Shown here in pieces: positions 1 to 64,000 of a stretch of DNA of 64,000 nucleotides. The notes under the pieces were generated by a model that worked only from the letters and a program-made list of their open reading frames with translations, had not been told where the DNA came from and did no database searches. The translations under genes and the position numbers were made by a program. Source of the stretch: Bugula neritina (Eukaryota > Animalia > Bryozoa). The stretch lies in contig OZ037771.1 of the NCBI GenBank assembly GCA_964035545.1, positions 9,231,408 through 9,295,407 on the forward strand, written 5' to 3'. How positions within the stretch are numbered: the first letter of the stretch is position 1; each line of letters begins with the position of its first letter.

Positions 1-1934
1 ATTTTAATGTATTGTAAATTTATTTGCGTGAATATTTTTTGAAAACAAATTGTATTTCTTGCCTTCATTTATTCACTTCATAATTGAGTGAAACACAACA
101 GTTCAGTAATAACAACTACTCAATTAAAATACAATATTCTTTATAGTTCTAGTAAGTGACACTAACAACCTTAGTACAACGCACAGTGCATGATGCACCT
201 CTATGCCTTTGCTCTAGCAAATAGATAACAGTAGCTTAAGGCTAACGGTTACAAACTTAGTTGTGTTTTTCACTTTGCTTTTGGTTTTTACTGTCTGAAG
301 TAGTTTCACTAAATTATGCTTATTGAATTCCAGTTTACTGAGTTAGGCATATTCTTGGTTTATTATCAACTGTTTATGTCTGTTTGGACTTGTCTGCTCT
401 TTTTCTTCGACTACGCTTCACCTGCTGTGCCACACTTCCTGCGATACACTTCCTGCGATACACTTACTGCATTACACTTGTTTTAGCTGCCTGTAGATGA
501 TACGGTCTCAGCATAACTTCACGGTAAATAATCTCACCAGTTATTGGGTATATCCTCACATTCAGCTTATGCTCCAAATATTACATCATTCTTGTGAGAT
601 TACCCCACACTGCTGTACTATTAGTTAACTAGTTTAACAACAACTGGCTGGTATAAAAACTCTACTATGCTCTCCACAACTCACTGAGTGTTTTCATTTC
701 TCTCCAACTGTGTGCAGTTACTAACTGTGATTAAGTTTTACACCAGTGTTGCTGTTTCACTGTTTACTTATTCATATTTTCTGTTAAGGGCGTTGCATAC
801 ATGCGACTACACCATGCCTCCACTCTGTCTATACACTCTGGTAGTCTCAGAAGATATTTCAGAATTAAACTCAAATCCCTCTACTCATACAAGTTATACT
901 GGAATGTCATAGAGAATTTCATGACTTAGTTATGATGTTGCTGCCAGCTGATTGGTTGTTGTCAGTACGCTGCCACTGAGCTGTGACACTCAAATGATGT
1001 GGCAAACTTTCATCTTCAGGAGATAGGCACTTGTATTAGAACTCATTGAAGTAATTTTCTTGTAGAGCCCTAAACCAGATGCACACAGCAGCTTATCCGA
1101 GTGGATAAAGGAAACTGAGAAGAAAGTATCAAGTTTAACAGCTAAAATTGAATAGATATGATGATCTAGTACCTTCACACACTTATGCTGACAGCTATAT
1201 GAATATATACAGTGTGCTATTGTTTGTTAAGTTAAGTAATATGGAAATTATAATTTAAATATTTTTCTGAAAAATGTGGTGTTAGATATAAACTAAACAA
1301 CACTAGATAGCATCATAAATGATGAGAAAACAACAGGACTTTAATAGCCTAGGTAATTTATATACATTAGAAAGTCTGTTTTCTACTTTATAGTCTTTAC
1401 ATGCAATAAACCTTTGTTAGTATTTTGTCCTAATAATTTTCATTTCCAACTGCAAGCATTGGAATGTGTTTATGTAACCAGTAGACAACTCCTAACATTT
1501 ACCTATTAGAATTTAATTATTAGCAACTATAAGCACTCTATGAGTGTGTATCTTTAACTGCCTGTTTGCTAGTTTTATATAACTGTGATATGTTATTCTA
1601 TTAAATCTGGAATACACTAGTATTTATTTTACTGTATGCTTACATATAATATAATATACGCTATAGTACCATACTATAGGTATTCTATCTTGTATCATGT
1701 GCTCTATATTATGTACACGGTGACGTATACTACTTTCTATACACTTTTATTGACTCCAGTGTCCCTCAGCTACCAACGTTTTTTACTCTTAAAATGTTCA
1801 AATGTTAATACTAAGACATTAACTCATAGTTCTCCTCCAGAGAGTTGTACTCGACGCAAGTATTTAGTTGAGGACAAGAGGTAAGGCTGTAGAGAGATAA
1901 CGTTGTCTACTGCCCAAGAGCTTGTTTGCTGCTG

Positions 1935-1987
<53 letters not shown>

Positions 1988-2031
1988 GTATACGAGAAAC
2001 ATTGTTATTTATTACTTTATTAGGTAAAGTA

Positions 2032-2080
2032 ATTACACTGATATTTCGGGTACCACTGTACCCATCTTCAGAGTAGCAAT
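2032..2080 (-). ncRNA. Minimal type I hammerhead ribozyme (PLE type)
   Basis: Minus strand reads attgctact CTGAAGA t gggtac agtg gtaccc GAAA ta TC agtgtaat: core boxes, 6-bp stem II, vestigial stem III, stem I act/agt extended by attgc/gtaat. Confidence 0.7.
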
Positions 2081-2124
2081 GAATGAAATTCAAAAATTAA
2101 TATGTTAATTTTTGAATTTCATTC

Positions 2125-2173
2125 ATTGCTACTCTGAAGATGATTACAGTGGTACCCGAAATATCAGTGTAAT
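2125..2173 (+). ncRNA. Minimal hammerhead ribozyme copy with damaged stem II
   Basis: Same motif as 2032-2080, but the 5' arm of stem II is gattac instead of gggtac (two mismatches). Confidence 0.5.
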
Positions 2174-2255
2174 TACTTTACCTAATAAAGTAATAAATAA
2201 CAATGTTTCTCGTATACCTATTTATAATCAAATTGCTAGCTCGTAAAGATATATT

Positions 2256-2334
<79 letters not shown>

Positions 2335-2478
2335 GTATATATATATAATGTATGCTGATTGTCAATCTAGTTGGAGTTCCAGCAAAGTAAAGTGCTCGAT
2401 ATCACGGGTGACAGAGCTAATATAATGTAGTGTGTTCAGATTGTTAATGATACATATATATTTTTTTATTTAAAAAAT

Positions 2479-2529
2479 CTCACACGACTATATAGTTTCG
2501 TACAGTAAACTGCACTCGTCAGGTGTTAG
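2479..2529 (-). ncRNA. Type I hammerhead ribozyme in the inverted pLTR
   Basis: Minus strand reads ctaacac CTGACGA gtgcag ttta ctgtac GAAA ctatatag TC gtgtgag. Confidence 0.85.
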
Positions 2530-2602
2530 ACTAAAAATAAATAAAATCTATGGAGCATACCGATTATTCAAATTTTTACATAAAGAAAATTATCATGCTA
2601 AA

Positions 2603-2989
2603 TGCCTCACAAAGTGCATCATATACCAAGCTACAGTTACAACCAAAGATGGCAGCCAACCCCAGACTTACGTGGGAACATCAGAAACAGAATTCAAAAC
2701 CAGATTGTATAACCACAAATCAACTTTTAACAACAAAACAAAAAAGAACCATACTGAATTGAGCAAATATATCTGGAAACTAAAAGACAAGAACACCCAT
2801 TTTGACATAACATGGAAAATTATGAAAAAGACCAACTCATACAACAAAGTCACTAAAAGGTGCAACCTCTGTCTATGGGAAAAATATTTCATAATATACC
2901 AGCCCAGCAAATCTTCCCTTAATAACAGAAATGAGATTCTATCCACATGCAGACATGCACGTAAGCACTACCTGGGCAACATCACATAA
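2603..2989 (+). pseudogene. GIY-YIG endonuclease domain, C-terminal part of a PLE ORF
   Basis: Open frame CLTKCIIYQATV...QTYVGTSETEFKTRLYNH...CNLCLWEK...LNNRNEILSTCRH. IIY/YVG are the GIY/YIG boxes. No RT domain and no start codon upstream. Confidence 0.85.
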
Positions 2990-3222
2990 CAATACTAACA
3001 ATTCTCAACCATAGTACTACCTATTATAAATTACCCTTTCCATCAAACATCTAGCTTTTATAGTCTAATCCTTTAGAAAAAGAGCAATTTAATTAATTAA
3101 TAGATGACACCAAATCTTCTACTATGTTTGCATTTCGTTTTACGTTGTGTTTAGCATGATAATTTTCTTTGTGTAAAGATTTGAATAATCGGTATGCTCC
3201 ATAGATTTTATTTATTTTTAGT

Positions 3223-3273
3223 CTAACACCTGACGAGCGCAGTTTACTGTGCGAAACTATATAGTCGTGTGAG
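3223..3273 (+). ncRNA. Type I hammerhead ribozyme in the 3' pLTR
   Basis: ctaacac CTGACGA gcgcag ttta ctgtgc GAAA ctatatag TC gtgtgag; GUC cleavage triplet and short palindromic stem III. Confidence 0.88.
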
Positions 3274-3401
3274 ATTTTTTAAATAAAAAAAATATATGTA
3301 TCATTAACAATCTGAACACACTACATTATACTAGCTCTGTCACCCGTGATATCGAGCACTTTACTTTGCTGGAACTCCAACTAGATTGACAATCAGCATA
3401 C

Positions 3402-3440
<39 letters not shown>

Positions 3441-3443
<3 letters not shown>

Positions 3444-3722
3444 TTGAGATATTACGCTCTCATTTAATGCTCAGCAATGACATTAAATGATCGAGCACTC
3501 TCACCATGGTCACAAACTCAAGCTGCTAGCATTTTGCAATGCTCGTGACTCCTAGGTGACCCCTAGAGTCACTTGAGCACTCTGGCTTGAGTTTACACAC
3601 CTTTTAAATATGCTTTAGTAAAACTATAAGTTTTACTATTGCGAAGGTGTAGGCCATGGTACTCTGTTCTGTGCTGATGAGGGGACAAATCCCGAAACAG
3701 CTGCTGTCCACAGATTGAGATA
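3441..3722 (+). mobile_element. Non-coding retrozyme-like monomer (271-bp unit with terminal redundancy agattgagatat)
   Basis: Begins and ends with the same 12-mer (3441 and 3712), contains several long hairpins and a complete hammerhead, has no ORF, and lies between (TA)n tracts. Confidence 0.72.
3668..3714 (+). ncRNA. Type I hammerhead ribozyme
   Basis: tctgtg CTGATGA ggggacaaatccc GAAA cagctgctg TC cacaga; all three stems form and the cleavage triplet is GUC. Confidence 0.9.
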
Positions 3723-3729
3723 TATATAT

Positions 3730-3809
<80 letters not shown>

Positions 3810-4047
3810 TTATTTATATATTTACATATATATTTATATATATATTTATGTAATTATCAGTGCCATATATATAAACTCACATCTCCGTTAGAATTGCAAA
3901 AACTATGATCTCAAACCACAATTTATAAGCTCAAAGACTAGCCCTGATGAATTCTTTTGGTGCTTCATATTTGCCAGAGCATACATATTATTTCTTGCAT
4001 GCATATCTTGTTTATATACGTGGATATCTAGAATAATAGTTACATAT

Positions 4048-4358
4048 TGTTATGATTTTCAGATTTAGGGTTGATATGCAATCCAGAGAGTCTATTTACT
4101 TGCTAGAGAAACTTCACCAGGATAAGTCGAGTGAATACGAGTATATTTTTACACACAAAAACACATTACAAAAACTATACAAATACTTCTAATAATTCTA
4201 CACATCTATGTCATTCAGCACTCTAACTTTGACTAACTAACAGCGGGAAAACTAACTACTGCTACTAACTATAAGTGTCGCTAATTGGCTGTCCATTGTT
4301 CCGGGTCAATTACGTGACCCTGTGTATTTCGCTGCTGGTAGCTCCACGAGCCACTACA
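4048..4358 (-). mobile_element. Solo LTR related to the Gypsy element at 50088-57534
   Basis: TG...CA ends; colinear similarity to LTR 50088-50393 (tgttatgattt...gctggtagctccacgagccac). Flanks are ATAT/ATAC. Confidence 0.88.
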
Positions 4359-5524
4359 ATACGTGGTGTTGACCATCAATTTATTCATTTATTTTAGTCT
4401 TAAAACCTCACAACTTATTTTATAACAATCAGGTAATTACATTGCATAAAGTTAGTACTTAACTTCTCTAACAACTGTCGTACATTTATTCCTTTATATA
4501 ACCCAGCAATCACTCAAATGTGAATCTAATAGGAAAACAAATTTATACTTTTCACACAAAAACTTCTATCAGGAAAAATATAATATAATTTATCATGCGC
4601 TACATTGTTTGAAAATAAATATTTCATTTGGTGAGACACTACATAAGTTATTTCATCAAATTATTTATATTGTCATAATTGCCATAAATATAAATTTTCA
4701 TAGCCTAGTACAGTCATAAAACTCATAATATTGCCTGTGAAACAATCGTTATCATCTAATTTGTAAACTGTTTAAAGTGAGCTAAAACTAATCAGAAAAA
4801 AAGCTTTTAAAGCACTAAGCACAAAAGCTTTCAGAGCACATATTTGCAGCTACTTGTAGAAATCTTTCTGATTTCAACTTGTTCTTAGCTTTGTATCTTG
4901 TAGCTGAAACAGCTTAAAGCTGTGTTTAAAATGTTAGTATAAAATTAGAGCAATGCAGTTGAGATTCAGTCTTTTGTCTGATTGCAGGATGCATGGTTGG
5001 TTCAGTCAGTGGTTTAAGTTCCTGTTCTCATTCTTCTAGAAGAATCTATAACGTGAAAAACATACTTACTGCCAAAATTAACATCTTTTTTCAAGGTCTT
5101 CTGGCATTCATGAAAATAATTCAGAAATTTTGTATAATCCTGACTCCCAATTAATTTACCTTCCTATATTTTCAAATTCAATTTGCAACTAAATTAAAGT
5201 GTAATAAATTTCCATAGCTAAAAATATTTTCCATATACATATTCACCAGGAATTACTGTTTAATGTTTGTAGACGTCTATTTTAACTCAAAGAGGGAAAG
5301 GAGCTGAGAGAGATGGTGTCAATAAACTTTTCCACGAGTATTTTAAGTAGAAAATATAATGTTTTTGAACATGTATTATAATTATATAAAGTTTTCATTT
5401 ACAATATGCACATTTATATAATATTGTGTGTATATGCATTCTGTATTTATGTATTCTGTATACTGTGGTAAATATTAAGAGTTATCCCCCTTGACACATT
5501 ACTTATGGCTATTTTTCTAAATAC

Positions 5525-5998
5525 TGTAGTTATAGCTAAGTCTGTGACGTAACTTTCCAATACCTTAAATACTATGGCTATTGTTGAGCTTTTAGCATGG
5601 TAAATATTTAATCCCTTTTTCCCCCAATTACAAGTTACAATAGGCATACACTTGGTTGGGTTCATTTTTCTTGATTTATGTAAATCGACAGTTGGACCGA
5701 ATTGGGCAGGTGGATGCTGACATTAAGTCTGTCGGTTACTGACATGACGAATGTCGCCATTTCCTGCCGAATGTCGGCCCACTGTCAGTGGAAGGTTCTA
5801 GAAGTCCTTTGTTCCACTAGTATTTAAGGACACGCATTTTAGAGCATCAGTCACTTGAGGACTGGAGCTCGCACTGGATGTATCTCTACTACAATAAAGT
5901 ACTGCACGCACACGGATTCAACACTCTCTCTTGTCTCTTCTATAACAAGGAGTTATGTTCTCTGCCTGATTTCATTCTATAACCCACAAACTACTACA
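5525..5998 (+). mobile_element. Solo LTR (Gypsy-like)
   Basis: TGTAGT...ACTACA inverted ends, 4-bp TSD ATAC, internal TATTTAA and AATAAA; the 3' end (aacccaca...tactaca) resembles the LTR end of the 15769 element. Confidence 0.75.
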
Positions 5999-7483
5999 AT
6001 ACACTGCATATGCTGCAGAACATATTAATTCATATTAGCTAGTTTTTATATAGTTTTAAACCGTTGAAGTTGGCATATTATTCTGATAGGTTTTGTCTTA
6101 TTTATAAAATCTGGTTCAAAGAAAATGATACACTTCCAATTTCCTGGCTGCATGGAACAGAAAAGTTAATATAACACTGTTGATGCCTCTAAAGCCCATA
6201 AGCATAACATTTCAAGTTTAACAGAACCTCCACAGGTGTAACAGTGAGAGTGAAAGAAGACAAGCTGCAGTGTTGCTTCTCCTTGAAGTCAAATGTTAAG
6301 AGTAACACTTGATGTCATATTTCCGGCAGTTTCCAGTTATGCAGTACTAAACGGAGATGAACTTAGACTGTTGTGAAATCAACCGCTCAAAACTTGCTGA
6401 CATCACCAACTTCTTTTATCTGAAAATCAGTCAGCTTCAACTATTTCCACCTTCAAAAACTCATCACAAATGGGTAGATATTCTAAGTTTTAGGTTTTTC
6501 ATTGAAAATTGAAACACACCAAGTATTTCACAGAGCAATTTTTTTACATAATACAAATGCATATATTAGCTGAGTGACCTATGTTAAAGCTATGCTAATC
6601 ATCTTTTTTATCAAATACTGTTACTTGCTACTAGAGAGCAGGCTAGAGTTATGCATGTTTCTAAATATTATTGAATCATACTCTGATTGTTTCATTACCT
6701 AATAAAACCAAATTATGCACGTGCATCATAGACTCTTGGCCTGACTGGTTTAAAGACTTAGAATTTGAACTGATATAATACTAATACACGTAATGTAATC
6801 AACAGAAGTGTGACTAACAACCAAATAAAGCACAACATGCTGAGCCAGGAGTGTAGATATGTGAAAAAATGTCAATGGGGGTTTATATTATTCAACATGC
6901 TGTAAATTAAAATAAAACTGATTGTTGAACAATTAAAAAAAGCAACTAGGAGAACGTGAGCTACTTTATTTTTGTTATTTTTGCATTGCTGACACACATT
7001 GCTGACACACATCCTGTATGAGCTATCACTGGAATGTTGTTTAAATAAAACAGAGCAGCTGAAAACATGACTAAAATCTTAAATTGACCTCAAACACAAG
7101 CAAACACAGGATTACAATGATTTCCCTAGCATCTTGCAATATAGTGCTATATAAGCATAGGTAACTTAAATGCTGTAATAGAGATTCATCTAATGGTGCG
7201 ATGCACTATAATATGCAAGTACATTTAAAACCTTTTATTTAAAGGAAAATTTATTTGTTTGAACCTAACACAGACTTATATAATGCTGCATAACCAATAA
7301 TACTGAATAATTGTGTAAATTGTGCTAGCTCTTCAACTCGACTCAACAAGTTTTAATGTTGACATCAGTTTGCCCAATGTGATAGATTTATCAGCAGTAA
7401 TTCTTCAAGGCAATTTTTAATTGACATGCCATAAAAATATCCCAATACTTCTAATTCTTATTTACAGCCAGATTAACATGTTG

Positions 7484-7490
7484 TATAAAA
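7484..7490 (+). promoter_or_regulatory. Candidate TATA box of peroxidase paralog 1
   Basis: TATAAAA about 75 bp upstream of the ATG at 7560, similar spacing to paralog 2. Confidence 0.45.
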
Positions 7491-7559
7491 GGGAATAAAT
7501 TTATGACTTATGACACACTGCACACACTGCGCACAGGCAGAAAGTACTTGGCAAACACA

Positions 7560-24229
<16,670 letters not shown>

Positions 24230-24884
24230 TTGCACAGAAGTTAAAATGGGATGTAATATATTTTGAAATATAATGTGTCTTTAGGTTTTCAGTCAATTTA
24301 TTATACTCATCATCGAAATTGATTCACTGTATTAATGTATTTAAAAATTTACAGAATAAATAAAAAGCTTAGCGCATTACTGTGAGCCAGATACAAAGAG
24401 AGTAGCATTAAAACATTTACAGAATAATTAACAATATAACCAACTATTTGACATGAAAAATTTATTTGAGGGTTAATAGCAATAAAGTAAAAATTAAAAA
24501 GAAGATATTTGAGCTTACAAGTGGACAACAGAACAGAAAAATATTATAATAAAATCATAATGTCGATGGTGCCCCACATATCTGTTATAGCATATGTGAC
24601 ATCTCACAAAGGAGTACCTTACTCAACGTGCCATCTTTCTCATTTAGCCTGCTAATAAATACTATTTAAATATACATGAAACTAAAAGTAAATTTGTGTA
24701 ATGTTTCATTTGCATTGCATATTATATGTTCTAGCAAATCATTGGTGCTAACCTATGCAAAGTGCCATTAGCAGCGCACACAGTCTCATATACAACATGA
24801 AGCAGTTGACACAGCATGTCACATGTCTGTAGCATGTCATATCTAGATTAACAGGGCACTTGCGGAGTGTGTCATAATTGGAGG

Positions 24885-27800
24885 CTAGAATGCTGACCAC
24901 AGAACTACCTTTTTCTTTGTATCACAAGTAAGCAGCATATTGCCATCAGGATGCCATGAACATGCTGTGACTGTGTGACTACAAAAACATAAATATACAG
25001 TGTAACTTTGATAATATACAGTGTAACTTTGATAATATACAGTGTAACTCTGATAATATACAGTGTAACTCTGATAATATACAGTATAACTCTGATAATA
25101 TACAGTGTAACTCTGATAATATACAGTGTAACTCTGATAATATACAGTATAACTCTGATAATATACAGTGTAACTCTGATAATATACAGTATAACTCTGA
25201 TAATATACAGTATAACTCTGATAATATACAGCATAACTCTGATAATATACAGTGTAACTCTGATAATATTCAGTATAACTCTGATAATATACAGTATAAC
25301 TCTGATAATATACAGTATAACTCTGATAATATACAGTATAACTCTGATAATATCATGAACAGTAATAATAACACAGCAACACTATAATAATAGACAGTAA
25401 GACTACAAATATACATGATGCACTTTAGAGAATATATTACTCAATTACATCAATTGTATCATGTGGCTGTAACTAATGTGTAACAAAGCAAAAGTGAAGT
25501 TAGCAAAATATAATAAGACACAACAACTATGTGAAATCATAACAAACTAAAGGAGGTTATTAGACTTATTGGCAGTCTAATAATGGTCATAAACAGATCA
25601 ATCTAAGGATAGAATCTACAGTCTACTATAGACTAGACTACTGCATGGATATACAACTTCCTCTAAACATACTCATGTTCTTTCAGCACTTTCTCCACTT
25701 TGTTCTTATTCACATTCCAGATGTAGACGGAGCCGTCAGAACCTCCACAGCAGGCATACTCGGCATCAGGGCTGTGCAACATAATGCAGAGTTTAGCAAC
25801 ATCAACCATTGCAACAAGGTGACAACTGGCTATACAGTAACAGTAAAACTGTAGTCATGTGTGCGTACATGTAGTAGCACAGCGAGCTGTAGTAGATACT
25901 GTATAGCGAGATGTAGTAGAAACTGTATAGTGAGCTGTAGTAGATACAGTATAGTGAGCTGTAGTAGAAACTGTATAGTGAGCTGTAGTATATACTGTAT
26001 AGTGAGCTGTAGTAGATACTGTATAGTGCGCTGTAGTAGATACTGTATAGCGAGCTGTAATAGATACTGTATAGTGAACTGTAGTAGAAACTGTATAGTG
26101 AGCTGTAGTAGAAACTGTATAGTGAGCTGTAGTATATACTGTATAGTGAGCTGTAGTAGATACTGTATAGTGAACTGTAGTAGATACTGTATAGCGAGAT
26201 GTAGTAGAAACTGTATAGTGAGCTGTAGTATATACTGTATAGTGAACTGTAGTAAATACTGTATAGTGAGCTGTAGTAGATACTGTATAGTGAGCTGTAG
26301 TAGATACTGTATAGTGAACTGTAGTAGATACTGTATAGTGAGCTGTAGTAGATACTGTATAATGAGATGTAGCAGATACTGTACAGTGAGCTGTAGCAGA
26401 TACTGTATAGTGAGCTGTAGTAAAACAAACTTGTAATAAATGATTGACTCACCTCAAAATACACTTGACATAGTCGGCTCCCACATTGAATGACGGGGCT
26501 CTACAATTAGCAGATATAACTCTTGCATGTGTGAATAGAAAACTTGAAGTAATTTTCTCAATTATTGCACACGTGAAAGATTCTATAGTAGGCGGTACGC
26601 AGTAGGCGGTACTCAGTGAGCGGTACGCAGTAGGCAGTACTCACGTGAAGGTAGAAACAACTTGATTCTTCCTCAGGTCTATCATCTTGAGTGAAGGTTC
26701 TCTAGTACAGCATAACAACGTGTTTCTGTCTACATGTAAATACAATGTGAAAGGTGGTATAGGTATACCATATACCTCTGCATACATGTATATACAAAAT
26801 TAAATACAATGTAAGTATAACACATATATCTGTCTACATGTGAACACAATGTAGGTGTAGGTAAACAAGTATATACAATGTGAAACATAGTGTAAGTGCA
26901 CCAGGACTTATACTTACCACCTGCCAGACACAGTGACGTGACTTTACCCTGGAGTGTGATCTCATTGGACTGAGCATCACCAGCTCTCTTGTCCCAAAAC
27001 CGAATTTTCTTATCAAAATGGCCGCTAATGACTAGAGAGCCGATAGTAACAAGAGTATTGCAGCTTGAGCCAGCAAACATAGTTCTCACACCTTCAATAA
27101 AACTAGAATATGATATGTGCGACAATATAAACTCAGTGCATGATAATATCATTACATTTAACACATGGTAGAATAAAACAGATGCTAGTAGGAAAAACAA
27201 CACACGTCACTAGTCAAGACATGATAGAAATGTCAAAGTATTGCAGGAGAGCTAACGTATGCTAGTATATCACACATAGGAAAGACCGACACATAATATA
27301 CACATTCCAACATACTTCTGTGCACACACATAATATATTACTATTTAATCTCTTGCAGTATAATAGCTTATAATCAGTTAAATGCATATTAAATTATTGT
27401 GGCTGTTCACTGAACTTACAGGCACGTTCCCGGAGGTCCCATTGTTTTAGAGTTCTGTCATTAGAACCTGAGACTACAAGGCCGGAATCCTCCATAAACC
27501 TAGCACAGTAGACTCGGTTGGCGTGACCCGTGAGAGTGTGACGATGTCTTTGATCTTCTATATTCCAAATATGGCAGGCAAAGTCATTGGATCCAGCAAG
27601 AAGCATGTGTGATGGCTGTGAAAATAATGCAATACTATAGGGAAGTCACACCAACATCAATAAACATGAGTAAACCAAACATAAACTTATGTAATGTGAG
27701 GAGAGAGAGAGAACTTCAACAATAATAGTGGTACTCTACCCAACACATGGTGCTATCATAATAATAGTGGTACTCTACCCAACACATGGTGCTATCAAAA

Positions 27801-30800
27801 TAATAATTTACAGTTGAGCTGCAAAAATATTTCTGTTCTTTGTTAGCGTATTTTCTCATCTTATAAACACAACTTACTTCTGAATCATAATCAAGGGACA
27901 TAACTCCACTGTTGGCTCCAGTCAGCATTCCTTTTTTCTGAGTTGTATCTATATAAAGAACATAAGTACAAACACTATGTCTATATATAGAACATAAGTA
28001 CATACACTATGGCTATATATAGAACATAAGTACATACACTATGTCTATATATAGAACATAAGTACAAACACTATGTCTATATATAGAATATAAGTACAAA
28101 CACTATGTCTATATATAGAATATAAGTACAAACACCATGTCTATATAAAGAACATAAGTACAAACACTATGTCTATATATAGAACATAAGTACATACACT
28201 ATGGCTATATATAGAACATAAGTACATACACTATGTCTATATATAGAACATAAGTACAAACACTATGTCTATATATAGAATATAAGTACAAACACTATGT
28301 CTATATATAGAATATAAGTACAAACACTATGTCTATATATAGAACATAAGTACATACACTATGTCTATATATAGAACATAAGTACAAACACTATGTCTAT
28401 ATATAGAATATAAGTACAAACACTATGGCTATATATAGAACATAAGTACAAACACTATGTCTATATATAGAACATAAGTAAAAACACTATGTCTATATAT
28501 AGAACATAAGTAAAAACACTATGTCTATATATAGAATATAAGTATAAACACTATAGCTATATATAGAACATAAGTACAAACACTATGGCTATATATAGAA
28601 TATAGATACAAACACCATGTCTATATATAGAACATAAGTACAAACACTATGTCTATATATAGGATATAAGTACAAACACTATGGCTATATATAGAACATA
28701 AGTACAAACACTATGTCTATATATAGAACATAAGTAAAAACGCTATGTCTATATATAGAACATAAGTAAAAACACTATGTCTATATATAGAATATAAGTA
28801 TAAACACTATAGCTATATATAGAACATAAGTACAAACACTATGGCTATATATAGAATATAGATACAAACACCATGTCTATATATAGAATATAAGTACATA
28901 CACTATGTCTATAATTATATAGAATATAAGTATAAACACCATGTCTATATATAGAACATAAGTACAAGCACTATGGCTATATATAGAACATAAGTACAAG
29001 CACTATAGCTATATATAGAATATAAGTATAAACACTATAGCTATATATAGAACATAAGTATTTTTATGTTGTGTTAATTTGCAGTTATTATATGTTTATG
29101 CTGTAGAGACTACACTCGGTTGAGGGCTAAAACTCTAACTTATATTTGTAAATCTTCATCTTATATATATACAGAATATGACATCATACAGTTGCCAAAC
29201 ACTATCTGATTCATGCAATAATAATAAACAACACCATTGCATGCAGCACACATTCAAAACATTACAAGTATAAACACTATGTCTATATATAGAACATAAG
29301 TACAAACACCATGTCTATATATAAAATGTAAGTATAAACACTATGTCTATATATAGAATATAATATAAGTAGCCTACAAACACCAATTTATATATCGCTG
29401 TTTGCAGAAAATATTATAAACAAATAAACAATTGGAAAAAACACTTAAGAAATATTAACTGGTGACCTTTCACTTTAAAACAGCTCTTCTCCATTCAGCT
29501 ATCTATTCAAAGTTATAGTGGTAGAGCTATATAGTAATCAGTTATATACTTCTATAGTCATATATAGCTATATATTCATGTAGTTATATAGTAATATAGC
29601 CATGTAGGTATATAGTGATATAGCCATGTAGGTATATAGTAATATAGCCATGTAGGTATATAGTAATATAGCCATGTAGGTATATAGTAATATAGCTATG
29701 TAAGTATATAGTAATATAGCCATGTAGGTATATACTGATATAGCCATGTAGGTATATAGTAATATAGTCATGTAGGTATATAGTAATATAGCCATGTAGG
29801 TATATAGTGATATAGCCATGTAGGTATATAGTAATATAGCCATGTAGGTATAAAGTATTATAGCCATGTAGTTATATAGTAATATAGCCATGTAGGTATA
29901 TAGTGATATAGCCATGTAGGTATATAGTAATATAGCCATGTAGATATATAGTCATGCAGTTTAGTAACTTACGACTTGCAGTCACTTCCCATATCTTGAC
30001 CTTTCTATCAACGCCAGCGGTTGCAAAGATCTTTCCGGATGGACTCCATTTGACGTCACTAATTTCACTATCGTGTGCTTCCTACAAATAGATAAGACAA
30101 ATCTAGACTTCACCTTGTTATCTGCAAGTACCACACGTAAATACAGAAGCACATGGAGCCATCATTGTTTACATAAGCAACACTAACAAGGAAACCTACA
30201 TTACTTACTTTGACAATGCCTGCCTACACACTAGGATTACATATACGTCTGTCTAGTATTTCAGATTATTTATGTGAAACCTGAATGTGACAAGGTTTAT
30301 CACTGCTGTACGATGTAGCTAACAGAAACTCCTGGACACATATGCAGTACTAACATAGAAGCTCACACAATCATACAAGTTTACATTATCTTATGTAGTA
30401 ACCACTAGCTGCACATGAGCATAAACACTAGCTGCACATGAGCATACGGACTCACAAATGAGTGAAGGACTTTAGTTGGTACTGTAGAAGTAGCATATCC
30501 TCCAAAACGCATTCTGCAACACAAAATATGAACAATTAAAATTCCATATCTAGTAAGTGCAGGACATATAACAAATCAAATGAAATGGAGATGCTGGTGT
30601 GTATCATACAGCTGGATAAGTTAATGAACTGTACATGAGTACCTCTGCCAGACTACTTGTCTCTGTGGGACATAGTAATACTGTGACAGTGTGGTATAGT
30701 AATACTGTGACAGTGTGACATAGTAATACTGTGACAGTGTGACATAGTAGTACTGTGACAGTGTGGTATAGTAATACTGTGACAGTGTGGTATAGTAATA

Positions 30801-33800
30801 CTGTGACAGTGTGGTATAGTAATACTGTGACAGTGTGGTATAGTAATACTGTGACAGTGTGATATAGTAGTACTGTGACAGTGTGGTATAGTAATACTGT
30901 GACAGTGTGGTATAGTAATACTGTGACAGTGTGGTATAGTAATACTGTAACAGTGTGGTATAGTAATACTGTGACAGTGTGGTATAGTAATACTGTGACA
31001 GTGTGGTATAGTAGTACTGTGACAGTGTGGTATAGTAATACTGTGACAGTGTGGTATAGTAATACTGTGACAGTGTGGTATAGTAATACTGTGACAGTGT
31101 GGTATAGTAATACTGTGACAGTGTGGTATAGCAATACTGTGACAGTGTGGTATAGTAATAATGTGACAGTGTATTATAGTAATACTGTGACAGTGTGATA
31201 TAGTAGTACTGTGACAGTGTGGTATAGTAATACTGTGACAGTGTGACATAGTAATACTGTGACAGTGTGGTATAGTAATACTGTGACAGTGTGATATAGT
31301 AGTACTATGACAGTGTGGTATAGTAATACTGTGACAGTGTGGTATAGTAGTACTGTGACAGTGTGGTATAGTAGTACTGTGACAGTGTGACATAGTAATA
31401 CTGTGACAGTGTGACATAGTAGTACTGTGACAGTGTGGTATAGTAATACTGTGACAGTGTGGTATAGTAATACTGTGACAGTGTAGTATAGTAATACTGT
31501 GACAGTGTGACATAGTAATACTGTGACAGTGTGGTATAGTAATACTGTAACAGTGTGGTATAGTAATACTGTGACAGTGTGGTATAGTAATACTGTGACA
31601 GTGTGATATAGTAGTACTGTGACAGTGTGGTATAGTAATACTGTGACAGTGTGGTATAGTAATACTGTGACAGTGTGGTATAGTAATACTGTGACAGTGT
31701 AGTATAGTAATACTGTGACAGTGTGGTATAGTAATACTGTGACAGTGTGGTATAGTAATACTGTGACAGTGTGGTATAGTAATACTGTGACAGTGTGGTA
31801 TAGTAATACTGTGACAGTGTGGTATAGTAATACTGTGACAGTGTGATATAGTAGTACTGTGACAGTGTGGTATAGTAGTACTGTGACAGTGTGGTATAGT
31901 AGTACTGTGACAGTGTGGTATAGTAGTACTGTGACAGTGTGGTATAGTAGTACTGTGACAGTGTGACATAGTAATACTGTGACAGTGTGACATAGTAGTA
32001 CTGTGACAGTGTGGTATAGTAATACTGTGACAGTGTGGTATAGTAATACTGTGACAGTGTAGTATAGTAATACTGTGACAGTGTGACATAGTAATACTGT
32101 GACAGTGTGGTATAGTAATACTGTAACAGTGTGGTATAGTAATACTGTGACAGTGTGGTATAGTAATACTGTGACAGTGTGATATAGTAGTACTGTGACA
32201 GTGTGGTATAGTAATACTGTGACAGTGTGGTATAGTAATACTGTGACAGTGTAGTATAGTAATACTGTGACAGTGTGGTATAGTAATACTGTGACAGTGT
32301 GGTATAGTAATACTGTGACAGTGTGGTATAGTAATACTGTGACAGTGTGGTATAGTAATACTGTGACAGTGTGGTATAGTAATAATGTGACAGTGTGGTA
32401 TAGTAATACTGTGACAGTGTGGTATAGTAGTACTATGACAGTGTGGTATAGTAATACTGTGACAGTGTGGTATAGTAGTACTGTGACAGTGTGGTATAGT
32501 AATACTGTGACAGTGTGGTATAGTAATAATGTGACAGTGTGGTATAGTGTGGTATTAGGGAGCAGCCGTGGTCTAGGGGTTAGAGTGTTAGCCTAGTATG
32601 CACGAAGCCATGGGTTCGAGCCCATACAAATGTCATTGGTGATGTTAGAAAGAGCAACCAGTCATAATTGCTCCTGTGCCCCACCTGAATAAGTCCTTAG
32701 CCTGATTTAACAAAAAAACCCTCTCATCAGAGGTTTTCTCACAGGGATGGCGACCATAAACTTGCGTGAGTAGTCTGGTATAGTAGTACTGTGACAGACT
32801 GTAAATAGTTTATAGACATACCCAATAGAAGGTTCTTCTACAACTATATTGTCTTTCATCGCTTGGTCAATCTTCTGTCGTATCTCAATTTGCTTCCTCC
32901 TCTGGAAGTCCTCCATTTCCCTATTCTGTGCGTCTGCATCTTGTTGAGTTCTCACCAACCACCTGGCAGTGCAGAACATGACTCACCAGTTTCACACAAA
33001 AGACACAAGCAGTGAAGTGGACATGTTAAGTTAAAGCAGGAACTTCGTATCGTTACCATCTTTTGTTTATCAACACTCTTGACATTATGTCACTTGATGT
33101 AAAAAATATTTTTGAAAATATTTTAGTGCACAGACCTAGTCACTTCTCTGTTGCTGAGAGTAAACAACTTGGTACTCATGCACCTCAACTGAAACAGCTC
33201 TTAGAAGGTGGAGCACTAATAACTACTACAGAGTAAAACTCAATACTAAGAACAACTGTGATAGCGACAGAAATTGCTCAACTTTTAGACAACTTGAGGC
33301 TACCAACACTGCTAGACATCTTTGTGCACTACAATGCACTGTGAATAGTAAACAAACATAATAAAATTTACCTGTTGATTAGTTCATTATACTGAGCTTC
33401 GACTGTCTTGTATTTTTCTTGTAAACACACAAACTCTAACTGCAATGCTTGCTGCTCATCTTTTAGCATCTGAAAATGTATACTAGAATGTATATTTATT
33501 TTACTCTAAAAGCAATAGGCTAATTACATGCATACATCACACTAGTCATTTTACTAAACTAACAAACAATGACTATGTTTACAACCTTTAACCCAACTGA
33601 ATAGCAGTGATAATCTGCTGATTTAAGTTCTGCACAAGAATTAGAAACTTTTCAGCCTCATCACATCACAACTACAGAAATGTTGCTTGTACAAGATAAG
33701 GACTCAAGTTAGGCTTTAACTGCCAAAGTTATAGGATATAAAGTATGTATTTAAATTAAGTTCTTTAATGCATTTGCTGTTCTCTAGCAAGCTAAACTTC

Positions 33801-36152
33801 TGTAATATGGAAATATTAGAATAACAATAAAACTACTTCAAAAACTATCAAAGTCATTCATGGTGACTTCAGCTACGATACTTTACTAGCAGTGAGGGTT
33901 AAGCCCTTCTTCTTTGACCTTGCTTACAGACTCATGTATTAGTATTCACAGCTACTTTGATTGGTAAATCAAATCTTACTATGAAAAGCTAAATGACTTG
34001 GTTTTCCAATTAAGTGAATTGACTTGCAGGTTAGAAAACTAAAAGGTTGTTTATATGGTGAGCCTGCAGTGTAAACATAATTGCTCTATTGAAACAAAAT
34101 TAACTTTAAAACTCGTACCTGATTTGTAGCTTCTAGCTCACTAACGTGGCCCTTCATCCTGGCAGATCTATCTGAGTGCTGCTTTACTTCGATCTGCTTA
34201 GCTAGTATTCTACACAAAGAAATAGTAAAGACTCTAAAGTATGCCACCGATATTATTCCTAGACATCAAGATCTGAAGCTATTTGACAAAACATATTTTA
34301 GCAAATGAGAGTCATGGCATAAACACAAGTTTATGCACCAATATTGGCTCTTTGTATGGAGAGAGCTCTTAGCTTACACAGAGTCTTTTTCACCAAGCTG
34401 CTTCTCACACTCCTGCAGTTTGTTCTTCAAGTCAATAATTTCTTGATTTTTCTAAAAGATTAATCATACCTGTGTCAGTTTCATAATGTATATACACTAA
34501 GGTGCAAGAAATATAGAGGACCTAAAAGCATAAAATATAAGAATCGAACAACTTACTTCACCTCGTTCTCTTAACAGACCCGTCAACTCTTCTTGTATTT
34601 TAATATGTTGCTGAAGCTGCTCTTCTGAAGCGCTGCAATTGGTATCCAAACTTAAAATACTTAAGAAATATAACTAACATAACCAAAATGCAGTACAAAA
34701 AGTAAAAAGTCAAAAAAGAAATAACTAAAAATATTGACATCAAGCACAAGTATGGAGTAATTTTAGCAACAATCATAGTAATAACTCACACGGATGTAAC
34801 TTTCTTCTGACGCAAGGAAACATTCTCCAGGCGAAGATCCCCTTCATTGCGTTCTAACTCTTTACATTTTGTTTTCAGAGTTAAAACTTCAGTTAAAAGT
34901 TTTGAATCTAAAACCATAACCATAAGAACTCATAAATTTCTAAACCAAATTAGAGTTGGCCATATATTTTGCTTCTCTGAAAAAATAATGTTCCCAATTG
35001 TAAAGCACCAATACATGTAAAGCGATAATTGCGGTTAATTTTTAAACACTTCACAATTTCAACTTGCTGCAAATCAGCAGACAAGAAAATTTTTTAACCT
35101 GTAAAAAAATTTTCACTTTAAAATTTTGAATTATTTAGCAATAACTATTATCAGGCTATTAGAATCATGTATTCTAGTAAAAATATCAAATCTGCAAATA
35201 CAATAGAAATTAATGAAAATAGATGTCATATAAAATAGGTCAATTAGTATTTATTAGATAATATTATAAACATGAAATAATAAACTATTTTACTAATTTC
35301 TAGTTACATGTGATTTAGTTACAGTTTGGTCTTTGCTGCCAGTTTCATTAAACGCTGAGCAAGTTACAGGCCAACTGACACAAAGGAATGTATACTCATA
35401 TTAATTGCCATTCATTATTTGAATTAGGAGCCTTCTGAGTGACAATTGAAGGCAGTTGTCCATTTACCAGCATGTTTTACAAAAGCTGCTGAAACTGACT
35501 GCAAATAAAATTGAAAGTCAGCCTGACTTACTGAAAGAAGAGTAACAGTAAGTTGCCTCTCTTTGTTAATACTATTTGTGACATTGCTATTGCGTAAGTT
35601 CAGTGTCAGCCTAGCAAACATGGTTATGTAGAGACATGCTCAAAAGGCCTCTTTATGCAGTCTAAGCCTCAACAATTAACAGAATGCATGAACAACAATA
35701 GTTCTGCCTTAAAATTATAAAAATGTTTACTATAAACTGTAAACCAATACTTGTCCTAGATGACCAACTAGAAACTATGTATGTTTAGAAGTAAACATGG
35801 CATCACATAAAAGTACAAATATTAGATTTAGATGTAACTCGTAGTTAATAAACACAGCAGACATGGCACTATTAGTTTTACAGTTACTTATTGGTATTAA
35901 TTGCTAGTCACTATTCACTATTGGCTGTTCAAAGACAACATAAAAATGGTGTTATAATGTCAAGGTATCAAGTAATTAAACCAAATCTAACACTTACACT
36001 ACAGCTATACTCATGCGAATAGTAATACTCACTCGAAGACAATAGTATTATTGGCAACAGAACTCACTTGAGTTTACTATTTTGAACAAACTCTCCTTTT
36101 CCACTCGATTTCTTTCTTTCAACAGACCATAAATAACTTTACCAAAGTCCAT
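24885..36152 (-). CDS. ATG16L1: Autophagy-related protein 16-1 (N-terminal ATG5-binding helix, coiled coil, WD40 repeats), 16 coding exons, about 538 aa
   Basis: Exons 36068-36152, 34790-34907, 34557-34632, 34378-34451, 34119-34209, 33372-33469, 32822-32962, 30456-30513, 29973-30081, 27878-27948, 27420-27615, 26918-27091, 26645-26729, 26453-26500, 25673-25771, 24885-24978 join in phase (1617 nt, GT-AG). Motifs [61 protein letters not shown]. Confidence 0.93.
24992..25353. repeat. 21-bp minisatellite (atatacagtgtaactctgata)
   Basis: About 17 tandem copies in the last ATG16 intron. Confidence 0.95.
25870..26422. repeat. 24-bp minisatellite (tagtgagctgtagtagatactgta)
   Basis: About 23 tandem copies, intronic. 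Confidence 0.95.
27949..29060. repeat. 30-bp minisatellite (ctatatatagaacataagtacaaacactatgt-like), extra copies at about 29265-29365
   Basis: About 37 tandem copies abutting the acceptor of ATG16 exon 27878-27948. Confidence 0.95.
29560..29955. repeat. 24-bp minisatellite (tatatagtaatatagccatgtagg)
   Basis: About 16 tandem copies next to the donor at 29972. Confidence 0.95.
30670..32555. repeat. 24-bp minisatellite (tagtaatactgtgacagtgtggta), about 1.9 kb
   Basis: About 78 tandem copies with recurring variants; one more unit at 32774-32797 beyond the SINE. Confidence 0.97.
32558..32773 (+). mobile_element. tRNA-derived SINE
   Basis: A-box tggtctagggg (32569) and B-box ggttcgagccc (32613), followed by a non-tRNA body; a degenerate copy of the body lies at about 41460-41550. 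Confidence 0.75.
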
Positions 36153-36279
36153 ATCCTTATATCATTTATAGCCAAACTTCACGGCTAATCAACCTTTTAA
36201 TTATATCAGAAATACATTGTATGACGATCAATTCAAAATTAATAGCCACAACCATAAAATTATTGACTAAACCTACTCC

Positions 36280-36444
36280 TAGAGCTACTAGCACTGGTGC
36301 TGTATTACAAATACTATTACTACTACCAGTACTTACTGCAGTACTACTACTAGTACTATTACCACTAGTAGTAGTAACAGTACTACTAAGTCCAATACTA
36401 GTAGTAGTAACAGTAATAACTAGTGGTAGTAGCAGCAGCAGCAT

Positions 36445-36476
<32 letters not shown>

Positions 36477-36580
36477 ACTAGTAGTAGTAGCAGTAGTACT
36501 AGTAGTAGTACTAGTAGCACTAGCAGCACTACTAGTACTACTACTGTAACTATAGACGTAGCACTAGCAGTAGACGTAGT
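36280..36580. repeat. Degenerate (ACT)n/(AGT)n trinucleotide tract upstream of the ATG16 start
   Basis: Direct and inverted cta/tag runs. Confidence 0.85.
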
Positions 36581-37302
36581 GCAACCACAAATCTTTAACA
36601 ATTGCAAGCTCTGATGGACTGAGACTAATAGGTGATAGTCATAGTGATAGTCATAGTCACTTAGTAACTCTTAGAGTTAGTATCACTGTCTACTGATTGC
36701 ACCGTACTTCCAGTTCCTCTATTCAGTTTACTAACAGTGCTGGGATGGTCTAAACACGTTTGAATTGAATTTAGTCGTACCAAAAACAAATGAAAATACA
36801 TCTCGAAATTAAAATTTAAACTGGAACTTTAAACTCAATCAGTGCAGAGCCATTGCCAGCAGAGAATCAGGGCGAGAATGAGAACGAAAGTGAAATGAAA
36901 AATTAAAAGATCAGCAGTTCAATAAACTTTATACTACTAACAAGCAAAAAATTATCAAAACAAATAAAGATTAAAATTTTTCTAACTTACCTTATAAAAT
37001 TTGATGTAAAGTAAAATTCAAGTCTTCAAGATTAAGTTGTGAGGAAGTTCAAGTTTAGAAACCACTTTTCTTATCAAATTTAACAAAAATTATCATTTCA
37101 GCTGTTTGCGCACTGTAGCCTGTGCTTTTGCAATAATACTTACCAAACACTACGATTGCGAACCGATAGAATTCATAATTGAGATGTTGAAACATTTCTA
37201 GGTACATGCACAGCGTTGCAAGCTTAACATTTATTCACCCCTCAGTTTTTTTATGAATAAATAACTCCAAATTAGAAATCTTGAAATTATGCAACAATAA
37301 AA

Positions 37303-37445
37303 ATTGCTATTCTGAAGATGGGCACAGTGGTGCCCGAAATATTAGTTAAATACTTTGCCTAATAAAGTAATAAAACCACGATGTTTCTTGTATACTTATT
37401 CATTTATTCATAATTAAATTGCTAGCTCGTAAAGATATATTTAAA
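37303..37445 (+). mobile_element. Diverged copy of the hammerhead-bearing PLE end seen at 2125-2260
   Basis: attgctatt CTGAAGA t gggcac agtg gtgccc GAAA tatt ... aaattgctagctcgtaaagatatatttaaa. Confidence 0.8.
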
Positions 37446-37519
37446 AATTAATACTGTTATTAGTGAAGTATATAACACCTACACACACAGGCATGTACGC
37501 ACACATAATTTTTTTTGTC

Positions 37520-37810
37520 TATTATTGCCGTGGTCCGTAATGGCTTACATCTCGTATTAGCTCATAACATCTACTGCTTTTGCCACTATTGACCTCCATA
37601 CTTTTCTATCTTGTGTCAGATCTATACATTGATCAAATATTACGTTAGCGTAATAATATGTTTTGAGGTCTTTTTTGACAGTATCAACCCATAAGAATTT
37701 TTTGGATCCTCTGGGATGTTTCGCTGGGTAGTTCAGATATATCTCTAGTGCTTGCTTGGCTGGTGCACCTTCGGTAGCCTAAGAAGGTGCATGAGCCATC
37801 TTATTCTACG
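37520..37810 (-). mobile_element. 5'-truncated RTE-like LINE 3' end
   Basis: With one frameshift translates to RRIRWLMHLLRLP-GAPAKQAL...HPRGSKKFLWVDTVKKDL...QDRKVWRSIV*, matching the C-terminal pattern of RTE-clade ORFs. Confidence 0.7.
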
Positions 37811-39108
37811 TGTTATATATCATTGAAATGTTCAATATTAGACATAATAACATAAAAAAACTACAGCATTTTATCTTATGAGTATCTACATATGAAAATG
37901 TCAGTAATACAAGCCTTTTAAATTTTAACAAGTGTGTGCGTGCGTGCTTGTAAACTTAAGAAGCTATTATCAAGTATTATAATACTGATTAATATTAGAT
38001 AATTTTTTAATTAGTCTATGTTCTGTACCATTTAATAGAAGCCAGCTGAGTCAAGTGCAAAGATGAACATTAATTTAAATTACAACTTTTCCTATGTTTG
38101 ACATTCGTGTCCAAAACCTGACAGAAGTATGATGATATGATAAATGAATAACAATAGTGAGAATAAATTAATTGTTAGTGTGGGTTTTGTTGTGTGCTAT
38201 AATGCTGGTGCCAAATGGTACACTTGCAGAAGTTATGTTTACAGTGACAGCCGTCAACCAGTTTGGTTTAATATTACTACATGTTGGTGGCAGTTCAGCA
38301 TAATTCTTCACTTTGTGTATGGTGATGCTTCAAGTGTTACATAAAATCTGATAGCTGACTAAAGGTTTGCATAGTATATTCACAGTTTATGGAAAAGTAG
38401 GAAACAGTGTCAATAACCTATTTTAGAATAAGAAAATAGATAAATCTTCAAGTTTAATTCAAATTGTTAATCTGGTAACTAATGAAATGATATTGTGGCT
38501 AATTTACATATGCCAGACAATTCACTATAATGTGCCTTGGTAGAAATTAGGAAATGAATTTTCATTCTACCCAGGGCAAACTTTGGTCAGCTAATGCCAG
38601 TTGCTGTAAGTAATGAAGTTGGTGGCCACAACATGGTGATACAAGCAAGCCAGCTACTCGTACTTTGGAGTCGAAAACTTTAAATATGACAAATTAAGCA
38701 AAGCTGCTGTGATGTAAACTTAATAACCTTTTCACTGCTGTAAAGGGTTTTAAAGCAGCTAAAGACTGCAGCATGCATCAGTGACTTCACCACTAGATCC
38801 TAACTGTTGTATAATTATTCAAGTTCACATTTATATACTGGGGACGATCTACTAACTTTACTATACAGATTATATGCTGATACAATCTATTATTATAACA
38901 CATATTCTATTAAAGCTTTAATTTGTAATAAAAAACAATCTAATGAAATTCTAATCATAGAACACCTGTAATTTGTTATATAACTTGGTCTAGCCTTGTT
39001 TTCGCAAAAAATAAAGTTCTTATATGAGTTAAACTTTCTACAATAGGTACTATACTACTATATATCATTTTACATAATGTAATAATTTAGCACATATGTT
39101 ACATTGTA

Positions 39109-40434
39109 GGGGTAACGGGGGGGGGGGGGGCACAATGGGCCGAATTTTGCATTTGTTGCTCTCATTCGTCTGTTTTTCAAGTTACTAGTTCAATAATCTC
39201 TAGTCTTAATACTACATCTGTTGTCTATTACAGGTACCAGTTTGTTGTTTCTATCTTTCTCACAACTTTCAGAATAATGAAATTTTCGTGACGAAAAAAT
39301 TGGCCCATTGTGCCCCGGTACCGGGGTACAATGGGCCACTGGGTGGGACACAACAAATATGTTGAAATTTTGCAGATTTTGTTGCATCTGATCTTTATTT
39401 ATCTAATGTTACAAGTAATTAAAGATACTCTTTCAGATCTACAGCAAAATTTATGTTTTAGCTGTACAGTTTGTGCCACTACGGATAGCAAAGGAAGGCA
39501 AAATCAAACGCACGTCCCTCGGTTCTGCAGTGCCATTATCATTACTGTTTAAAACTAAAAATGTTTTGTTATTTTCACTTTAAAGCAACGTTTATTTAAA
39601 AAAAACTTTACTAACATGTACTACAAAATTCTGAGTGAACTTTTTTCAATGAACTGTAGCTAAGGTGCATGCATGGCTGAGGTTTGTGACTGGAGTACGG
39701 AAGGGAGAGGGGGGAGCAAATGAGCAAATCACAATTTATTTCAGTCAAATGCATGTATATTCCCTCAATGGTGTAATATATAATGATTATCATGACTATC
39801 TCTTAGTAGCAACAGCAGAGTGTTTTGTATTATGTATAAAATGGCAAAGCTTTAACCTCACCAGATGTATGTATTAGGGGAGCTTCACCTTGTAGTTTTG
39901 TAGTCTTACCATGATGTCTTTGATATTTTACAAAAAGGTCAGAAATGGCTATATTTATAGATTTTAGTAACAGTTCAACCAACTTTTTGGGCAAACAAAC
40001 TAATAACAGTGATCAGGGTGCAATAATCAGGTGGCTCATTGTGCCCCGGCCAGCGTGGCCCATTGTGCCCCGTGTGGCCAAATTGAAAATAAATGTGCCT
40101 CAAGGAAAATTTATTTCAGTGTTTGCTGTTATACTAGTTAAGCATTGTAGAGACAAGCAATGGCAACAATATCAGTAAAATCTAGGCTTCTTGCCTTTGA
40201 GTGTAAAAAGTTATAAGGCTTTAACGACGTCCTAAAGAATTTACAAAAAGTAGGTAAAAACAGTTTTTTACTCGCCTTTTCAACACGTATGTTTCGCAAG
40301 TGTTGAAACTACAAAGGCTGAATAATTATGTCAATATCTTTTTATGAAAAAAAATCACAACTCTAAGTCAATAAATTCTCTCACAATTTGGCCGGCTTTT
40401 TGTACCCCTATGACCGTTGTGCCTCCGTTACCCC
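39109..40434. mobile_element. Non-autonomous DNA transposon (Tc1/mariner/pogo-like), TA TSD
   Basis: TIR ggggtaacgg(G)ngcacaa ... ttgtgcctccgttacccc flanked by TA; internal repeats of ggcccattgtgcccc; no transposase. Confidence 0.8.
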
Positions 40435-40689
40435 TATACTATATATAGTAGCTATAGTGCTATAGGACTTATTACAATGTATATTAAAGTAGGGTAAATG
40501 TTGCAGTACGTCTTTTAGAAAGTAGTATATTTTGGACCATATTATAGCAAACACAGTTTGTATGGTCTATATTACAAAATATACAACAGTATGTACTATA
40601 TAGTGCATAATATGGTGCATATCTTACAGCATGCATATCTATTATAATTCTGATTTATTCAATTTCTACTCACTTTTATTTGCAATGAA

Positions 40690-40940
40690 TAGCAGCCACC
40701 GCAGGTGTGAGGGAGCAGCCACGGGTAGGAGGGAGCAGCCACAGGTATGAGGGAGCAGCCACAGGTAGGAGAGAACAGTCACAGGTGTGAGGGAGCAGCC
40801 ACAGGTGGGAGAGAGCAGCCACAGGTAGGAGAGAGCAGCAACAGGTAGGAGGGAGCAGCCACAGGTGGGAGAGAGCAGCCACAGGTAGGAGAGAGCAGCC
40901 ACAGGTAGGAGGGAGCAGCCACGGGTGGGAGGGAGCAGCA
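40690..40940. repeat. 20-bp GC-rich minisatellite (gagcagccacaggtaggagg)
   Basis: About 12 tandem copies. Confidence 0.95.
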
Positions 40941-42060
40941 GTGTTTTAGAAGTTAAAGACTGGCGTTAGCTTAGGGCTGCACCACAACGTGGGTTACCCG
41001 CGCAGGACACACCGAAAAATCTGTCTACCCCAAAAATGGGCTGTTTTGTGCAGGTTTTCATGCAGGTAGCATGCTGAGCGGAAAGTGCAAAAAGCTCGTG
41101 CGGGTTTGATTTAATTGGCTGATAACCATTTGACAAGTACACTTTTTTTATTTCACTTTGCGTTTTAGTTTTTAGCGAGCTGAATTAAAACAGTTCTATA
41201 TAGTTTGCATTTCCGCTTTTATAATATCTAAAGTCACTTTGCTGATGACATAAGTTAAAAACAAACATCTGTAGTCGAGCAGTAAAGTTATAAACTCCAA
41301 GATCATTAGCTAATAGATTTCCGCACCCACAACACATGCATTGTGTGTGGCAGGTTGCTCCTGGGACGGGTTTTCAAAAATTTGAACCCTTGCAGGGTAA
41401 CCTGCATCGAGACGCCTTACGCATAGTAAACACGGGTCATAAATTTGATTACCAGTGAAGTCCATTGGTAATGCTAGGAAGAGCATTCAGTGTCACAATG
41501 TGAATAAGTCTTTAGCCCGTACTCTAAAAGGGATAGGGACTATAAACTCTGTTAGTTTTTAACAGCTGCAGGTGCTACAATGTGACACCCCTATGACTAA
41601 CTCAACTAAAATGTTACCAATTCGCAATAACTACACAACCATATATTATTCAACTGCATTAGTCATTTCAAGTATCAGCAAAACATTTTGGTATTACTCA
41701 GTTTTTATGGTTGTTAGAAAATAAAACGAGTAAAGCAAGCATTATTTGAGTTCAATGTTTTAGTACACTGCTTGTATTAATACTTACATGAAATGAGTAA
41801 AAGATGCTATATGATTTTTAACAAAGTCATAATTTATCAGAAACTCCATTTCTGAATAACATTCAAACCTAAACTGGGTTGTTTTTTGCTGAAATGATGA
41901 AAAAAACTTTTTGAATGGTGTATTAGAAAGTTCAAGTGATATGAAATAAGAAATCGTTTGACATAAAAATGTGTGGGTAATGAATGAGGTAGTGTCTTGT
42001 CAAGTCTTTCATGAGACATATGTCTGCTACAACGATTTTATAAATTTCATTATAAATCAG

Positions 42061-42103
42061 CCAATAGCAACACAGGAAGTTAAGCCACTGACATGATATA
42101 TAA
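42061..42103 (+). promoter_or_regulatory. Candidate core promoter of peroxidase paralog 2
   Basis: CCAAT (42061), CAGGAAGT (42073) and TATATAA (42097), about 70 bp before ATG 42168. Confidence 0.5.
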
Positions 42104-42167
42104 GGTTAATTATTGTTGTTTTGATCTTAGTGTCTGGTGCAGGGAGACAGAGCTAAGTTGTGTTGCC

Positions 42168-43358
42168 ATGAAATGCTATATCGTCAGCATGAGATATTTT
42201 ATAGTGTATATTGTCACCACATTGTTCTGTGTGACTCAGGGGGTATATAACCCATACAGATATCAACCTACACACAGGAGAAGGTCAGCATTTTGTTATA
42301 TATTTCGGTATTAATGTAAGAGATAAACTCAGTCGTATACTATCACTTCACACACATCTACCATTATTTATTTTGTACACAAAATATCATTACAGTGATT
42401 CAAATATTTTATGTTACATGGTAAAGTATAACATTAGATACATGAGAACATATATATTTATAATGTGCGCATGTGTACATACGTTTACGTAAGAGACTGG
42501 TGTGATATATTTTGTTGTTCAATAAACAAATAATTTTGAGATAGTAAATTGTTATGTACTTATAGAGTTTATGTTATGTACACTATAGTGTAAGTCATGC
42601 ATGCAGTTGAGTTTGCACGCATAGGATTGCTACAAGCATCAATTATGTACACCAATTGAGTGTTCTATATGTTAAGAAATTTTAGCCTCTGTTTGATGGT
42701 GCACTGTATAACGTGTGTTAGATGGTACACTGTATAGCATGTGTTAGATGGCGCACTGTATAGCATGTGTTAGATGGTACACTGTATAGCATGTGTTAGA
42801 TGGTGTACTGTATAGCATGTGTTAGATGGTGTACTGTATAGCATGTCTTGAATGGTATGCTGTATAGCATGTGTTGGATTGTGTACTGTAGCATGCGTCA
42901 CGTATTATAAATTCAAGTATGCAGTGCATTATGTATGCGTGCTGCACATGTGGAGTATGTCATAATAGAGTATTTATAGAAATTAAAAGAAGTGACATTT
43001 CAGTTCTAAATGCTATCACTCTTGCTTTAACTGCTACATATTCATAATTTCAGAACATACTGGAATCCAGAGAGGTATGACTGGCGAAGGTAAGTGGGCT
43101 AATTATTACTTTTAACAATAAAAGTAGGTGTTGCATACACATGTAACCAGTAGTGTACAGATGCGTAAGAGTACAGGGTGTATATAGTATATACTGTATA
43201 ATTAGCATTGAGATGCATACCATGTGGTTGTTTCTAAAACTGCATTGCATGGCTGAAACCAGAGTGAGCAAGTCATTTAAGCATATTTTGCCGAGGATAA
43301 AGGTTAAATTAAAAATAACATGTTGACTAGTAATATTTTTATGCACATTGTAAAATTT

Positions 43359-43429
<71 letters not shown>

Positions 43430-46400
43430 TGTATATTCTGTATACCCTTGCAGTTTAGCAAATAAACACGGGAGAGGTCGACAACACACAGTGGTGCCTT
43501 TCTACAGAGCAGCTACTACCAACCAGTTCCCATCAGCTATAACAACTTCAGGTAACTTCAAACTGATAAAACCTTGGCTTCTAAGCTTGCTTTACAACTT
43601 TCATATATCTGCAGCAGTCGTGCTGGTTCCACATATAGGCGTGGATGATTGGCACTATACCAATAGTCTTATGAAACTGTTCACATCTGTATCTTTGTAT
43701 CTTCGGAAACTGCATACTTTTTGCGGGTTAGGAATAGCTCTTAATTATATGCGTGCTTTTCAAGTTATAAATTATTCATAATTTGATGAGTGTGGCTTGC
43801 TATATAAAATAACGCCTAGTTTTGTATTAAAAGTAATTATTTTTATAAAAATTGTCATGTAGGTAATGTAGTTTTAACTTGGTTTGGTTTTGGTTTTCAC
43901 ATTTTGTAAACTTGTATAGTTTATATTCAACAAAACTTCCATTTGTGACCATTAACATTAGCAGGCTTGAGAAGGATGATCAATCTTGTTGAATGTAGTC
44001 AGTTGCTAGGTGAACTTTTGAGTTTATCATAAATTTTCTAGCAATCTGTACTTTTAACAGGATAAAGTTTTGTGTTCATCATATGAGTTGTTAAATTAAA
44101 TTTTAGTTAAAATTTGATTAATTATAAATAAAATTCTATTCTTTTTGGACAGCACCAACACCTGCATGTTGGATTAAACCAGCTCCTAGATGCGACCCGA
44201 ACTCACCATACAGAACTATTGATGGTTCTTGTAACAACTTGAATAATCCTACTTGGGGTCAGTCAGTGAGGCCAATTGGACGTCGTTTGCCTCCCAAATA
44301 CAATCCAGGTATTCTATACCAGTAAATGCACAAAGCTGTGTGCACACATAATATTGAAGTGAAACCACAGTTTCTAGCAGCTGCAACAGTTGAAGCATCA
44401 CCAACTGTTAACTTGTGTTTAGGGAGTTTAACAGATATCAGAACCATTGGAGTGACAGGCAGACCTCTGCCAAGTGCCAGGGAGGTGTCTACTGGTGTAC
44501 TAGAACTTGCAACTAAGAGAGATTTGTCAACTACTTTGACAGGGATGCATATGACTTGGGGTCAATTCATTGATCATGACCTCACCCATGTACCACTAAC
44601 ACCACCAGTAAGTCACTCTTTAACAGTTGTAGTAAGACATCAACATACAGCTTCTCTGTTGATGATGGTGAATAAGAGCAACATTCATGCATAGTTATAA
44701 GATTAATTTTTCTATCTATACACACAAGAAGATGGTAGAGTCTTACTAATGTATAATCACTGATTTCTAACCTAAACTGCTACCAGATCTCATAGCAAGA
44801 TAAATGTGACTATAACAGCACAAACTTGGAGTACCAAATATGCAACATAAAACAAAATGTAATGTGATTGAAGTGTATACAAAACTATATTATGGTTATG
44901 CCAAGAATATCAGATCAATTGATAACACTTAGAACTTGGCAACAGTTCAATACTAGTAAATCGCAAGACATGTGAACTATTAATTTCTACAGTTATTTTT
45001 AGATAAAGTTCTGTTTGAGAACAAAGTTTTGGGAAAAAGCAAAGTTGTCAAGGAATTTAAGGACAATTAATTAGTATAAAAGCAGATTAGGGCAACATTA
45101 TTTTGTTCTCAACTGAATATTTTAGATGAAATGCTGTAATCAACCAGCTGGAAATCAACACGAAGATTGTATCCCCATAGGTGTGCCTCCAACTGATCAT
45201 TTCTATGGGCCAAGGGGAACAACGTGCTTAGAGCTGAGGCGATCTATGGCCATCAAACCGGGACAGTGTGGTATGTCCCATGATGCTATTTTATTAATGC
45301 TCATTCTAGCGAAATCTATGCTTCATCTAGTTAAATATTTCTTACTATTTTCCATAATACAAGTTCTGTAAACTATTTATTTATTCTTTATGTGTATTTT
45401 ATACAGGAAATACCTTTCGAGAGCAGCTCAATAACCTAACTTCCTACATAGATGCTGGTTTAGTTTACGGTAGCACAGATGAGAGAGCCAAGCAGCTAAG
45501 GTCGTTCTCTAGAGGTCAAATGGCAGATTCAGATGCACGGTATCACTTACCCATTGAGAAACCAGGAACTAAATGTGACATACCACCAATAAATCACCCA
45601 GACAAGAGATGCTTTGCTGCAGGTGAACATTTTTAAGTTCTGTAACTTGATTGGTAACTTTGGCAATGTGTTTATACCTATGATGTTTATACTGTTTAGA
45701 GCATAGCTGACTGAGTTGAACAAATGGGCACTATATAAAACATGTTTAAGGTTTTATGATAACACTTTAATTCAATTGTAAACTAAATCTTTATCCAATA
45801 TACTTTGCTACTAATATAAACAATATTTTAAAGCGTTTAATTTCTAGAACTCTCTAAAACATTATGAAATTGTAGTTCTAAAGTTCTGATCAATTAGCTA
45901 GCATGTATCACATACATATGCTTGTTACTTCATCAATTATTCTATTTTATTCTTCTTAGGAGACACTAAAGCTCAATTAATGATGACAACCTGTTACAAA
46001 TGTGTAGACATAATAAAATGCTACTCTGATGGATTTCTTGTCTAACCTGTTGTTTCTGGCAAGGTGATCGAAGATCGAATGAATGGGGAGGACTCACTGC
46101 AGTGCATGTTATCTTCATCAGAGAACACAATAGAATAGCAGAAGTATTTTACAGAGACTTGAAGTCTTCCAACCCAGGAACATCAGAAAGAGACTTGGAC
46201 GAGAAGATTTATCAGGAAGTCAGAAGAATTATTGCAGCTCAAATTCAGGTTACCAGATTGTCAAATCTAAAGTGTGGAAGTCTTAGCTGCTAGGCCAGTT
46301 AATGAGTTAGTGGGCAAAAATGTAAATTAAAAATAGTTAATGTAGATTAGCTGTGACTATGTTGCTTTTCATAATTGAGATAATGAACAAACTTGATAAT

Positions 46401-49400
46401 TTTCTGTAAATTACAAAATGGTTATGCAATTAAATATCAACTTATTGCTTATTTACTTATTTCCATACAATATAAGAATAATATAGGAAATTTGTTTGTT
46501 ATAGCTTCTAACTTTCAATAAACAAGCAAGGCAATTGTGTTTTGTATAGCTAATTTTTTTGCAAATAATTTATTTTTACTAGTTGAAAAAGCCACTGCAA
46601 AACAAAAATAATGTGGAAAGAGAACTTAATTTTATAAAATTTGCATACTTCAGGTTATAAATTATGGTGAGTACTTACCTAATGTACTTGGCGACTACCA
46701 AATGAGGAAATATGGTTTGTACCTGGAGCATGGCTTTCCTCGGGGAGAGAAAAATATATACGATGCAAACTTAGATGCCACAGCTTCAAATGTGTTTGGT
46801 ACAGCAGCGTTTCGATTTGGTCACAGTGAGGTTGCATTTGGCACTCAGCCAAAAAACAGGTAACATTTTTGCACTCCAATTGGTGTATAGCAACAGCTTA
46901 TCTCTCAATTCACATCAAAGCAAAATTCTCAACAAGGAAAACAGACTTTCAGACAGTTTGACTCACTTATACATAAAGTAAATTATAATGTTGAGTGACA
47001 GAGATGCCAGCTCCTTCTGGATTAGGTTTTAAAACTTCGGTAAGGTTTGTTTTCGACACGTTATGATTGGTAAATTAAAGTAATACTGACCATATTTCTG
47101 TAGTCTGTAGTTTCCTTTCTTATAATTAATAAGATAGCATTGGAAGACCACCTAATATTTATAATTGAAGATGTCATAACAAACCATTATGGAAACTTCT
47201 AGTTACAGCATGTATTTCAATTAAACAAATATAAGTTTTGGCACAAGATTACTGCGAATAATGATTTTAAAAAAGCTTTACTATAGGTTTGATTTTTCTT
47301 TTAGTCACTATCACAATACTTCGAGCTTCGTACCATTTCTGGAGCTTTTAAATCAACCAACAACGTACAGACAGATACAGAATGACAATGCAATCCGAGG
47401 AATGATTGTTGAGCCATGTCTAAAGACATCTAAGTTTTCAGCTGGTAAATTTTTTTAAATTTGTAAGCTTGTACTGATTAACTAGTTACAGATAGGCAAA
47501 AAGAAATAAAGTCAACTAGATTTTTATATCTTGTTATGCCCTAAATGATGTATATAATAGAAAAAGTATAACAATGAATTTAATGGATCTGAACTTGTGA
47601 CTTGTAGTTAGCTAAAATGTAATAAAATACTTCAAGTATATACCTTTCAAATAGTTTGACTGCTATAACAATTAATTAACATTTAGATTAAAGTGTGTAC
47701 GAATTTATATGAAGTGCCAATTATTATAGGAAATTTATTGGTAAAAAAACTAATCTCCACAGTTATATACAGTTTCACTCAAATCGAAAACAAACTTGAA
47801 GTAGGTCAGTGTAAAAAATATTGATGGAAATTATGTATATGACAAAATGCTGACAAAACTAATTAATTAGATTGCACAGTTGCATATACTTCAATGTGAA
47901 ATATAATTTAGATCAACTTTAGGTATGTTATAGTTGTGACACATGTATAAATTATGGATATACAAAAATATAAGAGAAAATTGAATTATTTTGTTGCTAT
48001 TGTTACAAGGGAATGTTTCCTTGCAGTAAAAGAAAGTATTTCAGGAAGTAACAATCACATCATCATAATTAGAATTTCCTTTGTAACTGTTTCAAAGAAT
48101 GCATAAATCCTACTATTTATGATGAATAATTATTGCATAATGTGACTAAACTGACCAAAAATTAATATACACATCGGTGTCTGGGTTAGACATAATATAA
48201 TATATTTAATAGAGAACTAATTACAATACTTTAATTTTTCTTGCTATATTAGTACGTGTTGTGTTTAATTTGATGCAGAGGTAAAGAATCATCTGTTTGA
48301 GAGAACTTTTAATGGAAGTGGATTAGACTTGCCTGCTATAAGTACCCAGAGAAGCAGAGAGCATGGTCAGTAAATATTCTACATAATTACTTATATATTC
48401 TTATCTCAAAGAGTCTTAGATAACTGTAATATGTTAAGTCATACATCTTAAAATAATGAATATAAAACATGCTAATGAAAACTACCTTGCAAACTTGCTG
48501 ATTATTTTAAATGCAAAAAAAAGCCTGCATTTATGCCGTAAACAGTAAAATATTTCTTATAGTGGTGAAATGTTTTAAAAATTGTATTTAAAAAGTTGTT
48601 TAAATGTTGTGAAGGTTTACCTACTTACAACTCATGGAGGAAGTTCTGTGGACTAAATGCAGTTACTTTTGACTACATGCCAGACCACACTGATCAACAG
48701 AGACGGAGATTTGCTCAAACCTACGATCACCCAGACGATATTGACCTTTTCCCAGGAGCCATCACTGAAAGGTGGGATTTTTCAATTTGCACACAATTGA
48801 TTCACTGTAAAACTTACATGAAGTTGATGTCTGAGTGTGTTTATAATAGCACTAACATTCTACTGTAACAGATTGGTGTCGCCAGATGCTCATGTAGGAC
48901 CGACATTTGCATGTCTCATTGGACAGGAGTTTCAGAGGCTGAAGAAAGGAGACAGATTCTGGTTTGAGAATCAAGGAACTTACCCTAACCACTTTACCAC
49001 CAATCAAATTATACAGCTCTCTAAGGTCTGTTTGGTTATACACTACCATGTGTTAAATTATTATCTTCATCATCAAATATTAGTATAGATATTAAATAAT
49101 GAAACATCAGCATATAATATGAGTTTTAGACATTTATAAAACATGATGCTATTGGCTCTTCTATAAAAAATCATTTATTTAAAATAATATTATAACAATG
49201 AAATTAATTAATTGATAGTGGAAATAAATAAAGATTTTAAACTGTTTAACGAATTTGTTGAAAACTCTTGTTTATTGCTGCATGTTTTACACTATGCAAT
49301 AGTAAACTAGCAATGTAATGTATACCAACTATGAATACTTGCTGATGTAAAATAAGAACTGCATGTAGCTCAGTATTGATTTATTATCGATTATATGAAA

Positions 49401-49570
49401 TACTCTACTTGTTGCAGATAAAGCTATCTAAACTAGTGTGTGACAACACCAACACTGCTGTGGTACCAGAAAGCGTTTTTAAACTAAAGTCAAAGTTCGT
49501 TAGATGTGAAGATCTCCCATCGCTGGATCTTCAACACTGGCTAAAGTCATATCCGTCATACGGATATTAG
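42168..49570 (+). CDS. Secreted animal heme peroxidase, paralog 2, 13 exons, about 665 aa
   Basis: Exons 42168-42283, 43454-43551, 44153-44308, 44423-44607, 45126-45270, 45407-45622, 46064-46248, 46654-46859, 47305-47444, 48279-48365, 48615-48771, 48872-49025, 49418-49570 join in phase (1998 nt). Signal peptide (M)RYFIVYIVTTLFCVTQG (alternative start 42189); same intron positions as paralog 1. Confidence 0.93.
42695..42895. repeat. 26-bp minisatellite (gtgttagatggtacactgtatagcat)
   Basis: About 7 tandem copies in intron 1 of paralog 2. Confidence 0.9.
43361..43426. repeat. (TA)n microsatellite
   Basis: Directly visible, just upstream of the exon 2 acceptor. Confidence 0.95.
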
Positions 49571-50660
49571 TTTCACATAATGAAGTGCAATACACTGTCT
49601 ATAAACTGGATACTTATTCTGCTTGTACCTGATCATTTCTTAACTTACAAGTTACAAGTATTCAGCAAATTCCCTAACTAGTTTGATGTACTGGAAGTCC
49701 CTTAGTTGATTGATGATCCTTTAACCGCACTTCGGTTTAACAAAATTTATGACCCTGCAAACTCCTTCTCACTGCCATGTGACTAAGTAAGCGTGCATCT
49801 TTTATTCTCACTTCTGGCTGTTGCACTGTTGACTAATTGTTTTGTTTTGTGCTTACAATAGCAAAATAATGTTCACCTATATAATCTGTTATACTTGTTG
49901 GTTATATTTTTAATATTTGGGAGACTGACTGATTGATTTCAATAAGAATGACTAAAATATAGTTTCTTTTGAGTCACTATATCTTTAACTAATTAAATGC
50001 AAGTCACAAAATTTGTGAGATGACTGAAGTATAAAAAGATTGTAAGAAAGTTTCAAATAAAGGCTTTTTGATAACATAGTGCAATATTGTTATGATTTCC
50101 AGAATTAGGGTCGATGTGCAACCAAGAGAGTCTATTTATTACTAGAGAAACTTCACCGTGATAAGTCGAGTAGATATCGTTATATTTTAATACAAGAATA
50201 CATAATAAAAACTAACATACAACAGTTAATAATACGCACGTCTATTTAATTTACAGCACTATCCTCAACTGAGCTAGTAGCGCGAAGCTGCTACTATTAC
50301 TCATAAACAGCCTAGCTAATTGGCTAGTACATTGCTCCGGGTCAATACGCAACCCTGCGTATTGTGTTGCTGGTAGCTCCACGAGCCACCACACTGCCCC
50401 CTCCAGCAGAAAGCCCTCTTTCTGATAAAAAAATACTTCACATAAAAACATATACTTTGTTGTGGAGAGAGAGAACAGTACAAAAGTATATACAAAAAAA
50501 ACAACCGATAAAATATACAGGTATAGATATATAAAACGTGCACAATATGTAATGTGTAAGAGAAAGTCCTATTTACATGTAGAGTACGTGCCACCATAAC
50601 GGTAGGGAATGCCACAGAGAGGTAGGGGAAGAGTAGTATGGAGTTGGAGATAGACTCATG

Positions 50661-51734
50661 TTAACTGCGGGCCGCCCGCTTCATGCGTTTAATAGACTCC
50701 TGTAGATATTTGAGTTCACTGGATGCAGCCTGCACCCGCGGGGCCAGTCTGTACACTTCTTGCTCTAGGTCGTGTGCCTTAGCTTCTACTTCGCGTAGGT
50801 TGCGGGCCAGGGGGGACGAACGAGAGGAAGTCTGCTGTCTGTGCCTTTTCCGTTCGGAGGATGGAAGTGGAGGAGGGAGTGTATACGCCTTCGTGTCTAC
50901 CCTCTGTAGTACGACACGGGGGAATGTATGCGGGTGGCGTAGAGGACTGTGAGGTGGAGAGTTAGTTGATTGTATAGGTTTATCTGCGGCTCCAGAGATG
51001 ATGGGTCGCGGGGAGGGAAAGCCTTGCTCCAGGCGAGACAGCCGAGCTGGGTCGGTGATGAGGGGTTTGATGGCGTTGAGAAATGCGGGATATGATGATT
51101 CGTCTACTTCATAGACGTGTCCTTGAAAACACTGCATAGTGCGTTGGTGACGCAGTAGGTAATCACGATTGTAACTATATGCTCCGCAGGGGCAGAACGT
51201 GGTGATGTAATGCTGCGGCAAGTGTACTTTCAGCCTGCGGTGGGTTGTAAATCGCTGCTGGCAGAGGTTGCATTCGCGGTTACCATCACCTCCTTTATGA
51301 GTCTTAATCTCTCTCTCTGTGGCAGGGGTAATCCAGTTAGAGGTTGCTTCCAACTGGGGTGGCAGTTGCCTGGTTGTAGAAGTCGTTGGGGCCGGCTCTG
51401 GGTCCCACGCCATCTCTAGAGAAGGCATGCCCGGAGAGACGGGCGCGAGTGTGTCTACAAAAGTAGAATTATTGTTAGATCGCGGTGGATCTTTACAACA
51501 TAATTCTAGTGACTGTCGACTGTTACTAGCCTGAGAGTCACAGCTTTTGGAATGCACTCGAGGAACCGATGAATCATGTGTGGACTGACCAAGAACAGTG
51601 TCTAGCTCCAGGTCTAACAGACCGTCGGCCATTACAGTGTCCTCATCGTCATTCACATGAAACGTGGTTCCCAGTAATTCTGATTCAATCTGCTGAATTA
51701 GTTCAGAATTTACTGGCATCGAGCTCGTTTCCAT
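50661..51734 (-). CDS. Accessory 3' ORF of element B: C2H2-type zinc finger region plus C-terminal coiled coil
   Basis: 357 aa intact; CNLCQQRFTTHRRLKVHLPQH followed by CPC...H...C; heptad-rich C-terminus; homologous remnants in element C. Confidence 0.8.
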   Translation of the reverse strand: METSSMPVNSELIQQIESELLGTTFHVNDDEDTVMADGLLDLELDTVLGQSTHDSSVPRVHSKSCDSQASNSRQSLELCCKDPPRSNNNSTFVDTLAPVSPGMPSLEMAWDPEPAPTTSTTRQLPPQLEATSNWITPATEREIKTHKGGDGNRECNLCQQRFTTHRRLKVHLPQHYITTFCPCGAYSYNRDYLLRHQRTMQCFQGHVYEVDESSYPAFLNAIKPLITDPARLSRLEQGFPSPRPIISGAADKPIQSTNSPPHSPLRHPHTFPRVVLQRVDTKAYTLPPPLPSSERKRHRQQTSSRSSPLARNLREVEAKAHDLEQEVYRLAPRVQAASSELKYLQESIKRMKRAARS

Positions 51735-51751
51735 GAATAGGAATACAAGAC

Positions 51752-54700
51752 TTATACTGGCTTACCTGTGAACTCGGTATTAATGTCCATACTCAACGTT
51801 CTTGGTAAGGTTGGAGCTGGTTGTGAGATACGTCTGCCTTTGGCGATGTCAGCGTAAGAAAAGGCTGAGCATCGTTTCTGAGGCACGAGGTCGGAACTAT
51901 TTGCTTTACGCGCATTAATTCCTCCCACTATTCCGCCCTCGCAAAAGTTGATATTTGCGTGGGGTTCACAACTCCAACATTTTATCGTACGGTTTTCCCC
52001 TAGACTTTCATGCGTGCCGCTTCTAATGCAGTCACATATGAAGTCTTCCAAATATGGTGGGGGTTTCCTCGTACGCTGTCCCCGTTCTAGGGGGGGTGAC
52101 ACGCTCGCCGGTTCGTTAGTAGGGGCCTCTAATGGCGTCTCTACTTCACCGTGAGCGGTCACCTCTTCTTGTTCTCCGGATGGAGCCCCTCCCTCCGTGG
52201 GGGTTTGCACTTCCGGAACCGGCTCGGTTTCTGGAAGTGATGGAATTAGACTTGGCGGCGGCGGACACGCTTCCGTTGGCAAAAGCTGCCGCTCCTCTCT
52301 CACCAAGTTTTCTTCCCGCGGTATGACCACTTCGTATTCAGGTCCATGCCGCCGTCGCCCACGCGTTGTTGTCTGCCTCCTGGGCTCCAACAACGGGGGG
52401 GCTTCTCCCGCTGCGTCGGGGCTAGCCCAATACGGTTTCAAGCGAGACTCATTCTGGATAAACACCTGTCCTAAGCGCTCAATCTTGTACGTATGATTGG
52501 GCATAGCCTCGACGATCACGTAGGGTCCTACGAACTTAGGCTTCAGTTTATCAGCCTGTCCGCGACGCCTACGGTAATTGACCATCCACACCTTATCTCC
52601 CGTTTGGTAGAGAGGTGGTTCATCGGAATCTTCGTGCCGCACCTTCCACTGCTGTTCGCGCAGTATATCGTGCGCGGCCTTCATCCGTTCCACTAGTTCA
52701 CTGGCATACTCGTGAACCGAGTTGTCTTGCTCTGGAACGTGGTAGGTGATATGGTCAGGGACACGAGTCTCTCTCTTGAGCATCAAGAGGTTTGGGGTCT
52801 CACCAGTACTGGTGTGTGGGGTGCTACGGTATGCCCGCATGACTTGCGGCAACACCGTATCCCATTCCTCTTGGCCTCGTCCAAGGAGGAGACTCCGGAG
52901 CGCATCACCTAGCATCCGGTTGTTGCGCTCCACCACTCCATTACCTTGAGGGTGGTAGGGGGTGGTCCGACTCTGATTTACTCCCCAGAGGTGGCAAAGG
53001 TCGCTCATCAGTTGAGACTGGAATTGAGCGCCTTGATCAGAGTGTATCTGTTCTGGAAGACCAAAATAACAGAATACATGTTGGTCTAGTGCCCTGGCCA
53101 CTGTTGGGGCTGACGCATCTGGGATAGCCAGAGCATCCGCCCACCTAGTAAAGTGGTCGGTTAGTACTAAGATCCAGTTATTGCCTCTGGGGGTCAGGGG
53201 CATGGGTCCGACCAGGTCTACAGCGACTACTTGCCAGGGCCTACCAGCATATAGCCTCCGCCGTCCTGCTTCACCAGGGGGCGGCTATGCTTACTGGCCT
53301 GGCAGATCTCACACTGTTTGACTCTGAGTCGGACGTCACGCTCCATTTGTGGCCAATACCACCGGAGTCGTAATTTGGATATCACTCTCTTGACCCCTGC
53401 GTGGGCCTGTTTGTGAGTATCCCAAATCAACTCACGGCGGATGGCCGTGGGGCAGACTACCCTCTTCCTCTCCGGGTGTCTGCCGCTGGCGGCTAGAGAG
53501 ATGGTTAGTAACCCATCCTGCCCGATCCGCAGCGAGTCCCAACGCTGACAGTATAGCCGGAACTCGGCACATCCCTGTCTTATGCGTTCCTCGCTGGGTC
53601 GTCGCCCTTCCCTTTTGGCCCGATATATGTCTGCCACGACTCCAGGCAGCTCTTCTTGGAGCTTCTTCAGCTCTCGAACATTACCGGCCAGTACAGGGTT
53701 GGCGCGGAGGTTTTGTACACCCTCCGGGGACTCATCAACTCCTTGCCTGAGTTGACCCTGGTCCCAGTCAAACGGTGCTCCGTGGTGAGCCAGCGTCTCC
53801 AACTCACATCGCGGGGGACCTCCATCCCTCCTCTCGATGTTGAGACACTGTTTGCAACCTCCCTCAGGTCGGCGACTCAAACCATCCGCATTGCTGTGTC
53901 TCTTGCCCGGTCGATGTTCGATCCGGTATGAGAACTCAGCTAGTATTTCGAGCCACCGGGCGACCTGACTAGAGGGCTCTGCTCTCTTGCACAACCAGAT
54001 CAGCGAGGCATGATCCGTACGCAGCCGGAACTTCCTGCCATATAGGTATGGTCTGAAGTGCTTCACTGACTTGATTACTGCCAGCAGCTCCTTGCGGGTA
54101 GTGCAGTAATTTCGTTCAGCGGGTGAGAGAGACTTGCTGTAGTAGGCTACTACTACCTCTCGGCCTTCCTGCACTTGTGACAGCACAGCGCCAACATTTT
54201 GGTCACTGGCGTCTGTGTCGAGGATGTACTCCAGAGTGGGGTCTGGGTAGGCCAAGATGGGCGCCGTTAGTAGGCAGCCCTTGAGGCGGTCGAACGCTCC
54301 TTGTTCGACTGGGGTCCACTGCCACGTCACTCCCTTTGCGGTGAGCCGATTTAACGGCTGTGCTATGCCCGCAAAGTCTGGTATGTATTGCCTGTAATAC
54401 CCTACCAGCCCCAAGAAAGCCCGGAGTCCGGTCAAGTCTTGGGGGGTGACCCAGTCTTCTATTGCCCGCACCTTCTCGGGATCCGTTGCCACGCCGTTTC
54501 GACCGACAACGTGCCCCAGGTACTTAACCTCCGGCTGCAATAGAGCGCACTTGGAAGGTTTGAGCTTAAGACCGGCACCTCGGAGTCTCTCAAAGACCTC
54601 CTGCAAACGACTGACATGCGTCTCGAAGTCTGGGGAGATCACGATGACATCATCGAGGTAGACCAGCAGTGTCTTCCAATGGAGCCCGCTAAGGACTTGC

Positions 54701-56380
54701 TCCATCAGCCTCTGGAAGGTGGCCGCGGCGGAGGTTAACCCGAAGGGTAGCACCTTCCACTTCCACAACCCGTCCCGTGTGATAAACGCCGTTTTCTCCT
54801 GGGCGTCGGGACTCAGTGGGACTTGCCAATAGCCGCTTAGCAAGTCTAACGTACTGAAGTACTTGCTGCCGGCTAGGGCGTCCAGTGACTCGTCAATACG
54901 AGGTAGAGGGTAGGCGTCCTGTATGGTTACGTTGTTGAGTTTACGGTAATCCACACAGAACCGCCAACTGCCGTCTTTCTTCCGGACCAGTACGACCGGT
55001 GAGCTCCACGCACTATGGGCGGGCTCTATGAGGCCGCGGTCCAGAAGATCCCGTACTTGTCGGCTAACCTCCTTCTCTTTCTCCGGCCCCAGCCTGCGTG
55101 TGGGCTGCCGGACAGGGACTGTCCCTGCAGTCAGCGGTATTTCGTGCCTGACAACTCCAGTCAGCCCCACGTCATGATCTCCGCTACTGAACACATCACC
55201 GTAGTCGCGTAGCAACTTCGCCATAGCTTGGCGTTCCTTGTTGCTCGCGCAGCCGCCACAGGCTGTTTCATATAACTCCCGGAGATGTGCTGGGACTGCC
55301 CCTCGTCCCTGAATAGGGTGTCGAGGGGGTGTCTCCGTCGCGTCACCCAGCGACGGGCCCACGTCCTCTTCCTGGATGGAGTGGAACCGGCCCAGCATTG
55401 ACCCAGCTGGGAGCTCAATGGGCTCGGTAAAGGGGTTGACACACTGCACTAAGACCTCCCCTCGCTCAGTTAGTCGGTTTAAACTACTGGCGAGTTGGAT
55501 CCTTTCGTGCGCGCCTTCAACGACCCCGAGCCTGGCTATCCGGTTGCTGTTCACTCGGCAGTGGATAGTAGCTCTGGAGCGTCCGGGCACGGTGCAGTTT
55601 CGAACTACCTGGACACCGCCCACCAGAGGACGCCCAAACTTATCCACACAGGCGAGTTCTCGCCCGCCCATCAGCACCACCGACTTGCTAAAGTCTATTC
55701 GGCACTGGTGTTGCTTCAAGAAGGGCATGCCGAGGATGGCATCTTCCTCCAGTTGGCTTATGACAAAGGTCTCCTGTACAGCCTGGTCTCGGACACGCCC
55801 GGGGAGCTCGATAATACCGTAAAAGGGAATACATGACCCGTCTGCCAGGGTGCCATGTTCCCCCGTATATGGTCGTACTCTATCCCTGTCCCGGCGGGGC
55901 AGTGCTTCAAAGACTCTACGACTGAGAAGGTTGGTAGTACAACCGGAGTCGAGCAGGAAAGTGACGGCGTTGCCGGCCACCTTTCCGGGTAGGAAATAGC
56001 TCTCTCCATGTGGTTGTACTTTCACCCCCCCCCCCCGCATGTGCTGTCCTAGATGGGTAGGACGGCGGGGGTTTCACCCGTGGTTTGCGGGGTTTCCGGC
56101 GGCGAGGTTGATGCCGGCTGGGTTTGGGGCTCTCCACTGGGCCTTCTGGCTCCATTTCAGTGGCGGGCTCCTCTTCCCGAGGTAACCGGTGGAACCGGTT
56201 GGCGAGTGGCAGGGAGAAGGTACTCGGCCGTTGTGCGGGCCTACTAGTCCTGCGTGGTACCTGCCACTCGGGGGGAGTGTTCCGTCGTGTCCGTACGGAC
56301 AGACGGCGGCGTGTCCCACCATACTCCTTTAGTTGCGGCCCGCGGGGAGGGAGAGCGTCCGCGGGCCGTGACAGTTTAAC
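51752..56380 (-). CDS. pol: Pol polyprotein of element B, with frameshifts near 56030 and 53279
   Basis: LLDSG, YLDD, TDAS, HHCC, DDE and KFVGPY across ORFs 53227-56040 and 51752-53203; both breaks fall in homopolymer runs. Confidence 0.92.
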
Positions 56381-57195
56381 GCCCCCTGGTATTGGGGTCG
56401 TCCTTGCTGTCCATGGTCTCGACCAGCACTACTCCAGTCTGGCCCCACAGGTGTTGGGGGCAACCGCAGGGCCTGACTGGGGACAGCGCCGGCCAGAATT
56501 GTTGCCAGCTGTCCCAGCATCTCTACCATGCGGTCCACTTCGGCTTCCAGCGGGGGGGCTTCGGGGCTTGTTGTAGCCCTGGCAGCACTGACTCCAACTA
56601 CTGGTGGGTTCCGTTGTGCTCGATGCATTTGGGTAGCCAACAGGTAAGCTTCTCCAGCTTTCAGGGCATCTTCTATCCTGGTTATCCCTTTTGCTCGGAG
56701 CTGATGGTGTAGGCCCGGGTCGTTGAGTGACTGGACAAAGCCGTCGTATGTGTGACGCTCTTGGTGTTGTGCGGGCAGATCGCCGTACGCAATCTGTGCT
56801 AGCTTCTTCACCGTCGCGGCATGTTCTTGCAGCGAGGTTCGCGGGGCGCGGCACAGCCTCTGTAGCTTAGTCCTAGCGTCTACTGCGGAGATACCAAAAC
56901 GGGCCCGCAGCGCAGCCAGTATTCCGTTTACGTCCGTTCCCACTCCGTACGGCTTGGCTTGCTCCGTCAACGCCCTCCGCAATTGGATGAGGGCCACTCT
57001 ATGCGGCCATTGAGCAATCTCCATTACTTCTCTAAATTCTTGTATAAACTGTTCGACATCTTCTGACCCAGTAAAGGTGGGAGCTTTCAAGCAATATCTA
57101 TACGCTTCTTCTCCCTCACGATTCACAGGATTACCATCATTTCTACGCTCACCTTCTACTGGGGGTGGTTGCATTCTAGCATTTTCAGTCTCCAT
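56329..57195 (-). CDS. gag: Gag of element B (no zinc knuckle)
   Basis: 288 aa after the PBS; aligns with gag A (P-F-G--DVEQFI-EF, ALRARFG). Confidence 0.9.
   Translation of the reverse strand: METENARMQPPPVEGERRNDGNPVNREGEEAYRYCLKAPTFTGSEDVEQFIQEFREVMEIAQWPHRVALIQLRRALTEQAKPYGVGTDVNGILAALRARFGISAVDARTKLQRLCRAPRTSLQEHAATVKKLAQIAYGDLPAQHQERHTYDGFVQSLNDPGLHHQLRAKGITRIEDALKAGEAYLLATQMHRAQRNPPVVGVSAARATTSPEAPPLEAEVDRMVEMLGQLATILAGAVPSQALRLPPTPVGPDWSSAGRDHGQQGRPQYQGALNCHGPRTLSLPAGRN
56336..56380 (-). promoter_or_regulatory. Programmed -1 frameshift signal of element B
   Basis: G TTA AAC in gag phase, 5-nt spacer, 10-bp stem cggcccgcgg/ccgcgggccg; the -1 frame is open and homologous to the pol A N-terminus. 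Confidence 0.78.
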
Positions 57196-57591
57196 CTTTG
57201 ATGTGCACTATCCCACTGCTGCCACCACTGTTATGATTTCCAGAATTAGGGTCGATGTGCAACCAAGAGAGTCTATTTATTACTAGAAAAACTTCACCGT
57301 GATAAGTCGAGTAGATATCGTTATATTTTAATACAAGAATACATAATAAAAACTAACATACAACAGTTAATAATACGCACGTCTATTTAATTTACAGCAC
57401 TATCCTCAACTGAGCTAGTAGCACGAAGCTGCTACTATTACTCATAAACAGCCTAGCTAATTGGCTAGTACATTGTTCCGGGTCAATACGCAACCTTGCG
57501 TATTGTGTTGCTGGTAGCTCCACGAGCCACCACAATATTATATATATAGTTTGAAAAGACTAGAATTTGTTTGCCTATAATGAAGCTTGAG

Positions 57592-57760
57592 GATTTTAGG
57601 TAAGAATGGCGCAAGTAAAAATGCCACAGGTACTAATGGCACAAATAGAAAAGTAGGTAAAAATGGAACACTGGTGTAAATTTCCCAAACCCAACCCCCC
57701 ATTTCTAAACCCAAACCCCCCATCCTCAAATCCAAACCCCAAACCTCAACCCTAACCAAT
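57592..57760. mobile_element. Truncated inverted copy of the ggtaaaaatggcaca MITE
   Basis: Reverse complement of the right part of 58496-58788. Confidence 0.75.
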
Positions 57761-58495
57761 ATTGATTCAGAGAGGTTTTCTCAGTACCTCTTACAAACAT
57801 GGCACTCTATTAGCTGTTTTAACTAAGGTTTTTCAATTACATAAAACAGCTTATAACAGTTAAAACTGCTATTGCATTGTTAACTCTTATAGGTAGGTAA
57901 GCCACATTTTGCAGGTACAGCAGCATTAAAGTTCACACGTTTAATTCTTCAAGTTAAAAAGAAGTCTTGTCTATACATATCTAACAGGAAAATATTATTT
58001 AATGTGAAATCGTTGGACATAGACCTTATTGTCTAATAAGCTATAAACTATAGTTTTCCACACATTCTCTTCTAAAGCTGTTTGCAATTCTAACAGGGTG
58101 AGATGTGGATGAACTGATCAGTTTGTATCAAAGTTTTCCAAATTAGTTTTAAATAAATTTATGGACTTTTATGTATTTAAACACACACACACGCACACAC
58201 ACAGTTTTGCAACTAAAACATTAATTTGTTATTACCTGTAATATTTTCAGGGGCTTATAAATTACAGTAAGTGTGCCACACTTTATATTTATTTACACGG
58301 CAGATTAGAACTGTTATCATGTTTTTATCTTATATAGTTTTTTCTGTTTAGGTCTTCATAGTGCTTGCAGAATTCAATCTACATAAGATGTGTACAGATT
58401 AACATTTAGTAACATGATCAATATTTGAATTAGGAGTTATTAGCTATCAGGAAAGTAATGCTCATTACAAGAACATAAGTAAGAAGCATTGTGAT

Positions 58496-58788
58496 AGGTA
58501 AAAATGGCACTGCAAAAATGGCACAGGTAATAATGACACGGGTAATAAAGGCACAAATGACAAAGTAGGTAAAAACGACATTTATTTTCAGTATTTGGGT
58601 TTGGGGGTTTGGAATGGGGGTTCAGATTTGGGGATAGGGGTTTGAGTTTGGGGTTTAAGGATGGGGGTTTGGGGTTTGGGAAAATTTTACATCAGTGTGC
58701 CATTCTTGCCTACTTTCCCATTTGTGCCATTATTACTAGTGCCATTATTACGTCTGCCATTTTGGCGGTGCCATTCTTACTTAAAATC
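58496..58788. mobile_element. ggtaaaaatggcaca MITE/foldback element with G-rich core
   Basis: Inverted subrepeat arms around gggttt-like runs; same family as 9477-9748. Confidence 0.8.
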
Positions 58789-59135
58789 AAGAAACATAGG
58801 CAAGTGGTAATTAGTGATGTAATTTTCTTATTATGTTTTATGTATAAAAATACAATATGGCAAATAATAAGGAATTGCTGTCACAATGCATTATTATCCA
58901 CTAGGCAAATAATTTTTTAATTGATATAATAACCCCACTCTCTTTGAAGATGGAGCCACAAGATTTTAAGACTTTGAATTTATTTTTCCTAAAATGAAAT
59001 AATTATTATGTCTACTACGCATTCTGTACACGAAAAAACTCTATGTACAAATATATGCCATGCCAATAAGAAAAAACTCAAGCTACTATGATCTGTAGCA
59101 GATATTCTGATTCGGAGATTTGCACGAGAAGAAAC

Positions 59136-59209
59136 CAGAGTGGTATATACTAGGAGTGTTGACTTTAGGAAATCTTACGGAATCATATGGGCGCCATTAT
59201 GCCAAAATT

Positions 59210-59274
<65 letters not shown>

Positions 59275-60066
59275 CATGGCAAATCTTTACTACAACTTTC
59301 AAAAATAGCATAAATTAAGTAGTATTACCGTGTTTATTTGCATCCAATTCACTAGTCTTACATTTATAGCAACTGTAACGTATTTTGTGTAAAATGGTTA
59401 TTGCAAGCATTATTCAATTCATATTGTTGTATTTTTATACTGTGGGTTAGTGTGCAATCAAGTGACTTTCTGTCCAGTATGCTAGATCAACTTCGCCAGT
59501 GAGGTTCGAGTTATAATAATATATTTTATACAATGATACAATAAACCAGAAACTACATCTATCAGAATACATCAATAGTTATTCTATCCGTCTCTACAGT
59601 TTGCCAGACTACTCCTAACTAACCATCACGCGGGAAGTTACAGCTACTAATAATAGTTAATGATTCTTATTGGTAGGTTGCTGTCTCGGGTCATCTTGTT
59701 AATATACTTAGTGACCCCGTGCTGCACTTAGAAGGAGATTAACATTTCCCCCCTCCGTTATTACGATGGTAGCTCCACGAGCCACCACAATATTCACATT
59801 GTAATCACAGCGAAGGTTAAACTTTATAGCTTTGTATTTACGCGCATGATTGAGTTTTAATTTTTTTAATTTTACGTGCATTAAAAATGTGTTTAAAAAC
59901 TTTACCAATAAACAAAACTAAAAAAATACACACATAGAATAAAAAATATAATAAAATTACAAAAGTGGCAAAATTTTTCCTTTATAACTTATATAAACTT
60001 GCGGTACAATCGCGGCATAACGATTTTTCATGCTTTAAAGTCAACACTCCTAAATATACCACACTG
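59136..60066. mobile_element. Non-autonomous hAT-like DNA transposon
   Basis: CAG...CTG ends, ~32-bp imperfect TIR (cagagtggtatatactaggagtgttgacttta), perfect 8-bp TSD GAAGAAAC; contains (TA)n and a nested solo LTR. Confidence 0.85.
59425..59789 (-). mobile_element. Solo LTR of the element B lineage, nested in the hAT element
   Basis: TG...CA, TSD ATAT, terminal tggtagctccacgagccaccaca identical to LTR B. Confidence 0.85.
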
Positions 60067-60109
60067 GAAGAAACGTACACGCTACTTGTGCGTACTTAAA
60101 TGATTTTAC

Positions 60110-60235
60110 AAGCAGCTCCGAGTTGGGGGTGAAGACGATTTTATTTTGGGGGTCTCGAGTTTGAAGTTATGTCCTCAACTGCAAACTTGGGACCCCCAAA
60201 TTAAAATCGCCATTCACCCCAACTCCGCGCTGCTT
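60110..60235. repeat. About 125-bp imperfect palindrome (MITE-like hairpin)
   Basis: aagcagc..gagttgggggtgaa..gattttattttgggggtc pairs with gacccccaaattaaaatc..ttcaccccaactc..gctgctt. Confidence 0.8.
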
Positions 60236-60464
60236 AAAACCATTCCTACTATCTCGAGCTCACTCTAATTATCATCATGCACTATAATACTAATAGTAAC
60301 AGGCGTTATTACAATCACATTTACTGTGATTATCGTTGATGACTCAATTTTCTTTCAACACCACAATCCGTTGTCCGTGTCGACACGCGACATCTCCTAA
60401 ATTTCCATTCTTTCAATTCATTTTAAGGTTTAGCTGATAATTTTTTACTCACTTTTCCAGTTTT

Positions 60465-60875
60465 CGTCTCATACTCATACTGATAGTGATACTCATACTG
60501 ATACTGATAGTGATACTCCTAGTCCTAAGGCTAATAGTAATAGTAATAGTAATACTAATAGTGTAATACTAAGAGTAAGACTCTTACAGTTACTCTTAGT
60601 TTTAGTATTAGGAGTAAGAGTAACTCAAACTGTAAATCTAACAGGCAATGCAAATAGCCATAGGCATAGCTTATTGTTTATTGGCATTGCCTGTTAGACT
60701 TACAGTTACTCTTACTCTTACTCTTAGTCTTAGTTTTAGTTTATTTAACTATTTCAATAGGCATAGGAATACTATTAGTATAACTATAAGTATTAGTAAA
60801 TGTATCAGCATTACTTTACTTTTATTCTAATACTACAAGTAAGAGTATGACTATTGTCATTGACTATGAGTATTA
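60465..60875. repeat. Degenerate hexamer low-complexity tract
   Basis: actgat, agtaat and actctt periodicity. Confidence 0.75.
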
Positions 60876-60876
60876 T

Positions 60877-63800
60877 TGTTATGTTTTCTGTTATTGTCGG
60901 TGTATAATCAGATTAACACATGACCAGTAGTTATGCAATCGACCTCACAGATGGGTTGCAGGAGAATAAGATAATATATTTTTACGATAGATACAACAAT
61001 AAAACTTCACATTCACTTCAGACAGTTTTACAACTCAGTGTCAAGTGTTCACTGTTTTTCTGCCCAGTAACAACTGATGCGGGAGAAGACTGTTCCTCGT
61101 GATCTAATCAAGATCTTCATTCTGATTGGAGCTCAGACTGATCATATCACTAGCCACGAGGTCTCCCGCATGGTACGAGGAATATAGAAACGCCGCGATC
61201 ACCTTTTATCACAATGAAAGACGGAAGCGGCGAGCTCCCTCCTTCATCCATATATATATATATACGAATCTGTGAGCCATCACACGGTCCCCCAACAGAA
61301 AGCCCACTTTCTGATAACAATCATACAAAAAATGGCGAACATTACATGGGTACACACGTCTAGATAACAGTGATATTAAAGGAGAAAAAGGAACAAAGTA
61401 TTAGGTATATATATATAATGAGAGAAGTGCCACACAGATACATCAGTAAGTTACACAAGAGGGTAGGAGCTGTCATTTACATGATAACAATGCCGTGCAT
61501 CGAGTATGCCCAGGAAGGACGTGACTCAGAGATATTTCCTCCTCAAGGGGGGAACTATTGTTGCTCAGCCTGAGAACGATATTTGGCTTGTCGAGTACAG
61601 AGTCTCCTTTTTATCCGACCCACCGAATCTTTTAACTGGTACAGGCCGGTGGTTGTAGTTAACAGGCTGGGGGCCAGTTGGGTGAAATCCGCCTGTAACC
61701 GCAGGAGCCGCTCTTCTACAGTGGCCAAGTGGGTTGGTCTCTCAGGTTTTGGGGCAGAAGCCCCTGTGGGTGACTCTGCCTCCTCCTTTATAACGTTCTG
61801 AGTTGGTTCGTCCACCTTGGACACAGCCTCGGGCTAATCGGCGACTATGGGAGAGCGGTGTCGGTGGGAGAGCGGTGTCGGGCATACTTCAGCACAGTCT
61901 GAAATCCTTGGGTTAGGACGGCTAGCATTAAAGCCTTTCTAACTAGAGGGCGTATAACTGTCAGGAACTCTGGATAAGTATCAGCATCCACTGTGTGGTG
62001 GACTCCGGGGTGACATCCGCTAGCCATGTGTGCGGTAACGGGGTATGGATAGGATAGCAGGTAATGGGCATTCACGTTCATCTTTAGTGCACGAATAGAC
62101 GAACAATCCTCCTGGCACACTAGACATCTGGTACTTCCGCGCGGCCCCCACACGGCTTCTATCTTTCTTTCCGTAGCCGGCAACACCCACCGCCAACGAC
62201 GGCAGAGTGGCGCCGGTAGCCCTCCGTCTTCCTCCATGAGCGTGGAAGGATGTGGGTGAGGTGCGTGGTCTTGTGACCCTTTGGTAGCAGGTCGAGTGTT
62301 ACCTGAAAGAGTTCAACAGTGTTAGTTACATACACTGAAGTGCCGCCAGCGTTAGACAGCCTGACAGCCCCCCTCTCAGTTAGACACTCGCGATATCTAT
62401 GCCAGTGAAAAATTGGCCGAAAACACGAACTGCAACCGAGAATCACTAAGATCTCCTAGTCAGTCCGTGTTCTCACCACTTACTTTCACTGACGGTATAT
62501 CCATCCTAGTTAACTAAGTTGAGTTAGAGCTGACTGATGCAATTTAGTTTCCATACCAGAAGAATATAGTTAACTCACCCCTCGATCCGGTATAGCCAGA
62601 CATACTGAATTTTGGAATGATTACTATGAGTGACTACTAGCACGTCTGCTCTTAACTGCATCAGCATAAGAAAAGACCGGGCAATGTGGTTGTGGCGTGT
62701 GGTTGGGGCACTTCACAACTGGCGGATTAATTTCGCTCGTGGTTCCGCACATGTAAAAGTCAGTTTTTACGTGGAGCCCACAACTCCCACAATTAACTGA
62801 TGGTTCTTCCGTATGGCACCCGCTGGACTTACATACTTGCCGCTTTGAACACAGTCACATATGGAGTCTTGTAAGTACGCTGGAGGTTGTCTGGTACGCT
62901 GTCCTCGTTCCAGAGGAGGCGGTGCACTCACCGATGGACTATCAAGTTCCACTGGTGGGACTTCTGGCTCATTAGTGACTATTTCTTCTCTGATTTCACC
63001 GGACGCAGCCCCTCTCTCCGTGGGGGTTTCCACTTCTGGGCCCAGCTCAGGCTCCGGAAGTGACGGTGTCAGACCTGGCGCTGGAGGCGGCGGACCCACT
63101 TCTGCTGGGGGAAGCGGTCATTCGTTTCTTGCCAGGTCCTTTGCCCCCGGCACGACCACCTCATATTTGGGTCCACGCCGCTGTCGCCCGCGCGTTGTTG
63201 TGTGCCTCTGGGGCTCCAACAATGGGGGGCTTCTCCCACCGCGTCGGGGCTGGCCCAATACGGCTTCAAGCTAGCCTCATTCTGGACAAACACCTGTCCT
63301 GAGCGCTCAATCTTGTAGGTATGGTTGGGCCTCGACCACTACGTAGGGTCCCACGAACTTGGGCTGTCACTTAGCCGCCTGTCCGCGACGCATACGATGA
63401 TTGACCATCCACACCCAGTCTCCTACCTGGTAGAGGGGTGGTTCTTCTGAGTCTTCACGCCGCACCTGCCACTGCTTCTCTCGCAGCATTTCGTGTGCGG
63501 CCTTCATCCATTCCACCAGTTGGCTGGCGTACTCGTGGACCAAGTTGTCCTGCTCAGGAACATGGTGGGTAAGGTAATCGGGCACCCAAGTCTCTCGACC
63601 GAGCATTAGGAAGTTGGGAGTCTCACCAGTACTGGTGTGTGAGTATTACGATAGGTACACATGACTTGCGGCAGTATCGTATCCCTTTCCTCCTGACTCC
63701 GGCGGAGGAGCAGACTCCGGAGGGCATCACCCAGCATCCGGTTGTTGCGCTCCACCACTCCGTTACCCTGTGGATGGTAAGGGGTGGTCCTGGTTTGATT

Positions 63801-64000
63801 TACTCTCCAGAGGCGGCAAAGGTCGCTCATCAGCTGAGACGGGAATTGAGCGCCTTGGTCTGAATGTATCTGTTCCGGGAGGCCGAAATAGCAGAACACA
63901 TTTTGATCCAGAACCCTGGCCACTGTCGGAGCCGACGCGTCTGGGATAACCAAGGTGTCGGCCCACCTAGTAAAGTGGTCGGTCAATACTAAGATCCAGC
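60877..64000 (-). mobile_element. Degraded Gypsy element C (3' LTR 60877-61284, accessory zinc-finger ORF remnants, integrase remnants), continues beyond the window
   Basis: Integrase fragments (TDHFTRWAD, TTPYHPQGNG) with several frameshifts; PPT-adjacent cagaaagccc..tttctgataa shared with element B; TG...CA LTR. Confidence 0.9.

Follow-up and report, generated by a model that had tools for sequence, protein, structure and literature searches.

A predicted non-coding retrozyme of Bugula neritina shares a hairpin motif with Hydra-type Penelope-like elements

Described retrozymes and Penelope-like elements

Metazoan non-LTR retrozymes are highly self-paired, non-coding units of 150-450 nt with a GC content below 50% and a type I hammerhead, occurring as tandem copies in genomes that also hold Penelope-like elements (PLEs) (PMC7229834). 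Those of coral, mussel, and axolotl yield circular RNA; PLEs are called only a "strong candidate" mobiliser, and the available part of the text gives no recognition signal (PMC7229834). In Xenopus, solo monomers stand beside dimers and multimers, and the preprint, as far as its available part goes, derives retrozymes from PLE terminal repeats, reports that eight of nine predicted frog retrozymes failed to cleave, and leaves the mobilisation mechanism to be elucidated (bioRxiv 10.64898/2026.07.22.740005). The identity of the enzyme that mobilises animal retrozymes, and the way in which it selects them, is the issue left open in the available parts of both sources (PMC7229834, bioRxiv 10.64898/2026.07.22.740005).

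Among the PLEs themselves, the Hydra-clade C-terminal EN+ elements have (TA)n as their target, a hammerhead near the 3' end, and inverted arms (PMC8557442). In the Poseidon PLE of Anolis, reverse transcription starts within the element's RNA, and its two start sites define the tail; priming proceeds without target homology, and cleavage is unnecessary for insertion (PMC11167929).

The window discussed here, a 64,000-nt stretch of Bugula neritina DNA, holds a 271-nt unit that is, on the features examined, a metazoan non-LTR retrozyme with predicted cleavage and circularity (Table 1). Its length lies inside the published range, its GC content is 43%, the longest ATG ORF in its circle reads 23 aa (either strand), and it has in common with the described family the type I hammerhead, the self-pairing, probable tandem copies, and the presence of PLEs in the same genome. 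One difference is its host, bryozoans being a phylum not named in the available text of PMC7229834. That the unit belongs to a retrozyme family we regard as very probable. With the Xenopus retrozymes it shares solo monomers beside probable dimers and multimers and a putative origin from PLE terminal repeats; there, however, the link is one of sequence homology, whereas the unit has no alignable homology and shares only a conserved structured motif in the same register. Under the two-consecutive-unit rule of that preprint, as given in its available part, the solo copy in the window does not count as an active retrozyme. The features of plant LTR retrozymes (a type III hammerhead within LTRs) are missing from the unit, which has a type I core and no long terminal repeats.

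Table 1. Positions of the features discussed; coordinates are those of the window unless a contig is named
Feature	Position	Strand	Remarks
Palindromic two-armed insertion	1979..2226	.	minimal hammerhead-like core per arm; no hairpin motif
Second, inverted arm of the Hydra-clade PLE insertion	2342..2602	-	hammerhead core 2522, motif 2391-2417
5'-truncated Hydra-clade PLE	2474..3403	+	GIY-YIG endonuclease remnant, homology 2600-2983
PLE's own PLE-type hammerhead	within 2474..3403	+	core 3230-3266
PLE hairpin motif	3334-3360	+	PLE ends 43 nt past motif, where a second motif would begin
Left (TA)n target tract	3404..3441	.	from sequence
Retrozyme monomer, non-coding	3441..3723	+	271-nt unit + 7-12 nt overlap; repeat period, run contigs
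5' overlap copy, 12 nt	3441..3452	+	begins 3 nt past cut-site equivalent
Hydra-PLE-type hairpin 1	3456..3499	+	predicted binding and start signal
Hydra-PLE-type hairpin 2	3541..3581	+	41 nt past hairpin 1
Canonical type I hammerhead	3662..3719	+	predicted cut between 3708 and 3709; descriptor match, variant pattern
3' overlap copy	3712..3723	+	family's fixed 3' end; ATAT = likely priming microhomology with target
Right (TA)n target tract	3720..3849	.	from sequence
L202 element	L202 488-648	reverse	canonical hammerhead, hairpin motif
L201 element	L201 1-103		contig end cuts upstream part

The unit, its hammerhead, and its surroundings

The earlier note, made from the letters of the window, had described a 12-mer at both ends of the unit, and this was borne out: AGATTGAGATAT stands at 3441-3452 and again at 3712-3723, giving a period of 271. 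Five of its 12 letters (the initial A and the closing ATAT) can equally be assigned to the flanking (TA)n, and the certain element overlap is 7 nt. A target-site duplication was rejected as the origin of the 12-mer because stem I includes it and each unit has it a single time where head joins tail. The suggestion that the copy represents one turn of a circle plus a redundancy holds for the unit and the overlap, which are real, but a tandem array supplying a linear template, with its 5' end given by the upstream ribozyme cut, would explain the overlap equally well. The window copy is solo, with private changes at 3492 and 3651. Folded as a circle, as the earlier note had proposed, the unit is strongly paired: its minimum free energy (MFE) is -96.3 kcal/mol with 71% of bases paired, whereas 200 dinucleotide-shuffled versions gave -60.0 +/- 5.1 kcal/mol and none went below -76.2 (z -7.1), a degree of self-pairing in line with that of metazoan non-LTR retrozymes. 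All six helices listed in that note are present at the given sequences and in the circular MFE structure, two of them with a wobble or a bulge.

The hammerhead was likewise found complete, with GUC and a predicted cut after 3708. Its stem I (3668-3673/3709-3714) does run on through an internal loop, beyond which 3662-3664 pair with 3717-3719; CUGAUGA (3674-3680), stem II (3681-3684/3690-3693), GAAA (3694-3697), and GUC (3706-3708) make up the canonical core, and a 3-nt loop closes stem III. By descriptor, the 64-kb window has three distinct type I cores, namely that of the unit and two in the neighbouring PLE; the latter's hammerhead has an extra base before stem II that is missing from the unit's. 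The predicted active fold differs from the MFE structure and lies 3.7 kcal/mol higher in the circle. The Infernal search with Rfam that the earlier note had suggested came out negative, as the unit's hammerhead was unmatched at gathering score and also at E<=10; the unit's sequence is unrelated to the Rfam models, and both cleavage and retrozyme circles are predictions for the unit. Rfam miRNA matches in the window correspond to the palindrome at 1979-2226 and the TA tracts. The unit's exact hammerhead pattern had no match in metagenome contigs or in viral contigs.

The unit sits among nested insertions in (TA)n. Its neighbour at 2342-3403 is a two-armed PLE insertion with a PLE-type hammerhead in each arm and, judged by its sequence, a dead Hydra-clade PLE fragment. 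The endonuclease remnant (P0001) has 110 longer relatives and itself holds the CxxC and CxH marks (around E and N); its full-length relatives, which are some 50-60% identical, carry RWK in 23/31, DKT/S in 30/31, and CxCX5C in 30/31 cases, marks that are not in the fragment. Pfam recognised neither the fragment nor five of its relatives. An autonomous Hydra-clade PLE combines a reverse transcriptase (RT) with a C-terminal GIY-YIG endonuclease in a single ORF; the neighbour keeps the endonuclease end only, and the unit has no ORF. The unit does show one Hydra-PLE-like trait: it inserts into (TA)n, and its 3' end is fixed. The two likely lie side by side since both target (TA)n, a sequence described as the target of Hydra elements in the available text of PMC8557442. 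In blastn, the unit did not match the neighbour's terminal region and reached nothing better than E 0.04 against the Hydra loci (best 80 of 411). The earlier note had placed the unit beside its likely mobiliser: the neighbour's clade is indeed the likely mobiliser, but the neighbour itself is dead, 5'-truncated, and without alignable DNA similarity.

Further upstream, a near-perfect 122-nt palindrome lies between (TA)n tracts (1979-2226), with the better stem II in its minus arm; on its sequence it is probably an insertion of another PLE family. A more GC-rich stretch at 1827-1936, against the first (TA)n tract, is possibly a fourth insertion. Elsewhere in the window, two intron-rich animal haem peroxidase genes lie at 7560-24226 and 44128-49552 (+); the first matches a Bugula neritina protein at 86-99% identity per single-exon match, which points to a cheilostome bryozoan as the likely host, and the second is more diverged. 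ORFs of Gypsy-type LTR retrotransposons (protease, RT, RNase H, integrase) occupy about 15900-23100 (+), 50661-57207 (-), and 63609-63998 (-), the first element, whose ends repeat near 15967 and 22765, sitting in an intron of the peroxidase gene at 7560-24226. A WD40 repeat fragment stands amid minisatellites at 27397-27645 (-).

At least half of the unit's words occur in 20/24 listed public sequence runs from nine studies; runs X21-X24 have next to none, which is no proof of absence. Eight runs were examined in detail at the level of contigs: X20 is on record as RNA (an oligo-dT library), X9, X14, and X11 are RNA by guess, X3 and X12 are DNA by guess, and the kind of X1 is not recorded. The head-to-tail joint 3711->3441 is present in all four RNA or putative RNA runs, where it takes 8.74/8.74, 245.1/245.1, 62.3/88.7, and 23.3/33.2 of the depth at 3441-3450 (70-100%). 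It also occurs in three of four further runs (X1, X3, X12) and is not among the rows listed for X13, which proves no absence either; in X12 it consists of one 301-nt contig (271+30). In X1 and X3, 1024 and 1109 contigs match the unit with many flanks, that is, multiple genomic copies, and the listed joint depth is 11.2/16032 and 50.9/29457, with short contigs hiding joints. Head-to-tail forms exist, then, and probably in DNA too. The idea of a multi-copy, non-coding, head-to-tail hammerhead repeat was thus upheld (20/24 runs, joint in 7/8 examined). As for the circular RNA suggested earlier, the joint it calls for is present; a contig joint from a circle is the same as one from a tandem transcript, so the two are indistinguishable here, and the putative DNA runs hold the joint as well. 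The unit may be transcribed: contigs of it, taken without a silent control stretch, occur in the recorded RNA run X20 and in the three putative RNA runs.

The ends of these contigs are unevenly distributed. In the RNA or putative RNA runs, nine of nine 3' loose ends fall at 3706-3720 (20 of 36 rows listed); in the four further runs the best-supported 3' ends among the rows listed are at 3719 (11 and 9 contigs), followed by TA-rich sequence, and other rows end at 3620-3675, partly as indel variants. The 5' ends are scattered, with 15/26 pieces listed in the four further runs starting at 3542-3583, around hairpin 2. Depth at 3711-3720 is 5- to 7-fold higher than at 3441-3450 in X1 and X3, a skew hinting that most copies of the unit are 5'-truncated. 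Variants that disrupt predicted pairs are common (16-44%) at 3485, 3540, and 3579; those at 3540 and 3579 reach 27-44% in X1 and X3 and are absent from X9, X14, and X11, which may mean that few source copies are expressed or that individuals differ. Within the hammerhead, the two commonest variants are the free N7 (3678; 13%, 19%) and, within stem II, the replacement of a G-U pair by G-C (3690; 20%, 26%), and among the listed core changes G3676 and A3677 vary by at most 0.3% in X1 and X3. This pattern is as expected if functional ribozymes were being propagated.

A hairpin shared with Hydra-type PLEs

The PLE origin of retrozymes is already published; the new part is a shared hairpin of the form GCTC-stem-YY-GAGCACT. 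The window has four motif sites (0.10 expected), two in the unit and one per PLE arm. Hydra-type PLE loci were drawn from metagenome contigs, and the best 80 of 411 were used. In these best 80 of 411 loci, the 30.6 kb of sense sequence 3' of the endonuclease gave 33 matches (26/80 loci), the antisense strand gave none, and 86.6 kb of ORF gave one. Where at least 300 nt follow downstream, the motif is found in 24/56 and missing from 32/56 loci (again of the best 80 of 411), and early ends account for only some of the latter. Seven of the best 80 of 411 loci have twin motifs 35-47 nt apart, the two in the unit being 41 nt apart.

The inner sequences speak for a real stem. Among 29 distinct ones, the first pair forms in 28/29 cases, the second in 21/27, and the third in 18/20, with the first inner pair being C-G in 14 and T-A in 14; chance motif matches in viral contigs, taken as a control, pair in 40/115, 41/110, and 40/99. 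The observed pairing was reached by 0/10000 shuffles, which ignore relatedness. The motif is variable in length, and the pairs were counted by a script, not by a covariance model. By these counts, the hairpin stem covaries; in the best 80 of 411 Hydra-type PLE loci the motif lies on the sense strand only. A single twin-motif match in viral contigs, L128, was set aside, being without PLE homology in the stretch examined.

The position of the motif relative to the ends of copies was compared in 11 shorter PLE copies that align at no less than 80% to a motif-bearing relative. Seven, from four families, end 0-7 nt before the motif (L010, L047, L049, L058, L060, L072, L076; L076 ends 21 nt before it in one of three alignments), and four (L026, L027, L028, L040) end 62-267 nt from it. 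In the tandem or circular register, hairpin 1 of the unit starts 18 nt past the cut and 3-7 nt past the genomic 3' end, so that the unit ends just before a hairpin like 7/11 of the short PLE copies. The order of parts also agrees: a tandem Hydra PLE reads ORF, hammerhead, AU-rich start, hairpin 1, hairpin 2, ORF, and the unit keeps this order with about 90 nt replacing the ORF. Published consensus sequences carry the motif as well. In the PMC8557442 supplement it stands in at least three Hydra consensus sequences: the curated Hydra-1_Ajap has the twin motif at its very start, before the ORF, and two others stop shortly past a single motif.

A second non-coding hammerhead element was sought as a test. 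Its family was first met after the PLE in L066 and L067, and in L202 a copy lies between (TA)n tracts and starts at the motif, with the core 85 nt past the motif (92 nt in the unit) and the end 7 nt past the cut. Its sequence is unrelated to the 271-nt unit; the hairpin evidence comes from one copy, which has a mismatch at the first inner pair. L201 and L202 resemble animal DNA inside a bacterial genome bin, and in L202 a minimal hammerhead of PLE type lies about 230 nt upstream.

Compared with Hydra-clade PLEs, then, the locus agrees in the (TA)n target, the hammerhead near the 3' end, and the inverted arms, and differs in that the unit has no ORF; in the available text of PMC8557442 the motif is undescribed and Bryozoa are not among the phyla listed. 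With the Poseidon PLE of Anolis, a member of a different clade, it would share an internal start of reverse transcription, two sites, and AT-rich targets (PMC11167929, available part). In Poseidon, however, the start is an AC-rich stem loop within the ORF and involves no homology to the target, whereas in the unit and the Hydra type it would be an AU-rich spot just 5' of the GCUC/GAGCACU hairpin, ahead of the ORF. A literature search over titles and the starts of abstracts found neither the motif nor a bryozoan retrozyme described, though the supplements of PMC7229834 and of the 2026 preprint may contain either.

Proposed mobilisation and its rivals

We consider it likely that the unit is a gene-less mini-Hydra element, moved into (TA)n by a Hydra-clade PLE protein via the hairpin. 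The mechanism would begin with head-to-tail copies, which exist and occur in RNA libraries at contig level. Multimers would then be cleaved by the hammerhead into monomers of 271 nt, and a host ligase would circularise some of these, by analogy with the retrozymes of coral, mussel, and axolotl (PMC7229834, available part); on balance we lean toward circles of the unit being made in vivo. A PLE protein acting in trans would bind the hairpin, nick (TA)n, and prime on AUAU 3-7 nt upstream, the priming site being deduced from the fact that copies end there. Reverse transcription would proceed back across a hammerhead left uncut; a linear monomer, once cut, has just 11-15 nt upstream of the start, and the template would therefore have to be a circle or an uncut multimer. 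Early stops would end most copies, often near hairpin 2, with the window copy representing a full turn; its 5' end, 3-4 nt past the cut-site equivalent, is compatible with both templates. An intact partner Hydra PLE was not seen in the material examined, which included no whole genome.

The same family and the same PLE mobiliser could also work with linear RNA only, the upstream cut of a tandem transcript giving the 5' end and the downstream hammerhead staying uncut, with circles absent or by-products. We find this somewhat doubtful yet well worth weighing. The window copy begins 3-4 nt past the cut-site equivalent, as a full-length linear copy would, the joint is present in putative DNA runs, X20 is an oligo-dT library, and unprocessed RNA is the main substrate in the available part of PMC11167929. 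The start, however, lies 11-15 nt from the cut, and one round of copying on a circle, followed by 7-12 nt of strand displacement, would finish at that very point; circles also suit the rod-like fold (z -7.1) and the joint's 70-100% share of depth in RNA or putative RNA runs, and the tested retrozymes of three animals do make them (PMC7229834, available part). The choice affects the circularisation step and the template, and leaves the motif claim unchanged.

Two further readings would change the nature of the unit or of its mobiliser. That it is the pLTR of a coding PLE, with the ORF left uncopied here, which the earlier note had named as its own refutation, is very improbable. The unit does have the anatomy of a PLE (hammerhead, twin hairpin, (TA)n target), and one long contig in three putative RNA runs joins other sequence to it at 3580, just past hairpin 2, a junction that probably reflects a truncated copy within some host transcript and could also stem from a parent PLE; by eye, though, the 30 letters before 3580 are unlike the end of a Hydra ORF. 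Joints without an intervening ORF in 7/8 runs, the failure of blastn to link the unit to the neighbour's terminal region or, at better than E 0.04, to the best 80 of 411 Hydra loci, and the lack of the neighbour's extra base before stem II speak against the pLTR reading. Mobilisation of a hammerhead satellite by another enzyme (a Neptune-type PLE or a LINE), with the hairpin a relic, promoter, or translation element, is in our view unlikely. The twin motif of PLEs just ahead of the ORF start stands where promoter or translation signals are expected, and the element at 1979-2226 targets (TA)n with a hammerhead but no motif. Against this reading, the hairpin stem covaries and is strand-specific, 3' ends fall 0-7 nt before the first or second motif, and a translation signal would be useless to a non-coding unit, yet two unrelated ones keep the hairpin.

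Taken alone, the retrozyme is a new family of an ordinary sort, which likely extends both retrozymes and Hydra PLEs to Bryozoa as far as the literature search shows. What reaches further is a covarying hairpin of Hydra PLEs that is found in two unrelated non-coding elements at a fixed place relative to the ends of copies, and which points to an enzyme clade and a signal. Tentatively, and with slightly less than even confidence, we propose that the GCUC-stem-UU-GAGCACU hairpin is the recognition and start signal of the Hydra-PLE RT, that retrozymes of several invertebrate phyla are gene-less mini-PLEs keeping this hairpin, and that the circle is the direct template. The hairpin makes the mobiliser question directly testable in vitro and, if the proposal is true, any small circle bearing this tag could be copied into (TA)n DNA by a telomerase-related enzyme.

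What the first reader, a model, noticed from the sequence alone, without database searches (positions are those of the whole stretch)
50661..51790. Gypsy lineage with a C2H2 zinc-finger / coiled-coil accessory gene in the env position
Seen: element B has an intact 357-aa sense ORF between integrase and the PPT, with C-x2-C-x12-H-x3-H, a second C/H cluster and a terminal coiled coil, and no signal peptide or TM segment. Element C keeps a diverged homolog (PATEREIK/PATERKIE; C..CQ....LK....HY; VD...YP.FL..I.PL; L.QGF; coiled coil LAP...L..L..S..R.KR at 61555-62237). Conservation across diverged elements implies function. Known: extra ORFs at this position are usually env-like. Inference: a nucleic-acid-binding regulator, anti-silencing factor or integration-targeting factor.
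Basis: partly seen in the sequence, partly recalled or inferred. Interest (0 to 1): 0.75.

Follow-up and report, generated by a model that had tools for sequence, protein, structure and literature searches.

The report
Gypsy retrotransposon's zinc-finger regulator gene
A family of jumping genes in marine invertebrates carries, where retroviruses carry their envelope gene, a conserved extra gene for an undescribed double zinc-finger protein with a predicted coiled-coil tail, which likely binds DNA and likely helps switch the element on, though neither step has been tested.

Summary
Confirmed and extended. Element B (50088-57534, minus strand, LTRs 4 differences in 306) has an intact 357-codon ORF between integrase and the polypurine tract. 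It is under purifying selection: 30 of 40 listed variants are silent against 32% expected, pN/pS about 0.16. It belongs to a family with no Pfam match above cut-off: 268 clusters at 50% identity. The family shares a ~120-residue domain with a C2H2 finger and a CxC-H-C/H finger (model pLDDT 96.7) and usually a C-terminal coiled coil (31 of 37). Two distant elements fetched by integrase alone carry the domain in the same position. It is not env. New here: B and C share a predicted mini-exon and intron (in-phase donor and acceptor), implying a short spliced form beside the long acidic form; no RNA proof. Corrections: C's copy is broken, and element A has a finger-less derivative. All named homologs are bryozoan, some look like host genes. 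Best guess: a dimeric DNA-binding trans-regulator of the element (45%); rivals are a CERV/Rev-like export factor and an integrase-linked targeting module. No description found in ten paper searches; Repbase/GyDB not checkable. The scan had not noted this family on other DNA.

The parts
50088..50393 (-). 3' LTR of element B (306 bp, TG...CA), flanked by ATAT
   Evidence: 4 differences from the 5' LTR; ATAT on both sides of the element
50394..50405 (-). polypurine tract of B
   Evidence: purine run next to the 3' LTR
50661..51734 (-). ORF3, long form, 357 aa (P0001)
   Evidence: 30 of 40 listed variants silent
51585..51734 (-). acidic N-terminal segment (aa 1-50), net charge -7 to -13 in 11 of 11 full-length close homologs; candidate activation domain (inferred)
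   Evidence: mostly low pLDDT except a helix at 10-21
51006..51374 (-). conserved folded domain (aa 121-243): helix, C2H2 finger (C155 C158 H171 H175), CxC-H-C finger (C181 C183 H196 C202), V-D strand, two helices
   Evidence: first seven ligands 97-100% conserved in 79 rows, C202 76%; model pLDDT 96.7, pTM 0.87
50838..50852 (-). basic cluster RKRHR (aa 295-299), candidate nuclear localisation signal (inferred)
   Evidence: RKRRW-type cluster in close homologs; a basic cluster by a loose rule in 22 of 37 distant ones
50667..50813 (-). C-terminal long helix (aa 308-356), predicted coiled coil
   Evidence: coil-like heptads in 31 of 37 representative hits against 3.5 expected from shuffles; 10 of 11 listed variants silent
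51766..51790 (-). predicted mini-exon: ATG plus 25 coding nt inside the integrase tail, ending at a phase-1 donor (G|GTAAG)
   Evidence: same ATG-to-donor distance in C; Met at the same place in homolog proteins P0045, P0091, P0141, P0142, P0178
51455..51765 (-). predicted intron (311 nt) with CTAAC branch point and phase-1 acceptor; overlaps codons 1-94 of the long form
   Evidence: no RNA confirmation
51752..53284 (-). integrase core, SH3-like C-terminal domain and tail of B (its frame differs from that of the RT/RNase H ORF near 53230-53284)
   Evidence: Pfam rve E 3.5e-16; ORFs
53227..56073 (-). pol of B: protease, RT, RNase H, integrase zinc domain
   Evidence: Pfam RVT_1 1.8e-36, RT_RNaseH 6e-35, Integrase_H2C2 1e-14
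56329..57195 (-). gag-like ORF of B
   Evidence: position after the primer site; no Pfam hit above cut-off
57211..57228 (-). primer binding site (matches a tRNA-Leu 3' end from recall, not tested)
   Evidence: same site in A, L001 and L002
57229..57534 (-). 5' LTR of B
61555..62603 (-). decayed ORF3 of element C with predicted mini-exon (ATG 62603, donor 62578), acceptor 62303, finger domain lacking the CxC, and coil in another frame
21593..22345 (+). 3' ORF of element A (15769-23107): homologous upstream part and a C-terminal helix-like end, finger domain absent
   Evidence: 53% over 79 aa to P0076, E 6e-20; no hit of the finger-domain profile

Best explanation
ORF3 is a conserved accessory gene of a Gypsy lineage of marine invertebrates, under purifying selection, whose double zinc-finger, coiled-coil product likely enters the nucleus, likely binds DNA as a dimer and likely acts in trans to promote or protect transcription of the element. 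It is predicted to be made from a subgenomic RNA in two forms: a long form with an acidic N-terminus (the likely activator) and a spliced short form of about 270 aa lacking it (possibly a modulator). Shown: the ORF, its position, selection, family, conserved architecture. Predicted: the fold, the coil, the splice sites. Inferred only: nuclear location, DNA binding, dimerisation, effect on transcription.
For: Selection: 30 of 40 listed variants silent against 0.32 expected, p 3e-8, pN/pS about 0.16; no insertion or deletion listed inside the ORF at 3% share. Family: 41 close homologs at 44-75% BLAST identity; 268 clusters at E<=0.001. Position: of 8 loci fetched by integrase only, 3 have about 900 nt or more after integrase and 2 of those hold the domain (L002 directly after integrase, E 2e-11; L001 E 2e-16, joined to the sequence that follows the pol stop). 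Fold: pLDDT 96.7; the best solved matches are DNA-bound tandem C2H2 pairs, 50-57 residues at rmsd 2.4-3.9 A, Z 3.2-3.6. The helix of finger 1 keeps basic residues (R/K 85%, R 71%, R/K 75%) and finger 2 keeps S-R-D. Acidic N-terminus in 11 of 11, basic spacer, coil in 31 of 37: the parts list of a small transcription factor. Splice sites at matching places and phase in B and C; C has only one acceptor by the same rule in 3131 nt; codons 93-94 fit YAG|G in 37 of 37 close homologs while residue 93 varies L/S/V/I.
Against: No binding or expression data; Z scores under 4 and Foldseek E>0.1 only show a common finger arrangement. Finger helices stay similar across elements whose LTRs look unrelated, and no shared LTR 8-mer stood out, which fits backbone or RNA binding as well as site reading. 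Element A is a very young insertion (1 difference in 541) without the finger domain, and one copy in L001 lacks the whole ORF, so it is dispensable in cis. In the N-terminal 93 codons only 1 of 4 listed variants is silent (Fisher p 0.04 against the rest), so the long form is less secure. The donor is not universal: 3 of the 6 homolog proteins that show this region have Asp where the donor needs Gly. B has 8 acceptor-like sites by the same rule, and 18 of 350 residue pairs reach 90% compatibility. The variants are the 40 best supported of 89, from contigs of one run of unknown kind.
Confidence: 0.45

Rival explanations
1. A CERV/Rev-like factor: the protein binds the element's unspliced genomic RNA and brings it out of the nucleus, needed because the genomic RNA keeps the intron found here.
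For: Predicted retained intron in genomic RNA; Arg-rich cluster and coil; conserved basic finger helix; CERV is a spliced nuclear product with a Cys finger, basic signal and leucine zipper that does this job (PMC10309623, abstract and section 9 read).
Against: No sequence or fold likeness to CERV was tested or seen; the two fingers superpose on DNA-bound pairs; an acidic N-terminus is not needed for export.
Confidence: 0.2
2. An integration-targeting module: splicing joins the integrase tail in frame to the finger domain and coil, as a chromodomain extends chromovirus integrase.
For: In B the donor lies in the integrase frame four codons before its stop and is in phase with the acceptor. P0172 has an integrase-tail motif in frame with the domain, and P0185/P0194 join a Gypsy protease to it. 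Insertions in the window share ATAT-like target sites.
Against: No protein of 1044-2980 aa with the domain among 2565 candidates (weak); only 1 of the stored homologs has the tail motif; a conserved ATG 25 nt before the donor points to a separate small exon; finger-less A also sits at ATAT; in A a stop precedes the donor.
Confidence: 0.17
3. A counter-defence protein acting on host silencing proteins or small-RNA machinery through protein contacts rather than as a transcription factor.
For: Fast-evolving disordered regions around a fixed core; dispensable in cis; transposon-encoded anti-silencing factors exist (VANC, PMC6719617 passages).
Against: No direct sign; fingers look like classical nucleic-acid binders.
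Confidence: 0.1
4. A passenger: a host zinc-finger exon captured recently, or an env remnant, with no role for the element.
For: Annotated bryozoan proteins carry the same domain.
Against: pN/pS about 0.16; same position in elements with 57-59% integrase identity; host-annotated proteins fall in separate places among element-borne domains; no hydrophobic segment.
Confidence: 0.05

Closest known systems
Non-env ORF3s of bdelloid rotifer Ty3/Gypsy elements (Juno, Vesta: DEDDy exonuclease, GDSL esterase, coiled-coil and TM ORFs; PMC5408684, parts 1-2 of 5 read)
   Same: Extra gene after pol, not env, family-specific, said to be typically expressed from spliced messages.
   Different: Those are enzymes or short coil/TM proteins; none described in the parts read has C2H2 fingers.
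CERV of C. elegans Cer1 (PMC10309623; abstract and section 9 read)
   Same: Accessory product of an LTR retrotransposon, spliced, with a Cys-rich finger, basic signal and leucine zipper.
   Different: CERV shares exons with gag, has a possible C4 finger and a G-protein-like domain and is nematode-specific; this ORF lies after integrase and has two classical fingers.
Env of errantiviruses and Tor elements (PMC13524379 passages; PMC4402516 passages)
   Same: Position after pol; expression by splicing or, in Tor3b/4b, from an internal promoter.
   Different: No signal or membrane segment, no F- or gB-type ectodomain; bryozoan errantiviruses in that paper are gag-env-pol with gB-type env.
Tandem C2H2 transcription factors (Kaiso/ZBTB33, ZBTB20, CTCF, SALL4)
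   Same: Two adjacent beta-beta-alpha fingers superpose at rmsd 2.4-2.8 A over 50-57 residues.
   Different: Five-residue linker instead of TGEKP, CxC second finger, extra helices and strand that make one 120-residue domain; Z under 4, no significant sequence match.
Foamy virus Tas and VANDAL VANC (Tas recalled; VANC from PMC6719617 passages)
   Same: Element-encoded trans-acting regulators of their own family; functional analogy for the best explanation.
   Different: No homology tested or claimed.

Membership tests
Ty3/Gypsy LTR retrotransposon (element B) | Paired TG...CA LTRs with target-site duplication | tested here: met
   306-bp LTRs, 4 differences, ATAT on both sides
Ty3/Gypsy LTR retrotransposon (element B) | pol order protease-RT-RNase H-integrase | tested here: met
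   Pfam hits in that order
Ty3/Gypsy LTR retrotransposon (element B) | Primer binding site and polypurine tract | tested here: met
   the tRNA identity is recalled only
Named Gypsy clade (Osvaldo/Gmr1, MolGy, C-clade etc.) | RT phylogeny with reference elements | not testable with these tools
Envelope gene | Signal peptide and membrane anchor | tested here: not met
   Highest 19-residue hydropathy 0.58 in P0001 and at most 1.18 in 11 full-length rows
Envelope gene | Fusion-glycoprotein ectodomain | tested here: inconclusive
   No Pfam hit and none listed in fold searches; the confident parts of the model are fingers and one helix
Classical C2H2 zinc-finger protein | C-x2-C-x12-H-x3-H with F and L core | tested here: met
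   C155, C158, F162, L168, H171, H175; ligands 99-100% conserved; Pfam score 14.4 is under the 25.2 cut-off
Classical C2H2 zinc-finger protein | Beta-beta-alpha fold, tandem geometry | tested here: inconclusive
   Best matches are tandem fingers but Z 3.6 at most, Foldseek E>=0.15
Classical C2H2 zinc-finger protein | Sequence-specific DNA binding | not testable with these tools
   Needs SELEX or ChIP
CERV-like export factor | Shares exons with gag; H, M and G domains | tested here: inconclusive
   B has a phase-1 donor-like site early in gag (57152) but no RNA evidence; the model has no room for a G domain; no direct comparison to CERV made
Chromovirus-like targeting domain | Domain encoded in frame at the integrase C-terminus | tested here: not met
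   In B a stop and a frame change separate the two on the DNA; a spliced fusion remains possible and untested

The most novel reading that the evidence does not exclude
An old Gypsy lineage of bryozoans and probably other marine invertebrates encodes its own transcription factor, a previously undescribed double-finger/coiled-coil protein made in a long activating form and a spliced short form (or spliced onto integrase), making it a 'complex' retrotransposon comparable to foamy viruses; hosts have taken this exon over several times as zinc-finger genes.
Probability: 0.3. Interest if true: 0.8.

Novelty: new variant of a known kind. Interest (0 to 1): 0.6.

Why it matters
Most LTR retrotransposons are thought to carry only gag, pol and sometimes env, and very few accessory regulators are known in animal elements. 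A conserved, selected, widely spread finger protein in the env slot gives a concrete candidate for how such elements control or protect their own expression, and a testable one: a compact 120-residue domain with a high-confidence model and predicted splice junctions. It also reverses the usual picture in which hosts use zinc fingers against transposons, and offers a possible transposon source for a set of unnamed bryozoan zinc-finger genes.

Tried and rejected
No whole genome is held for the window, so no copy-by-copy dN/dS. The ESM Atlas gave no answer for P0001 or P0004. ORF3-based scans found no confirmed locus in metagenome contigs (125 pattern matches) or viral contigs (11 matches); the integrase scan of viral contigs matched nothing. 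Fold searches gave no match at E<=0.001 in PDB or viral models; the full-length wide search returned only generic helices; absence of a match does not show the fold is new. PDB sequence search: best E 0.063, SALL4. Pfam on 150 homologs: 4 with weak zf-C2H2-type hits, 1 protease, 1 SH3, 1 coil family. Homodimer prediction for aa 121-357: no answer (score 0.18, mark 0.32), not used. RNA: run X2 (metatranscriptome contigs) has one 276-nt contig on ORF3 with 39 differences, which does not show transcription or splicing; a joint in X7 (51481 to 51788) is of similar size to the predicted intron but 22-27 nt off its ends, so not counted. L006 has a weak CxxC-x12-H stretch after integrase that the profile did not score; L003, L004, L005, L007, L008 end too soon. 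No shared motif among four LTRs stood out. The primer site was not found in the eLife supplements (7 files). The tree is the quick version on 128 columns, 6 of the picked rows left out for lack of the motif, many forks open. Earlier scan notes: none by sequence or genome; two by words describe other, much longer Cys-rich ORF3s. Paper searches.
Full report
Setting. The window is AT-rich animal DNA with three GC-rich Gypsy elements. Element B runs 57534 to 50088 on the minus strand, with 306-bp LTRs that differ at 4 places and ATAT on both sides. [quoted passage not shown] Element A (15769-23107, plus) has LTRs differing at 1 of 541 and also ATAT flanks. Element C is cut by the window end. The host is not given; all named homologs of the protein are bryozoan (below), so a bryozoan host is an inference.

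The observation. The ORF at 51734-50661 is intact, 357 aa, with 13-24 stops in each other frame. It has the C2H2 motif reported, a second finger C181-x-C183-x12-H196-x5-C202, a basic cluster at 295-299, a long final helix and no hydrophobic segment. C holds a homolog but a decayed one: a gap removes the CxC and a stop and frame change cut off the coil. A's 3' ORF is homologous up to the start of the finger domain (53% over 79 aa to P0076) and then lacks it.

Is it a gene under selection? Contigs of run X1 laid on the ORF gave 89 variant places, of which the 40 best supported were listed. Thirty are silent and 28 fall on third codon positions; 32% silent is expected for the same letter changes at random places (p 3e-8, pN/pS about 0.16). 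The mirror frame on the other strand also scores 28 of 40, as expected, but is full of stops. No insertion or deletion was listed inside the ORF at 3% share, although a few single contigs show gaps. By region: 8 of 12 silent in the finger domain, 10 of 11 in the coil, only 1 of 4 in codons 1-93.

The family. A single-sequence search found 41 homologs at 44-75% identity; a profile search found 268 clusters at E<=0.001, 110 at 1e-10. Across 79 aligned rows down to about 20-30% identity, seven zinc ligands are 97-100% kept, the eighth is Cys in 76%, and W134, T139, R167, S187, R190, V210 and D211 are kept in 66-94%. Of 37 representative hits with the motif and a long enough tail, 31 end in coil-like heptads against 3.5 for shuffles (my own simple rule). 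Pfam names no family above cut-off for P0001 and gives weak finger hits for 4 of 150 homologs.

Position. To avoid circularity I fetched loci by integrase only: 8 loci, 3 with enough DNA downstream. L002 (57% integrase identity) has the domain directly after integrase (E 2e-11). L001 (59%) has it at the contig start (E 2e-16); the first 54 nt of the contig recur just after the pol stop, so the ORF belongs after pol, and the second copy on that contig skips it. L006 is decayed and did not score. Both L001 and L002 share the primer site of A and B.

Structure. The 123-residue domain folds with pLDDT 96.7 in all five models. The best solved matches are DNA-bound tandem C2H2 pairs (Kaiso, ZNF524, ZBTB20, CTCF, SALL4) over about 50 residues, rmsd 2.4-3.9 A, Z at most 3.6; Foldseek gives nothing significant. 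So the fingers are of the classical kind, while the flanking helices and strand have no match found. The rest of the protein is predicted disordered apart from a short N-terminal helix and the final helix. Residues 1-50 carry net charge -7 to -13 in 11 of 11 full-length close rows and are 65% identical to B, as high as the finger domain (60%), while spacers are 30-35%.

Expression, a new element. On the element strand B has ATG at 51790, 25 coding nt, a donor at 51765, and a CTAAC branch point with an acceptor at 51455; C has ATG 62603, 25 nt, donor 62578 and acceptor 62303. Both donors and both acceptors are phase 1. The acceptor is the only one by my rule in 3131 nt of C, but one of 8 in B; host introns nearby show the same CTAAC pattern. 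In 37 of 37 close homologs the two residues at the acceptor fit YAG|G although the first varies among L, S, V and I, and the stretch over the branch point is almost invariant. Five further homolog proteins have Met eight codons before the donor position and a sixth has Val; three of these six have Asp rather than Gly there, which would not give GT. I infer a two-exon short form of about 270 aa and an unspliced long form; because the mini-exon in B is in the integrase frame, a spliced integrase fusion is also possible. No RNA data confirm any of this.

Host copies. Of 30 clusters looked up, the ones with an organism name are Watersipora subatra XP_067940963/4 and XP_067944745 and Bugula neritina KAF6040922, KAF6040923 and KAF6037488. 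XP_067944745, KAF6040922 and KAF6040923 share an N-terminus unlike any element ORF3 by eye, and two have doubled domains. In a quick tree the seven host-annotated domains need 3 changes (at least 2 by starred branches; 89 of 500 shuffles as low), and KAF6037488 sits inside a 96%-supported clade with B. This fits repeated take-over by hosts, but the root is unknown and some may be annotated elements.

Mechanism. An acidic N-terminus, two classical fingers, a basic cluster and a terminal coil are the parts of a small transcription factor, so I favour a dimeric DNA-binding trans-regulator of the element (0.45). Loss in cis in young element A and one L001 copy fits a trans-acting product. Rivals: CERV/Rev-like RNA export (0.2), integrase-linked targeting (0.17), protein-level counter-defence (0.1), passenger (0.05).

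Literature. Ten searches showed no description of this protein; 'bryozoan + gypsy + LTR retrotransposon' returned no paper. Seen: PMC5408684 parts 1-2 of 5; PMC10309623 abstract and section 9; passages of PMC6238403, PMC8556966, PMC12440569, PMC13524379 (plus one search of its supplements), PMC2774666, PMC4402516, PMC6719617. Subscription journals, Repbase Reports, GyDB, Dfam and bioRxiv supplements were not searchable, and a Repbase entry for such an ORF may exist. Extra non-env ORFs are a known kind; this family appears undescribed. Verdict: new variant of a known kind, interest 0.6.

Noticed in passing
window 15769, 50088, 4048-4358, 59767-59789: Elements A and B are flanked by ATAT; a solo LTR 76% like B's is flanked by ATAT/ATAC and an LTR end fragment abuts ATAT-like sequence: a likely ATAT target preference of this lineage.
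   Followed up: partly
window 43000-49570 (+): Multi-exon host gene that reads like a heme peroxidase (recalled from translated motifs, not searched); similar exons at 9214-10727 and 23303-23755 suggest a tandem cluster into which the elements inserted.
   Followed up: no
window 21593-22345 (+): Element A keeps a 250-codon open 3' frame although the finger domain is gone; a donor-like site at 21774 lies just after the integrase stop.
   Followed up: partly
L001 1-2033 and 7336-8111: One contig holds an ORF3-bearing 3' end and a following copy in which ORF3 is deleted between short ACAG repeats; tandem elements or an assembly of two variants.
   Followed up: partly
proteins P0223, P0226: Two proteins share an N-terminus beginning with a VKTEP motif but have different finger/coil halves, as if a host exon were spliced to alternative element-derived last exons.
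   Followed up: no
proteins P0185, P0194: A Gypsy protease joined in one frame of 1145-1208 aa to the finger domain with no RT or integrase between: possibly a non-autonomous element that kept ORF3.
   Followed up: no
window 1937-3452: Long inverted repeats around a 171-aa ORF (2474-2989) that reads like a GIY-YIG endonuclease of a Penelope-type element (recalled).
   Followed up: no
window 24885-32596 and 13038-13901: Several minisatellite arrays (about 21-, 24- and 32-nt units) that create long spurious ORFs; a WD40-like gene's exons lie between them on the minus strand (recalled from translation).
   Followed up: no
window 16036-16100 (and 22834-22898): Nested inverted repeats inside element A's LTR.
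   Followed up: no

What the first reader, a model, noticed from the sequence alone, without database searches (positions are those of the whole stretch)
51680..51790. Conserved small intron at the pol / accessory-ORF junction in all three Gypsy elements
Seen: in B (minus), agtATG + 25-nt exon (MDINTEFT, 51790-51766, in integrase frame) is followed by GTAAGC; splicing to tcAG at 51680 (86 nt) joins in frame to the zinc-finger ORF (..FT-E-LLGTTF) and removes the pol stop. In C, agtATG + 25-nt exon (62603-62579) is followed by GTGAGT, with a candidate acceptor 90 nt away (62489). In A, an AT-rich 68-nt GTGAGT...ttattcAG segment (21774-21841) precedes gccATGG. Inference: the accessory gene is spliced, and in B splicing could also produce an integrase-zinc finger fusion.
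Basis: partly seen in the sequence, partly recalled or inferred. Interest (0 to 1): 0.72.

Follow-up and report, generated by a model that had tools for sequence, protein, structure and literature searches.

The report
Optional intron in retrotransposon zinc-finger gene
Three related jumping genes here carry an extra zinc-finger gene that likely has one optional intron of about 300 bases, not the ~90-base one first proposed, and one of the three lacks the matching stretch exactly, as a copy made from spliced RNA would; no RNA covering the junction was found.

Summary
The quoted letters are real, but the introns as drawn are mostly wrong. The window holds three Ty3/Gypsy elements with a third ORF (C2H2-like zinc finger plus coiled coil) after integrase. 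The donor after the 25-nt mini-exon (B 51765, C 62578) is probably genuine. The better acceptor is distal: B 51455 (311 nt) and C 62303 (276 nt). Both have CTAAC, pyrimidines and YAG, are phase 1 and open the frame; 51 of 52 relatives fit B's site. A's ATG (21857) is the mini-exon's homologue. A and four relatives lack exactly 93 codons, from the donor-equivalent codon to the only YAG-compatible variable column pair (1 of 66), so A is likely an intron-less copy. The intron stays an open, partly conserved frame in many relatives, so it is likely optional. The integrase fusion is not conserved. No RNA covers the junction, and the count of column-scan hits alone does not beat a neutral null. The scan had no look-alike on record.

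The parts
50088..57534 (-). Element B: full-length Ty3/Gypsy retrotransposon; LTRs 57534-57229 and 50393-50088 (98.7% identical), ATAT target-site duplication, gag, pol (PR-RT-RH-IN, split by a frameshift near 53230-53284), ORF3
51766..51790 (-). B mini-exon 1 (ATG + 22 nt, MDINTEFT + G), in the integrase frame; unspliced, this frame stops at 51752
51455..51765 (-). B likely optional intron, 311 nt, phase 1: donor GTAAGC at 51765, branch-point-like CTAAC at 51478-51474, pyrimidine tract, TAG ending at 51455; 57% AT
   Evidence: inferred, no RNA
51732..51734 (-). Second ATG (MET...) inside the intron, in frame with ORF3; would start the long, intron-retaining form in B-like elements
51713..51715 (-). 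Possible proximal acceptor (CAG; 53-nt intron, in frame); unresolved
   Evidence: for; one search shows P 0.13-0.21 after allowing for all positions
51680..51682 (-).
   Evidence: (13 of 49 compatible at the next residue)
50661..51454 (-). B ORF3 exon 2: linker, folded C2H2-like zinc-finger domain, C-terminal coiled coil
62579..62603 (-). C mini-exon 1 (ATG + 22 nt), downstream of the end of pol in this family
62303..62578 (-). C likely intron, 276 nt, phase 1: GTGAGT ... CTAAC (62325-62321) ... CTCTTTCAG; stops in all three frames
61845..62302 (-). C ORF3 exon 2, open for 152 codons, zinc-finger homologue; C is a decayed element that runs off the window end
15769..23107 (+). Element A: full-length Ty3/Gypsy retrotransposon; LTRs 15769-16309 and 22567-23107 (99.8% identical), ATAT target-site duplication, pol split near 19878-19923
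21857..21887 (+). A homologue of mini-exon 1 ([10 protein letters not shown] + G), joined directly at 21887^21888 to the exon-2 homologue: likely intron-less junction (93 codons absent against P0215)
21774..21841 (+).
22160..22167 (+). Second deletion junction in A that removes the zinc finger, at a short repeat rather than at splice signals

Best explanation
The three elements are Ty3/Gypsy retrotransposons with a third, zinc-finger-like ORF after integrase, and that ORF likely contains one optional spliceosomal intron of about 280-310 bases that begins right after a short first exon. Shown: the ORF, mini-exon ATG, GT donor, CTAAC/pyrimidine/YAG site and frames in B and C, and the 93-codon gap in A. 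Inferred step 1: splicing 51765 to 51455 in B (62578 to 62303 in C) would give a short protein (272 aa in B) of first-exon peptide, zinc finger and coiled coil. Inferred step 2: unspliced RNA would give a longer protein with about 85 extra, mostly disordered, acidic residues, started at the inner ATG (51734) in B-like elements or read straight through from the first ATG where the frame is continuous. Inferred step 3: a spliced full-length RNA (or a template switch onto the spliced message) was once reverse-transcribed and founded the A subfamily, which lacks the intron. Inferred step 4, weakest: the protein is a nuclear, oligomeric nucleic-acid-binding regulator of the element's own RNA, working like CERV of Cer1. 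The 5' end of the ORF3 message (internal promoter in the pol tail, or a further upstream splice) is unknown.
For: Only 1 of 39 AGs after the B donor and 1 of 28 after the C donor combine YAG, 10 or more pyrimidines of 14, and CTRAY 14-42 nt upstream; both are phase 1 and open the ORF (272 and 160 aa). C's is the only such site in its 2,711 nt. In 52 B-clade proteins the residue before the B site varies (L29, V13, S9, I1) yet 51 of 52 pairs stay YA|G-compatible; neutral simulation gave a hit at this site in 1-4 of 150 and 6-14 of 300 runs. SNNNS, which spells CTAAC, is the 3rd most conserved of 242 five-residue windows (10 changes against 32 simulated), in a stretch predicted disordered (pLDDT under 50). 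A, P0209, P0210, P0211 and P0220 each align to P0215 with one 93-residue gap from the donor-equivalent G to L|E (5 of 5; best single breakpoint in 4 of 5, second by one point in A). A blind scan of 7 long A-clade proteins finds 1 YA|G-compatible pair among 66 variable columns, exactly the gap's end. C has 7, 4 and 7 stops in the three frames of the intron's last 77 codons and 0 in 152 codons after it (P = 0.012 for the most open frame), and differs from relative P0174 by a frame change 10 nt before the acceptor. Introns are 56-57% AT against 43-45% in exon 2. Donor-compatible Gly in 9 of 12 sequences that cover the site.
Against: No RNA evidence: the one RNA run laid 0 contigs on 51630-51850 and shows no joint among those displayed (15 of 97 joints shown). 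The number of column-scan hits is ordinary: 2 observed against a neutral mean of 0.8-1.4; only their position counts. The acceptor thresholds were set after I had seen the sites, and B holds 8 such sites in 6,829 nt. Three of 12 sequences have Asp at the donor codon, which would abolish the GT; the three long A-clade forms have Gly-Ile, implying a weak GTAT donor. The 93-codon gap aligns cleanly only against P0215; alignments to P0217 and P0139 place it variously. It is probably one ancestral event, and other deletions in this family (P0030, P0102, A's second one) ignore splice signals. MAFFT puts C's acceptor about 24 nt upstream of B's, and the A-clade acceptor lies about 11 codons nearer the shared PYK motif than B's (read), so strict homology of the acceptors rests on the motif. 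Residues 8-45 inside the intron are more conserved than the zinc-finger average (ratio 0.85 against 1.13), which a plain intron would not show. All comparison with relatives is at protein level; their DNA could not be fetched.
Confidence: 0.62

Rival explanations
1. ORF3 is not spliced. It is translated from the inner ATG (or the first ATG where the frame is open) on a subgenomic RNA; the splice-like motifs are chance or protein motifs, and A's gap is an ordinary deletion.
For: ORF open without splicing in B; M at the inner start in 44 of 45 rows; residues 8-45 conserved; ten relatives read through the donor region in frame, three with Asp there; other deletions exist; Tor3b/4b env is made unspliced from an internal promoter (PMC4402516, passages).
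Against: Needs both ends of A's 93-codon gap to fall on the donor codon and on the 1-of-66 YAG-compatible pair by chance; does not explain stops before but not after 62303 in C, the kept AGTATG and GTRAG around a diverged mini-exon, or the conserved SNNNS. Substitutions in residues 9-85 are no more conservative than neutral (-0.40 against -0.42; a weak test).
Confidence: 0.2
2. The distal acceptor is real but is fed from a donor at the start of gag (B 57152, GAAG|GTGAGC, phase 1), giving an env-style subgenomic message with a gag leader, as in Tor3a or cerv; the local donor is secondary.
For: A phase-1 GGTGAG lies 14 codons into B gag and matches the phase of 51455; Tor3a donors map close to the start of gag (PMC4402516); cerv shares exons with gag (PMC10309623).
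Against: A has no GGTRAG in gag (its two are at 18643 and 21123); A's gap starts at the local donor codon; conservation of the gag donor was not tested.
Confidence: 0.1
3. A small intron exists, but it is 53 nt (51765-51713; C 62578-62534, 45 nt), used instead of or beside the long one.
For: Columns 7/8 are YA|G-compatible in 48 of 49 rows, with 7 second-position and 0 first-position changes at column 8; B and C align at this CAG; it restores the frame from the first ATG in B (358 aa).
Against: The site was picked after seeing the alignment; such a pair arises somewhere in 13-21% of neutral simulations; no branch point or pyrimidine tract; in C it leads into stops; long A-clade forms do not fit it.
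Confidence: 0.06
4. One reading: 86-, 90- and 68-nt introns in B, C and A, giving an integrase-zinc-finger fusion.
For: GT and AG are present; 51680 is in frame and has CTAAT 22 nt upstream; A's donor codons (REL) recur in 3 of 3 relatives that cover them.
Against: 13 of 49 relatives compatible at 51680; C splice hits a stop; the three are not homologous; A's CAG is not matched in relatives (ILNT); pol ends upstream in C, P0047 and A.
Confidence: 0.02

Closest known systems
CERV of Cer1 (C. elegans LTR retrotransposon; PMC10309623, passages seen)
   Same: Non-envelope ORF downstream of pol, completed by splicing; cysteine-rich putative zinc finger; helical oligomerisation element; element RNA keeps host splice signals.
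   Different: cerv has 5 exons and shares exons 1-3 with gag; its finger is C4-type; no homology outside nematodes is reported. Here the first exon is a local 25-nt piece at the end of pol, the finger is C2H2-like, and the intron is an open frame. No sequence comparison with CERV was made.
env/ORF3 expression in Tor elements of Oikopleura (PMC4402516, passages seen)
   Same: Two known routes to a third-ORF message: splicing from near the start of gag, or an internal promoter in or after pol.
   Different: Tor ORF3 is a membrane glycoprotein; internal-promoter messages showed no splicing. Here a local first exon and an intron inside the ORF are inferred.
Non-envelope ORF3s of bdelloid LTR elements (PMC5408684, passages) and additional ORFs of plant elements (PMC7264820, passages)
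   Same: Captured third ORF after pol; said to be typically expressed from spliced messages.
   Different: Those are env, GDSL esterase, DEDDy nuclease, coiled-coil or TM proteins; 'zinc' and 'intron' occur 0 times in either main text.
Introns of Ogre and EVADE; engineered intron loss from Ty (review PMC12786077, passages)
   Same: Functional introns inside LTR elements, alternative splicing, and intron-less copies as the mark of an RNA intermediate.
   Different: Plant or engineered cases used for subgenomic RNA; here the intron lies inside an accessory ORF and the loss looks natural. The Ogre paper (PMC2596294) was not held; I saw only its title.
Exitrons (protein-coding introns; recalled, from no call)
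   Same: A stretch with splice signals that is also an open frame; 279 nt, a multiple of three, in 3 of 3 long A-clade forms.
   Different: B's intron is 311 nt, so retention there needs the inner ATG; splicing is not shown.

Membership tests
Ty3/Gypsy LTR retrotransposon (A, B) | pol order protease-RT-RNase H-integrase | tested here: met
   Pfam order in A and B; best solved relatives are Ty3 Gag-Pol and RT, E 2e-102
Ty3/Gypsy LTR retrotransposon (A, B) | TG...CA LTR pair, PBS, PPT, short target-site duplication | tested here: met
   LTRs of 541 and 306 nt, ATAT duplications, shared PBS TGGTGGCAGCAGTGGGAT; its reading as tRNA-Leu is recalled
Named Gypsy clade (Mag, A/B/C-clade, MolGy/PolGy) | Placement in an RT/RNase H tree with clade references | not testable with these tools
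   No reference sequences were available from any call
U2-type spliceosomal intron (B 51765-51455, C 62578-62303) | GT donor, branch point, pyrimidine tract, YAG acceptor | tested here: met
   consensus definitions are recalled, thresholds set after seeing the sites
U2-type spliceosomal intron (B 51765-51455, C 62578-62303) | Signals conserved among relatives | tested here: inconclusive
   Acceptor 51 of 52 and SNNNS conserved; donor 9 of 12; protein level only
U2-type spliceosomal intron (B 51765-51455, C 62578-62303) | Removed from RNA (junction reads) | tested here: inconclusive
   The RNA run has no contig over the donor
U2-type spliceosomal intron (B 51765-51455, C 62578-62303) | Precise loss in retrocopies | tested here: inconclusive
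   93-codon gap at codon resolution in 5 of 5 against P0215; no DNA of an intron-bearing A-clade copy
env-like ORF3 | Envelope/fusion domain family match, membrane protein | tested here: not met
   No env family in Pfam; model is a disordered N-part, small folded domain and one long helix; no dedicated TM predictor was run
C2H2 zinc-finger protein | C-x2-C...H-x3-H motif with beta-beta-alpha fold | tested here: inconclusive
   Pfam zf-C2H2 E 0.057, below cut-off; top Foldseek rows are C2H2 domains but E 0.39 or worse; Atlas first hit 0.90 with zf-C2H2 (homologue P0006)
CERV-like RNA export factor | Nuclear protein required for genomic RNA export | not testable with these tools
   Analogy only

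The most novel reading that the evidence does not exclude
A widespread, undescribed group of animal Gypsy elements uses a protein-coding optional intron (exitron) inside a zinc-finger accessory gene as a switch: retention adds an acidic disordered arm, splicing removes it, so one gene would yield an activator-like and a repressor-like or export form that feeds back on the element's own RNA. Lineages have since fixed one state: A by precise intron loss through reverse transcription, C by letting the intron's frame decay.
Probability: 0.25. Interest if true: 0.75.

Novelty: new variant of a known kind. Interest (0 to 1): 0.52.

Why it matters
Retrotransposons must keep their genomic RNA unspliced, so an intron that survives inside an accessory gene implies regulated splicing. 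If right, this family shows three fates of one intron (optional, obligatory, precisely lost) within one genome window, and adds a zinc-finger accessory protein family (286 clusters at E up to 0.001; none of the 20 clusters looked up carries a name) to the few known regulators such as CERV. It gives exact junctions that one RNA-seq library could confirm. Spliced third ORFs and intron loss through retrotransposition are both known in principle, which limits the novelty.

Tried and rejected
Whole genome not held. RNA: one RNA run found (share 0.10); 21 contigs on B, none on 51630-51850; absence proves nothing. The second run (kind not on record, many copies) showed no joint in 51630-51850 and 13 variant rows, none at the donor or the tested AGs, but that stretch excludes 51455 and power is low; three of eight listed pieces end at 51765-51766, which graph forks explain as well, so not used. 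DNA of relatives: metagenome scan gave one weak, probably unrelated locus; viral and prokaryote collections none. Repeat finder was swamped by a 24-nt tandem array. No B-type protein with exon 1 joined to exon 2 among 228 stored proteins by a narrow pattern search. The column scan's hit count is not above a neutral null; the 53-nt acceptor failed the all-positions test. BLOSUM test of coding constraint was neutral-like for three of four regions. Fold searches: no match at E up to 0.001 in PDB or BFVD; VIA hits are generic coiled coils, Z up to 5.7; the zinc-finger core was not folded alone. P0102's pol-to-exon-2 join was checked as a second spliced copy and rejected, as it lacks about six exon-2 codons. 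Eight paper searches listed no report of this family or intron; PMC13524379, PMC8220671 and PMC8556966 gave no relevant passages by term search; 10.1101/2025.03.14.642691 (passages) concerns a membrane sORF2, a different protein. Repbase, GyDB, subscription papers and supplements were not searched and may hold these elements.
Full report
Setting. The window is AT-rich eukaryotic DNA with three GC-rich islands. A (15769-23107, +) and B (57534-50088, -) are full-length LTR elements with near-identical LTRs, ATAT target-site duplications and the same primer-binding site; C is a decayed 3' part that runs off the window. Pol has the Ty3/Gypsy order and Ty3 is its closest solved relative. An invertebrate animal host is my inference; no call names it, and no genome is held. 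After integrase each element has a third ORF. In B it has a weak C2H2 signal, a confidently modelled core at about residues 135-250, a long C-terminal helix, and a disordered N-part. The family is large: 46 close relatives and 286 clusters by profile. None of the 20 clusters looked up carries a name.

Check of the observation. The letters and coordinates are right, and AGTATG-N22-GTRAG occurs only in B and C (2 in 128 kb), though these two are homologous. The acceptors fail. Of 49 unique N-terminal rows (from 55 of 208 stored proteins plus B), only 13 have a G-initial residue after the 51680 position; most have Gln. The C splice to 62489 stops after 17 codons. B's ORF is open through the proposed intron, with an inner ATG at 51734. 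A's segment lies upstream of ATG 21857, and that ATG, not the segment, is the counterpart of the mini-exon ([10 protein letters not shown] against MGITLPETQS of P0215).

The better intron. Scanning all AGs after the donors (39 in B, 28 in C), one in each combines YAG, a pyrimidine tract and CTAAC 23-24 nt upstream: 51455 and 62303. Both are phase 1 and open the zinc-finger frame. I set these thresholds after seeing the sites, and B has 8 such sites in 6.8 kb, C 1 in 2.7 kb, A 0 in 6.3 kb. Relatives were available only as proteins, so I asked which adjacent residues could keep YA|G. In 53 B-clade rows (chosen by 40% identity over 100 residues, starting within the first 60), 2 of 103 variable columns qualify: positions 7/8 (51713) and 93/94 (51455; 51 of 52 rows). 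A neutral simulation on the same tree shows that two hits are ordinary (mean 0.8-1.4), but a hit at 93 came in only 1-4 of 150 and 6-14 of 300 runs. The 7/8 pair was chosen after the fact and arises somewhere in 13-21% of runs, so I leave it unresolved. The peptide SNNNS, which spells the CTAAC, ranks 3rd of 242 windows in conservation, behind only the cysteine core, although it lies in a disordered stretch. A protein motif could also explain that. C has stops in all three frames before 62303 and none in 152 codons after, and its relative P0174 shows the same T/S-N...[LVS]|[DG] spacing but another frame 10 nt upstream. MAFFT, however, offsets the two acceptors by about 24 nt.

An intron-less subfamily. 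A, P0209, P0210, P0211 and P0220 each align to P0215 with one 93-residue gap that starts at the Gly homologous to the B/C donor and ends at Leu|Glu. P0215, P0217 and P0139 all have 93 codons between those residues, though automatic alignment to the latter two is unstable. Independently, the scan of 7 long A-clade proteins gives one YA|G pair among 66 variable columns, at the end of that gap. In A the junction reads CAG|AA. This is what reverse transcription of spliced RNA leaves behind (known for engineered Ty; PMC12786077, passages). It is probably one event, resolved only to the codon, and three other deletions in the family ignore splice signals.

Why optional. The intron is an open frame in many relatives, ten of which read through the donor region, and residues 8-45 are more conserved than the zinc-finger average, while residues 46-84 are not. 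A test of substitution type could not tell it from neutral. Three of 12 sequences have Asp where the donor needs Gly, and the long A-clade forms imply a weak donor. The simplest reading is two products, long (retained) and short (spliced), with C fixed on spliced and A on lost. Open frames are over-represented because only called proteins were seen.

Fusion. Exon 1 is in the pol frame in B, and pol-tail-like sequence runs in frame into ORF3 in P0119, P0165, P0209 and P0220. Pol stops upstream in C, P0047 and A, and P0101 is off frame. A fusion is possible in some lineages but is not the conserved purpose.

RNA. One RNA run held a tenth of the words. It laid 21 contigs on B but none over the donor; only 15 of 97 joints were shown. 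Splicing is therefore not demonstrated.

Known kin and novelty. It would work like cerv of Cer1, a spliced non-envelope ORF after pol with a cysteine finger that exports genomic RNA (PMC10309623, passages), and its message could arise by either Tor route (PMC4402516, passages). It is not shown to belong to either. Eight searches listed no description of this family; repeat databases were not searched. The scan's own records had no sequence look-alike and one note on an intron-bearing antisense gene in another LTR element, a different arrangement that I did not test. Verdict: observation partly confirmed, interpretation partly supported, new variant of a known kind, confidence 0.62, interest 0.52.

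Noticed in passing
window 15765-15768, 23108-23111, 57535-57538, 50084-50087: A and B, only about 70% identical, both sit in AT-rich DNA with the same ATAT target-site duplication, hinting at a family target preference.
   Followed up: partly
window 4036-4361: A 76% identical copy of B's LTR stands alone, probably a solo LTR of a relative.
   Followed up: no
window 17241-17247 and 17264-17266: A has a TTTAAAC slippery-like heptamer shortly before the gag stop, suggesting a -1 gag-pol frameshift (motif class recalled); B has GTTAAAC at the like place.
   Followed up: no
window 57152 (minus strand): Strong phase-1 donor-like GAAG|GTGAGC 14 codons into B gag; gag and the long ORF3 both begin MET.
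   Followed up: partly
window 16019-16101 and 22817-22899: A's LTR contains an inverted repeat of about 85 nt.
   Followed up: no
window 22160-22167: A has lost the zinc finger by a second deletion yet its LTRs are 99.8% identical, so a copy with gutted ORF3 and split pol seems to have moved recently, perhaps with help in trans.
   Followed up: partly
proteins P0176, P0223: Distant relatives carry the same zinc-finger domain at the end of an 1,145-1,208 aa protein that begins with a protease-like region: a natural polyprotein fusion or a deleted element.
   Followed up: no
window 30521-32600, 27946-29368, 25881-26425, 24992-25399: Minisatellite arrays (24-nt unit in the largest) that create several spurious ORFs.
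   Followed up: no
window 9214-10727 and 44135-45624; 23303-23755 and 48586-49027; 2299-2602 and 3150-3452: Dispersed repeats of 87-97% identity, the last pair inverted; probably non-autonomous transposons.
   Followed up: no
window 21774-21848: A's upstream GTGAGT (the only one on the sense strand of its 6.3 kb interior) matches REL in three relatives, and a TAG at 21848 would give a 75-nt phase-1 intron; a second, upstream intron in the A clade is possible.
   Followed up: partly
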